Assembly (NCBI RefSeq): GCF_963921235.1
Contig: NC_086108.1
Coordinates: 23,126,001-23,190,000, forward strand
Direction: 5' to 3'
DNA from: Mobula hypostoma
Lineage: Eukaryota
DNA: 64,000 nt
In this document: piece after piece, positions 1 through 64,000 of the stretch
Layout of the letters: the number at the start of each line of letters is the position of its first letter
Numbering within the stretch: the first letter of the stretch is position 1
The notes under the pieces: model-generated
Told to the model about the DNA's origin: nothing
What the model saw: only the letters and a program-made list of their open reading frames with translations
The model's database searches: none
Position numbers and translations under genes: made by a program

Positions 1-334
1 TTTGTTATGATATGTACAAGTGATTATACATAAAAAAGGAATAAGATGCTGGAAATTATGTTTGCAAGTGTGCTGGTGGTACACAAACAGAATGAATGTT
101 GTGTATTTTGGAGAAGGATATTGATGGGTGAACTGTGCTATAGGAATGTCTCAACAGACTTAGTTGGAAGAATACAAAACCATATAACGCATTGAGAGGT
201 CTGTGACTATTAAAATGCCTGAATCAGAGGGGTTTGGATTTCATTGTATTCGAATTTCGGCTGTTCAGAAGGCAAATAGTATGTTGGCTTTACAAAAAAG
301 GGGTTTAGGGAATAAAGACAAGTTCTTTAGTAAC

Positions 335-1030
335 ATACAAAATGCTGGAGGAACAATGGGTCAGGCAGCATCCATGGGAATGAAAAACAATTGATGTTTC
401 AGGTCAAGACTTTTCTTCAGCACTGGAAAGGAAGAGGGGAAGGTGCCAGGGGGGAGGGGAAGGAGGACAGCTGGAATGTGATAGGTGAAGCCAGGTGGTT
501 AAGAAAGAATGGCCTTATCATTGGAATATGAGGACCGACAAGTCAGAATGGGAATGGGAATTGGAATTAAAACGGTTGAGCGCTGAGAATTCCGCTTTTG
601 GTGGATGGAGTGGAGGTGCTCAACAAAGTGGTTCTTCAATTTACAGCAGGTCTCACTCGCGCAGAGGAGGCTGCATCGGGAGCATCGGATGCAATAGGCG
701 ATCCCGACAGATTCACAGGTGAAGGGTTAAAAGGATTGTTCAGGGTCCTGAATGGAGGTGAGTGGGCAGGTGTAGCACTTTGACTGCTTGCAGGGAAAAA
801 TATCAGGTGGCAGATTACTGGGGAGGAACAAATGGACAAGGGAATCACTAGAGGAGTGATATCTGTGGAAAGTGCAGAGATGGCGGGGCGGGGGGAAGGT
901 AAAGATACCTTTGTTAGTAGGATTCCTTTGGAGATGGTGGAAGATGCGGAGACTATGTGTTGAATGTGGAGGATCATAGGGTGGTAGGTTAGGACAAGAG
1001 AAACTCTTACTCCTGTTAGGGTGGCGGGAA
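335..1030 (-). mobile_element. Degenerate Penelope-like element 3' fragment (GIY-YIG region plus terminal repeat)
   Basis: The minus-strand ORFs 636-1082 and 727-1119 contain 'RVSLVLTYHP..HIQHIV' and 'CKQSKCYTCPLTSIQDPEQSF', which match the better-preserved GIY-YIG copies at 21959-22690 and 23140-24070. The PLE terminal repeat 'aatgctggaggaac..ggtcaggcagcatc' is at ~341-372. Confidence 0.8.
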
Positions 1031-3235
1031 GATGGGGTGTGTACAGTATAAAGGTCTTTTGCTTCTGTTCTCTGAGCTCCACATGCAGGTTTGCTCTCCT
1101 TTTCTGAGAAATAAAACACCTTCCTTAGAGAGAATGGAACAGAGGTATAATTCAGAATAATTCCTGGGATGAGGATACCCCTAATTAAGTAGATGCATCT
1201 GAAGTTAGAAAGAGTGATGTAATTGACACTTATAATATTGTTAAAGGATGAACAGGGCTGGCACTTTGTGGAGATTTTGCATCTCTGAAGAATATGGAAC
1301 TATGAAAAGAAGAAAAAAAAGTCTAAAAATTGGAGACTTGACAACATTTGGAATTCTCTTCCCCCGAGAGCTGTAAATATTGGGCAATGAGCAGGGTCAG
1401 TCAGACCAATGGATTTTTGCCCACTAAGATAGTGAAGCGAATGAAGGAGTTGTCCTGATGTTATTGATTGGAACATGTACTGGTTTTTTATGTGCTTCTG
1501 ATTGAGGAAATGCTGTTGTGAAATGTAGTTAGATAATAGACAGTCTGTGTGTTTGCCAATAGCCCCAATTCCACAGCTTTCAAAAGTAGCTGAGGAGTTA
1601 CCCGTTGGAGTTTAATGTACCTGTCAGACCTCTCTTTATGCTGCTCTAAATCATGTGGCACAGACCTTTCCTCTTCCTGTAAACTCTGCTTAGTCTCATA
1701 TTACATCTACCAATATCTAGGCATTAGAAAAGTAGAAACCTCTGGATAATCCTTCAGTGTAATTTATTTTAATTGAGTCAGCAGCTAATATGTTGCACCT
1801 TGATCTATAAATCACATAATCCAAGTTGGCACTCATGCACAGACTGTGGGAGTGAAGCTCGATCAAAATGTATTCTTTCCAGTGAGATATTAAACTGAGC
1901 CTTCAGCTGATGCTTCGGGTGACTATGAAAAATCCTATGCTTATTACTTAAAGGCTACAAGGGGAATTATTTTTTTGTAACATGACCAATATTTATTCCA
2001 AAATCAACATCAGTGAGATAGATTATCTGGAAATTTTTGCAGCGATATTAGAGGGATCTTGCTGTGTGAAAGAGGCTGTTGTACTTCCAGTGTTACAGAT
2101 GGACTATACTTCAGGAGTCCTTAATTAGTAGTGAGATATTCCATGGAAGTTGCTTTAGAAGTGTAATAATATATGTTAATATAAACATATACATACCTGG
2201 CATAGAGACATCAGGGTCAGAGTACTTTCCTAATCCTTCATCCACAATTTCCCAAGCAGCGTTCTCCTGAAAGTGAGAAAAAACTTTGAGCTGTAAGAGC
2301 TAATTGTCAATTAGTGAAAGAAAAGAGAAAGATCAGATAGATTGACATTAAAAAACACAGTCTATTCTTTAGAACAGCCTAGGAACAAAACAATTCCCTC
2401 AGAGATAAAAGTCACAAAAATGAGAAACTGGACAAAGATGTGTGGACCATCAAAGATGGAAGCTGAGGTTGATGAGAAAGCAGCTCAAAGGAGAAAGGTC
2501 GGGGATGAAGTTTAGATGGACAAAGTGGAAGACGAGAACAATGTGGATTCTATTTTAGTGAGAGAGCTTGTAGCAGAGGTAAAGGAAATAATGAACTACC
2601 AATTCATCATGAGACCATTTCTAATGCATACTATTCCCATTAAGCTCAATATGGTTTTATATCCTCCCCCAAGATTTGAAAATAAACACAGACTTGAGTT
2701 GAGGTAATCTAATTCGACCACTTCAATTTACAGTAGGGAGTTTTTCCCCTTGCTTTAGGGGACTGGTGCGGGTTTTGGGGAGGATGGTTGATATCTCATG
2801 CAGAGTCTGGCAGAACCTGGGTGGAGGAGGAGGGAAGGAAGGTGCCAATCATGATTGCCTTCCTCTCCTTGGCATTGGTAGATCTAATGTGCTGGTATTT
2901 CATGCTGACGTTGGAGAAAGCTCCCACAAAAGCCTCAAGAGCTCTGTGGCAAAGACTTTGCCTGTTTCCCATGCCTTCTGCTGCCAGCAATCTATTGGAC
3001 CAAATTCCTGGTGTGCAGTGGCTGTGATGTCATCAAGCTGGCTGAACAGCCAATCACATTAAACAGTTCTCACAGACGAGAAACCAGGAAGCAATTTACA
3101 TTAACTTTTTAAACATTACATAGAGTCATAAAAAAGTGCACATTTGATTAAAAGAGAAGCTAAGAGTTTCTAAACATTTTTAAAAAGTACAAATGTAACT
3201 ATTATTACATTTTTACGACATTATTACATTATTAC

Positions 3236-6200
3236 GACACCCCGGCTGAAATCTGGAGGAAAACACACAGAGGATGCAGAGGAGGATCAAAAAGGTGAGG
3301 GAAGAGGACCGGGTCGAGACAACAGAGGCTTATGGAGAAGAGGAGTTATAAGCCGTGTCGCCCCTCCCTCATCATGGGCAATCTGAGATCGCTGGGTAAT
3401 AAAATGGACGAATTGACGGCACTTGTCAGAAGTCAGAGAACATTTCAGGAGAGCAGTGTCACGTGTTTTACTGAAACTTGGCTGCACGAGGACATACCCG
3501 ATCAAAGCGTTTCCATAGAGGGCTTCCAGACTGTTCGAACTGACTGGAATTGCACTGAGAGCGGTAAGCGTAAGGAAGGTGCGCTCGTGGTTCTGGTAAA
3601 CAACAGATGGTGCAATTCTGGTCATATTACAATCAAGGAACGTGTTTATAGCCCGGATATTGAACTTTTTGCTGTTGGACTCCGGCCATATTATTTGCCA
3701 AGGGAAATCTCGTATGCAATTGTGGTTGTTGTGTACATCCCTCCCTCTGCCAACCCGACGTCAGTATGTAACATCATTTACACCGTCATAGCCAGATTAC
3801 AAACCCAACACCCGAGTGCCCTCATTACCATCTCGGGTGACTTCAACCATGTTACCATGGCTAGAACACTGCCCAACTTCATGCAGTATGTGAGCTGTAC
3901 AACCAGAGGGGAGAGGACTCTGGACTTGATGTACGCTAACGTTAAGGATGCATACAGCTCCTCTCTCCTCCCCCCATTGGGAAGGTCAGATCACAACCTG
4001 GTGCATCTAAAACCCTGCTACATGCCTCTGGTGAAGAGTAAACCTGCAACCTCGAGGACAGTGAGGAAATGGTCAGAGGAGGCTTACGAGGCGCTCCAGG
4101 GTTGTTTTGAGATGACAGACTGGCAGGCACTCTGTGAGCCACATGGAGAGGATATTGATGGGCTCACAGAGTGCATCACTGATTACATCAATTTCTGTGT
4201 GAACTGCAATGTTCCGACAAGAACTGTCCTTTGTTATTCGAATAATAAGCCATAGGTATCAAAGGACATTAAGGACACCCTGAACGCTAAAAAGAGGGCA
4301 TTTAGAGATGGAAATAGGGAGGAGCTCTGGGCAATACAGAGGGACCTGAAAGCCAGAATCAGGGAGGCTAAAGACAGGTACAGGAGGAAGCTTGAGTGGA
4401 AACTCCAGCAGAACAACATGAGAGAGGTCTGGAGTGGGATGAGGACCATCACTGGGTTCCGGCAAACTAACAACAGAGGAGTTGAAGGCAGTGTGGACAG
4501 GGCCAATGAACTTAACCTGTTCCTTAACAGATTTGACATTGTGGCCCCTGCCCATCCCCCACATGAGTCATCTGTTGTCGGCCCCAACCAACACATATCC
4601 ACTCTCCCCTCCTACCCCTCCTCACAGTCCCCCACCCTGCTCTCATGACTATACCCCTTCCCCACACGAAACCACCACGGTGGGCTTCACAGCTGAACGG
4701 GTGAGCTGAAACGTCTCAACTCAAGCAAGGCTGCAGGACTGGATGGTGTCAGTACCAGGGTGCTCAAAGCCTGTGCCCTTCAGCTATGTGGAGTTCTTCG
4801 CCATGTATTCAACCTGAGTCTGAGGCTCCGGAGGGTTCCTGTGCTGTGGAAGATGTCCTGCCTCGTCCCTGTGCCAAAGATGCCGCACCCCAGCGGCCTC
4901 AATGACTACAGACCAGTGGCGTTGACCTCCCACATCATTAAGACCCTGGAGAGACTTGTCCTGGAGCTGCTCTGGCGTATGCTCAGGCCACACTTAGATC
5001 CCCTCCAGTTCGCCTACCAGACCCGACTAGGAGTTGAGAATGCCATTGTCTACCTGCTGAACCGTGTCTATACCCACCTGGACAAGCCAGGGAGCACTGT
5101 GAGGGTCATGTTTTTTGACTTTTCCAGTGCGTTCAACACCATCCGCCCTGCTCTGCTGGGGGAGAAGCTGACAGCGATGCAGGTGGATGCTCCCCTGGTG
5201 TCATGGATTCTTGACCTACATGACTGACAGACCACAGTACGTGTGCTTGCAACACTGTATGTCCGACAGAGTGATCAGCAGCACTGGGGCTCCACAGGGG
5301 ACTGTCCTGTCTCCCTTTCTCTTCACCATTTACACCTCGGATTTCAAGTACTGCACAGTGTCTTGTCATCTTCAGAAGTTTTCTGATGACTCTGCCATAG
5401 TTGGATGCATCAGCAAGGGAGATGAGGCTGAATACAGGGCTACAGTGGGAAACTTTGTCCCATGGTGTGAGCAGAATTATCTGCAGCTTAATGTGAAAAA
5501 GACTAGGGAGCTGGTGGTGGTCCTGAGGAGGGCTAAGGCCCGGTGACCCCTGTTTCCATCCAGGGGGTCAGTGTGGACATGGTGGAGGATTACAAATACC
5601 TGGGGATACCAATTGACAATAAACTGGACTGGTCAAAGAACACTGAGGCTGTCTACAAGAAGGGTCAGAGCCATCTCTATTTCCTGAGGAGACTGAGGTC
5701 CTTTAACATCTGCCGGACGATGCTGAGGATGTTCTACGAGTCTGTGGTGGCCAGTGCGATCATGTTTGCTGTTGTGTGCTGGGGCAGCAGGCTGAGGGTA
5801 GCAGACACCGACAGAATCAACAAACTCATTTATAAGGCCAGTGATGTTGTGGGGATGGAACTGGACTCTCTGACGGTGGTGTCTGAAAAGAGGATGCTGT
5901 CCAAGTTGCATGCCATCTTGGACAATGTCTCCCATCCACTACATAATGTACTGGTTGGGCACAGGAGTACATTCAGCCAGAGATTCATTCCACCCAGACG
6001 CAACACTGAGCGTCATAGGAAGTCATTCCTGCCTGTGGCCATCAAACTTTACAACTCCTCCCTTGGAGGGTCAGACACCCTGAGCCAATAGGCTGGTCCT
6101 GGACTTATTTCCTGGCATAATTTACATATTACTATTTAACTATTTATGGTTTTATTATTACTATTTAATTATTTATGGTGCAACTGTAATGAAAACCAAT

Positions 6201-6262
6201 TTCCCCCGGGATCAATAAAGTATAATTATGACTATGACTATGACTATGACTATGACTATGAC
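3236..6262 (+). mobile_element. Rex1/Babar-clade non-LTR retrotransposon, near full length and inactivated (APE endonuclease + RT)
   Basis: APE motifs (MGNLRSLGNKMDEL, FTETWL, GDFN, TLDL, SDH) lie in 3332-4255. RT motifs (NDYRPVALTS, LQFAYQ, FFDFSSAFNTI, GAPQGTVLSPFLF, KFSDD) lie in 4760-5546, with the C-terminus to 6091. There is a premature TAG at 4253-4255 and several frameshifts. AATAAA at 6214-6219 is followed by a tandem hexamer tail. A low-complexity candidate TSD, TATTAC, occurs at 3230-3235 and 6263-6268. Confidence 0.9.
6227..6262 (+). repeat. (TATGAC)6 tail of the Rex1-like LINE
   Basis: Six perfect TATGAC units follow the AATAAA. Rex1 elements characteristically end in short tandem repeats. 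Confidence 0.9.
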
Positions 6263-6374
6263 TATTACTATGGAATTACAAAAGTATAGAAATTGTGGAC
6301 TTTTTTTAGGGTTGCCAGTTTGTGAAACTTAATTATGGATTAATTCATCAAAAGCTATGTGTCATTTAATCCAA

Positions 6375-6580
6375 TACTTTATTTGTTGAAATACAGTGCA
6401 ATATAGGTTCTTTCAGCTTTTCAGCCGGCAACCCCTAAATTAACTCCAGCATAATCATGGGACAATTTACAATAACCAATTAACCTACCAACCGCTGCAC
6501 CTTGGAACTGTGTGAGGAAACCAAAGCACCTGGAGGAAACCCACACGGTCAAGGGAAGAATGTACAAACTCCTTACAGAC
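6375..6580 (-). mobile_element. V-SINE (HE1-like), 5'-truncated
   Basis: The reverse complement has the V-domain 'gtgtgggtttcctccaggtgctttggtttcctcacacagttccaag..ggttaattggttattgtaaattgtccc' and an AATAAA-type tail. Confidence 0.75.
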
Positions 6581-7323
6581 AGGGCAGGAACGCTCCATAA
6601 ATCCTGACCTACCGATCTGTCAAGTAATTTCCTTTGATTGCAGTGGAGAAGGGTGCAAGCAGCACATACCATGAATGCACACAGCTGCATTTCCTTTTCT
6701 GTATTAAACTACGCGTGACGGCCTCAACTGTAACCTCTCATACCCTGAGGTTACTGTCAGTGTTTCATATAATGTCAGTAAACACCAGTGATCTCACTAA
6801 TGCAAATGTAGGAAATGAGATTCTCCATTAATCTGGGTCTCAATGTTGTGTGAAAATCCTTTTCTCCTTTCGTCATTTCTGCCATTACTTCACTCTTTTA
6901 TTAATTGAGTCAAAGAGTTTGCGTCAGGTGCTCTGGTTTGTTCCCACATCCCAATAGAATGCCAGTAGGCTAAATGGCCATTGTAAATTACCCCAAAGAA
7001 CATGGAACAGTACAGCTCATTATGGGCCCTTCGGCTCATGATGTTGTAGTGACCTAAAGTGGGTGAGAGTAGTGTAGGTAAGAGGTGAAAGAATCAGTGG
7101 GGTGTTGATGGGTCTGTGTGGGAAGTGGTATAAAAATGAAGGGAGTGGTCTGCTCCTTATCATTTGAACTTCAGATGTCTTTCTGTTGATGATCTTTATT
7201 TTTAAGAGTCCTGGTATCATACAGATCCTTTGGGTCATCAAGCAGCCATTCACACCGATCATTCTATAATCCCACTTTATTCTCCCCACATTTTACCACT
7301 TACCTACACACAAGAGGCAATTA

Positions 7324-8383
7324 CTCTGAACAACACTTTTTTTTGAAACTTGCTTCCTCAGAAATTTTTCTTGTTTACGATAGACCACTTAAATCTGAAC
7401 ATAAATATAATTTCAGACTACTTGTATCACTTGGTCTGAAGTTATATTTATGTTCAGATAAATATAATGTGGAGAAACAGGAAAATAATTTTTATTCAAT
7501 ATAATGCATTTAATTGCATTGCGGAGTTGACGCTTTGCAATAGTTCAACTAAGCTAAAAATGTTTTGCTGATGATTTCTGTTTGTATTCAGTGTCTGAGG
7601 CTTCTTGTTTAAGTGTCCAACAATAATCAGCCAACATAGGTGTATTCCTGTTTTGCCCTGATACTGTTTCCCTATTACTGCAATGATCTGGTGAAGCCTT
7701 TCACTATGCTCGTCATTGACAGCATCAAAATTTGCAGGGAAGAAATCTAAATAGGAATGCAGAAAATGAATCTTTAGAGACATGTTGCACTTTGTGCTTG
7801 AAACGTGTTGTCAACCAGCTGCTGTTTGATGCTCTGTAAGAAGAAGAAGAAGAAGAAGAATGCCTTTAACTCCGAGTGGAGTCATTGGGACACTGTCATG
7901 ATGGCTTTTTTTTTTAGCAGGCTTTCTTATTTTTACAAGGCCAAGTTGCTAGCTCGACGTCCAATCCAGCATGGATGGAAAGCGTGCAAGGGAGCCGGCT
8001 GGATTCAACCTCGGGGGCCTTCGCTCCAAAGTCCGGTGCTGATGCCACTATGCCACCAGCCAGCTTTCATGTTCCGTATTTGCCAATAAGTTTTTCAGCA
8101 ACTCCCTTGAATGCCTTCCATGCGATTTTCTCTGGTCCCAGAAGAAATTCTTTGAATTACTTGTCATTGAGGACCTGTTTGATTTGTGGACAAACAAAAT
8201 GCCTTCCTTATCTTGGAATCAATTATTTTGACTTGAATTAAGAATTGAAATAACAAATATAGGTAACTTCAAAAAAAATTGTGCACGATAGGGAAATTTC
8301 ATGGTGATGTTCATGATCAGCAGCCCAAACTTTATAAGATACACCCAAATGTATTCAGGAAGCAGAATCGTTGTTGTCCAGTG
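7324..8383 (-). mobile_element. Internally deleted Chapaev3-like (CMC) DNA transposon with a transposase C-terminal remnant
   Basis: The minus strand encodes 'EKIAWKAFK..' and then 'KCNMSLKIHFLHSYLDFFPANFDAVNDEHSERLHQ..KQYQGK' (ORF 7496-7783). The ends are imperfect inverted termini: CTCTGAACAACA..TGCTTCCT at 7324 and rc CACTGGACAACAA..TGCTTCCT at 8383. TTA flanks both sides (7321-7323 and 8384-8386), fitting the TWA TSD reported for Chapaev3. Confidence 0.75.
7838..8064 (-). mobile_element. tRNA-derived SINE with (TTC)n tail, nested in the Chapaev3-like transposase
   Basis: The reverse complement begins with an A-box-like TGGCATAGTGG and a B-box-like GGTTGAATCC, and ends in (TTC)n, seen as (AAG)n at 7838-7860 on +. 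It interrupts the transposase reading frame. Confidence 0.75.
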
Positions 8384-9727
8384 TTACCTGTAACCTATCA
8401 ACCAATCAAACTCATATTGTTACAGTGACAATGTGCAAACTCCACACAGATAACATTAGAGGTCGGATTTGAATCTGGTGCTGCAGCTCGATCAGCAGTG
8501 TCACTCTGCCCAGCCTAAAACTCTCCTGGTGAATGGAGTACCTTTTGCTCTTAAACCTTGTGTTCGATTTTTCCAGTCCTTCTCAGTTCAATGAAGTGAG
8601 CCTTTCTGAAACTTTAAATTGTCTTTTTGATGTAGATGCTTACTGGTAATTGAATCTGGAGTGATTTGTATGGTGTCAGCTGCAGTATTGGGGTGTTTAT
8701 ATGCATTGTTCATATCCTGGTTGGAGGCCATTCAGTTTACCCCTGTGTGCCCAGTGTACGTCTCTGTCTCTCCAATATTCCAAAGTTATGGAATGAACTC
8801 TCCAGCCTCTTCTCCACATTTCTCACCACCTCGGTAAAGCAGCTAGCACAATCAAAGACCCCACTCACGCCAGACATTCTCTCTTCTCCCCCTCCAATGT
8901 CCACAAAATACAAAAGCTGAGAGCACATAGCAGCAGGCTCAGGTACAGCTTTCATTTGGCTGTAATAAGACTATTGAACAGTCCCCTAGTATGAACAGAT
9001 GATCTCACAATCCCCCTCAGCAAGGCCCTTTCACTTTATCAGCTCCTTCACCGCACATTCTCTGAACAGTAAAGCTTTATTCTGCATTTGTTATAGCTTT
9101 TTCCCTTCTATTATCTCATTACATTGATGTGATAAATTTATTAGTATGAGTAACATGCAAAACAAAGTACCTCAGTACATATGACAATAATAAACCGATT
9201 TATCAATTCTAAATTTTACATTTCCATTTCATCCAGATACCTAGTTACAGAAAGAGATTGGGTAGAGCTAGAACTTTATAGAGGTGTATACAATCATCAA
9301 GAGCATAAACAGTGTAGGAACTCTGCATCTGTTCTCTGTGTTGTGCTTTTATTATGGTAACTAGTCACGTGGGTGGAGTGGGGTAAAGCAAAGGCAATAA
9401 GATACGTATTCATGCTTTGTTCTGAACAGTTTGGTTCTGGGGACCACCTAGTGTCATATCTTTTGTTGACCACTTAATTTATGCGTAATTATATTTAGTT
9501 ACACTTAATTACATCGCTTCAAGATTGCATGTTTTGTTAGTTACTAATAAAGGATCGAATACATTTCTTCGACTTTGTGAACATCATTACTGGAGTGATG
9601 GGAGGGCATTTCATACAAGGATAACAAGCCATGCTAGGATTCCAGCGACGGCAATTACTTTGTTAGAATTGGCCACTATAGACAGGATGAATGCATGCAG
9701 TCTTTTGTTCCATCTAAAGGGAACCAT

Positions 9728-9995
9728 GAACTAGAAAGCATAGGATTAAGGTGAGAGGGAAAAGATTTACCTGGTATGTGAGAGGCAACATTGTCACACA
9801 GAGTGTATGGAATGAGCTTCCAGAGGAAGTGATTGCGGTAGGTACAATAACAACATTTAAAAGACACCTAGACAGGAAAGATTTAGGGGGCTATGGGCCA
9901 CAAGTGGACAAACGGAAATAGCTTAGATGGGTGTCCTGGTCATCGTGGACATGTTGACTGAAAGGCTTGTTTCAGAGCTGCATTGCTCTACGACT
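9728..9995 (+). mobile_element. CR1-like LINE 3' end fragment
   Basis: It matches the 3' ends of other CR1 copies here ('aaggtgagaggg..tggaatgagcttccagaggaagtg..acatttaaaagacac'). Confidence 0.7.
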
Positions 9996-12444
9996 TTATG
10001 AAAACTGCAGCCTTATGTCAGGTGTGAACTGTACACTGGAATTACAAGCTCAATGTGCTCTGCCAGTTGTATGTGACCCACAGAGATCCATGGACCATAC
10101 CTCCCTACTGTGACACCTCTGGGATGGGTTATAATGGAGGACTCATCTTTGACCCTTTGGTGAGGAAGAATGATGTTCAGAGACATTTGAAAACACTCGT
10201 TATGGATTAACTACAAGTCAAAAGTAAAGTGACTTGAAAACACCATACCCTGTAACTGATCAGTTAGAATTATAACCATATGACAAAATATTTAAATTAA
10301 GCAAAAAACTTAGGTAACCTTGTTTTATGGGGAAGCAGGTTCCAAGGTTTGGTAAGTGAGACAGAAGACATTGATTATGTATAAGCACACCAACCATTTG
10401 TTTACAGACATTCAACCAAACATCAAAGTTACCCAAAGTTATAAGAACTACAACACTAGACATTCAGTAACACTTCAAACTGGGCAGGTACTTCATTAAG
10501 TCTCCCTAAGTTACACAACTACAAAACTAAACATTCAACAGATAGTCAGCATGTGGACCCTCTCATATTTGCAGCATACTGTACTTTCCCAATGGTTCTT
10601 CAGCACTGGTCGCGACCTCAGTGTGAAAAAAACCCCTGGGGACAAAGGAAAAGCCAGTGAGTTCCTCACACGTGATATTATACCCCTGAGGCACTTGGAA
10701 CTGGACAACAGTGCTCTGGCATGCAATGAGAAAGAGCTGCCGCACCCCTTGAATGGGTCAATCAGCAACCAGCATGGCAGATTTGGCTTTTCACCCGCAA
10801 GTAGACTAACCCTTCACATTACAGCTTGCCTTTATAATTAAAATGAATGAAATGAAAGGTGTTGCTGTCTATGTGCCGATTATAGCTGTAGTGAAGTGCA
10901 TTAGCAAACCCCATCCCCAACAACCCCTTGTTCCAGAATGCTCTTATTTGCCACAGAACTCACTGGATATACTGTACTTCCAAGAAGGCAAAGACATATT
11001 GAACAGCAGAGGACAGATAGGCGGTAGTAACTTTCAGAATAGCTATGCATAATGGAGCATAAACAAAACAAATGTACTTGGGACAGGACTTAGATTTGCT
11101 GGTTCAGAGGCAGGAAATCTATTATTAAGCAGAGAACAAGCTGATCCTTATATATCTTTATTTGTCAATTTATTTTACTCTAGCTATAAAACATCTTGAT
11201 CTTTGTGATTTAACGTAGAATTCTATCTCTGAATCTTCACATGCTTCAACATACTATGTGCTTGATTTATTCAAAGGAGAAGGCTAAATAGACCTTTCCC
11301 ATTCCACACCTTGTAAGCACATCTTCATATTAAACTATGACATATTATACTCTTTTGTAATAGATTACTGGTCATTGATTATTACAGGGTTATAACTAGT
11401 TGTAATTTTTTATGCTCATTTTTTCTTTGTTGGCTTCCATCTCCAAAGACCCTCTTATTGACTCCTAAGAAATACAATATGTACTCAATTTTTTGGCAAA
11501 TTTCTCTACTTACTAATTTTTTTTGCATGCTTTTGCAGATTTTCTCTTTACTCACTGTGAGGTGCTGGAGAAAATATCCATTATCTGGAGAAATTATTGA
11601 GGATCAATATTTTCTTGGCTCAACTCTTGTAATGTTATCTTTGAATGAGTTAGCCACAAGTTCCCCTTTAGACCTAGAGCACATACTGTAGTTCAGCTCT
11701 ACAGTGTTGTAAGTGTTATTTTAGTATGGGGTATTAATCTGAAGACCACCAAATTTTCTGGAGTGCTCCACTTAATTCTCCCTTAATTTAACAACTCCTC
11801 CCCTAGTGATTGTAACTTCAGATGCCAAGGCCTGAACTCTGGAATTTCCTCTTAAATCTTCACTGCCTTCCACAAACATTATGCCTCTAATCAGGCTTTT
11901 GGTCATCTGCTGAAGATCTTTTCATGAGTCTCTTCCAAAATTTACTTGTTATTGTCCCCGTGACTTTAAAGGCACTATGTGTTGTACTGCGTGTGACTAG
12001 CAAAAGTGTGTTCAGCCATGCTAGTTACAAAAATGAATATATTTGAATATATTTCTTTGCTTTCTTCATTAACTGAGGTGTGATTTCAGCTCAATCAGGC
12101 TTACTGGGTAGGATGTGGCAGTGACTCACTTTGTGTTATGAACCAGATTTAGAACACAAAACGATGGAGAATATTGTGAGGAGAGAAGTGGGTGAACATA
12201 ATTCCCTAGCATCCCCCTGCCCATTATTTAATTAGAGGCATTTATCAATGCCTGCCTTATAATGGAGTAAAGGAATGTTATTGCTATTATCTATATCTGA
12301 AATTACAGCATATAATAAAACTTTGGAATGTAATCACTTTAATTATTACAATGAACGACACTTCATGAAACAAGATCCTGCCAAGCACATTAGTTAAGGT
12401 TCATTTAATTCAGATTATCTTTCCATGAACATGCATGAAGGTGG

Positions 12445-13030
12445 AACATCAGATTTGATTAGGGAGCTTAAGGTAAAGAACCCTTAGGAGGCAGTGATTA
12501 TAATCTGATAGAATTCATTCTGGAGTTTGCAAAGGTGAAGCTAAAATTGATATACTGACATTACAGTGCAGTAAAGGTAAGTACTGAGACATGAGAGAGG
12601 AGCTGTTGAAAGTTGATTGGAAAAGGACACTAACATGGGTGATGATGGAACAGCAATGGCTGGAGTTTATGGAAGCAAATTGGAAGGCATGGGATTATTT
12701 CAGCACAAAGAAGAAATATCCTAAAGGGATGATGAGCCAATCGTGGCTGAGAAGGGAGGTCTAAGATAGCGTAAAAGCAAAAGAGAATGCATACAGTATT
12801 GCACAAAAATAGCAGAAAGTTAGGAGATTGGAAATGTACAGAAATCAAAAGGAAGTAACACAAACAATAAGGGAGAAAAGATGAATATGAGGGTAAGCTA
12901 GCTAATAATATAAAATAGGATAACAATTTTTTTCAGGTATCTCAGGAGTAAAGACAGGCAAGAGGAGACACTGGACTGCTGGAAAATGACACTGGATAAG
13001 TAGTAAGAGAGAACAAAGAAATATCACAAA
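12445..13030 (+). mobile_element. CR1-like LINE ORF2 fragment (endonuclease-RT linker), degenerate
   Basis: It is colinear with the CR1 copy at ~46020-46610 ('agggagcttaaggtaaagaacccttaggaggcagtgattataat', 'gttgattggaaaaggacac', 'aagctagctaataatataaaa'). Confidence 0.75.
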
Positions 13031-16000
13031 TATCTTCATCAGGACTCCCGATGAAGGATCTTGGCCCAAAACATTGACTGTTTATTCTTTTCCATACATG
13101 CTACCTGTCCTGCTGAGTTCTTCCAGCATTTTGTGTGTGTTGCTCTGGATTTTCAGCATCTACAGATTTTCTCATGTTTATGATTACCCGTCAACCATCT
13201 GGCTCATGAACCAGTGAGGATAACCTCACTCACATCAACACGGAACTGATTTCACAACCTATGGACTCACTTTCAAGGACCCTACAACTCATGTACCCAG
13301 TATCTATTATTTATTATTATTTTGTTTTTTCTTTTTTTTGTATATGCACCATCTGTTGTCCTTTGCACATTGGTTGTTTGCCCATATTTGTGTGCATTTT
13401 TCATTGATTCTATTGTGTTCCTTCTTAGTTACTGTGAATGCCCACAAGAAAATGAATCACAGGATAGTACATGGTGACATATATGTACTTGATAATAAAT
13501 TTACTTTGAACTTTGAAGTCATTGGGTATATTTAAAGTGGCGGTTGATAGCTTCTTTATTAATAAGGATGTCAAAGTTTTCAGGGAAAAGACAGGAGAAT
13601 GGGGTTGAGAGGAAATATAAATAAGCCATGGTTGAATGGTGGAGCATTCTCAATGGATCAAATGCCCTAGTTCTTATGGTCTTAACACTTGAATATTCAA
13701 GGAAGTACTCATTCAAATGACAACATACTTATTTAAAATATATTGGAATGAAATGTTAAGAAGAAACTATCCCATGAAAATGTGGTTTGTGTTGAATAAG
13801 GCTAGGAAGTGTGTGAAGGAAATGAGTTAATTTTGTCATGTGTTAATTGGAAGTTCAACTAAGATTAGAGGGCTTCACAGTAATTGATCATTCAAAATTG
13901 ATAAAATGGTGTTTTGTAACAGTTGGCAGAGAATTAACCCTGCAGTGTTCAGTTTTTGTTGAAGTTCAAAGGGAGTTTTGCGTTTGAAGTTAATGAAGCC
14001 TGTTTTTCATGCAAGTACACAATGGTTCATCACCCATTCCCCATTCTTGATACTAGATGTCCTTTCTGGTACCTTTGGGTGACAACCTATCCCAGGTGCT
14101 AAAATGACTTTGTCTTTGATGTTCTAATAGGTGAGGACACTTTGCTTTGCACTTTACACTTTTTTTTGTCTCCAAACTACTTGCACCTGATTAGACACCT
14201 AAGTTTAATGGTTTCAGTGGCAATTCTGGCATCAGCTTTTTGCCACACTGTGGGCCACGACAGTGGAAAACCATGAGGAATCGTAATGTTGGCAAAATCA
14301 CTCCTTCTTTCTTGTAGAATTCCTAGGTGCTGCACAGCAGTTCCTTTACTTGAAATAGTTTATTTCAAATACAATTTCACAAAAATGGTATTGACTTCAA
14401 AGGTGAGATTTCTCCATTTCTTGCTCTCCTTCTCCCTCTTTCTCTCTCTGTAGTGAAGTGCGGGTGGTCTGCAGTTCACCCTGAATAAATCTACTTTGCC
14501 TGTGGTCAGCAGGGGTGGCAAACTTTTAAAGCAATGTTGCATTCATTTCTAAAATAGTGTGCCAATCCATTGTGCCATCCAGTCTAATTGTGGTTGTCCA
14601 CCAATTCCATGTATCAATGCTAATCAAAATGAACCAGTTTCTTACTTCCTTACCATCTTTTTTTTCCTGTGGAGTTCTGATTTCTCTGAGTGACGCTGTA
14701 ATGGTTCAAGGAATGTCTGAAGGTGAGCCAGCACACTAGAGAATCTCCACAGGAGTGGCTTGATAGTACAAGTAGATACAGACATGGTAATGCTAACTTA
14801 CGTTACTTGCAATGATGATGACAAGCAACTGAAGGACTACTAAACCTGTCTGGATGCTAAATTATCCACTTACGTATACACAATCGGATGGACAAATTGA
14901 AATAGGACTGGCTCCAGAGTCAAACCTCCTGGTATGTCAGTAAGTCTTCATGTGGTGATTTGGCAGTACTGCTGTTTCACTAAGTTTTGGATGGCTTTGT
15001 CGGAGAGTCCTGTGGGACAGTTTGCTTTAGACAGTTTATATCTTGTACCTTGGCTGAATCTAGAGTGAAACTCAGATTTATTCAACAGACAGACCTGGCG
15101 GAGGAATTTTGAGCTTCCCTTCAAATATTAACCTGCTTCTTTCAAGGCATGCAGTTAACACAGGGCAGAAACTGTGAAAGGGCACCTAAATCAAATGAAA
15201 TTATTAACAACACTAAGCTTTGCCCATATATGAAAAGTATATGACATGTTTAGATTCTTTTCAGCTCTTCTTAATTTGTAGGAGGTAATGAAGGTCTCTT
15301 ATTCAATTTGAAGTTAACCCTTCAATTGCTTTTGTTATTACCACCATACAAATAGTACTCCAATGCCAGAGTCGAAGAATTAATCTTATAATGGGGATTG
15401 GGCAAGCTGGACTTTTAATTTGATCAGCATGCAGACTACCATAAGGTTGATGCTGCTGGGAACTCCAGATCTGATGCCCACTCAATGCCAATCTGATCCA
15501 GCCGTGATAGACTTGGTCTCACTTATTTCTGTGCTGCAAACACTGGCAGTGTTTCAACAATGACTCTTCCAGACCTTCACATTCTGTAAAGAACCTCTTC
15601 CATTTGACCTTATACCAGTCTGTTGTTCTGAACTCTTGCTCAGTGGCTGGTGACAGTCTGTATGTTTCCATCAGGCTATTGAGTAGATCTACAGAGAATC
15701 TTACCTGAGATTACATCTTTACAGAATATCCAGTGATGTTAGATAGTGTCAGGAGGCAAAACTGGCGTCTTGTTTGTGGCATTGCTTTTGGAAATAGCAC
15801 CTTGTTCCCTATAGCTGCCCCGCGACTGTGGTGTACAGTACATTTGAAAGTGATAGGTATGCGATTGAGCCAACAACTCGTGAGGAACTTTCTCTTATAT
15901 TTATGAATGTGAATCCTTGAAATGTTTTCTGATATTATTCATTAATTGTTCCTGAGTGGGCAAAATCTCCTTTCCTATCCCACCAACATAAACTTACGCT

Positions 16001-17971
16001 TTGATCCAATTCCTTTGACGAATGCATAGAATTATCACCACAGCTCCTAACATGAGCTCACCCTCCAAAGCCTCTGCCCCGAGCCCCAGTCTACATTGCA
16101 AATACAAAATCTTCAACAGCGTCGCTCTCACTTTTCAAAAATACACAAGTATGAAACAGCGAGACAGTGTTTAATCTGGTCGCTGCTTTATTTATTTTCG
16201 AAGTTCAGTTATGGGGAGCAGAGATTTGAAGCAAAGCTCGAAGGGCACGCTGCGTGTCCGTGACATCACGGGCCCGTGGCAGAGAGTGCTTTAATTCCCA
16301 GCATTGCCTGCCCGCAACTCCAGTAAAAAGGGCAGTCTCCAGGTTCAATCCGGGCCGCGACACAGCCTCCTACTGCGGGCAACACGTACCCAAAAGGGGC
16401 CTCAGCTCGCCGACTAATTGGCAGTCCACTTTGTTTATATCAGGAAAGATGTGTTACTGTAACTTCAGTTCCTAGTTAAACACGATTCGTTTCAAACGGT
16501 GCATGCGATTCTTTTTTTCAAAAGCAAAAAGAAATCAAAATGAAATCAGAACCCATCCGAATTTGATCTATCCTAGGAAGCTCGTCTCAAATCAGCGGCC
16601 GAAGTCCACTTGATTCTGGAAGTTGGGGTTTGGAAACGAGCTTTCAAAGCGCGGGTCAGCGGATGGCGGTGTCTTGACCGCCTATGTACACGCGCAGGGC
16701 AGACCCGGCGACCATTCACCAATTTCACTTTTAACTCGCCCCAGAAACTCACCTCGAAAATTAATATCTACGAATTGCAGGGTCGGCTGGCATTCAAGCA
16801 TTCGCCTACTTATCTTTATCTAACCAGACGTCACTGTAATTATGTGTCTTCCCTATACCTGTGTGTGTCCAATCTATCCAGATTTCTTTGCACGAATACA
16901 GATGTGTACATTTGACTGCATTCATCTAGACTTGAGGATCCCCGTTGCCTCTTTATGTGGATATCCGTGTGTATGAATTGTAATTCTTTCTAAACATACG
17001 CGAATAAATGTCCGACGTCAACGTGTGTGTGCGTGTCTTTGTGCCTGTGTGTTTAATCATACTTGTTGTGTTCTGTCTCGGAGGTGTGTGTGTGTATGTG
17101 TGTGTGTGTGTTCCTATGCATTGTGTACCGATGAGTTCGTCTGTATGTTTTTGCGTTCACTTGAGTGTGCTTATGTTTATGTTGCGGATTTGTAGCTGTA
17201 TTTATGCCAATATCCCGGTGCGTGCTTGTCTCCTTGTGCTTCAGAGAAACCGTGGCGAAGTTTGGACCGCTCCGAACAGTACGCGACCGGGGTAGGACGA
17301 GCAGCCGAGAGTCAGGGGGACCAGCCCTCCGCAGGAGCCACTCGTGAGGCTGGCGCAGATAACCTGGCGCCCGGGAACGCTCGCAAAGAAACTCTCGCCG
17401 GCAAGAGGAGGAGCGCTTTAAATTCTTTTCCTTCTATTCTTCAGCGCCAGGTTATCTGGCTGAGTTGGATAGCTGATGGCACCCTGCATTAATTTCTGCA
17501 TCTCCGCGATGTTTTATAGAGACAGACATCTCTCTTCCTCACACACATGCACCCACCCACCCACTGAAACAATGAAGAATAGATGTAGATGTGCCAAGAA
17601 GATAAAAGCAGGATACTCGAAAGGGAGCAGAATGTAGGAGAGAAACGCGATCCAAAGAGAGCAGAGTATAAAAAAAGGCCAACCTGCGCTTTGGAGAGCA
17701 AAGATCTGAGTGAGTGTGAAAGGCAGGTCCGCTCACTCAATGCCAACGCAAATCTAGCAATAGATGCACCCCAGTAGTGATTCAACTGCGGGGATTCTGT
17801 CTTTCAGGGGAGAGGTAGTCTCAAATTCAGTGGATTAAAAAGGGTAAGGAAAAATAAATCAGCTGCAAGAAAAAAACCCAGAAAGTTTGTTTTTTTAACT
17901 AGAGGTTACCTTAGTTTATAGAGGACCAGGGATTGTCCTGCACCCTCACACCTTTGCGGGCGGTAGTCATC

Positions 17972-18584
17972 ATGCTGACCCTCGGCTTCCTATTTGCCCT
18001 GTGCGCTTCACTGGAGTTGCTGACATTCAGCTCGCCAGTCCGGGCGAGCTCGCATCGCCGCTACAAGAGGGCTCTGGCTGCCCGCGCCGAGTCCAGTCCC
18101 AGTCCCAGTCCCAGCCCCGGAGAGCAGCGCTGCTGGCCGGCAGAGAAGAGAGGCTGGGGCCGGCGAGTTGCCTCCACAGCCCAGCTCGCTCTGTACCCGT
18201 GGGCTGCGGAGTATGGACACCCGGAAGGCTGGAGCCGGGCGAGGAGCAGCTCATATCCTGATGGGAGCAGCCTGTACCTGGGCGGGGAGAGCAGCGGATA
18301 TCCCAGCGAGTGCGGCGGAGCTGCGGCCGCCAGGGGTTTCGGCTACCCCGGCGGAGGCAGCGGCTCGGCGGCGGCAGACAGCGCCGGAGGCGGCTTGCCA
18401 GCACCTCGAGGGTGGTCGTCGGGACCGGCGGAGTGCGACCCCTCCGTTGTCACGGCTGTCTATCTGTCCGGCGACAAGGGACGCCTGCAGCTGCGGCGAG
18501 ACTCAATAATGCCCCGGGGACGCTTCACCGCCGAGATGTGGCTGAAGCCCGAGGGAGGGCAGAACAACCCGGCTATCGTGGCAG
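17972..18584 (+). CDS. PAPPA2: Pappalysin-2 (PAPP-A2) first coding exon: signal peptide, propeptide and start of the LamG-like domain
   Basis: The ATG at 17972 has A at -3 and opens a hydrophobic signal peptide ([20 protein letters not shown]). 'GEQRCW..LALYP' resembles human PAPPA2 'EGERCW..FGVYP'. '[25 protein letters not shown]' matches PAPPA2 '[25 protein letters not shown]' better than PAPPA 'LRAEGGQRSPAVITG' (human sequences recalled). The exon ends at GCAG|GTAAGG in phase 1. Confidence 0.92.
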
Positions 18585-18590
18585 GTAAGG
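18585..18590 (+). other. PAPPA2: 5' splice donor of the PAPPA2 intron
   Basis: CAG|GTAAGG lies exactly where pappalysin similarity stops (..PAIVA-G). No ORF in the window resembles the expected next exon (VFDNCSH..), so the intron probably extends beyond 64000. Confidence 0.88.
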
Positions 18591-19994
18591 GCGGGACGCC
18601 AATGAACACCCCACAACACACCTCAATACCTTCAGACAGCCCACCGACAACACCAACGCTACAGTTTCACCAGGGGCATAGCAAGTGCTAACACTGCACG
18701 CATTTCCGGGCCATCACCTGAAACAACTCACACTTCCTCAGGAAAACATATACTACATGCTCACCTGGCGCAACACCTGTAATCCTTCTATATCCACTAG
18801 AAGGACATCCTCTGTGACAACTCTACACCCACATCTGTATCAACTAGACACTAAAAACAGGAAAATTATTGGTTTCAACTCATAACCACAGCAGAAACAT
18901 TATCTATACCAAATCCAACCCCACGCCCGAGAAGTCATTGTACACTGGATACTAACAACAGAGACACTAACACCAGACACTAACAATACGCTTCACAACC
19001 ACAACTGGGTAGCAACTATTCAGACAAACCAGGGGCATGATCAGTACTAGTATTATACACACAGCTGTGGCACTACTGCATCACAGACATCAGCACTACT
19101 CACATCATGGACAACAGCGCTGCCAAAACTTCACGCTCATGCTAGGGACACCAGCTGTACCGACTCTATATGCACAGCAGGAAAATCACGTGTAACAACT
19201 CGCACTGTACCACTGTGACTCCCACATCAGGAACACCACCGTTTAAACTTTACACTTACATCAACTGTAACAACTCAGCCATGACAGGAATATCACTCGT
19301 TTCGACTCTACACCCATGCCAGGACTTCACAACCACAACAGGTTCATCTGTGTGAACTATAAATTCACACCGGGAACAACGACTGCAGCAGCTCACAGGT
19401 GTCTCTGGGCTATCAACTCTACCAACTCTACACCAATACCGGACTTCACTAGTGCCAGCTTTAAACCTACAACAGGGATATTACCTGTAAGATCTTTATA
19501 CTGAAGTAAGCAATATCATTTGCACTAATTACGGATCCACATGAGGAAGGACTGTGTAACAGCCTTTCACTCACACCATGGACATCACCAGTCTTAACAT
19601 CTCACACACATGCACACACCTATGATACTGCCTGTGCCAACAACACATTTACACCACATATCAGCAATATATGCATATATTTTGCACTCCAGCCACACAT
19701 ACATTCAAGGGACATCACCTGTGCCAACTCTACAGACAAACCAGGGACATCATCCATAATAACTCACACTCACACCTGGGTCATCTCTTGTACCAAATCT
19801 GCAACCACAGCAGGGACATTATTTGTACAGACACTGTGCCCAACAGCAGGCACATCACCTGTAACAATTTCACACCCACAACAGGCTCATCAGCTGTAAG
19901 ATCTTTACATTCAGCCAAGCAACTTTGCACATACATGAGGGGCTTTTCATGTAACAGCTTTCCACTTACACCACAGACAACATTGTGATAGCAC

Positions 19995-19997
<3 letters not shown>

Positions 19998-20037
<40 letters not shown>
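19998..20037 (+). repeat. (AC)n microsatellite
   Basis: Perfect AC dinucleotide run of about 20 units. Confidence 0.95.
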
Positions 20038-20040
<3 letters not shown>

Positions 20041-21269
20041 TATCTGGGACACCTTCTGCACCAGTGTTATACCCAAACAATAGACATCACCTGTACCAAC
20101 ATTACTTTAACACCTAGAATGTCACCCGTATCAATATTACACCAAGGATATCAGTTGTACCAGTGTAGCACTACCTGCACCAAGGTTACACTCACACCAC
20201 AGACTTCTGTACCATCACTGTACTAAAACACAATGAATTCCAAATGTACCAACATTGCATTCACACAACAGTTATACCAATATCACACTCATACCAAGGA
20301 CTCTGTCTGTACAGACTACACCTTTACCAGGGATATCATTTGTACCAAATCAACACCCACATGAGTGATATCACCTTCAACATCACATCGATACCAGGAA
20401 CCTTATCTGTCCCAACTTCACACTCACATCTGGTACCAACTCTAGATGTGTATCAATGCATTGATTGCAGCAACTTTATGCACACAACACAGACATCAAT
20501 TACATCATCTACTTCTGCATGGCAGCAATATCTCCTATACCAACATCATGCCCTCAATAGCTGTCCTGTACCATGACACACTAGTACCCAGTGGCATCAC
20601 CTGTACCAACCACACATCCACAAAAATGAAGTGACTTGCACAACCAACACATACGTACCAAGAGCATAACCTGTTCCATCTTTACACCACACAGGGACAT
20701 CACCTCTATATCTAAATGCTCACACTAGGGGTATTGCCTGTATGAATATTACATGAATACCAGGGATATCTCCTGTATTAATTTAAGCCTGCACCAGGAG
20801 CATTGGATGTAAGAACTTTACACTCAACCAAGCAATACCATGTGCACCAACTTTGACCTATATAATACAGATGTCATGCACGGTCCTTGACTCATACTAC
20901 ATACATCACCTGCACTAATTTAGTCATTCCCACATGTGACGCTACCTGTACCATTGTTATACTTCCTTCATAGACATCACCTGTAGCAATGTTGCACCCA
21001 CACCAAGGATAGCACCTTCTCCATCATCACTGCTGACCATTCAACCACGACAGTGGCACTGCCTGTACTAACTTTACTCCCACAATACATTTACCATAAT
21101 ACCCTTAACACCAGGGATTTCCCTGTATTACCAATGCATTGACACAAAAGGTATCGCCCATCTGCTCCAGTGTTGAACTCACATTAGGGATGTTACGTGT
21201 GCCAATTTTTATCACAGCAGGGACATCAGCTGTGCCAACTTAATATCAATATGAGTATATAACATCTAT

Positions 21270-21640
21270 GCGTGGAGCCAAAAGAGTTGGAGGAGACCTT
21301 AAATGGTTTTTTTTGCATCTGTATTTACTTGGGAGATGGACACAGAGTTTCTAGAAGTGAGGCAAATCAGCAGTGAGGTCATAGACTACACAGATTTCAG
21401 AGGGGGAAGTGTTTGCTGCATTGAGGCAAATTAGGGTGAATAAATCCTCAGGGACTGACAAGGTGTTCACTCGGACCCTGTGGGAGGCAAGAGCAGAAAT
21501 TGCCAGGGCCTTAACAGAGATATTTAGACTCTTACCGATAGGTGAGGTAGCAGAGGATTGGAGGACAGCTAATGTTCCACTGCTTAAGAAAGGCTCTAAA
21601 ATAAACCAGGAAGTTATAGGCCAGCGAGCCTGACATCAAT
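21270..21640 (+). mobile_element. CR1-like LINE RT fragment
   Basis: ORF 21409-21633 'IRVNKSSGTDKVFTRTLWEARAEIARAL..EDWRTANVPLLKKG' is the CR1 region just upstream of the RT core. Confidence 0.8.
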
Positions 21641-22737
21641 AACACAAAATAATCTGCAGATGCTGTTGTCAAAGGAACACTCACAATGCGCTGGAGGAAC
21701 TCAGCAGGTCAGTCAGCATCAGTTGAAAAGATTAGTCCACGTTTTGGGCCGAAACCCTTCGTCAGGACTGAAGGAAGAACTTTGGGGAGGGTTTGAAGAA
21801 TGCTGGTAGTTGAAAAAAACAGTAATTTTAAAGACAAAGGGGTGGGGGAGGGGAAGCAGGGAGGTGATTGGCAGGAGAACAATGCGAAGTAGTAGAAGGA
21901 GGCGGAACTATGAGGGAGGTGATGTAAAATAGGGATAGAGGAAGGGAGGGGGAGGGAATTACTGGAAGTTGGAGAATTCTATGTTCATACCAAGGGGCTG
22001 GAGACTACCTAGACGGTATATGAGGTGTTGCTCCGCCAACCTGAGTTTAGCTTCATCATGGCAATAGAGGAGGCCATGTATGGACATATCTGAATGGGAA
22101 TGGGAAGCAGAGTTGAAGTGGATGGCTACCGGGAGATCCTGTCTGTTGTGGCGGACGGAGTGGAGGTGCTCGACGAAGCGGTCCCCCAATCTGCATCGGG
22201 TTTCACCGATGTAGAGGAGGCCGCACCGGGAGCACCGGATGCAATAGATGACCCCAACAGATTCGCAAGTGAAGTGTTGCCTCACCTGGAAGGACTGTTT
22301 GTGGCTTTGAATGGTGGCAAGATAGGAGGTGTAGGGACAGGTGTAGCACTTATGCTTACAGGCATAAGTGCTGGGTGGGAGATCCGTGGGGATAGACGTG
22401 CGGATAAGTGAGTCATGGAGGGATCGATCCGTGCGGAAAGCGGAGAGGGGTGGAGAGGGAAAGATGTGCTTAGTGATGGGGTCCTGTTGAAGGTGGCGGA
22501 AGTTGCAGAGGATAATGTGCTGGATCCGGAGGCTGGAGGGGTGGTAGGAGAGGACAAGGGGAACTCTGTCCCTGTTGTAGTGGTGGGAAGATGGGATGAG
22601 GGCCGAAGTGCGGGAAATGGAGGAAATGCGGGTGAGGGCATCATTGATCACCGTAGGAGGGAAACCATGATCCTTAAAGAAGGAGGACATTTGAGATGTC
22701 CTGGAACGGAAAGCCTCATCTTAGGAGCAGATGCAGC
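21640..22737 (-). mobile_element. Penelope-like element 3' portion with GIY-YIG endonuclease (left arm of an inverted pair)
   Basis: ORF 21959-22690 reads 'CKHKCYTCPY..FTCESVGVIYCIRCSRCGLLYIGETRCRLGDRFVEH..VAIHFN..EQHLIYRLGSLQPLGMN', a GIY-YIG domain with a Cys-rich linker. A 3' UTR and terminal repeat with a decayed hammerhead lie at 21734-21769. Confidence 0.9.
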
Positions 22738-22997
22738 TTTTGCAAATATTCAATGAAGCATTAATAATGAAAATGTGATTTATGAAAATGCTGTCCTCAG
22801 AATGTCTTTTACTCACGAATCAGTGAAGCTAATTCAGGGCCTTCAGTTCTTCATTTTCTGTAGGTATCCTTCATATACTTGTAAACAAAGTGCCCATCTC
22901 CCCAATGACATCATCTGAGTGGATGCATTTAAATATCTAGAGCAGCAAAAACATTTAAATATTCTCTCTCTTCCAGATCCTGACTTTCATTCAAACC

Positions 22998-23222
22998 TGA
23001 GAAAATCTGCAGATGCTGGAAATCCAAAGCAACACACACAAAATGTTAGAGGAACTCAACAGGCCAGGCAGCATCGATGGAAAAGAGTAAGCAGTTGATG
23101 TTTTGGGCTCAGACCCTTCACCAGTCCTGAAGAAGGGTCTTGGCCCAAAACATTGACTGTTCATTCTTCTGCATCGATGCTGCCCGACTTGCTGAGTTCC
23201 TCCAGCATTTTGTGTGTGTTGG
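22998..23222. mobile_element. Short fold-back element made of two inverted Penelope-like termini
   Basis: 'acacacacaaaatgttagaggaactcaacaggccaggcagcatcgatg..gacccttca' is followed by its reverse complement 'tgaagaagggtc..catcgatgctgcccgacttgctgagttcctccagcattttgtgtgtgt'. Confidence 0.8.
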
Positions 23223-23229
23223 CTTCACT

Positions 23230-24275
23230 CAAATCTCCCACCCCGCCACATGCAAAAATGCCATTCCCTATTCCCAGTTCCTCCGTCTCCGCCGCATCCG
23301 CTCCGAGGATGAGGCTTTCCATTCCAGGACATCTCAAATGTCCTCTTTCTTTCAGGATCGTGGTTTCCCTTCTACTGCCATCAAGGATGCCCTCACCCGC
23401 ATCTCCTCCATTTCCCGCACTTCGGCTCTCACCCCATCCTCCCGCCACCACAACAGGGACAGAGTTCCCCTTGTCCTCACCTACCACTCCACTAGCATCC
23501 GGATCCAGCACATTATCCTTCGCAACTTCTGCCACCTTCAACAGGACCCCACCACTAAGCACATCTTTTCCTCTCCACCCCTCTCCGCTTTACTCAGGGA
23601 TCGATCCCTCCGCGACTCCCTTATCCACATGTCCATCCCCACTGATCTCCCACCCGGCACTTATCCCTGTAGGCGTTAATTGCTACACCGGTCCCTACAC
23701 CTCATCTCTTGCCACCATTCAGGGCCCCAAACAGTCATTCCAGGTGAGGCAACACTTCACTTCAGAGTCTGTTGGGGTCATCTATTGCATCCGGTGCTCC
23801 CGGTGCGGCCTCCTCTACATCGGTGAAACCCAACGCAGATTGGGGGACTGCTTCACCGAGCACCTCCAGTCCATCCACCACAACAGACAGGATTTCCCAG
23901 TAGCCACCCACTTCAACTCTGCTTCCCATTCCCATTCAGATATGTCCATACATGGCCTCCTTTACTGCCATGATGAGGCTAAACTCAGGTTGGAGGAGCA
24001 ACACCTCATATACCATCTAGGTAGTCTCCAGCCCCTTGGTATGAACATAGAATTCTCCAACTTCCGGTAATTCCCTCCCCCTCCCTTCCGCTATCCCTAT
24101 TTTACATCACCTCCCTCATAGTTCCACCTCCTTCTACTACTTTGCATTGTTCTCATGCCAATCACCTCCCTGCTTCCTCCCCCACCCTTTTGTCTTTAAA
24201 ATTACTGTTCTTTTCAACTACCAGCATTCTTCAAACCCTCCCCAATGTTCTTCCTTCAGTCCCGACGAAGGGTTT
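23230..24275 (+). mobile_element. Penelope-like element 3' portion with GIY-YIG endonuclease (right arm of an inverted pair)
   Basis: 'KNAIPYSQFLRLRRI' (PLE RT C-terminal region) runs to 'VIYCIRCSRCGLLYIGETQRRLGDCFTEH..GMNIEFSNFR*' with one frameshift near 23675. It is a close inverted copy of 21760-22737. Confidence 0.9.
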
Positions 24276-24589
24276 CCCGAATGCAAGCTCGATTTTAAAA
24301 TTTAAGAGAAGTTTATGTAGGTACATGGATGGTAGGGGTACAGAGGGCTATGGTCTGGGTGCAGTTCAATGGGACTAGGTAGCTCAAATGGTTTGGCAGG
24401 ACTAGTTGGGCTGAAGGGCCTGTAATTTTCTGTGCTGTATTTTCTATAAGTCTGTGATTCTGTCTACACCTACAGCAGGTATTTCATTGCTCCAAATTTA
24501 CGTTAATTCCAGTGGCATCACCAAAACCAATTTAACACCTACTGCAGGGATATCAGCTCGGTTAATTCTACACCAATACTAGAGATATA

Positions 24590-25465
24590 AGACCATAAGA
24601 CCATAAAATATAGGAGCAGAATTAGGCCATTTTGGCCCATCAAGTCTACTTGATTTCATCATGGCTGATTCATTTTCCCTCTCAGCCCCAATCTCCTGCC
24701 TTCTTCCCATATCCCTTCATGTCCTGACCATTCAAAAATCTCTCAACCTCTGCCTTAAATATACATAAAGACATGGCCTCCACAATCACTGTGTAATGAA
24801 TTCCATAGTTTCACCACTTTCTGGCTAAAGAAATTCCTCCTTACCTCCATTCTAAAACGGATGGCCCTTTTTCTAAGGCTGTGTCCTCTGGTCCTGGACT
24901 CTCCCACCACAGGAAACATCCTCTCCACATCCACTCTATTGAGGCCTTTTAACATTTGATAGGTTTCAATGAGGTCACTCCTCATTCTTCTGAATTCCAG
25001 TGAGTAAAACCCCAGAGTCATCAAACAGCGTTCATATGACAAGCCATTCAATCCCAGAATCATTTTTGTGCAGTTCCTTTGAACTCTGTCTAGTGTTGGA
25101 ACAGCCTTTCTTAGATAAGCAGCCAAAAACTGCTCACAATACTCCAAGTGAGGCCTCACTAGTGTTTTATAAAGCCTCAAAATTATATCCTTACTTCTAT
25201 ATTCTAGTCTCATGAAATGAATCCTATCATCACATTTGCTTTTCTCACCTGAAAACCTACTCAACCTGCAAATTAGCCTTTGGAGAATCCTGCACAAGGA
25301 CTCCCAAGTTCCTTTGCACCTCAGATTTTTGAATTTTCTCTCCATTTAGAAAATAGTCTACCCTTTTATTTCTTCCTCCAAAATGCATGACCATACATTA
25401 CCTGGCACTGTATTCCATCTGCCTCTTCTTTGCCCAAAATCTGTCTAAATCCTTCAGTAGCCTTT
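24590..25465 (-). mobile_element. CR1-like LINE 3' portion
   Basis: ORF 24755-25345 has 'LYKTLVRPHLEYCEQF..YSLEFRRMRSDLIETY..RTRGHSL..NFFSQKVVKLWNSL' and an (AAGACCAT)n-type tail. Confidence 0.9.
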
Positions 25466-26199
25466 GTACTATGGATAGTCTGTCATTTATCACAAATGAT
25501 AAAAGAGATCATTTATACCAAATATACACCCATGGCAGGACAACATCTGTAAACAATACTATCCTTCCCCAGGGATATCTTTTACCATTTATACAGCTAC
25601 ACCAGGAGTAATCAATTATATCAACCCTACACCATTACCAGCAGTATCATCTATCTCCCAGGACTGAGGATGTCTTGGCTGTACTTGTTCTTGAGAAGGA
25701 TAATCATGGGATTGAGAGTATCTGGCACAGTTGGGACAAGAAATGCCTAATAGAAGATGCAGTGAGTAAAATGGAGAGCCTTGGATGGTATAATATTTGG
25801 GATTCCAGGTGTTCTGGAATTGACTTGTGGTTCTTAGTGCCAGTCCAAATGAGCCATCTCTATTTGAGAGGTTTGTGGACCAGGCATTCCCAGGGCTTTG
25901 GGAATATTGTCATTCAAGGAGGCTTCGAGAATGTGCATAATTTCTTTCCTCATTCAGATAGTTGCTTGCCACAACTGAATTCTGAGTTGTATCTTCTTCT
26001 GGATATATGGTATTGGACATGTGATCAATGTTCTGAGTTGCTGGATGTTGGCCTGGGAGAGGATGCTGACACTTACTTGCTTATTCTGTACTAAGTGTAC
26101 AGCAACACACAACCTGTATGGGCACAGTCACTGACAAACATTTCACTACACCAGGAATATCAGTGGCACTAAAATTACACACTGGCCGGCTGCTTTACC

Positions 26200-26720
26200 A
26201 AGGCAACAGTAAGTGTAGACAATGTTTTCATGGGGTGGGGGCGGCTTCTCTTGTGTGATGAGCTGCGACCACAACTCTCTGCAGTGTCTCTGCAGAGCAG
26301 TTGCCATAACAAGCCGTGATACACCTGGATTGGATGCTCTCTATGGAGCATCAATAAAATTGGAGAGGGTCAAAGGGGACATGCCAAATTTCTTTAGCCT
26401 CCTGAAGAAGTCGAGTTGCTGGTGAACTTTCTTGAGCATGGTGTCTATGTGGTTGGACCAGGGCGGGCTATTTGGTCATGTTTCCTCTCGGAACTTGAAG
26501 CATTCACCCCTCTGAACCTCAGCACAGCTGATGTAAACAAAAGCATGCACAATCCCCACTCCTTCCTGAAGTCAATGACCAGCTCTTTCCTTTTAATGAC
26601 ATTCATGGGAAGTTTGTTGTCAAGACACCATGTCACTAGGCTGTTTCCTTCGTGTACTCTTACTCACAGTTATTTCAGTTATGGTCTACTACTGTGGCAT
26701 CATCTGCAAACTTGTAAAGC
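26200..26720 (-). mobile_element. Degenerate Rex1/L2-like RT fragment
   Basis: ORF 26445-26636 'WCLDNKLPMNVIKRKELVIDFRK' matches the RT C-terminal motif WC..N.L.LN..KTKELV.DFR. Confidence 0.65.
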
Positions 26721-28279
26721 ACTACCATTACTGTATCAGCACCAGAGATATCTCTGCAGTGACAACACATCAATACCAGGGGTATTGATACCCCTGCTTG
26801 ATATTTGTCTGCTGGAGTAATCCACCAACAAGGGTGCTCTCACTTGGACACTGACACTGGGGAGACCTGTAACAGGTGCACATCAGTGCCCAGGATGTCA
26901 GCTGTATCAAGTATTCATCGAGGTCAGGAATGAATGACAATAAACCGATCCCTGGCAATGGATATGTTGGATTCTAATGACAAGGATGAAGTCAAGAATG
27001 AGGCATGAAACTTGTTCCGTAGGATTGTTTTAAGTGTCACAAAGCAAAAAAGAAATGGAAGAAGAAGAAGAAGCAATGAGAGAACAAAGAAAAGACCCGA
27101 GGAAAAAAGTAGCCGTGGTCTTCTCATGCCAGACTCGAGATAACAGAAATTCCATTGATAACAATTAACCTATAAAATCACCAGACTCCAGTAGCACGAA
27201 TCCTGCAACTGAAGTTAAAGTTTCTAGAAAAATACAGAGGCAAATGTACCATAATTACTGGAAAATTCACTGAACAATTATGAGTATATATTGTAGGTGA
27301 TTATATAAAAATGCAAACAAGCATAGAAATGTTAAACTATAAGAAAATAACAATTCTACACCCCAATCCAACAGTTACCAAATACACACAACATCAGCCA
27401 CCAACTACATCATCGTGCACCAGGTCCAGGGACATGACATGTGGCAATTGTGACTGGATGATATCTGCAGACAATAAAAAAACACCATACCCCCAAGCAG
27501 ATATCAACACCAATTGTATTATCTATGCAAAGCTAGTACATCAAAATTAGGCACCCATCATCAGCTCCACTGAGTGAAGAGGCCAGTTATAATACCCAGC
27601 ATGTGGGACATCACCAGGATGAGTTGTATTGTTATGGCATGATAATTATAATATCTTTTACCTGAGATGAATAGGGAACTAATATCATTATCAGGTATAT
27701 CAAAGGTGCATTTATATCACTTTCATTTTCAACAGTTATATAATAATGTCTGTAAATTTTTCGTGAAAATTGTGTTGCATAAACTGAGATACTAATATTG
27801 CTGTGACAAAATAAATACCAACATGTTGAAGACACATATTAGATAAACAAAAGTGATACTGGTTTCATTTAAATTACATTTGCATCCAGCTATACATGCT
27901 GATCTCTGCTAACCCCTGCATATACAGTATCCTCCAGTCCTAGTGAATGTGCACCCTGTCACATTTCCCATTAATTCGACGAAATATGTGAAGATTTGTT
28001 GTGCCTGAGTCAAAGTTCAACGTTCAAAGTAAATTTTATTATCAAAGTGCCTAAATGTCACCATACACTACACCAAGATTCATTTTCTTGTGGGCATTTA
28101 CATCTTCAATGTAGATGAAGAGTCCTTGAAAGTGAGTCCATAGGTTGTGTGAACAAGTGAAGTTGAGTGCCAAGAGTCTGATGGTTCAGGGGTAATAACT
28201 GTTCCTGTACTCCTGTATGAGTGATATGAGTCCTGGGGTTCCTGTATCTTCCTCCTGATGGCAGCAGTGAGAAACCCTC

Positions 28280-28740
28280 CTGGGTTTCAGCGCCTAAGTT
28301 ACAGAGAAAGGGTTGAACAAGTTAGGTCTTTATTCTTTGGAGCATAGAAGGTTGAGGGGGGACTTGATAGAGGTGTTTAAAATTATGAGGGGGATTGATA
28401 GAGTTGACGTGGATAGGCTTTTTCCATTGAGAATGGGGGAGATTCAAACAAGAGGACATAAGTTGAGAGTTAAAGGGCAAAAGTTTAGGGGTAACATGAG
28501 GGGGAACTTCTTTACTCAGAGAGTGGTAGCTGTGTGGAACGAGCTTCCAGCAGAAGTGGTTGAGGCAGTTTCGATGTTGTCATCTAAAGTTAAATTGGAT
28601 AGATATATGGACAGGAAAGGAATGGAGAGGTTGTGGGCTGAGTGCAGGTCGGTGGGACTAGGTGAGAGTAAGCGTTCAGCATGGACTAGAAGGGCCGAGA
28701 TGGCCTGTTTCCGTGCTGTAATTGTTATATGGTTATATGG
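28280..28740 (+). mobile_element. CR1-like LINE 3' end
   Basis: ORF 28313-28852 has 'LGLYSLEHRRLRGDLIEVFKIMRG..TRGHKL..FFTQRVVAVWNELP' and a (GTTATATG)n tail. Confidence 0.9.
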
Positions 28741-29497
28741 TTATTTGCAGCAACTTCAAAACACAACAGAACCAATGAAAAATTGCTCACAAAAATGGAC
28801 AGACAGCCAATGTGCAAAAGACAACAAATTGTGCAAATTCAGAAAAACATAATAATAATATATAACTAATAAATATTGAGAACATGAGTTGTAGAGAACT
28901 TGAAAGTGAGTCCATAGAGCTTTAGGTCATTAACAGTAGCATTAACAACTTCATTATCTCTGCTAGTCAATAGTTTAATTACTTCTATCACACTTTTAAC
29001 AAAGGTAATTTATCTTCATCCCAAGTATCAATATATGTCATATCATTATCACTGTTACCATATGCGAACAAAAGACTACCTATCCACATCCCCTGCTGAA
29101 GAACAATATACTGTTTTGTTGATTAGTATATTAATGAATTAATACCAAAGGTTTTAGTCGAGTTTAAATCCCCTTGGGGCAACTGACAGTTTGTAATTCA
29201 AGTAATTAAGTAAATCTTGAATTTAAAAACAAGGCTAATGTCAGTCATGTTAACCATAGAGTTATCAGAGTGTTGTAAAAACCCATCTGGTTAATAGATT
29301 CTTCTCGGGCTTCCTGACAGATACAAGTATCAATTTTAACTGACAAACTCTGCCATTTTTATCAGGGATGATGCCTAGGCATGTCTGGTCTGGTGGTATA
29401 TATACTCCAATCATCCATCCCTCCTCATACAAACAAGAGAAAATCAGGCAGATGCTGGAAATCCAAGCAACATACACAACATGCTAAGTTCCACCAG

Positions 29498-29502
<5 letters not shown>

Positions 29503-29554
<52 letters not shown>
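29503..29554 (+). repeat. (TG)n microsatellite expanded inside a Penelope-like terminus
   Basis: Perfect TG run that grows out of the 'ccagcattttgtgtgtg' end of the PLE terminal repeat. Confidence 0.95.
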
Positions 29555-29558
<4 letters not shown>

Positions 29559-29689
29559 TTGCTTGTCCATCTCTTCTGATTGGTTAGCTCTCAACCAATC
29601 AGGTTTCCACTGTCCGACCTTGAATTCCAGTTCTTACTGAGAGCAAGACCATTGTCCTTGTTAAAGATCAGTTCTTTTTCTCATTTTAT

Positions 29690-29730
29690 GTCCTGATGAA
29701 GGTGGCAGAGTTTGTCATTGAAACATCGAT
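29690..29730 (+). ncRNA. Hammerhead-ribozyme-like motif, second family (longer stem II), partly decayed
   Basis: The sequence is GTC-CTGATGA-A-GGTGGCAGAGTTTGTCATT-GAAA-CATC-GAT. It has the CUGAUGA and GAAA cores, a pairable stem II (gtggcag/ttgtcat) and stem I gtc/gat. A decayed inverted copy is at ~29328-29368. Confidence 0.55.
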
Positions 29731-31450
29731 TATCATGAACATTGACTAGAAGCCCAAGAAGTGTTTATTCATCATGTACGCTGGGAAAGCAGTAGATCCT
29801 TTTTCACCCATCTGATTCATTAATACCTTTTAGGAAAGTTATTTGCCACCTCCGCCCAGTTTGCCCTCTGTATGACTCCAGAGCCTCCAGTGTGGTTGAT
29901 CCTTATTCACATCCTCTGTTCAGAGGAAAGTAGTAAATGACATCAAACTCTGTCATTGCCAGTGGGGTCTTGTGAATGAATAAGTACATTGAAAACAGAA
30001 CTGTGACTCTCAGCGCTATCAGCAAACCTAGACAATTACAACATTGATCATCTGTGTTCGCCATTGAAATCCAAAATGTTGCAACCAAATCAAGGCAATA
30101 CTTAAATCTAAACCTGTGACATTATCACCTCTTCCACTTAAACACTAGAGGTGATTCATCACCATCATCTATATCATACACCCACAACTGTCCCATCTCT
30201 AACAGTCACGTCAAGTGTATTCCCACACCACCACCCCCCTCCCTGCAGAGTCTCATCATCTTGATGAAGAATTATCCTGTTTGGACTATATCTCTCTTCA
30301 TCGTTTACTGTCAACAAACATACTTTCACCATCATATCCATCCAATAGTGTCTCTAAGTAACAAAAGTGTTTCCTTGTCTGGAAAGCATTTTGAGACTCC
30401 CTGAGCATCAGAATGGCAGTGTGGAATTATGTCTTTTTCTGTGCATAACCCAAGTCTGAATCCATTAAAAATGTATTCTCCCAGATTATATTTGCTATTT
30501 CTGTCAACAATATCCTCACAATTACCAAAATGTGACAAATATTTCCCCCACCCTTGCATCATGCTCATTTTCAGCAAACACACACTTGAACATGAATGCT
30601 TCCCTGATGACAGGTTGTTGACCTAAATCATTAACTTATTTTCTCTCCATAGATGCTGCCTGGCCTGCTGAGCTTCCCCGGCATTTTCTGTTTTTATTTC
30701 AGATTTTCAGCTTTTGTGTTCTAGTTTGTTCCACTTGGAAACAGATTTTTCGTCAACTCTTTCCCACCAGGCTTTCCCCTTTGTGATGTTTATCAGCAGC
30801 CTTCTGAATGCTTGCAAGTGTAACTCAGTAGGAGATTTCTTTCCCCTGTCCAGCCACTACTGTAGAGCTAGCAATGCAACTCAGCATCAATTCAGTAGCT
30901 GCAGTGTGACAGTTGGGCTAGATATTCATTCAATACTTACGTCTGAGACACCAGACCTATCTCAGGAACTTCAAGTACTTTCAGTGTTCCTGTTAATCCC
31001 AATTACCTTAAAGACTAAACTTAAGGAGCACGGAATCACAAACAGGCTTCATGGATTTCCTCCACTCCCTTGCTTTCCTTCTTCTCCGATGATCCTTTTT
31101 TATTTGCCATTCAACCACACACCAATACCTATGTACTTTGTATAAACTTATCCAAAATGAAAATATAGTTTTGAGTTGCATAAAATGTGTCTATTTCATC
31201 CAGATGCTTACAGTTTGCAATGCAATTGTTTCCTCTGTGGAAAAGTTCGGAAAGGTGTGGTGAATTGTAGTAATGTCTCCCTGTTTTGAAATGTCAAGTT
31301 CTTTTAACACTCATTCTCTGGCAAGTTAGGGATATGGAAAGGAAAGACATCCTGCTTTTTACCATTGTTCATCACTCAGTTATCCTAACCAACACTTCTG
31401 AGAATATAATTCTTTTCTGGTCAGGTTTTCAAGGGGAAATGGGCATTGAC

Positions 31451-31675
31451 ATGGCAGCACAATGACCCTGCTAGTAGAGATGCTGCCTCAGAGATCCAGG
31501 TTCAACCCTGACCTTGGATGCTGCTGTGTGAAGTTTGTACATTCCCCCTGTGACCATGTGGGGTTTCCCACATGCTCTGGTTTCCTCGCACATCACAAAG
31601 ATGTGTGGGTTGAGTAGGTATGTTGGCCACTGTAAATCGCCCCTAGTGTGCAGGTGAGTGGTCGAACCTGCAGAA
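31451..31675 (+). mobile_element. V-SINE (HE1-like)
   Basis: tRNA-like head with B-box GGTTCAACCC, and V-domain 'ctctggtttcctcgcacatcacaaagatg..ggccactgtaaatcgcccctagtgtg'. Confidence 0.75.
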
Positions 31676-31678
31676 AGT

Positions 31679-31965
31679 TTATTTATTTATTGAGATACAG
31701 CATGGAATAGGCCCTTCCAGCCCTTTGAGCCACACTGCCCAGAAATCCTTCAATTTAATCCTAGCGTAATCACGGGATGATTTAAAATGACCAATTAACC
31801 TACCAGCCAGTACGTCTTTGGACTGTGGGAGGAAACTGGAGCATCCGGAGAAACCAGCGTGGTCATGGGGAGAACATGCAAACTCCTTACAGACACTGGC
31901 GGGGATTGAACCTGGTTCTCTGGTACTATTAAGCGTTGTGCTAACCACTACGCTACCATGATGAT
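31679..31965 (-). mobile_element. V-SINE (HE1-like), full length, apparently inserted into the preceding SINE
   Basis: The reverse complement has A-box TAGCGTAGTGG, B-box GGTTCAATCC, the V-domain and an (AATA)n tail. Confidence 0.8.
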
Positions 31966-32218
31966 CCACTGTAGTTGATGAGAATGTGGGGAGAAGTCAG
32001 CGGGAATGAAGCAGGATTGATGCAAATAGGGAGCTGGTGGTTGGGCTAAATAGACTGTTTCTGTGCTGGACCTCTCTATGACACATGTTCTGAGTATATC
32101 TTGTCCCCCAGAGTCAGTGTTGGCTTCAGAGTTGGTGAGGATATTGGGAGACTGAAGGAACACACATAAAGTTGCTGGTGAATGCAGCAGGCCAGGCAGC
32201 ATCTATAGGAAGAGGTAC

Positions 32219-32254
32219 AGTCTACGTTTCGGGCCGAGACCCTTCGTCAGGACT
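32219..32254 (-). ncRNA. Minimal type I hammerhead ribozyme (PLE-associated), GUA cleavage triplet
   Basis: The minus strand reads AGUC-CUGACGA-A-GGGUCUCGGCCC-GAA-ACGU-A-GACU. The core is intact, stem I is AGUC/GACU, stem II is GGGU/GCCC, and stem III is reduced to palindromic ACGU. Confidence 0.75.
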
Positions 32255-32976
32255 AACTGGAAGAAGAGCTAGTAAGAGATTTGAAAGTGGGAGGGGAGGG
32301 GGAGGGGGAGATCCAAAATAGTAGGAGAAGACAGGAGGGGGAGGGATGGAACCAAGAGCTGGACAGTTGATTGGCAAAAGGGTTATGAGAGGATCATGGG
32401 ACAGGAGGCCAGGGAGAAAGAAAAGGGGGAGGGGGAAAAACCCAGAGGATGGGCGAGAGGTATAGTGAGAGGGACAGAGGGAGAAAAAGGAGAGAGAGAG
32501 AAAAAAAATGTGTGTATATAAATAAATAACGGATGGGGTACGAGGGGGAGGTGGGGCATTAGCGGAAGTTTGAGAAGTTGATGTTCAAGCCATCAGGTTG
32601 GAGGCTACCCAGACAGAATATAAGGTGTTGTTCCTCAAACCTGATGGCATGAACATTGACTTCTCAAACTTCCGCTAATGCCCCACCTCCCCCTCGTACC
32701 CCATGCGTGATTTATTTATATACACACATTCTTTGTCTCTCTCTCCTTTTTCTCCATCTGCCCCTCTCACTATACCCCTTGCCCATCTTCTGGGCTTTTT
32801 CCCCCCTCCCCCTTTTCTTTCTCCCTGGCCTTTGTCCCATGATCCTCTCATATCCCTTTTGCCAATCACCTGTTCAGCTCTTGGCTCCATCCCTCCCCTT
32901 CCTGTCTTCTCCTAACATTTCGGATCTCCCCCTCCCCCTCCCACTTTCAAATCTCTTACTAGCTCTTCTTTCAGTT

Positions 32977-33012
32977 AGTCCTGACGAAGGGTCTCGGCCC
33001 GAAACGTCGACT
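32977..33012 (+). ncRNA. Minimal type I hammerhead ribozyme (PLE-associated), GUC cleavage triplet
   Basis: The sequence is AGUC-CUGACGA(32981-32987)-A-GGGUCUCGGCCC-GAAA(33001-33004)-CGUC-GACU. Stem I is AGUC/GACU, stem II is GGGU/GCCC and stem III is palindromic ACGU. Predicted cleavage is after C33008. Confidence 0.8.
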
Positions 33013-33914
33013 GTACCTCTTCCTATAGATGCTGCCTGGCCTGCTGCGTTCACCAGCAACTTTTATGTGTGTTGCTTGAAATTCCAGCATCTGCAGATTT
33101 CCTCATGTGTGGGAGACTGAAGGAAATTTCTTAAGGCACGACAAAAATCATGTGTATTATCATCTACACAAATACACAGGTGCAAAGAAAAACTTACTTG
33201 TAGCCGTATCACAGGCACATACAGTGAATCAGAGACACAATATTCACAAGAAAAGCATAAATTAAAAATAAATTATATTAAATTGTTCAATAGAGAACAC
33301 AATTAGAATGGAAAAAAAAGTCCATTGTATTGCAATATGATCAAAGTGGTCATCATGTTACTATACTGAGGTAGTGATTAAGGATGCGTGGGTTGAGTCA
33401 AGACCCAGACAGCTGAAGTGAAGTAGCTGTTCTTGAACTCTGTTCAAGTTTCTGTACCTCCTGCCTGATGATAGCTGTAAGAAGATGGCATGGCCGGGAA
33501 GGTATGGGTATTTCTGATGATGGGGTGGGATTTGCCAGTGAGGTATTGGGCTGACCCAAGGCATCATTTGTGCAGTTTTCTGAATGGAATAAAAATTGGA
33601 ACTTTTAAGAAGAATAAATGTTCTTATTCACTAATGTTCTGCTTCAAAATTGGGCTCAACCAAGATTACTTAGAAGTTGTCTGAGTGATGGGGAAGACCA
33701 TCAACAAACTGCAAGAACCTAAATGGCCATTATAGATCTCTGTGAATATACATGTTTTTTGTTATCTCTAACTTGACAATATAATAAACACATACATGCG
33801 TAATTTTAACTCTAACTTTTTAAGATGGTTGTACCATAGCTGATCTCAGACCAGTTTTCACAATCTGATTCCTGCACAGTGACCACACTGCTAGGTTTAG
33901 TAGTGGAGCTGGGA

Positions 33915-34330
33915 TGGGGTTGGCACAGTGGTACAGCTGGTAGAGCTGCTGCCCCACACCCAAGTTCTCCCTCGATCTCTGGTGCTGTTTGGAGCTTGTG
34001 TGTTTTCCCTGTGACTTTCCTATGAGTGTTCCAGTTTCTTTCCACATCTGAAAGACCTGTGACTTGATATATTAAGTGGTCACCATAAATTGCTCCTGGT
34101 GTGTAATGAAAAATAAAGTGGTGGAGGAACTAAGTGGGTCAGGGCAGCATCAGTAGAGGTAGAGAGGTGCTGACTACTCCTCTGCCTCCATAGATGCTGC
34201 CTGACCCACTGATTGCCTCCACCAGTTTATTTTTCACTCCACACTCCAGTATCTGCAGCCTCTTTTGGCCTCCAGTGTGTAGGTGAATGGTACAATCTTG
34301 AGGGCTACCAAGGGGGATGTAGGGAGAATA
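33915..34330 (+). mobile_element. V-SINE interrupted by a short PLE-terminus fold-back (~34110-34270)
   Basis: The SINE head 'ggcacagtggtacagctggtagagctgctgcc' and V-domain run to ~34105. They are followed by the hairpin 'aaaataaagtggtggaggaactaagtgggtcagggcagcatc..gatgctgcctgacccactgattgcctccaccagtttattttt', and the SINE resumes at 'gtgtgtaggtgaatgg'. Confidence 0.65.
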
Positions 34331-35597
34331 AAATAGGATTAATGTTAATGTCTGCAAAAAAATTATTCCCGTTAATGTATTTCAATATTAAATTTACTTT
34401 GATATTAAATTTACCTTAAACTCAGTATGAAAGAGCATTTGATGCTCATTGTGGATGCAATGAGCTGCTTCCATTTCATTTGACTCTATAGCACAGATTC
34501 AATTCAATCTGACATTTTTGAAAATCAGCATACTGTCCTCCCTGGTATACATTACAATGACCTTGAAGGCCAAGTCAAAATAAGGCTGAATAACAAATGC
34601 TTGTCACAATATGCGCTGACAATGTCGAAACCCAAGAGCAGAGGAAAGACAATGTATAGACAGCAATCAAAGTTTATTCATTAGAATTCCAAAGGAACAT
34701 TGGTGGTTTGGCTGAGTGACACTGTGAGACCTAATATAACATTCTTAAAACTAGGAGCCGCAATTAGCACTAATCAGGAATCTGCTTAAATAATACAAGT
34801 AGCAGAAAATCTCCGAGCCTAGTTTAAACAGAAAGCACGAGGAGACCGCATTACAAAGAGTGAGTCGCTCGAGAAAACACTCCAGCAACTCTAAACGATT
34901 TACAACTCCCATTGAAAAACAATTAGCCATTTCAGGTGCTTTAAAACCCTCGGAGACCAATGCTCTATGGCTCCCCCGACAAGCCAGAAGAGCTCATTAC
35001 AGTTCTTCCTTGAATCACGTCCAAAAGGACTTTTCATTCAGCATCAGAAGAAGAAATAAAGATCCTCTCACTACTGAACACAGCTGATATCCTGTTGGCA
35101 GTGTCCAAAGGACACCATTGATAGAGGTTTTTAAACTTCTACCTTGTCCCCCATTTTTTTGGACAAAATAACAACTTCCGTTTATATAGTACCTTCAGCA
35201 TAGGATAACATTACAGCATATTATTCAGAAAGAATGTCACAAAATTTGATGTAATGCTCTGTAATCTTAAAACAGGGTGACCAAAAGCTCGATCCAGTTG
35301 CAGGTTTTAGAGAGTGAAAGGCAGAGAGGGTTAAGGAAGGATTTGCAGAGCTTGGATTCAATGCTCAATGTTCAGTTGTTAATGATAAAGTGTTTAAAAA
35401 CTGGGAATGGACACAAAGGTAGAGATCTCAAACTGAAATAGTACCTTACACTAAGAAGCTAAATGGAAACGTTAAGGTATCGTGAATGTTGATATATGCT
35501 TGTTACCTGATCTAAGGGTGGCGTGGGAAGAGGGTGATCAGTGGTAGGTGGAATTTGTAGGGATAATGATATCCTGAGAAATGTGTAGGGAATCTTT

Positions 35598-36100
35598 TGA
35601 AACATAGCAAACCTACAGCACAATATAAGCACTTTGGCCCACAATCCTGTGCCGAACATATACTTACTTCAGGAATTACCTAGGGTTACCGATAGCCCTC
35701 TGTTTTACTAGTATTTTTTTAAGCTCCATGTACATATCCAGGAGTCTCTTAAAAGACCCTATAGTATCCGCATCCGCCACCATTGCTGGCAGCCCATTCC
35801 ATGCACTCACCACTCTCTGTAGCTACTTCCAAGCACCTTAAAACTGCCCTCTGGTGCTAGCCATTTCAGCTCTGGGAAAAAGCCCCTGACTATCCACACG
35901 ATCAATGCCTCTCATTATCTTGTACACCTCTATCAAGTCACGTCGCTCCGAGGAGAAAAGGCTGAGTTCACTCAAACTATTCTCATAGGACATGCTCCCC
36001 AATCCAGACAACATCCTTGTAAATCTCCTCTGTACCCTTTCTATGGTTTCCGCATCCTTCCTATAGTGAGTGACCAGAACTGAGCACAGTACTCCAAGTA
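35598..36100 (-). mobile_element. CR1-like LINE 3' end, degenerate
   Basis: The reverse complement matches the CR1 3' end at 38880-39235 ('gaggcattgatcgtgtggatagtcag', 'aaggtgcttggaagt'). Confidence 0.8.
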
Positions 36101-38879
36101 AGTACTTTATCCAGGTCCTGAAGGAACTAATAATCTCACTTGAATCAAAGAATGGTTAGAGCATGGAAGGAGCCCACTGAAGCATACTGGCTCAATGTTA
36201 GAGCAATCCAGCAAAAAAGATTGGGAATATGGCAAACTGTACAATGGTAACCAATATAACCAAGAGAGTGTTCCTTTTGGAACAGGTTCTTTGGGTGACA
36301 TTCCTCACAATATCAATTACACCTACAACCACCACCATCCCTAATGTCCATAAATCATTTATGAGAATATATAAACATTAATCATATCTTCCATTTGTTT
36401 TCTCATTTTGAGTTGTAACTTCTGTCTGAATTCTCTCATCTCATGTTCCAACTCTAATTCTTAAACCTTCATCACTTGCAGTTGAACTTTCTGTATTGAT
36501 TTCTACTTGCAGAAAGATCTAGTTTTTGGACACACTGCTTTAAGATTACACAGCTTGCTGTCAAACTTTGTGAACTGCTTCCTGAGAGGTGTGTTATGAA
36601 GCTCTACTATATCACATGTGTTATATAAATTGAATTTGTAGTGTTGTACAGAGTAGGGAAAAGTTTAAAACTATTCATTAGTGTTTTTGGGGTGCATATA
36701 TTATCAATAGTGTCTCGGGAGTGACATTATCAGGGAGGTTTCATCTCTCATCCTAGTGCTGAAAGAACAGTCCTGTCAAACATTTTTCAAGAAAGCTTTT
36801 GTCATTTAGTTTTGTTTTTTTACTTGGAGGGGAAGTGAAAGAGATTTGTTCTTTATCTGCACATTGCGTGTTTGATGGTCTTTTTTTCATGGGTTCTCTC
36901 GGGTTACTTTGTATTGTGGCTGCCTGTAAGGAGATGAATTTCAATGTTGTATACAGTATACATATTTTGATAATAAATGTACCTTGAACTTTTTGAACTT
37001 TGAGAGTGTGCTGCTATTCAAAAATGATGGTTCGTATGTCAGAAGTTCTTAATAGGCTTCTTGGTCCAACCTGTAATGTTCAAAGGAGGTAATAATTAGA
37101 AGAAATGGAAGAGGTGATTGGTGAGAAAGAAGACAAACTAATTTACATGGAAGCAAGAAAGACAGGTAAACAATAAATAGTTAAAACCGCTTTGGAAAAC
37201 AATATGTTAAGCAAATATTCGGACTTCGAAATTATTTTTGGTCTGTTATTAACCCCTTCAGACCTGAGGGTACATTCATGAATTGATGAGTTATTTTAAC
37301 CAAGTCTATATTAGGACTTCTGTACTGGAAATGCCAGTTAGCTACAGGATAGTTGAGAAGGGAAGTGGGTTCTAGAAATGTTGTCAAGTAGCTCAGTGAC
37401 ACTCACTGTAGAGGCATAGAAATTGGCTGCTCATTAATCTGCCCTGTGACTGTGAAATTACTTGTGAGAGCCATGCCTGTGATGACTGGAATCCAAGTTC
37501 CAAGAAGCTTTTTAACAGGGGAGGCCCCAGCTCTGAAGGTAGCAAGATACTTGGCAAAGCCTGAGGAGAGGGGTAAGGTTGCAAAATTAAGGCAAAGTGA
37601 AACAAGGAGTAAGGGTAACCGAAAAGATAGAAACAAGAGAAAACCAGCAGTTTTTAGAGCTGTGTATTATTGAGATGTGAAATCACAATGGATGCTCCTA
37701 CCGATGTTTATTGTTAAATTTAGACAACACCATGATGACTATTGCTATGTGGGTACATGCAGAAATCAATCTGTGCACTGTAAAGTTCCACAAGCTAAAA
37801 GGTCCTGTTGACCTGTAGTAATCCTATTAGTAGAAGAATACATATTGGTTTTGTTCCTGGATAAGCGTCACTGCTTTGAGGAGTCCCACTGCTTCTCTTG
37901 CGTCCACCTGAGCCTTGGCTAATTGCCTTGCACCTGTGTTAGTGCGGCACTCCCTGACCTTTTGCACTGAATTGACAACATTGGATAAATGCTCAGGTCT
38001 CAAATGGGAATGAAAGCCACTTACTCTGATCTACAGCTCCATCTCCGTGTCAAAAGATCTGGGAGTGAAATTGTCTTTTTAAAGGAAAGGATCATCCTGT
38101 CAGTCAAATTCTCTAGAAATCTGAGTGTTTCTGGGGTTCAAAAGGCTGTGTCTGTTGATGTATGCAATTTATTATTCATTATTACTCATCTCCACATGAA
38201 ATAGACTTCAAATGGAGATCTGTTGGAATCTCAGTGGGAAACTAAATCTGGTGCAGTCTAGTTTTAAATGTCAAGAAAACAAAAATTGATGAATAATATA
38301 AACTAGTCTTCATGTATTTTTAGGTGTCTCTGCATCTAGTTGAAATTTTTTGAAATATCAGGTGGACATTTCACATGATAAATGTTAAAGTATGATCTTG
38401 TCCTTCACTGGGGAATAGCTGCATTAAAGTAGGGCAGCCCATCATGTTCAGCCCAGCGCTCCACTAGAACTCTTTAACTGCACCCCTCCCCTTAGCTTTG
38501 ACATTTTTTCTCCACTGTATATTCATCTAATTTCTTATTGAAGGCCACAATGGAGCGTATTTCCATTACATCTGAAGGCAGCTCGTTCCAGATTTGAAGC
38601 GCATGTTGAATAATGTTTTCCCTTGTGCCACACTTAATTCACACCCCTTGTAGAGAGAGGGGGAGGTTACTTAGCACCCCCCCCCAACTGTTCCGTTTCT
38701 TCATTATGGCTCAGTTGGTGGTATTCATGGGTCTCAGCTGAACCATTGTGGGGTGTAGTATCATTGTGGGTTGTAGTACCTTCGGCACAAACTGTAGCTG
38801 GATGCACTGGTCTAACACTGAGAGGATGCTGCCAATGTCACATGGATTAGATGTTAATCTAGGACCTTGATTAGATGTT

Positions 38880-39235
38880 AATATAAGAGGTGTATAAAAT
38901 GATGAGAGGCATTGATCGTGTGGATAGTCAGAGGCTTTTTCCCAGGCCTGAAATGGCTAACACGAGAGGGCACAGTTTTAAGGTGCTTGGAAGTCGGTAC
39001 AGAGGAGATGTCAGGGGTAAATTTTTTATGCAGAAAGAGGTGAGTGCGTGGAATGGGCTGCTGGAGATGGTGGTGGAGGCAAATACGATAGGGTCTTTTA
39101 AGCAACTCCTGGATAGGTACATGGAGCTTAGAAAAATAGAGGGCTGTGGGTAGCCCTGGAAATTTCTAAGATAGGGACATGTTCAGCACAGCTTTGTGGG
39201 CTGAAGAGCCTGTATTGTGCTGTAGGTTTTCTATG
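38880..39235 (+). mobile_element. CR1-like LINE 3' end
   Basis: ORF 38890-39153 reads 'YKMMRGIDRVDSQRLFP..TRGHSFKV..WNGL..FKQLLDRYM'. Confidence 0.88.
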
Positions 39236-39597
39236 TTAGGCTGTACGTGGATGTAGAGTCCCCACCAGTATTTCAAAGTGTAGAGCAGTAATCTATAGTG
39301 TCCAGTATTTATCCATTAATCAAGTTGAATGATCACTTTGTTTATTTTGAGTATAAATCACATGATGCACTTCCTCCAATACAACTACTTTGAATATTTG
39401 CCAGGGATAAGGTCCTTGTTTTGCTTTGAGCTAAGAGGAGGTCCTTTGGTTTAACAGCACCTTCTGGCAGTGGAGCATCACCTGGTATGTCAGCCTGGAC
39501 CACATGGTCAGGTCTCTAGGTTGGATCTGCGCTCGTGATCTCTGATTCAGAGGTGAAGATGCTGCTGGCATTTGGTTTTGGAATGGGTAGGAGGGCC

Positions 39598-40907
39598 TGT
39601 CATGGTTCAGTCTGTGAAGTCCGCATTCCGGTTCACGGTCCGGTCCATCGACCCTTGCTCCAGGTTTTCCTGTCTACCCTGTTTCTGTTCCTGTTGAGCA
39701 CTAATTGAGGCAGCTGATTCTCGTTGGGGCTGGCTGCATAAATACCTTCAGAGACCAGGACATGGCTGCTGGTTTGTTCTTGTCCTTACTCCTTGTATCC
39801 CTTCCCCTGCCTTCTGTTTTCTCGCCTTGCATTGCCTAAAGCCTTGCCTTGTCTTGCCGATAACTCTCGCCTCGCCTGAAGTTCTTGTCTCACCTTGCAT
39901 TGCCTGAAGCCTTGCCTTGTCTTGCTGGTAACTCTCGCCTCGTCTCGCTTGAGATCTTGTCTTGGCCCACCCTGAACCTAGCTCCCTTCCTGTCCCTTGC
40001 CTCCATCGGGTAAGCCAGGCCAGATTGCCGTTACCCTGCGGTGGGTCCTGTCCCTTCCTGCCCCTTGCCTCCGTCGAGTAAGCCAGGCCAGATTGCCGTT
40101 ACCCTGCGGTTGGTTCTGTCCCTTCCTGTCCCTCACTTCTGTCGGGTGGAGATCTGCGCCCTGCCCAGGAGTACCACGCCCTGCCCAGGAGGAGCTTCAA
40201 CACCCCAAGACTTGAGCCTCGCCCCAAGCCAAGCTTCAAGACCCCAAGTCTCGAGCCTCGCCCCAAGCCAAGCTTCAAGACCCCAAGTCTCGAGCCTCGC
40301 CCCAAGCCAAGCTTCAAGACCCCAAGTCTCGAGCCTCGCCCCAAGCCAAGCTTCAAGACCCCAAGTCTCGAGCCTCGCCCCAAGCCAAGCTTCAAGACCC
40401 CAAGTCTCGAGCCTCGCCCCAAGCCAAGCTTCAAGACCCCAAGTCTCGAGCCTCGCCCCAAGCCAAGCTTCAAGACCCCAAGTCTCGAGCCTCGCCCCAA
40501 GCCAAGCTTCAAGACCCCAAGTCTCGAGCCTCGCCCCAAGCCAAGCTTCAAGACCCCAAGTCTCGAGCCTCGCTCCAAGCCAAGCTTCAAGACCCCAAGC
40601 CTCAAGTCTCTGGTCTCCAGCCTCGCCTCAAGTCTCTGGTCTCCAGCCTCGTCCTGCCTGCTGGCCAAGTCACGTCCTTGCCTAGTTCTGGGGTCCGAGC
40701 CAGAGGCAAGACCCAGGTTTTGGGTCCTTGTCCAGTCTCTGGCTTGGAGTCCAAGCCCGTACTCCTAGCTCTCTTGTCCAGTCCTGTTCCAGGTTCCCGG
40801 TTTTCGTGTCCATGTCCTGGCCCTCGGTCTGCATCCTAGTCCTGTCCGTAGTACTTCAGTGTCTGTATCTTGCACTTGGGTCCGTTCCCAGCCACCTCCT
40901 TATGACA
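39598..40907 (+). mobile_element. Gypsy/Ty3-like solo LTR (~1.3 kb)
   Basis: It starts TGTCAT (39598) and ends ATGACA (40907), giving inverted TG..CA termini. The flanks are GGGCC (39593-39597) and GGGCT (40908-40912), a 5-bp TSD with one mismatch. It has a TATA-like CATAAATA at ~39737 and the 3' 'cttgcacttgggtcc' motif seen in fish Gypsy LTRs. No gag or pol lies adjacent. Confidence 0.75.
40214..40603 (+). repeat. 39-bp tandem repeat, 10 copies, inside the solo LTR
   Basis: The unit GAGCCTCGCCCCAAGCCAAGCTTCAAGACCCCAAGTCTC starts at 40214, 40253 and so on to 40565. Nine copies look identical and the last has two substitutions. Confidence 0.95.
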
Positions 40908-41029
40908 GGGCTGTGATAGTGAGCTAAATATGGCAAGGTTAAAGACAGCTAGAATTACCTTCATACCTTTTGTATCTGTTAAGGAAAGATTTACTTTTGG
41001 AGAACTGCCTTCCAATTTTGTTCCACATG

Positions 41030-42290
41030 TCCCTATGTCATACTTGACCAATCTATTGGAGTTTTTTGAGGAGGTTACCAGGAAAATGGATGAAGGAAAG
41101 GCAGTGGATGTTGTCTACATGGACTTCAGTAAGGCCTTTGACAAGGTCCCACATGGGAGGTTAGTTAGGAAAATTCAGTCGCTAGGTATACGTGGAGAGG
41201 TGGTAAATTGGATCAGGCATTGACTCAATGGAAGAAGCCAAAGAGTGGTAGTAGAGGATTGCTTCTCAGAGTGGAGGCCTGTGACTAGTGGTGTGCCACA
41301 GGGATCAGTGCTGGGTCCATTGTTATTTGTCATCTATATCAATGATCTGGATGATAATGTGGAAAATTGGATCAGCAAATTTGCTGATGATACAAAGATT
41401 GGAGGTGTAGTGGACAGTGAGGAAGGATTTCAAAGCTTGCAGAGGGATTTGGACCAGTTGGAAAAATGGGCTGAAAAATGGCAGATGGAGTTTAATACAG
41501 ACAAGTGTGAGGTACTGCACTTTGGAAGGACAAACCAAGGTAGATGGTAAGGCACTGGGGAGTGCAGTAGAACAGAGGGATCTGGGAATACCGATACAAA
41601 ATCCCCTAAAGGTGACGTCACAGGTAGATAGGGTCGTAAAGAGAGCTTTTGATACATTGGCCTTTATTAATCAAAGCATTGAGTATAAGAGCTGGAATGT
41701 TATGATGAGGTTGTATAAGGCATTGGTGAGGCCGAATCTGGAGTATTGTGTTCAGTTTTGGTCACCAAATTACATGAAGGATATTAATAAGGTTGAAAGA
41801 GTGCAGAGAAGGTTTACAAGGATGTTGCCAGGACTTGAGAAACTCAGTTACAGTACAGAGAAAGGTTGAATAGGTTAGGATTTATTCCCTGGAGCGTAGA
41901 AAAATGAGGGGAGATTTGATAGTGGTATATAAAATTATGATGGGTATAGATAGAGTGAATGCAAGCAGGCTTTTTCCACTGAGGCAAGGGGAGAAAAAAA
42001 CCGGAGGACATGGGTTAAGGGTGAAAGGGGAAAAATTTAAAGGGAACATTAGGGAAGGCTTCTTCACACAGGGTGTGGTGGGAGTGTGGAATGTGCTGCC
42101 AGATGAGGTGGTAAATGCGGGTTCTTTATTAACATTTAAGAATAAATTGGACAGATACATGGATGGGAGGTGTATAGAGGGATATGGTCCGTATGCAGGT
42201 CAGTGGGACTAGGCAGAAAATGGTTCGGCACAGCCAAGAAGGACCAAAAGGCCTGTTTCTGTGCTGTAGTTTTTCTATGGTTTCTATGTT
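41030..42290 (+). mobile_element. CR1-like LINE, 5'-truncated RT and 3' end
   Basis: It contains 'LTNLLEFFEEV..VYMDFSKAFDKVPH', '[32 protein letters not shown]' and 'LVRPNLEYCVQFWSP', with a (TTTCTATG)n tail. Confidence 0.92.
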
Positions 42291-43290
42291 TGACTAGGCA
42301 TTGGAACCATTCCTTGCACACCAGGCCAGTTTCCACTCTGGTGCCAGACAAGTTTGGCACCATGGGAGGGGATTCATAGTCCAGGCCTATCTCGGCTCAA
42401 CCAGGATCCATGAGTAGGAGTCATTACATCAGGATCAGGCAGTGCTTTAATATTTCCTCCCCATAATCTTTCAGCTACATCTTTCCAGACAAGATCTGCC
42501 TGCTATGCAATCAAGAGTAGGTACAGCTTTTACTTTACAGTGTGATACATTCCCCCCAACTTCTTATTTTGATCATTGAACAGGTGGGGATTCGGTGGAC
42601 CCCCCCTCCCCTATCTTTCACCATCAGACAGCAAGCAGACAAAGCTGGAGTTAAGTACCAATCACAAGATGCGGGGGCGGGCAGTCGTTTATAACTGTGT
42701 AGGAACAACTTCTCGCAGAGGGTGGTGAATCTCTGGAATTACCCCAGAGGGTAGTGGAGGTTTGATTATTTGGGATAATCAAAGAGTAGGTAGGTAAACA
42801 TTTGAAAAATCAGTGAAGTGAGGGCTATGGGGAAGCGGCACAGTGTTAACCTCTGGGCAGATCAGCCACATTCTTAAGGAATGGAGGGGTGGGGTTATGA
42901 TGTTCTTGTATCCTATATTCAAGTGTATTCACTTTATTTAGTTTCAAAACCAGAAAGATCGGCTAATTTAGCGTTGTTTTAACGGGTAGAATCTAGCGGT
43001 AACGGGGGTTGGTTGCACTAAGAAAGCTCTCGCCCCAAAATGCCGTTCGTTCGACTGCGGCAAGTCGCTCATGGCAGAACTCAAATCAGATTAATGGACG
43101 GATTAGGCAGTAACCGGTGGAACAGTTAGAAGGGCTAAATGGTCTGACCTGTCCCACCAGCGAAGGCTATGGGCTACTTGCGAATTGATCTGAGTTTTCT
43201 TTGACCAGAAATTGCACGTCTTCAGAAAGTGAGCGCTGCGGTTCGTGACAGTCCGCGCTTGTTAGCGAGCCGGCACTGACTGCTCACACG

Positions 43291-43375
43291 GACCACTAGA
43301 TGGAGCAGTGAGCCAAAAGACAGGGAGCTCCAACCTTCTGATTGGGTGACAGGCTGACCGGGCGGATCAGCCAAT
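43291..43375. promoter_or_regulatory. Candidate intronic regulatory cluster: CTCF-like site, two inverted CCAAT boxes and a GC box
   Basis: GACCACTAGATGGAGCAG at 43291-43308, ATTGG at 43341-43345, GGGCGG at 43360-43365 and CCAAT at 43371-43375 all sit in a locally CpG-rich, apparently TE-free patch (~42960-43440). Confidence 0.5.
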
Positions 43376-43759
43376 CAGTCCGTTCAGCTCACCTGTCCGC
43401 GCATTCCTATTAGCTCGCTGCAGAACCCCTGTTAGAAGCGCAGGAAAAGAAATCTGGCAAAAGGTTCTGGTGATCTTGGCAGTGGTGAGTGAATTGCTGG
43501 AGAGGAGATGCTAGTGTTGGGAATGATTTGGGCAAATGCTAGAAATGTACACCAATATCGGCAGGGGTCCATGTAACCATATGTCTTAGTGGATTCTGTT
43601 GTACTCAGAATTGTAGCTGTCAACGGTAGGTATAATGCACAACATCAGTGTATACAATTGAGTTTCTCTTAATCTAACATCCAAATGTAGACTTTTGAAT
43701 AATTTAGCTCCATAATGTAAATAATATGCATATCATCTGCCATAGTACCATTATACTGT

Positions 43760-45000
43760 AGCCTTCAATGAGATGTAGATGTATACACAGTAGATGGAAA
43801 GCAACAACAAACTCAGCACTGGCCTTGTGGCACATCACTAGCCACAGGTCTCCAGTCAGAGAGGCAACCATCTACTGCCACTCTCTGGCTTCTCCCGCTA
43901 AGCCAATGTTGAATCCAATTGACTACTTCATCCTGAATACCAAGAGATTAAACCTTCGGAACCAGCCTGCCATGCAGGACTTTGTCAAAGCCCTTGCGAA
44001 AGTCAATGTAGACAATGCCCACTTTCTTTTCTTCATCAGCCTTCTTGGTAACCTCCTCAAAAAACTCAGTGAGATTTGTTAGACATGACCTACCTCAGAT
44101 CCACATTGACTATCCCTAACTAGGATTTCAAATACTTCTTTTCAAATAATTGTATGTCCTGTCCCTTAGAATATCTTACAGTAAGTTACCTGTGACTCAC
44201 ATCACGATCTTCAGCCTATAATTTCCCAGCTTAATTTTAGGGTCTTAAACAACTGAACAACATTACCTATCCTCCAATTCTCTGGCACCTCACCAATAGC
44301 TAAGTACATTTTAAATATCTCTGTTAGGGTCCCTTCAATTTTTGTAGTAGCCTCCCACAAGATTCAGGAGGTCACCATCAGACCCTGGGGATTTATCCAC
44401 CCTAATTTTCCTCAAGATACACCCTCTTCTCTAATCTGGATATGGTCTATGGCCTCACTACTCTTGTCTTATTCTATAGTCTCTGTGTCTGTCTCCTGAG
44501 TGAATACAAAAACAAAAAATCATTTCAGATCTCCCCCATCTCTTTTGGCTTCATGCACATATAACTACACTGATCTTCAGGAGGACCAATTTTGTCCCTT
44601 GCCATCATTTTTCTCTTCGATAGAAGCCCTTGGCATTTCTTTCACCTTCTGAACCAGAGCAACCTCATGCCATATTTTAGCACTCCTGATTTATGTCTTG
44701 TGTTCTTTTGCATTTCCCATACTCCTCAAGTGCCTCATTTAATCCTAAATGTCTGTACCTGATATGGGTCTTCTTTTTCATCACTCAATATCCCTCAATA
44801 AGTGAGTTTTCCTAAACCTGTTAGCTTTGCCTTTTATTGTAACAGAAGCATACAGATTCTGTACTCTCAATATTTCACTTTTGAAAGCTTCCCACTTACC
44901 AAGAATCTCCTTGCTGGATAACAGCCTATCCCAATTCATGCCTGCCAGATCCCTTCTGATGACATCAAAATTGGCCTTTCTCTAAGTTAGAAGCTTGACC
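43760..45000 (-). mobile_element. Old degenerate CR1-like ORF2 fragment
   Basis: The reverse complement has RT-region remnants ('ttttttgaggaggttaccaagaag', 'gactttcgcaagggctttgacaaagtcc', 'ggataaatccccagggtctgatgg'). Confidence 0.7.
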
Positions 45001-45099
45001 ATGGGACCATTCTCCCAATGTGGGAGGAAACTAGAGCATCTTTGGGACTGGAATGTGAGATGGTTTGAGTTATAAGGAGAGACTGGTTAGGTTGGGCAT

Positions 45100-48000
45100 C
45101 CTTCAGGCAGATGAATGCATGGCTGAGAGACTGGTGCAGGGGGCAGGGCTTCAGATTCTTGGATCATTGGGATCTCTTCTGGGAGAAGTATGACCTGTTC
45201 AAAAAGGATGGGTTACACCCGAACCCGAAGGGAACCAATATCCTGGTGGGAAGGTTTAATAGAGCTGTTAGGGAGGGTTTAAACTAACTTGGCAGGGGGA
45301 TGGGAACCGGAATGGTAGAGCGGAGGAGGGGGAAAGCAGAAATAAATCTAAGATAGTGAGCAGTAAAGATGTCAGGAAGGACAGGCAGGTGATGAGGCAA
45401 ATTTGCAGCCATTGGGATGAGTTGCAGTGCAATCAAAGCAAAAAGTACCAAATACTGGACTTAAGGTGTTATACTTAAATGCATACAGCATAAGGAATAA
45501 GGTGGATGATCTTGTCGTACAGCTACAGATTGGTAGGTATGATATTGTGGCCATCACTGAGATGTGTCTAAAGGATGCATGTCTCTGGGAGCTGAACGTC
45601 CAAGGGTACACGGTGTATCGGAAGGATAGGCAGGTAGGCAGAGGGGGTGGCGTGGCTTTATTGGTAAGAAATGATATTAAATCATTAGGAAGAGGTGACA
45701 TAGGATCAGAAGGTGCAGAATCTTTATGGGTTGAGCTAAGAAATAGCAGGGGTAAAAGGACCCTGATGGCAGTTATTTATAGGCCTCCAAACAGCTGAAC
45801 TGATGTGGACTACAAATTACAACAGGAAATAGAAAAGGCTTGTCAGAAGGGCAGTGTTATGATAATTGTGGGGGATTTCAACATGCGAGTGGATTGGGAA
45901 AATCAGGTCGGCACTGGATCTCAAGAGAGAGAATTTGTAGTGTCTATGAGATGGCTTTTTAGAACAGCTTGTTGTTAAGCCCACTAGGGGATCGGCGGTA
46001 CTGGATTGGGTATTGTGTAATGAACCAGAGGTGATTAGAGAGATTGAGGTGAAGGAACCCTTAGGAGACAGTGATCATAACATGATTGAGTTCACTGTGA
46101 AATTTGAGAATGAGAAGCCGAAATCCGATGTGTTGGTATTTCAGTGGAGTAAAGGAAATTACAGTGGCGTGAGAGAGGAACTGGCCAAAGTTGACTGGAA
46201 AGGGACACTAGCAGGAAGGCCAGCAGAGCAGCAGTGGCTGGAGTTTATGTGAGAAGTGAGGAAGGTGCAAGACAGATATATTCCAAAAAAGAAGAAATTT
46301 TTGAATGGAATAGGGATGCAACCGTGGCTGACGAGAGAAGTCAAAGCCAAAGTTAAAGCAAAGGAGAGGGCATACAAGGAAGCAAAAATTAGTGGGAAGA
46401 CAGGATTGGGAAGTTTTTAAAAGCTTACAAAAAGAAACTAAGAAGGTCATTAAGAGAGAAAAGATTAACTATGAAAGGAAGCTAGCAAATAATATCAAAG
46501 AGGATACTAAAAGCTTTTTGAAGTATATAAAGAGTAAAAGACAGGTGAGAGTAGATACAGGACCGATAGAAAATGATGCTGGAGAAATTGTAATGGGAGA
46601 TAAGGAGATGGTGGAAGAAAAGAATGAGTGTTTTGCATCAGTCTTCACTGAGCAGTATACCGGACACTCAAGGTTGTCAGGGAAGAGAAGTGTGCGCAGT
46701 CACAGTTACGACAGAGAAAGTACTCAGGAAGCTGAATAGTGTAAGGGTAGATAAATCTCCCAGACCAGATGGAATGCACCCTCATGTTCTGAAGGAAGTA
46801 GCTGTGGAGATTGCGGATCTTTCAAAAGTCAACAGATTCTGGCAAGGTTCTGGTGGACTGAAAGATTGCAAATGTCACTCTGCTATTTAAGAAGGGGGCA
46901 AGGAAGCAAAAAGGAAATTATAGACCTGTTAGCCTGACATCGGTGGTTGGGAAGTTGTTGGAGTTGATTGTCAAGGATGAGGTTACGGAGTACCTGGAGG
47001 AATATGACAAGATAGGCAGAACTCAGCATGGTTTCCTTAAAGGAAAACCCTGCCTGACAAACCTATTGCAATTTTTTGAGGAAATTATAAGTAGGCTAGA
47101 CAAGGGCGATGCAGTGAATGTTGTATATTTGGATTTTCAGAAGGCCTTTGACAAGGTGCCACACATGAGGCTGTTAAACAAGATAAGAGCCCATGGAATT
47201 AAGGGGAAGTTACATACATGGATAGAGCGTTGGCTGATTGGCAGGAAACAGAGAGTGGGAATAAGGGGATCCTATTCTGCTTGGCTGCCGGTTACCAGTG
47301 GTGTTCCACAGGGGTCAGTGTTGGGGCCGCTTCTTTTTACGTTGTACATCAACGATTTGGATTATGGAATAGTTGGCTTTGTGGCTAAGTTTGCTGACTA
47401 TATGAAGATAGGTGGAGGGGTCGGTAGTGCTGAGGAAACAGAGTCTGCAGAGAGACTTGGATAGATTGGGAGAATGAGCAAAGAAGTGGCAAATGAAATA
47501 CAATATTGGAAAGTGTATGGTTATGCACTTTGGTAGAAGAAATAAATGGGCAGACAATTATCTAAATGGGGAGAGAATTCAAAGTTCTGAGATGCAATGG
47601 GATTTGGGAATCCTCGTGCAGGATACCCTTAAGGTTAACCTCCAGGTTGAGTCAGTAGGGAAGAAGGCGAATGCAATGTTGGCATTCATTTCTAGAGGAG
47701 TAGAGTATAGGAGCAGGGATGTGATGTTGAGGCTCTATAAGGCACTGGTAAGACCTCACTTGGAGTACTTTGGGCAGTTTTGGTTTCCTTATTTAAGAAA
47801 GGATGTGCTGACATTGGAGAGGGTTCAGAGAAGATTCACTAGAATGATTCCGGGAATGAGAGGGTTAACATATGAGGAACATTTGTCCGCTCTTGGACTG
47901 TACTCCTTGGAGTTTAGAAGAATGAGGGGGGACCTTATAGAAACATTTCGAATGTTGAAAGGCATGGACAGAGTGGATGTAGCAAAATTGTTTCCCATGA

Positions 48001-48315
48001 TGGGGGAGTCTAGTACGAGAGGACTTGACTTAAGGATTGAAGGGCGCCCATTCAGAACAGAAATGTGAAGAAATTTTTTTAGTCAGAGGGTGATGAATCT
48101 ATGGAATTTGTTGCCACGGGCGGCAGTGGAGGCCAAGTCATTGGGTGTATTTAAGGCAGAGATTGATAGGTATCTGAGTAGCCAGGGCATCAAAGGTTAT
48201 GGTGAGAAGGTGGGGGAGTGGGACTAAATGGGAGAATGGATCAGCTGATGATAAAAAGGCGGAGCAGACTTGGTGAGCCGAATGGCTGACTTCTGTTCCT
48301 TTATCTTATGGTCTT
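45100..48315 (+). mobile_element. CR1-like LINE: end of ORF1 plus complete but broken ORF2 and 3' UTR
   Basis: The ORF1 tail ('FRFLDHWDLFW..KKDGLHPN') is followed by APE ('LYLNAYSIRNKVDDL..VAITE..GDFN..SDHNMIEF'), RT ('[30 protein letters not shown]') and the C-terminus. There are multiple stops and frameshifts and a (TCTTATGG)n tail. Confidence 0.93.
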
Positions 48316-49263
48316 ATGGTCTTTCCCCTGGAGTATAGGAGGCTGTGGAGTAACCTTAAAGAGATTTATCATCAAACAAATGGCATGGATAAGGTGAACA
48401 GGCACAGTAATTATCACAGGGCAAGGAGTCCAAAACTAGAGGCTTCCCAATCTTCCTTATGCCATGGACCCCTACCATTAACTGGGGAGTTTGTGGACCC
48501 CTGGCATTGTGTTAAAGTGAGAGGTGAAAGTTTTAAAAGAGGCCTGATGGGTATCTTTGCTTGTGGGTATATGGAATAAACTGCCATATGGGTGGTAGAG
48601 GTGAGTACAGTACAGTACTGACATTTAAAATACATTTGGGCAATAAATAGAAAAGGTTTAGAAGGCAAATAGGACTAACTCAGTTAGGTATCTTGGTCAA
48701 CATGGACATTGGGTTAAAGAGCCTCTTTTCTGAGTTGTGTAGCTCTTTGACTCTAATAAGGTGTATAATTATATAACCACTAAATATCACCCAGTGAAGG
48801 TCTACAGACTGTGATTGTGTAGTGTGCTGTGTATGTTACAAGCTCCTCTGCAAAACTACTTCTTGCTGGACCAGTATGATCCCTCTTTCAGCACAACGAG
48901 CAAAGACATGATTGGCCTCTGTGTAGAATGAATGAGTAAAATGAATGAGTTTGTTAATTTCATGACAACCACTAATCAACCTGTGGGCAGGCAAATGGAC
49001 ATTAGAAAGTTAGTAATGGACTTCACTGAACTTAGTTTAAAAGACTCTTTGGGCTGACAGCAGCATGCGGATGTTCGAGTGTGACTGGGTAGTGGGATAT
49101 GGGTTCATGTGCACACTATTCCCATTGCTGCATGTTTAAAATAACCAACGCTTGCATTTGGATGTTAACCTGATGGCCTCTCTAAAGTGCATATGAAGTA
49201 GTATCACTGTCCTCTTTTGAGCAAGAGCCAGGGAGAGCTCTGTTATGTGTTGGTAAAGTCTAA

Positions 49264-49750
49264 AGGCTGATTTATACTTGTGCGTCAAATGGACGCCGTA
49301 ACCTACGCAAGTGGCCTATGTGCGTTGTGAGCATTTATACTTGTGCGTTGGTGTGTCTGCATCGCTCTGCAATTCGGGCATGTTGCACATGCGCACACAC
49401 CTGCCCATGCAAGGCTTCATGGTCATGGTAGTCTTTCTCGGGGTCAACAAATTTAAAGCAAGCATCTTTTTTCGTAAAAGCGAAATGTGTCCTCCATAAT
49501 TTCGGAGGTCTGTAAAGCTTTATGGAAATCATTGCAGCCAGAGTTCCTTCCCTGCCCTTCAGTCACCCAATAGGAAGCTGTTGCAGCGTAGGAGGAAATG
49601 CGATGCTACCAAGCGGACCAATCACAGTTGTTGCGGTCTGCATTGCCGCAACGTGTAGTTACATTTTGGGAGAGGTGCGCGTCAGGCTACGGCGTAGGGA
49701 TCCGCGTAGGCTCTGCGTAGGGTTCACGACACAGAAGTATAAATCAGCCT
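49264..49750. mobile_element. Non-autonomous PIF/Harbinger-type MITE (487 bp)
   Basis: The terminal inverted repeats are AGGCTGATTTATACTT (49264-49279) and AAGTATAAATCAGCCT (49735-49750). A TAA TSD sits at 49261-49263 and 49751-49753. No coding capacity. Confidence 0.85.
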
Positions 49751-50154
49751 TAACTCTCAACCAGGCTTAATAAAATGGACTATTTTATCATGCTGTTGAT
49801 AGAACTTTGCTACCATAAATTGGCTGCTGGGGTTCGTACATTCCAGTAGTGACTGCAAAATTATCTAATTGGTGCAAAGTACATGCAAAGCCTGAGGTTG
49901 TAGAAGATAATCTGTTAGTGCGTGTCTTTTGTTGTTTCCTTTCTGAATGGGATACATTATGCAAAGCAGACCACTTATGTGGTTTCTTTTCTCTTTATGT
50001 ATAATTCTTGCTTTGTGTTTCTGCTCAGTGCGAATTGGTGTCACATTCGCCTTAATGATGCTTGTGAAATCCCTCAGGTTGTTTATAAAGCAACTTGAGG
50101 GTTTTATCATGACAAAAAAGAACAGAAGGTGCAATTTAGCTATTACCACACAAC

Positions 50155-50443
50155 GAGGGTGCCACAGTAGCTCAGCGCTATTGGCATGGGAATTCAGAGT
50201 TCAATCCCAGCGGCCTCCGTGAAGAGTTTCTACATTCCCCTGTGGAATGCGTGGGTTTTCTCTGGGCGCTCTGCTTTCCTGCCACAGTCCAAACATGTAT
50301 TGGTTAGTAATTTAATTGTTCATTGGAAGTTGTCCCGTGACTAGGTTTGGATTAAACCAGAGGTTGTTGAGAGTAACTGGGCGGCATGGTGCAAAGGGCC
50401 AGCGATGCCTATTCCATGCTGTATCTCTAAATAAATAAATAAA
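50155..50443 (+). mobile_element. V-SINE (HE1-like)
   Basis: B-box-like GAGTTCAATCC, V-domain 'gcgtgggttttctctgggcgctctgctttcctgccacagtccaaac' and a (TAAA)n tail. Confidence 0.78.
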
Positions 50444-51884
50444 GATTCTTTGTAGTACTCCAAATGTGGTGAGTTGTTGTATGGTGAGAGATTAAGGAAA
50501 CAGAAATTTCATTTTCTAATTACAGGGGTTCCCAACCTGGAATGCATGGACTCCTTGCTTAATGGCACTGGTCCATGGCATAAAAATGGTTGTGAACCTC
50601 TGGTTTAGAAGAATGTGAGGAGAACTCATTGAAACTTGCAAAATTGTTTGACTGGCTGGATGTAGTGAGAATGTTTCCCCCGGCCAAGGTGTGGAGAGGG
50701 CCTGGGGCCGCAATCGCAGAAAAGTAGTAGGCCAGTCAGGACTGGGGTTCAAAATGCATCTTTGAAATTCTCTGCTCAAGAGGGATGGGGAGGGTCAACC
50801 ATTAAGTTCAATCAAAACAGAGATTGATACATTTCTGGACATCGAGGGAATCAAGAATTGTATAGGAAAGTGGCACTAAGTCAAAGCTCAGCCATGACCT
50901 ATGGCGGTGTAGCTTGAAGAACCAAATGGCTGACCACTGTTCCTATTTTTATGTACTAGTTGTACATCAACCTTGAAAGCCCTTTATGGAATTAGCTGTG
51001 TATGAACTACAAGCAATTGCTTGTGCATAACTTGTGTTTTGGGTGAGATGTTGATCATGGTATTTGGTGTTGCAATGCCAGGAGTCCCTGAGGGGTCTTG
51101 TGTCAGAGGTAGTTGCAGTTATTATTGGAGGTGGTGATAGTAGTTGTGTCTGATGGGGTAAAATACAATTTGCTTAGAAATAGGTTGTGAAGTGTTCTGA
51201 GATGTTTTGCAGGACTCCAGCATCTAAATGCAGGATATATATTGTAGAGATGTAATTTGGATGCAGCGGAATTAAGAACATAAAAAAAGAGGCGGTGGTA
51301 GACCATTTAACGCTGATATATTACCTCGGTGGCACTTTCCTGCACCACCCTTATCTCCTGTGATTCCCGTAATATCTAAACTATTGATCTTTGTCTTGAA
51401 TATTCTAAGTGACTGAGCCTCTTCACTGCACTGGGGTATATTATTCCAAATATTCGCCACCCACTGGGTGAATAAACTTGTTATCTCAGTTCTGAATGGC
51501 CAATCCTTATTATGAGAATGAGATCCATGTTATAGACATCAGGCCTAGGAGAAACATCATTCCTGCATCTACCCTGTCAAACTCTGAGAATTTTGTCCCA
51601 TATCTTATTATTTGAAGTTACTGAGTGAAGACAATGGTTTTAAAAAAAGTTTATAGATGTGGGGCAAAAATTAGTCAGAAATGCACGTTATAAGTCCATC
51701 TTCCATTCAATGTTGCACTAACAGTGTACTTATTTCAGTATTGACCAGGTTAATCACCTAACTGACTAGCTCTGTCTGCCTGCACCTCTGCATTCTCAGA
51801 ATTATAAGTTTTAGGTTGGAAACTCTTCATCAGAACTTCTCAGTAGATTTCACTAACCCCTCAGGTTCGGGTCTTCCCTGTTTT

Positions 51885-54800
51885 ATAGACAATAGGTGCA
51901 GGAGTAGACCATTCGGCCCTTTGAGCCAGCACCACTATTCACTGTGAATATGGCTGATCATCCACAACCAGTACCCTGTTCCTGCCTTCTCCCCATATCA
52001 CTTAACTCCACTATCTTTAAGAGCTCTATCTAACTGTTTCTTGAAAGCATCCAGAGAATTGGCCTCCATTGCCTTCTGAGGCAGAGCATTCCATTGATCC
52101 ACAACTCTTTGGGTGAAAAAGTTTTTCCTCAACTCCGTTCTAAATGGCCTACCCCTTATTCTTAAACTGTGGCCTCTGGTTCTGGACTCCCCCAACATCG
52201 GGAACATGTTTCCTGCCTCTAGCGTATCCAATCCCTTAATAACCTTGTATGTTTCAATCAGATCCCCTCTCACCCTTCTAAATTCCAGTGTATACAAGCC
52301 CAGTTGCTCCAATCTTCCAATATATGACAGTCCTGCCATGCCAGGAATTAACCTCGTGAACCTACGCTGCACTCCCTCAATAGCTAGAATGTCCTTCCTC
52401 AAATTTGGAGACCAAAACTGCACACAGTACTCCAGGTGGGGTCTCACCAGGGCCCTCTACAACTGCAGAAGGACCTCTTTGCTCCTATACTCAACTCCCC
52501 TTGTTATGAAGGCCAGCATGCCATTAGCTTTCTTCACTACCTGCTGTACCTGCATGCTTACTTTCAGTGACTGATTAACAAGTACACCTAGATCTCATTT
52601 TACTTCTCCTTTTCCTAACTTGACACCATTCAGCTAGTAATCTGCCTTCCTGTTCTTGCCACCAAAGTGGATAACCTCACGTTTACCTACATTAAATGGC
52701 ATCTGCGCACTCACCCAGCCTGTCCAAGTCACCCTGCATTCTCATAACATCCTCCTCACATTTCACACTGCCACCCAGCTTTGGGTCATCTGCAAATTTG
52801 CCAATGTTACTTTTAATCCCTTCATCTAAATCATTAATGTATATTGTAAATAGCTGCGGTCCCAGCACCGAGCCTTGCGGTACCCCACTAGTCACTGCCT
52901 GCCATTCTGAAAAGGACCCGTTAATCCCTACTCCTTGTTTCCTGCCTGCCAACCAATTTTCTAGCCATGTCAGTACCCTACCCCCAATACCATGTGCTCC
53001 AATTTTGCCCACTAATCTCCTACGTGGGACCTTATCAAAGGCTTTCCGAAAGTCCACTACATCCACTGGTCCATTTTCATAGTTACATCCTCAAAAAATT
53101 CCAGAAGATTAGTCAAGCATGATTTCCCCTTCATAAATCAATGCTGACTCGGACCGATCCTGTTACTGCTATCCAAATGTGCCACAATTTCATCTCTTAT
53201 AATTGTCTCCAGAATCTTCCCCACCACTGATGTCAGGCTAACTGATCTATAATTCCCAGATTCTCTCTCCCTCCTTTCTTAAAAAGTGGGATAACCTTAG
53301 CTACCCTCCAATCCACAGGAACTGATCCTGAATCTATAGAACATTGGAAAATGATTACCAGTGCGTCCACGATTTCTAGAACCACCTCCTTAAGTACCCT
53401 GGGATGCAGACCATCAGGCCCTGGGGATTTATCAGTCTTCAGTCCTATCAGTCTATCCAAAACCATTTTCTGCCTTATGTGAATTTCCTTCAGTTCCTCC
53501 GTTACCCTAGGTCCTCTGGCCACTATTACATCTGGGAGATTGTTTGTGTCTTCCCTAGTGAAGACAGATCCAAAGTACCTGTTCAATTCGTCTACCATTT
53601 CTTTGATCCCCATAATAAATTCACCTGTTTGTCTTTAAGGGCCCAACTTTGTTCCTAACTGATTTTTTCCTCTTCACATACCTAAAGAAGCTTTTACTAT
53701 CCTCCGTTATATTCTTGGCTAGCTTACCTTCGTATCTCTTTTAGTTATTCGGACTCTGGATCTGATGAGCTCAGCTCCACAAATACTGCCTTCCCTGAGA
53801 ACTGTTTCCAGCAGTTACTGTTTTGTTTTCAGATTCACATTATCTGTAGCTTTTGTTATTCAAATAACTTAAGGTACAAAGGCCAATCGTACTACTTAAC
53901 AAAACTGGTATTATTGCCCACTCCTTGATGCATAAAGATTCATCTTCCATTCAGGATTTAGAATCCAGGTTTGCTTTTACGCTCCAGAATAAGGTAGTAT
54001 TTGAAAACTGAAATAAGCTGGATACTATTTAACCAAGCAAGGCATTACCAAGTATGATTTTTTAGTTATCTTTTGTTGCTCTTTAAAAGTTTCCCAATCC
54101 TCTGGCTTCCTGCTCATCTTTGTTATGTTATACTGCATCTCTTTTATTTTTATACTATCCTTGACTTCCCTTGTCAGCCACGGTCGCCCCTTACTCCCCT
54201 TAGAATCTTTCTTCCTCTTTGGAGTGAACTGATCCTGCACCTTCTGTATTATTCCCAGAAATACCTGCCATTGTTGTTTCACTGTCATCCCTGCTAAGGT
54301 ATCTTTCCAGTCAACTTTGGTCAGCTCCTCCCTCATGGCTCCATGACACTTCCGATCTTCCCTTCTCCCTCTCAAAATGTAGATTAAAACTTATCATATT
54401 ATGGTCACTACCTCCTAATGGCTCCTTTACCTCGAGTTCTCTTATCAAATCCGGTTCATTACACAACACTAGATCAAGAATTGCGTTCTCTGTGGTAGGC
54501 TCCAGTACAAGCTGCTCTAAGAATCCATCTCGGAGGCACTCCACAAACTCCCTTTCTTGGGGTCCAGTACCAGCCTGATTTTCCCAGTCTACCTGCATGT
54601 TGAAATCCCCCATAACAACCGTAGCATTACCTTTGTGACATGCCAATTTTAACTCTTGATTCAACTTGCACCCTATATCCAGGCTACTGTTTGGGGGCCT
54701 GTAGATAACTGCCATTAGGGACTTTTTGCCCTTACAATTTCTCAGTTCTATCCATACTGACTCTACATCTCCTGATTCTACGTCACCCCTCGCAAGGGAC

Positions 54801-55700
54801 TGAATTTCATTCCTCACCAACAGAGCCACTCCACCTCCTCTGCCCACCTGTCTGTCCTTTTGATAGAACGTATACCTTGAATATTCATTTCCCAACCCTG
54901 GTCCTCTTGCAGCCATGTCTCTGTTATTCCTACAACATCATACTTGCCGATTTCCAACTGAACCTCAAGCTCATCCACTTTGTTTCTTATACTTCGTGCA
55001 TTCATATATAATACTTTTAATCCTTTACTCCCCTCACCTTTCACATCGATTTCTATTGCACTTGGCCATACTCTCCAATCCCTTCCTGAGCTTTCTGCCC
55101 CATTAATTCTGTTGTCTTTCTTAACTTTCCTTATTCTCTCTTTCCCTTTAACTGCATCCTTATGTTTCCGGTTCGTCTCCTCCCCCCCGCCCCACTACTT
55201 AGTTTAAACACACCTGTGTTGCAGTGGCAAACCTGCCTGCCAGAATGCTGGTCCCCCGCCTGTTAAAGTGCAACCCGTCCCTTTTGTACAATTCATCCTT
55301 ACCCCAAAACAGATCCCGGAGGTCTAAGAATCTAAATCTCTGCTTCCCGCACCAGCTCTTCAGCCACACATTCAGATCCCCTATCTCCCTGTTCCTGCCC
55401 TCACCAGCACGAGGAACTGGAAGCAAACTGGAGATAACCACCCTGCAGGTCCTGCTTTTCTGCCTTCTTCCGAGTTCCCTGAAGTCACGCTGCAGAATTT
55501 CTTTCCTCTTTTTCCCGATGTCATTTGTGCTGACATGCACCACCACTTCCGGCTGTTCACCTTCACTCTTGAGGATGCCCTGCAATAGGTCCGTGACGTC
55601 CTGGATCCTGGCACCAGGGAAGCAACACGCCATCCTTAAATCTTGCCTGTTGCCACAGAAACCCCTTTCTGTACCTCTCACTATGTTTTCCTCACCTAAA
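51885..55700 (-). mobile_element. CR1-like LINE: ORF1 esterase part plus broken ORF2, with a ~320-bp internal insertion
   Basis: ORF 55199-55711 is SGNH-like ('VVVHVSTND..RDGLHFN'). APE lies at 54311-55044, RT at 52692-53613 ('KFADDPKLGG') and the C-terminus at 51998-52447. Unrelated sequence occupies ~53750-54055. Confidence 0.92.
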
Positions 55701-56664
55701 GTGAACTGCAAATGAACTTAATTCATTTTCTTAGATGCTGCCTGACCTGCTGAGTTCCTCCAGCATTTTGTGTGCGTTTGTTGCCCTGGATTTCCAATGT
55801 CTGCTGAATCTTCTGTGTTCCAAACTAATCTGCTTTGTGCTTTTAAAAAGTGTACAGGAATTTTTAGAAGCATTGATCCTGAATCTCATTGTTTGGCATC
55901 CCAGAGAGATCATCTGGTTAAACAATAAACAGTCAAGCCATACGAATCATAAGCTTAGTTCATTTGTTCTGCAAGAAAAAAAATTGGAGATAGTAATGTT
56001 AAAAGGCAGGACTATGCAAAACAGTTTGTGGTAAATAGACAAGAAGCTTCTGGATTCATTCTCACTAAACATTCCAAAGTTTTTACCTTTGACATTGATG
56101 GAGTGTTCAATTCTGTTTTTGTAAGTGACAAAAAAGAATTAAATTGTGGTTATTTTGGGGATTTTGCCAATGTTCAAAAGGGAATTGATGTCTGTAGTGC
56201 CAAGCCATATATACTGAAGGATTGCTGGTTCAATTTCTGTTTTGTACTGTGTTATTTTATTTGAACTCACATGCTGATCCAGTCCCTGAGCTTGAGAATA
56301 AGGTCCACGTAAGATCGGCCATGTATTTCTTACAAGTGTCCAGACATCAGAAAATCTTTATTGGACTTGAAACAGAGAGATGTCCTGAGATGATGAAATA
56401 TGCTGTGTAAATGCAAACTGCTATCTTCACTCCTTGGCGACAGAGGAAAATGGATGCATATCAGTGTCTTCTGCCATGCTGCCTAGTTACCTTGTGACCA
56501 ATTGAAAATCCAGATGTGGGTAATTATGACTTTAACTAGATTGTGCGCAATCATTTGGTGTGTGGTTTCAGCACTCATTAATGCAGTTTGAGAATTGACA
56601 CCATCATCTTTTGTGAGGTAAAGAGCTGTGAGTGCTTTGTTACTTCAGTTATTGCTTACTGGTG

Positions 56665-59600
56665 ATAGAACATAGAACATAGAATAGTACAGCACAGTAC
56701 AGGGCCTTCGGCCCACAATGTTGTGCCGACCCTCAAACCCTGCCTCCTACATAACCCCCCACCTTAAATTCCTCCATATACCTGTCTAGTAGTCTCTTAA
56801 ACTTCACTCGTGTATCTGCCTCCACCACTGACTCAGGCAGTGCATTTCACACACCAACCACTCTCTGAGTAAAAAACCTTCCTCTAATATCCCCCGTGAA
56901 CTTCCCACCCCTTACCCTAAAGCCATGTCCTCTTGTATTGAGCAGTGGTGCCCTGGGGAAGAGGCGCTGGCTATCCACTCTATCTATTCCTCTTATTATC
57001 TTGTACACCTCTATCATGTCTCCTCTCATCCTCCTTCTCTCCAAAGAGTAAAGCCCTAGCTCCCTTAATCTCTGATCATAATGCATACTCTCTAAACCAG
57101 GCAGCATCCTGGTAAATCTCCTCTGTACCCTTATCAATGCTTCCACATCCTTCCTATAGTGAGGTGACCAGAACTGGACACAGTACGCCAAGTGTGGCCT
57201 AACCAGAGTTTTATAGAGCTGCATCATTACATCGCGACTCTTAAACTCTATCCCTCTACTTATGAAAGCTAACACCCCATAGGCTTTCTTAACTACCCTA
57301 TCCACCTGTGAGGCAACTTTCAGGGATCTGTGGACATGTACCCCGAGATCCCTCTGCTCCTCCACACTACCAAGTATCCTCCCATTTACTTTGTACTCTG
57401 CCTTGGAGTTTGTCCTTCCAAAGTGTACCACCTCACACTTCTCCAGGTTGAACTCCACCTGCCACTTCTCAGCCCACTTCTGCATCCTATCAATGTGTCT
57501 CTGAAATCTTTGACAATCGTCTACACTATCTACAATACCACCAACCTTTGTGTCGTTTGCAAACTTGCCAACCCACCCTTCTACCCCCACATCCAGGTCG
57601 TTAATAAAAATCATGAAAAGTAGAGGTCCCAGAACCGATCCTTGTGGGACACCACTAGTCGCAATCCTCCAATCTGAATGTACTCCCTCCACCGTGACCC
57701 TCTGCCTTCTGCAGGCAAGCCAATTCTGAATCCACCTGACCAAACTTCCCTGGATCCCATCCCTTCTAACTTTCTGAATAAGCCTACTGTTGAACCTTGT
57801 CAAATGCCTTACTAAAATCCATATAGATCACATCCACTGCACTACCCTCATCTAAATGCCTGGTCACCTCCTCAAAGAACTCTGTCAGGCTTGTTAGAAC
57901 GATCTGCCCTTCACAAAGCCATGCTGACTGTCCCTGATCAGACCATGATTCTCTAAATGCCCATCTCTAAGAATTTTTTCCAACAGTTTTCCCACGACAG
58001 ACTTAAGGCTCACTGGTTTATAATTACCTGGACTATCCCTACTACCTTTTTTGAACAAGGGGAAAACATTTGCCTCCCTCCAATCCTCCGGTACCATTCC
58101 CGTGGACAACGAGGACATAACGATCCTAGCCAGAGGCTCAGCAATCTCTTCTCTCGCCTCGTGGAGCAGCTTGGGGAATATTCCGTCAGGCCCCGGGGAC
58201 TTATCTGTCCTAATGTATTTTAACAACTCCAACACCTCCTCTCCCTTAATATCAACATGCTGCAGAACATCAACCTCACTCATATTGTCCTCACCATCAT
58301 CAAGTTCCCTCTGATTGGTGAATACCGAAGAGAAGTATTCATTGAGGACCTCACTCACTTCCACAGCCTCCAGGCACATCTTCCTACCTTTATCTCTAAT
58401 CGGTCCTACCTTCACTCCTGTCATCCTTTTGTTCTTCACATAATTGAAGAATGCCTTGGGGTTTTTCTTTACCCTACTCGCCAAGGCCTTCTCATGCCCC
58501 CTTCTTGCTCTTCTCAGCCCCTTCTTAAGCTCCTTTCTTGCTTCCCTGTATTCCTGAATAGACCCATCTGATCCTTGCTTCCTAAACCTCATGTATGCTG
58601 CCTTCTTCCACCTGACCAGATTTTCCACCTCACTTGTCACCCATGGTTCCTTCACCCTACCATTCTTTATCTTCCTCACCGGGACAAATTTATCCCTAAC
58701 ATCCCGCAAGAGATCTCTAAACATCAACCACATGTCCATAGTACATTTCCCTGCAAAAACATCATCCCAATTCACACCCGCAAGTTCTAGCCTTATAGCC
58801 TCATAATTTGCTTTTCCCCAATTAAAAATTCTCCTGTCATCTCTGATTCTATCCTTTTCCATGATAATGCTAAAGACCAGGGAGCGGTGGTCACTGTCCC
58901 CCAGATGCTCACCCACTGAGAGATCTGTAACCTGACCCAGTTCATTACCTAGTACTAGATCTAGTATGGCATTCCCCGTGGTCGGCCTGTCCACATACTG
59001 TGACAGGAATCCGTCCTGGACACACTTAACAAACTCTGCCCCATCTAAACCCTTGGAACTAATCAGGTGCCAATCAATATTAGGGAAGTTAAAGTCATCC
59101 ATGATAACAACCCTGTTATTTTTGCACCTTTCCAAAATCTGCCTCCCAATCTGCTCCTCTGTATCTCTGCTGCTACCAGGAGGCCTATAGAATACCCCCA
59201 ATAGAGTAACTGCTCCCTTCCTGTTCCTGACTTCCACCCATATTGACTCAGAGGATCCTACTACATTACCCACCCTTTCTGTAGCTGTAATAGTATCCTT
59301 GACCAGTAATGCCACCCCTCCTCCCCTTTTTCCGCCCTCTCTATCCCTTTTAAAGCACTGAAATCCAGGAATATTGAGAATCCATTCCTGCTCTGGTGCC
59401 AGCCAAGTCTCTGTAATGGCCACTACATCATAATTCCATTTACGTATCCAAGCTCTCAGTTCATCTCCTTTGTTCCTGATGCTTCTTGCATTGAGGTACA
59501 CACATTTCAGCCCTTCTCCCTTACTGTCTTTACACCGTTTATTCTGCTTCTCTTTCCTCAAAGCCTCTCTGTATGTTAGATCTGATTTTACTCCATGCAC

Positions 59601-60960
59601 TTCTTTCACTGCTCTGTCGCTCTGGGTCCCATCCCCCTCGCAAATTAGTTTAAACCCTCCTGAACCACGCTAGCAAACCTACCTGCAAGGATATTGCTCT
59701 CCCTCGAGTTCAGGTGCAACCCATCCAATCTGTACAGGTCCCACCTTCCCCAGAAGAGATCCCAATGATCTAAAAATCTAAAACCCTGCTCCCTGCACCA
59801 GCTCCTCAGCCACGCATTCAACTGCCATCTCCTGCAATTCTGACCATCACTGTCACGTAGCACTGGCAGCAATCCTGAGAACGCCACCCTTGAGGTCCTG
59901 TTCTTCAGCCTTCTGCCTGGTTCCCGAAACTCACACTTCAGGACCTCATCCCTCTTCCTGCCTAAGTCGTTGGTCCCAACATGTATCACGACTTCTGGTT
60001 GCTTTCCCTCTCGTACCCGGATGTCGTGCACCTGGTCAGAGACATCCTGGACCCTGGCACCCGGGAGGCAACAAACCATGTGGGTGCCCTTCTCTCGTCC
60101 ACAAAATTTCCTGTCTGCTCCCCTGACTATAGAGTCTCCAATGACGACAGCTCTCCTCTTCTCCGTCCCACCCTTCTGCACCACTGGGGTCAGACTCAGT
60201 GCCGGAGGCCCTGCCACCGTGGCTCACACCTGGTCGGTCATCCCCGCCAACAGTATCCAGGACGTTAAACTTATTATTCAGGGGAATGGCTACAGGGGTG
60301 CTCTGCACTACCTGTCTGCTCACCTTCGCTTCCCCCGCTCTGACTGTCACCCAACGACCTGCTTCCGACAGCCTAGGTGTGACTACCTCCCTGTAGCTCT
60401 CATCTATGACTGCCTCATTCTCCCTTATGAGTCAAAGGTCATCCAGCTGCTGCTCCAGATTCCTTACATGGTCTTCCAGATCGCCCAGCCGTATGCACCT
60501 CTGGCAGATGTGACTCTGCGGGAGAGGGGAGTTCCCCCAAGACTGCGACATCTCACATGAGAGGCACATCACCGTCTCAGGAGACATTGTAAAAACTAAC
60601 TGCGAGCAATCTTGTCCTCTGTCTCTTCTCGTTGAAGCCTCTCGAGTCAAAGCCTCAAAGCTCCACTCCTTCACTGGTTGCTTTCCACTGGCCGCTTTGC
60701 TTGAGCTATCCCTCTATTTATCTGTTTGAGCTTTTCAAAATGTTTGGTCACCTGACCTTGACTGCCCAATCAGCTGCTTTCTGCTGAGTCTGAGCTATTC
60801 AAATCTTGATTGTCTAATCAACGGCTTTCTGCTGATCTATTCAAATCTTGATTGACCTGATTGCACAGACCAACTGCCAAAACTGCGAGAATCTCTCGAG
60901 TCAAAGCCTCAAAGCTCCAGTCCTTCACTGGCCCACTCACGCACTGGCCGCTTTCCACTG
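56665..60960 (-). mobile_element. Essentially full-length CR1-like LINE (ORF1 Zn-finger + SGNH esterase; ORF2 APE-RT), inactivated
   Basis: ORF1 starts at ATG 60587 ('CLSCEM..ICQRC', coiled coil, 'VIGDSIVRG', 'HVGTND', 'DGLHLN'), has a stop at 60432 and a frameshift, and ends at 59645. ORF2 spans 59609-57894 and 57803-56847, with the catalytic FADD changed to FAND. The 3' tail (TTCTATG)n is at 56665-56684 and a duplicated 5' UTR segment lies at ~60640-60690 and ~60893-60960. Confidence 0.95.
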
Positions 60961-61469
60961 ATCTGCTGAAGCAGTGTGTTACGCAGGGAAAGTGCAATGT
61001 ACAATGGAAACACTGCACACAGAGTCGTTGCATCTGACCTACAGAAATAAGCGAGACAGCTCCAGTGTGGCCATGTCATGGCTTCTGTGTGGCTTTTGAA
61101 GACCTGGGGAGTGGGGGAAGGACAGAGATGTATTAGTTCACCAGGGTGATGGTGGAAGCAGACAAATAGTGATGTTCAAGAGTCATTTAGACAGGCACAT
61201 GAACATACTGGGAATGAAGGGATGTGGATACAGTGCAGGCAGATGGGATTAGTTGAATTTAGCATCATGGTAAGCACAGGCATGTGAGCTGAAGGGTCTG
61301 TTTCTGTGCTGTATTTTATATTCACACATTCATAGTTAATGCCCTGTTAGCTAAACCCAGGAGCTTCTTTCCCAGTGAACCTTGCAAACTCACTGGAGTT
61401 TAGCTCTGTGATCAGTTAGTCCTGTCTCCGTCCACGCAGACTAGGTTGTGCAGAGAGATGCACTACTAC

Positions 61470-61815
61470 CGTTCGTTCATTCTGTGCCATGTCATATGAT
61501 GTGGACGATCGTGGTCTGTCCATAACCATGATTATTCTTGGCAAATTTTTCTACAGAAGTGGTTTGCCACTGCCTTCTTTACAAGATAGGTGACCCGAGC
61601 CATTATCAATACTCTCAAGAGATTGTCTGGTGTCAGTGGTTGCATTATCAGGATGTGATATGCACCAACTGCTCATAAGACCATTCACCATGTGTTCCCA
61701 TGGCTTCACATGATCCTGATCGGGGGGCTAAGCAGGTGCTACACCTTGCCCAAGGGTGACGTGAAGGCTAGCAGAGGGAATGAGTGCCTTCCACCTCCTT
61801 TGATAGAGACTATCT
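61470..61815 (-). mobile_element. RTE-related non-autonomous element/SINE
   Basis: The reverse complement contains 'gaaggcagtggcaaaccacttctgtagaaaaatttgccaagaataatcatgg', resembling the RTE/BovB-type 'GAAGG.AATGGCAAACCACT' end motif, and ends in (GAAC)n. Confidence 0.55.
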
Positions 61816-62164
61816 TCACACCCCCACCCCATAGATATAAATCAATGAAATAGTCGCTTCTTCCTCCTTCTGTTAACACCAGCACATCACCTCATCCACA
61901 TCCCATTATATTCCTGTTGCAGATGTATCCAGAAGAGGTGGTGAAATCTGACTGGGGAAGAAAAAAGTAAGAGTGAACTGCGAATGGGGACCTGGTTCAC
62001 TGCAGAACAGGGAATATATATCCTTACTAATCTAATGGAATCATAGAGCCATACAGCACTGACACAGACACTTCAGCTCATTCCGAACCTGACAACCATC
62101 AAGCTCCCAGTTGACCCTACCTCCACAATACCCTAAAATTTCTCCCAAATTATATCACTCACCG

Positions 62165-62330
62165 ACACAGTTTGGACTGTGGGAGGAAACCAGTGCACCT
62201 GGGGCGGGGTGGGGGAAACACTTGAGGTGACAGTCGGAAAGTGCAAACCCCACTCAGACAGCACTAGAGATTGGGTTTGAACCTAAGGAACTGCAGCTGT
62301 GGAGCAACAGTCCTACCAACTCTATGGCCG
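62165..62330 (-). mobile_element. V-SINE (HE1-like) whose 5' end abuts the 33-bp minisatellite
   Basis: The reverse complement has B-box GGTTCAAACC, 'ggggtttgcactttcc' and V-domain 'aggtgcactggtttcctcccacagtccaaac'. Confidence 0.7.
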
Positions 62331-64000
62331 TCCTACCCACCTATCTACATAAAACCAGTGCCGTCCTCCCCATCTCTCTACATAAAACCAGTGCCGTCCT
62401 CCCCATCTCCCTACATAAAACCAGTACTGTCCTCCCCATCTGTCTACATAAAACCAGTGCTGTCCTACCCATCTAACTACATAAAACCAGTGCTGTCCTC
62501 TCCATCTCTCTACATAAAACCAGTGCCGTCCTCCCCATCTCCCTACATAAAACCAGTACCGTCCTCCCCATCTGTCTACATAAAACCTGTGCCATCCTAC
62601 CCATCTAACTGCATAAAACCAGTGCCGTCCTCTCTATCTCTCTACATAAAACCAGTGCCGTCATCCCCATCTCTCTACATAAAAGCAGTCCCGTCCTCCC
62701 CGTCTAACTACATAAAACCAGTGCCGTCCTCCCCATCTATCTACATAAAACCAGTGCCGTCCTCTCCATCTATCTACATAAAACCAGTGCTATCCTCTCC
62801 ATCTCTCTACATAAAACCAGTGCCATCCTCTCCATCTCTCTACATAAAACCAGTGCCGTCCTACCCATCTATGTACATAAAACCAGGGCCGTCCTCTCCA
62901 TCTCCCTACATAAAACCAGTGCCATCCTCCCCATCTATCTACATAAAACCAGTGCCGTCCTCTCCATCTCTCTACATAAAACTAGTGCCGTCCTCCCCAT
63001 CTATCTACATAAAACCAGTGTCGTCCTACCCATCTAACTACATAAAACCAGCGCCGTCCTACCCATCTAACTACATAAAACCAGCGCTGTCCTACCCATC
63101 TAACTACATAAAACCAGCGCCGTCCTCCCCATCTAACTACATAAAACCAGCGCCGTCCTACCCATCTATCTACATAAAACCAGTGTCGTCCTACCCATCT
63201 AACTACATAAAACCAGCGCCGTCCTACCCATCTAACTACATAAAACCAGCGCTGTCCTACCCATCTAACTACATAAAACCAGTGTCGTCCTACCCATCTA
63301 ACTACATAAAACCAGCGCTGTCCTACCCATCTGTCTACATAAAACCAGTGCCGTCCTACCCACCTATCTACATAAAACCAGTGCCATCCTACCCACCCGT
63401 CTACATAAAACCAGTGCTGCCCCACCCACCCATGTACATAAAACCAGTGCCACCCCACCCACCCGTCTACATAAAACCATTGCCGACTTCCCCATCTCTC
63501 TACATAAAACCAGTACCGTCCTCTCTATCTCTCTACATAAAACCAGTGCCGTCCTCCCCATCTCTCTACATAAAACCAGTGCCATCCTCCCCATCTGTCT
63601 ACATAAAACCTGTGCCGTCCTACCCATCTATCTACATAAAACCAGTGCCATCCTACCCATCTAACTACATAAAACCAGTGCCGTCCTCCCCATCTATCTA
63701 CATAAAACCAGTGCCGTCCTACCCATCTCTCTACATAAAACCTGTGCTGCCCCACCCACCCATGTACATAAAACCAGTGCCACCCCACCCATCTCTCTAC
63801 ATAAAACCATTGCCGACTTCCCCATCTCTCTATGTAAAACAAGTGCCGTCCTCCCCATCTCTCTACATAAAACCAGTACCGTCCTCTCTATCTCTCTACA
63901 TAAAACCAGTGCCGTCCTCCCCATCTCTCTACATAAAACCAGTGCCGTCCTCCCCATCTCTCTACATAAAACCAGTGCCGTCCTCCCCATCTGTCTACAT
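62329..64000 (+). repeat. 33-bp minisatellite (~50 copies, continues past the window end)
   Basis: The unit is CTACATAAAACCAGTGCCGTCCTCCCCATCTCT. AAAACCAGTG recurs at 62351, 62384 and onward (period 33). The 11-aa repeats in the minus-strand ORFs confirm the period. Confidence 0.97.

Follow-up and report, generated by a model that had tools for sequence, protein, structure and literature searches.

We analyzed a 64-kb stretch of DNA, hereafter the window, in which a pappalysin-like coding exon lies on the plus strand at positions 18449-18584 (PAPP-A2, E 3e-8; PAPP-A, E 1e-6) with a GT donor at 18585. After 18600, no further pappalysin exon was recognized by eye among seven stop-free plus-strand frames of at least 200 aa. 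Because no such frame follows, and the next pappalysin exon is presumably about 1 kb long, the insertion studied here (32145-33125) is probably intronic. The repeat content suggests a ray or shark as the host. The window also holds broken non-LTR retrotransposon ORFs (AP endonuclease-RT) at 3299-6091 (plus strand, with a weak Pfam Exo_endo_phos_2 match), 41059-42103, 45106-48169 and 52026-59826, the last three of which we take to be CR1-like from their appearance. Self-BLAST offsets and ORF repeats revealed tandem arrays at 62327-64000 (period of ~66 nt) and 40193-40654 (~39 nt).

The insertion contains two inverted 3' ends of a Penelope-like retrotransposon (PLE) between two copies of a target-site duplication (TSD). 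Its features are as follows.

32145..32160, plus strand: left copy of the TSD, 16 bp, located by motif search
32161..32644, minus strand: left arm, a 5'-truncated PLE 3' end without a tail, defined by alignment, translation and family contigs
32219..32254, minus strand: minimal type-I hammerhead motif with a GUA triplet and a stem III (AC/GU) without a loop
32593..32604, plus strand: first half of a native 12-bp inverted repeat, in the LQPD codons of the minus arm
32605..32632, minus strand: 28-nt spacer, single copy, sense on the minus strand and so part of the tail-less arm
32633..32644, no strand: junction overlap common to both arms, now 11/12 identical
32633..33109, plus strand: right arm, a 5'-truncated PLE 3' end with the tail present, defined by the arm alignment
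32977..33012, plus strand: minimal type-I hammerhead motif with a GUC triplet, nominal cut after 33008
33072..33109, plus strand: PLE "tail" of 38 nt (32 nt when a 6-nt overlap with the left TSD is discounted), right arm only
33110..33125, plus strand: right copy of the TSD, an exact 16-mer; the alignment of an organism C contig begins at 33110

To the BLAST comparison the two arms were inverted repeats with 90% identity over 936 columns. Global alignment of arm against arm gave 26 substitutions in 436 columns (6.0%) and five internal indels, bearing out an earlier note on this DNA that had read the insertion as two inverted PLE 3' ends. The left arm comprises the last ~28 codons of the GIY-YIG ORF, a pyrimidine-rich 3' UTR, the hammerhead, and the whole of an internal inverted repeat with its spacer. 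Past 32644, ordinary copies of the family continue with other sequence (710, 838 and 1128 contigs in runs X2, X5 and X9), which fixes the truncation point of the left arm at that position. At the other extreme, the family 3' end falls at 33108 (447 X2 and 545 X5 contigs), and the left arm is without the final 38 nt that the right arm carries at 33072-33109. This tail, which the earlier note overlooked, is the most informative feature of the insertion. EN+ PLEs are marked by a 30-40-bp tail on one insertion end and by an inverted, 5'-truncated adjoining copy in a TSD-flanked unit, and both marks were found here, the tail being 38 nt long and confined to the right arm.

The 26 residues at the inner end of the minus arm match the C-terminus of a neighboring PLE copy (21959-22720) at 19 of 26 positions (E 1e-11), and the insertion shares 76% nucleotide identity with this copy over 103 nt. 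Against Pfam GIY-YIG, the neighboring copy scores 20.4 bits (E 6e-4), short of the curated cut-off of 22.6, and it has two cysteines between its GIY and YIG motifs. A CX2-5CxxC motif upstream of GIY-YIG is described as a Neptune/Nematis-type PLE feature (PMC8557442). It occurs in the related copies at 21959-22720 and 727-1299; the corresponding region is missing from the insertion, which retains only ~28 codons and no RT core. The insertion is thus a PLE 3' end and, by association, probably of the Neptune type.

The exact 16-mer TGGGAGACTGAAGGAA flanks the two arms at 32145-32160 and 33110-33125. Five matches at up to 3 mismatches were found in the 64-kb window, and these two were the only exact ones. 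By chance, two identical 16-mers would lie within ±10 nt of the two ends with a probability of ~1e-7, so the 16-bp direct repeat reported earlier stands. The last 6 nt of the left TSD resemble the inner 3' end of the element (5/6 match), and the left boundary is therefore blurred by up to 6 nt. That the 16-mer belongs to the element consensus was rejected, because the copies of the family diverge from the reference at 33108 and continue in mixed sequence, not in the 16-mer (447 X2 and 545 X5 contigs, agreement 0.44). A MITE or another DNA transposon was also rejected: the two TSD copies are not flush with terminal inverted repeats, since the 38-nt tail separates the mirror end of the right arm from the TSD, and the sequence is that of a retroelement 3' end.

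Read contigs of four organisms (A, B, C and D), one run each, were aligned to 32593-34700; the runs came from a right-flank search in which 18 of 21 rows, under four organism labels, contain part of the flank. In organism C, a 1310-nt contig aligns to 33110-34212 with its letters 3-1094. Its other 216 letters start at the first TSD base, and among the matches listed none of them falls on either strand of the right arm. This is the signature expected of a single-copy empty site in organism C, as judged from the right-side contig boundary. The site is filled in organism B, where a contig crosses the tail into the flank (33084-33477, 394 nt, 9 differences). A contig of organism A matches the tail-TSD-flank junction over 396 nt with 0 differences; this run is possibly the source of the window and so does not count as independent. 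For organism D (X13), no contig among those listed spans 33110, which makes it uninformative on the empty site. The empty site sought in the earlier note is therefore matched, on the right side of the insertion, by the contig that starts at 33110 with no listed arm. Likewise, on the right side, the side testable, there was no sign of the two arms having inserted independently.

We asked whether the pair could reflect two independent side-by-side insertions or an assembly artefact. The family is very abundant and the left junction lies outside the read comparison, which leaves some room for such an origin. However, a single TSD pair surrounds the two arms, which adjoin without intervening target DNA, the 26 substitutions and five indels are unlike a duplicated read, and the tail-TSD-flank junction recurs in contigs of A (0 differences) and B (9 differences). 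We regard this explanation as the most improbable of those considered. The exact flanking 16-mer and the empty-site signature in organism C support the single integration event with a true TSD that had been proposed. Taken together, we are highly confident that the insertion is a dead, doubly 5'-truncated GIY-YIG Penelope-like retrotransposon formed in one event.

To understand how the arms were joined, we examined the junction. The element has a 12-bp inverted repeat of its own, with halves 28 nt apart in the RLE codons and the LQPD codons. Both halves and the spacer are in the left arm, and the right arm starts at the second half. Position 32637 is A here and C in two other window copies and in the family consensus of the contigs; the 12-nt overlap is therefore native to the element. 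Contig loose ends behind 32636 also begin with C. The earlier note had seen AACCTGA (32638-32644) in both arms and taken it for a 7-nt microhomology at which the arms were joined. The shared motif and the join at a microhomology hold, but the overlap extends over 32633-32644 (11/12) and is the native inverted repeat, not a chance 7-mer; a single substitution, in this copy or in its template, accounts for the shorter figure. The translation of the minus arm reads RFEEQH here, not RLEEQH.

None of 200 shuffles contained such an inverted repeat, a test that is partly circular since 32633-32644 is common to both arms, and we therefore put the weight on the other copies. As single-stranded DNA, the 52-nt stem-loop is predicted to be unremarkable in stability (−7.6 kcal/mol, z −1.3, equaled by 27 of 200 shuffles). 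The fold of 32585-32655 gave z −5.4, but it includes right-arm bases and so overstates the native hairpin. Opposite-strand joints at 32593-32645 and 32600-32638 were not counted as recurrent fold-backs, because ordinary unfolded copies would give them. Elsewhere in the window, an AT-rich, 67-nt imperfect palindrome (84%) at 7393-7459 is not evidently of PLE origin.

With somewhat more confidence than doubt, we propose that the insertion formed by cDNA priming at both target nicks, the strands being joined at the native inverted repeat. The PLE protein would nick each target strand, the two nicks being offset by 16 nt. Of the exposed 3' ends, that of the top strand would prime cDNA at an inner RT start site and so produce the left arm, which lacks the tail, and that of the bottom strand would prime at an outer start site and so include the tail. 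Synthesis from the inner site would halt just past both halves of the 12-bp repeat, and the 3' end of this cDNA would pair with the first half. Its partner would be either the same cDNA (snap-back), in which case a short tail cDNA would capture the resulting copy, or the second cDNA, following behind it along one and the same RNA. Gap filling and ligation would yield arm, spacer, arm and tail between two TSD copies. For the Anolis PLE PAc, both strands are cleaved and extended, two RT start sites bracket the tail, which is the stretch between them, and a dimer is modelled (PMC11167929). In the published in vitro data, the start sites show no strand preference (PMC11167929).

Pure snap-back of one target-primed cDNA was rejected: begun at the inner site, such a cDNA could not supply the tail, and begun at the outer site it would place the spacer in the tail arm, unless the spacer was flipped later. 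On this geometry a single snap-back cDNA fails, and two-nick priming would work. A related route is self-priming on an antisense template, in which the strand folds at the palindrome into a free hairpin that the endonuclease integrates, trimming one tail. It was proposed for head-to-head PLEs with junction palindromes by Arkhipova et al. 2013 (PMC3846280), and the tail has been ascribed to EN-mediated resolution (PMC8557442). It gives the same head-to-head layout with the spacer in the first arm, but barring trimming it predicts a tail on both arms, and the in vitro work explains the tail by two start sites on target-primed sense RNA (PMC11167929). We consider this origin unlikely.

Priming at both nicks can also be viewed against other fold-backs of the window. 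Three more one-tailed fold-backs were found, at ~22999-23223, 29429-29565 and 34108-34260, and the readable fold-back junctions sit at short native inverted repeats. Flanking-repeat scores at the predicted ends of the first two were modest (8.0 and 7.5; the 95th percentile of the null is 7.5). The first (22986-23236 in its full extent) is a mini fold-back in which two PLE 3' ends meet at a tiny palindrome immediately 5' of the hammerhead core, with the tail on the left and an 11/13 flanking repeat; a longer plus-strand PLE fragment begins at its right edge. GIY-YIG PLE fragments at 21635-22737 (minus) and 23235-24276 (plus), 92% identical over 988 columns, lie head to head ~500 nt apart with this mini fold-back between them, possibly as a compound insertion. 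The second (29414-29580) is very short, with the tail on the left, a (GT)n expansion from the tail-less end and a 12/15 flanking repeat. The third (34099-34260) has its center near the hammerhead cut-site palindrome and its tail on the right; the center is near-symmetric, the spacer unreadable, and a degenerate 13-14-nt candidate TSD was picked out by eye. It predates the main insertion, because organism C contigs enter it from both sides. In addition, a tail-bearing PLE 3' end at 13030-13180 follows a ~15-nt inverted stub of its own hammerhead core.

Five centers were examined for the position of the spacer. The center at 13034, where the spacer lies away from the tail arm and the other arm is a stub, was excluded from the count. 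In the three readable cases (the main insertion, 22999-23223 and 29429-29565) the spacer is in the tail-less arm, a post hoc outcome with a chance of 1 in 8 that is subject to arm recombination, which can flip the spacer. Tentatively, then, the spacer arm of PLE fold-backs may always be the tail-less arm, as the footprint of one complex priming at both nicks; in this rule the inner-start cDNA would lead and join at whichever native inverted repeat it had just copied. Beyond the four papers cited here, we found no publication on the dual-nick model, the spacer rule or cartilaginous-fish PLE fold-backs in a search of literature listings whose coverage was weak for subscription papers and older Drosophila Penelope work; a preprint (10.64898/2026.07.22.740005) likewise contained no relevant passage for six terms. 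The origin of PLE inverted and tail structures has been called undefined (PMC8557442), and the steps beyond first-strand synthesis unvalidated (PMC11167929).

Short inverted repeats are known as seeds of fold-back duplications, and a single PLE copy might have been folded back at the DNA level at the 12-bp inverted repeat, where replication switched templates or a break was repaired. However, the left arm ends at a known tail-less position, flush with an intact TSD, no inverted duplication of flank DNA accompanies the arms, and the layout is repeated at three more window sites. An origin of this kind is very improbable.

The divergence of the arms bears on whether they were alike at birth. Flank divergence, summed from the contig table, was 28/~1674 (1.7%) between A and B and 91/~1062 (8.6%) between A and C. 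The 6.0% between the arms falls between these values, which allows that the arms were identical at birth and have since drifted 6% apart. Substitutions are unevenly spread, with 23 in the 300 inner columns versus 3 in the 136 outer columns (Fisher p 0.028, post hoc). Uniform drift accounts for this clustering less well than gene conversion or two different templates would. As for CpG decay, one site has decayed in opposite ways in the two arms; of the 10 sites at which at least one arm has CG, only 3 are decayed in one arm, with one double decay besides. We therefore weighed twin priming on two RNAs, each from a different source copy and annealed to one another at the inverted repeat, so that the arms were unlike from birth. 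The uneven substitutions and the small number of one-arm CG decays favor it, as do paralog contigs that insert a C behind 32831/32832, the left-arm state (21 and 38 contigs, X2). However, no head start is required for a divergence inside the A-B to A-C bracket, and two independent RNAs would not explain why all three readable cases have the spacer in the arm that lacks the tail. We judge this variant to be quite unlikely.

The family itself appears very differently in the four organisms. Summed depth over 32735-32805, which does not equal copy number, was 949,433 in A, 1,254,126 in B, 135 in C and 9 in D; deep coverage in A and B versus near absence in C and D fits a burst of the subfamily after the split from C. 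In X2, 98,776 contigs matched the stretch 32593-34700, flank repeats included.

Both hammerhead cores are intact where they had been reported, GUA on the minus strand and GUC on the plus strand, so that each arm has a hammerhead motif near its 3' end, as in EN+ PLEs and in agreement with the min-HHR description. Rfam at the gathering score gave 0 matches, which is no evidence against the hammerheads since the library misses such minimal motifs. Exact and degenerate hammerhead patterns found 0 loci in viral_contigs and 0 in metagenome_contigs. As in the min-HHRs of metazoan PLEs, the type-I core has an extra nucleotide before helix II, a G10.1-C11.1 pair, a palindromic 15.2-16.2 and no loop 3 (PMC4209133). 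Opposite-strand hammerhead pairs also occur in Schistosoma mansoni PLEs, 100-700 bp apart (PMC4209133); the spacing here, ~720 nt, is just outside this range. In four runs, 691, 795, 550 and 228 contigs stop matching exactly at 32977, the 5' base of hammerhead stem I, and the sequence before it is mixed and pyrimidine-rich, representing other subfamilies' divergent UTRs or short copies starting there.

The RNA fold of the insertion is predicted to be a single long hairpin (−850 kcal/mol, equaled by 0 of 20 shuffles), consistent with the ~430-bp hairpin suggested earlier. In this model each motif is ~97% paired to the opposite arm, with a stem II probability of ~1e-22; when the 3' end is folded alone, the stem I probability is ~0.02. 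A transcript of either strand would contain a single sense motif, preceded by its antisense partner, and neither strand offers helices I-III in one transcript or a second sense copy for a dimer. Minimal hammerheads with no helix III loop show no detectable monomer cleavage and low dimer activity (PMC4209133). The Anolis motif needs protein for cleavage and is dispensable for in vitro insertion (PMC11167929). We therefore rejected two active ribozymes, given the loopless stem III and the modelled antisense pairing. The earlier idea of a ribozyme on whichever strand is transcribed holds for sequence but not for function: the hammerheads of the insertion are probably inactive, with trans pairing or protein help still conceivable.

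The insertion resembles L1 twin priming, in which both nicks prime cDNA and a microhomology join yields an inversion within one TSD. In L1, the arms derive from separate parts of the RNA that do not overlap, whereas in the present insertion the same 3' end was copied into each arm, so that the two make a palindrome. A close published likeness is with Pen2a_Av and other Pen2 derivatives of Adineta vaga, which have a head-to-head, inverted, 5'-truncated copy with a TSD round the unit (PMC3846280; scheme in PMC8557442). Pen2a_Av also has a 30-40-bp tail at one end and a junction overlap or palindrome of 15 bp, compared with 12 bp here. Unlike in A. vaga Pen2, both arms break off inside the final EN codons, and no ORF separates them. 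The TSD measures 16 bp, compared with 8-10 bp in the A. vaga cases (PMC3846280), and the overlap lies within coding sequence, not at a pLTR 5' end. The typical Penelope structure is described as an inverted pLTR, a TSD, a 31-bp tail and a 15-bp overlap, with junction palindromes read as self-priming (PMC3846280), and an inverted truncated copy with a one-ended tail as common to PLEs (PMC8557442). The architecture of the insertion is thus the published typical PLE arrangement, and opposite-strand hammerhead pairs are also published (PMC3846280, PMC8557442, PMC4209133).

The Anolis carolinensis Poseidon element PAc, of the Penelope/Poseidon clade, is alike in that two 3' termini bracket the tail, and nicking and extension of both strands would yield the present structure (PMC11167929). 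That study gives no account of how an inverted junction forms, and found no primer-template homology for PAc; here 5 of 6 nt match at the inner start.

As a single locus, the insertion is minor, one of very many dead PLE copies, and nothing suggests a host function; its value is that of a clean, dated example. Its likely effect, judged from the fold model, would be to place a long dsRNA in a pappalysin pre-mRNA intron with the hammerheads locked inside, and such PLE fold-backs place long dsRNA in introns. Should the spacer rule prove true of thousands of copies, it would link the pair of RT start sites seen in vitro with the pair of target nicks and would distinguish the dual-nick model from antisense self-priming. 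In that event, counting the abundant fold-backs of this lineage would offer a test of the unsolved second-strand step in PLE transposition.

What the first reader, a model, noticed from the sequence alone, without database searches (positions are those of the whole stretch)
32977..33012. Core-intact minimal hammerhead ribozyme on the sense strand of the PAPPA2 intron
Seen: the Penelope-like terminus reads AGUC CUGACGA A GGGUCUCGGCCC GAA ACGU C GACU. All conserved hammerhead core nucleotides are present (CUGANGA, GAAA, GUC), with a 4-bp stem I, a short stem II, an extra A after A9 and stem III reduced to palindromic ACGU. Established: Penelope-like elements carry minimal type I hammerheads with a palindromic stem III that are proposed to cleave as dimers. 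Inference: this copy would be transcribed as part of the PAPPA2 pre-mRNA and could cut it after 33008 if it finds a same-sense partner. The ribozyme class is known, but these termini in ray-like genomes are easily treated as plain repeats.
Basis: partly seen in the sequence, partly recalled or inferred. Interest (0 to 1): 0.8.

Follow-up and report, generated by a model that had tools for sequence, protein, structure and literature searches.

The report
Penelope hammerhead relic buried in hairpin
A complete small self-cutting RNA motif does sit in a PAPPA2 intron of this ray, but it is one of about 64,000 look-alikes left by a known kind of jumping gene, and its own mirror copy upstream is predicted to pair with it, so it likely does not cut the gene's RNA.

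Summary
The motif is real: a minimal type I hammerhead at 32977-33012, on the sense strand of an 83.7-kb PAPPA2 intron. It is the terminal-repeat ribozyme of a 5'-truncated Penelope-like retrotransposon. The genome holds 4,891 exact copies and 64,397 with core, stems and palindrome intact. Full-length relatives have RT + GIY-YIG frames between two such motifs. The extra A, short stems and palindromic stem III fit the published class consensus (Cervera 2014).

The proposed cut of PAPPA2 pre-mRNA is unlikely. The insert (32161-33109, 16-bp target duplication) is a foldback. Its antisense arm is transcribed first and is predicted to pair with the ribozyme (P≥0.97 at 8 of 8 sampled bases). Alone, the motif is predicted to misfold its core. 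Its nearest same-sense copies, 10 and 48 kb away, are damaged. In 1.44 Mb of four gene bodies, sense copies are not depleted (88:93; intact 20:15). No cleavage data could be had. This scan reported the same class before, on other DNA of this genome and of sharks.

The parts
32977..33012 (+). Minimal type I hammerhead motif (stem I 4 bp, CUGACGA+A, stem II 4 bp, GAAA, palindromic ACGU, C17); predicted cut after 33008
   Evidence: fits the class consensus in the PMC4209133 supplement
32633..33109 (+). Right arm: 3' end of a Penelope-like element (end of the ORF, pyrimidine-rich spacer, hammerhead, tail)
   Evidence: 416 of 463 aligned bases identical to the terminal repeat of full-length element L245
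32634..32678 (+). Last codons and stop of the Penelope ORF (ends ...DFSNFR)
   Evidence: same ending as the 1043-aa frames
32161..32632 (-). Left arm: inverted, 5'-truncated second copy of the same element end, without the tail
   Evidence: 411 of 436 aligned bases identical between the arms
32219..32254 (-). Second hammerhead copy (C17 to A); on the PAPPA2 transcript it is the antisense partner of the finding
33078..33109 (+). About 35-nt tail, on this arm only; element ends cluster near 33065-33080 and 33103-33111
   Evidence: same signature as in PMC11167929 and PMC8557442
32145..32160 (+). Target-site duplication, left copy (16 bp)
   Evidence: only 2 occurrences in the window
33110..33125 (+). 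Target-site duplication, right copy (16 bp)
17972..18584 (+). PAPPA2 coding exon upstream of the host intron (GT donor at 18585)
32957..32978 (+). Branch-point-like, pyrimidine-rich and AG sequence just before stem I (possible 3' splice site; untested)
   Evidence: by analogy with the D. virilis Penelope intron end described in PMC4209133

Best explanation
This is the minimal hammerhead motif in the terminal repeat of a truncated Penelope-like retrotransposon insertion, which likely served the parent element's RNA and is predicted to be inert in the PAPPA2 pre-mRNA. Shown: the family, the insert boundaries, the foldback, the copy number, and the lack of strand bias in four gene bodies. Inferred for the parent element: a full-length unit carries one motif 5' and one 3' of the ORF, about 3.5 kb apart. 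Two motifs would pair through their ACGU palindromes to build stem III, probably with help from the element's own protein, and cut after C17. Inferred for this copy: it inserted once as a head-to-head pair. On the PAPPA2 transcript the antisense arm comes out first, and the right arm would zip onto it as it emerges, giving a hairpin of about 470 bp that holds the ribozyme double-stranded until the intron is spliced out.
For: Family: 15 of 30 loci with the exact 36-mer match a Penelope RT/GIY-YIG protein nearby (L027 and L028 are one insertion). Of 13 fetched long-ORF loci, 11 have a 1043-aa frame, 12 show the motif after the ORF and 8 also before it in direct orientation. Pfam gives RVT_1 and GIY-YIG, both below their cut-offs. 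Selection in parent lineages: older and younger families differ at 1 of 36 ribozyme positions (the free N7) against 10 of 53 downstream positions (Fisher p=0.025). Decay after insertion: of 82 flank-selected copies, 65 keep the core and 29 keep core, stems and palindrome; G12 is lost in 7. Silencing here: the foldback folds at -855 kcal/mol with the motif paired. The motif pairs with its antisense copy at -71.8 kcal/mol, against -3.1 for the stem III dimer helix, and stems I and II have probability 0.0 in the foldback. The lone 36-mer pairs core G5-G8 with C15.2-C17 at P≥0.985. Orientation: 88 sense to 93 antisense of 181 copies; intact 20:15; without an inverted partner 40:46 (gene bodies). 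An active intronic hammerhead cut reporter mRNA up to 20-fold in zebrafish (PMC11856399, passages), so efficient cutting should have left a bias.
Against: No cleavage assay and no raw-read end data. Folding is equilibrium prediction; helicases, ADAR or the element's protein could open the hairpin. The orientation test covers four genes and 35 intact copies, paired arms are not independent, and one gene alone leaned antisense (19:33, p=0.07), so weak or tissue-limited cutting is not excluded. No compensatory base changes were found among the ray families, so the fold rests on the match to the published consensus. Non-CpG core sites did change less than flank sites (8 of 738 against 61 of 2,624 after dropping six subfamily sites; my arithmetic), which may reflect base composition.
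Confidence: 0.88

Rival explanations
1. This copy cuts the PAPPA2 pre-mRNA after 33008 by pairing with another sense copy in cis or in trans, and lowers or shapes PAPPA2 output.
For: All core bases, the G10.1-C11.1 pair and the palindrome are intact, a state kept by only 11 of 82 flank-selected copies. It lies on the sense strand. Family sequence is so abundant that trans partners could exist.
Against: Foldback pairing. The nearest same-sense copies, at 23123 and 48 kb downstream, lack G12 or the palindrome. The 4-bp dimer helix is only -3.1 kcal/mol. 4,891 copies are identical, so intactness needs no selection. No sense depletion.
Confidence: 0.04
2. The family's ribozymes are conditionally active in host transcripts: when an autonomous element is expressed, its protein would bind the tail region of intronic copies and switch on cleavage. 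Solo and tandem sense copies would be the targets, more than this foldback.
For: The anole Poseidon ribozyme cleaved only with its protein (PMC11167929, parts 1-2 read). Long open frames exist in this genome (51 scored matches; 11 of 13 fetched have 1043 aa). An intact same-sense tandem pair lies in a later PAPPA2 intron (L046:4402 and 4889).
Against: No sense depletion even among copies without an inverted partner (15:18 core-intact). The anole study found no RNA-seq ends at the cut site. Trans activation is untested.
Confidence: 0.06
3. The motif is no longer a working ribozyme in any ray element and is kept for another role, such as a protein-binding, promoter or splice signal.
For: The long-ORF elements carry G10.1·U11.1 in place of G-C in all 12 loci where the 3' motif was found. 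The monomer is predicted to misfold. No covariation was seen. Ribozyme mutants did not impair insertion in vitro in anole (PMC11167929). The downstream ~50 nt are conserved too.
Against: Family differences fall on the positions a hammerhead tolerates (N7, N11.1 to a wobble, loop II). At CpG sites, tolerated changes outnumber lethal ones (N7/G8 11:3, p=0.057; N11.1/G12 41:7, though that reflects one subfamily), while other CpGs are symmetric (12:16, 9:7, 4:8). G·U closing pairs also occur in published vertebrate motifs.
Confidence: 0.15

Closest known systems
Minimal hammerheads (min-HHR) in the pLTRs of metazoan Penelope-like elements (Cervera and de la Peña 2014, PMC4209133)
   Same: Type I; CUGANGAH core with an extra base before stem II; G10.1-Y11.1; GAAA; palindromic 15.2/16.2; short stem I; U-rich upstream; located in the terminal repeat; mostly single truncated copies; second motif on the opposite strand within 100-700 bp described there too.
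   Different: Host is a ray; no shark, skate, Callorhinchus or Leucoraja term was found in the one supplement file searched (file 1 not searched). Copy number is 64,397 against about 9,000 in Xenopus and 4,000 in coelacanth, counted with different descriptors. Stem II is shorter (4 bp) than in many listed motifs.
Poseidon element of Anolis carolinensis (PAc) and its protein-assisted hammerhead (Frangieh et al. 2024, PMC11167929)
   Same: RT + C-terminal GIY-YIG frame, partial-tandem pLTRs, ribozyme near the ORF start, two clustered 3' ends that define a 30-40 nt tail about 100 nt past the ribozyme.
   Different: In the ray elements the motif lies about 90 nt before the open frame rather than across the start codon. 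Protein dependence was not tested here. No tree was built, so the Poseidon or Neptune clade is not assigned.
Ultraconserved intronic hammerheads of amniotes (RECK and others; PMC6155905, passages)
   Same: Type I hammerhead on the sense strand of a vertebrate intron.
   Different: Those are conserved across species at given loci and proposed to be domesticated. This one is a copy of a very abundant repeat with its transposon context and target duplication intact; no sign of locus-specific conservation was found, and no orthologous genome was available.
Non-LTR retrozymes (bioRxiv 10.64898/2026.07.22.740005)
   Same: Type I hammerheads derived from Penelope pLTRs; reported from one chondrichthyan; about 43% of Xenopus copies are intronic.
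   Different: Retrozymes are head-to-tail tandem repeats; this insert is an inverted pair that still carries the ORF end.

Membership tests
PLE minimal hammerhead (min-HHR) | Core CUGANGA, GAAA, UH in order | tested here: met
PLE minimal hammerhead (min-HHR) | Extra nucleotide between A9 and G10.1; G10.1-C11.1 pair | tested here: met
   A32988; G32989-C33000; consensus
PLE minimal hammerhead (min-HHR) | Stems I and II can pair; stem III reduced to a palindrome | tested here: met
   Both stems form in the isolated 36-mer (stem I P 0.66-0.91, stem II ≥0.90), but with the core mispaired
PLE minimal hammerhead (min-HHR) | Compensatory changes across families | tested here: inconclusive
   Stems are near-invariant among the ray families sampled; only a G-C to G·U change was seen
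PLE minimal hammerhead (min-HHR) | Self-cleavage after H17 as a dimer or with protein | not testable with these tools
   No assay; only contig runs were offered
EN+ Penelope-like element | Single ORF with RT and C-terminal GIY-YIG endonuclease | tested here: met
   In family members: 1043-aa frame with RVT_1 (E 3.4e-5) and GIY-YIG (E 1.1e-3), both under Pfam cut-offs, 55% identical to P0007. This insert keeps only the last codons.
EN+ Penelope-like element | Partial-tandem pLTRs, inverted 5'-truncated copy, one-sided 30-40 bp tail | tested here: met
   described in PMC8557442
EN+ Penelope-like element | Intron in the pLTR or 5' UTR (some members) | tested here: inconclusive
   Acceptor-like sequence before stem I; no GT..AG joint among the joints shown; the 3 genomic ORF-end-to-motif joins do not fit a clean splice
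Non-LTR retrozyme | Head-to-tail tandem of two or more hammerhead units | tested here: not met
   The insert is an inverted pair
Domesticated intronic hammerhead | Conserved at the orthologous site across species | not testable with these tools
   G000 has no relatives in the genome tool
Rfam hammerhead families | Covariance-model match | tested here: not met
   No hammerhead family among 16 matches at E≤5

The most novel reading that the evidence does not exclude
This ray genome carries about 64,000 intact-looking hammerheads, several times the published vertebrate counts, many of them sense in introns, beside open-frame Penelope elements. If the element's protein activates these ribozymes in trans, bursts of element expression would cut thousands of host pre-mRNAs, and the inverted arm of foldback insertions such as this one would act as a built-in off switch.
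Probability: 0.06. Interest if true: 0.7.

Novelty: new member of a known kind. Interest (0 to 1): 0.16.

Why it matters
As it stands it extends a known ribozyme class to a ray, where it is unusually abundant. It also supplies open-frame elements with which to test whether Penelope hammerheads need a dimer, their protein, or both. If host pre-mRNAs were cut, it would be a new way for a transposon to tax host gene expression, but the evidence here points against that for this copy.

Tried and rejected
Rfam scan: no hammerhead hit; the miRNA-family hits only reflect the foldback apex. Sequencing runs: no RNA holder on record was listed, and all runs were contigs. Laying them showed the family in those runs but cannot show ends, strand or level; no end pile-ups were listed, which is no evidence either way. 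Search for spliced, intron-less retrocopies: 3 genome-wide joins, which look like short-repeat deletions. A Peptidase_M43 search of the genome found nothing; the LamG search located the next PAPPA2 exon. Descriptor search for other hammerhead families with different stems: all 35 hits were this family. Lünse, Weinberg and Breaker (RNA Biol, dimer cleavage of PLE hammerheads) is not held; only its title in a reference list was seen, so its variants could not be compared. Literature searches for a prior report in cartilaginous fish found none specific to this family. The bioRxiv retrozyme preprint covers one chondrichthyan, and its supplements, which I could not see, may list this family. Rejected: chance motif; retrozyme (not tandem); domesticated ribozyme (ordinary repeat context).

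Full report
Observation. The 36 bases at 32977-33012 are as described. In hammerhead numbering they hold stem I (4 bp), C3-A9, an extra A, stem II (three G-C pairs, one U·G, 4-nt loop), G12-A15.1, the palindrome ACGU and C17 at 33008. The bare core pattern is weak evidence (11 matches against 4.9 expected), and the fold is not more stable than shuffles. A full descriptor gives 35 hits in 1.464 Mb against 0 in reversed sequence. Rfam did not detect it.

Host gene. A coding exon ends at 18584 with a GT donor. The next exon begins at G000:C50:23228278 after an AG, in frame. It is 96% identical to a stingray pappalysin-2-like protein and closer to PAPP-A2 than to PAPP-A. Eleven exon matches on the + strand span 245 kb. 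The motif is therefore sense, 14.4 kb into an 83.7-kb intron.

What the insert is. A 16-bp target duplication (32145-32160 and 33110-33125) brackets a 949-bp insert. It has two arms head to head, each the 3' end of a Penelope-like element: last codons, stop, pyrimidine-rich spacer and hammerhead. The arms are identical at 411 of 436 aligned bases; only the right arm has the ~35-nt tail. Inverted truncated copies and one-sided tails are standard for these elements (PMC8557442, passages). Of 30 loci with the exact 36-mer, 15 match a Penelope protein nearby. A protein search scored 51 long matches in the genome. Of 13 fetched, 11 have a 1043-aa frame, 12 show the motif after the ORF and 8 also before it; in 7 the two motifs lie 3,512-3,519 bp apart. 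Pfam finds RVT_1 and GIY-YIG below cut-off. The right arm is 89.8% identical to such an element's terminal repeat, so it belongs to a somewhat older subfamily. The long-frame elements have U at 11.1 where this copy has C.

Abundance. Exact copies number 4,891, flank-anchored family copies 24,039, and copies with core, stems and palindrome intact 64,397; controls were 0 each time. An intact copy in a large intron is expected: the genome average is about 18 per Mb.

Was the ribozyme selected? In parent lineages, probably. Among 387 copies found by the tail alone, the majority base of 177 older copies differs from this copy at 1 of 36 ribozyme positions, the free N7, and at 10 of 53 downstream positions (p=0.025). 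At CpG sites the tolerated change outnumbers the lethal one (11:3 at N7/G8; 41:7 at N11.1/G12, the latter one subfamily event), while three other CpGs are symmetric. No compensatory pair changes were found. After insertion the copies decay. Of 86 flank-selected copies, 4 with indels were dropped. Of the remaining 82, 65 keep the core, 45 keep core and stems, 29 also the palindrome, 11 also G10.1-C11.1, and 4 are exact.

Can this copy cut PAPPA2 RNA? Four results say it likely cannot. First, on the PAPPA2 transcript the antisense arm comes first; the two-arm RNA folds into one long hairpin (-855 kcal/mol). Eight of 8 sampled ribozyme bases pair with the antisense copy at P≥0.97 and stems I and II fall to 0.0. 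Second, alone the 36-mer pairs its catalytic core with the stem III strand (P≥0.985); the hammerhead-shaped monomer is 4 kcal/mol less stable, and the dimer helix is worth -3.1 kcal/mol. Third, the nearest same-sense copies, 9.9 kb upstream and 48 kb downstream, have lost G12 or the palindrome. Fourth, I counted copies by strand in 1.44 Mb of gene body: PAPPA2 and three CUB/Sushi giant genes whose strand comes from interleaved exon matches. The result was 88 sense to 93 antisense; core intact 40:33; fully intact 20:15; without an inverted partner 40:46. One gene leaned antisense (19:33, p=0.07) and the others did not. The test is small and would miss weak effects.

Literature. PMC4209133 (parts 1-2 of 4, supplement file 2 part 2 and a term search; file 1 not searched) defines the class. 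It treats the extra base and the palindrome as typical, and found no monomer cleavage and low dimer cleavage. PMC11167929 (parts 1-2 of 4) found that the anole ribozyme cleaves only with the element's protein, is not needed for insertion in vitro, and left no RNA-seq ends. The retrozyme preprint (part 1 of 5, section 12, passages) reports related repeats in one chondrichthyan and modest intron avoidance in Xenopus. PMC11856399, PMC6765202, PMC8557442 and PMC6155905 were seen as passages only. The Lünse et al. dimer paper was not available.

Mechanism. The most likely reading is a transposon-processing ribozyme that works in pairs on full-length element RNA, probably with protein help (inferred), and that is a silenced passenger at this locus (predicted). 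Rivals are cleavage by this copy (0.04), protein-triggered cleavage of other intronic copies (0.06), and loss of catalysis family-wide (0.15; this overlaps with the main reading on inertness here).

Verdict. A real motif and a new member of a known kind. Earlier notes of this scan reached the same class on other DNA, which I treat as leads only. The copy number is the one unusual aspect. Interest 0.16.

Noticed in passing
L046:4062-4979 (G000:C50, a later PAPPA2 intron): Two same-sense terminal repeats 487 bp apart, both with intact core, stems and palindrome (G·U at 10.1-11.1) and no inverted motif in the 10-kb stretch. This is a better candidate for cutting PAPPA2 pre-mRNA in cis than the finding.
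   Followed up: partly
L169 (G000:C76:19603884 and 19607334): Two intact sense motifs 3,450 bp apart, likely a near full-length tandem element, inside a CUB/Sushi giant gene; an inverted copy lies within 4 kb.
   Followed up: no
window 32957-32978: Branch-point-like sequence, pyrimidine tract and AG end at or just before stem I in young and old families, like the intron end of D. virilis Penelope. Splicing was not shown.
   Followed up: partly
window 21650-24276: An older, larger Penelope foldback with GIY-YIG ORF remnants on both strands and three decayed hammerhead copies (21734 -, 23093 -, 23123 +).
   Followed up: partly
L245-L257: Penelope elements with 1043-aa open RT + GIY-YIG frames and, in L245, tandem repeats 99.3% identical, so the family was active recently.
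   Followed up: partly
window 62195-63900 and 40106-40690: A 33-bp and a 39-bp minisatellite array in the same intron.
   Followed up: no
P0001: A stingray protein named 'divergent protein kinase domain 1C isoform X2' is 78% identical over the whole 253-aa Penelope fragment, which suggests a gene model that absorbed a transposon.
   Followed up: no
window 3299-6091: A near-complete, broken non-LTR retrotransposon ORF set upstream of the PAPPA2 exon, judged by eye from the translations.
   Followed up: no
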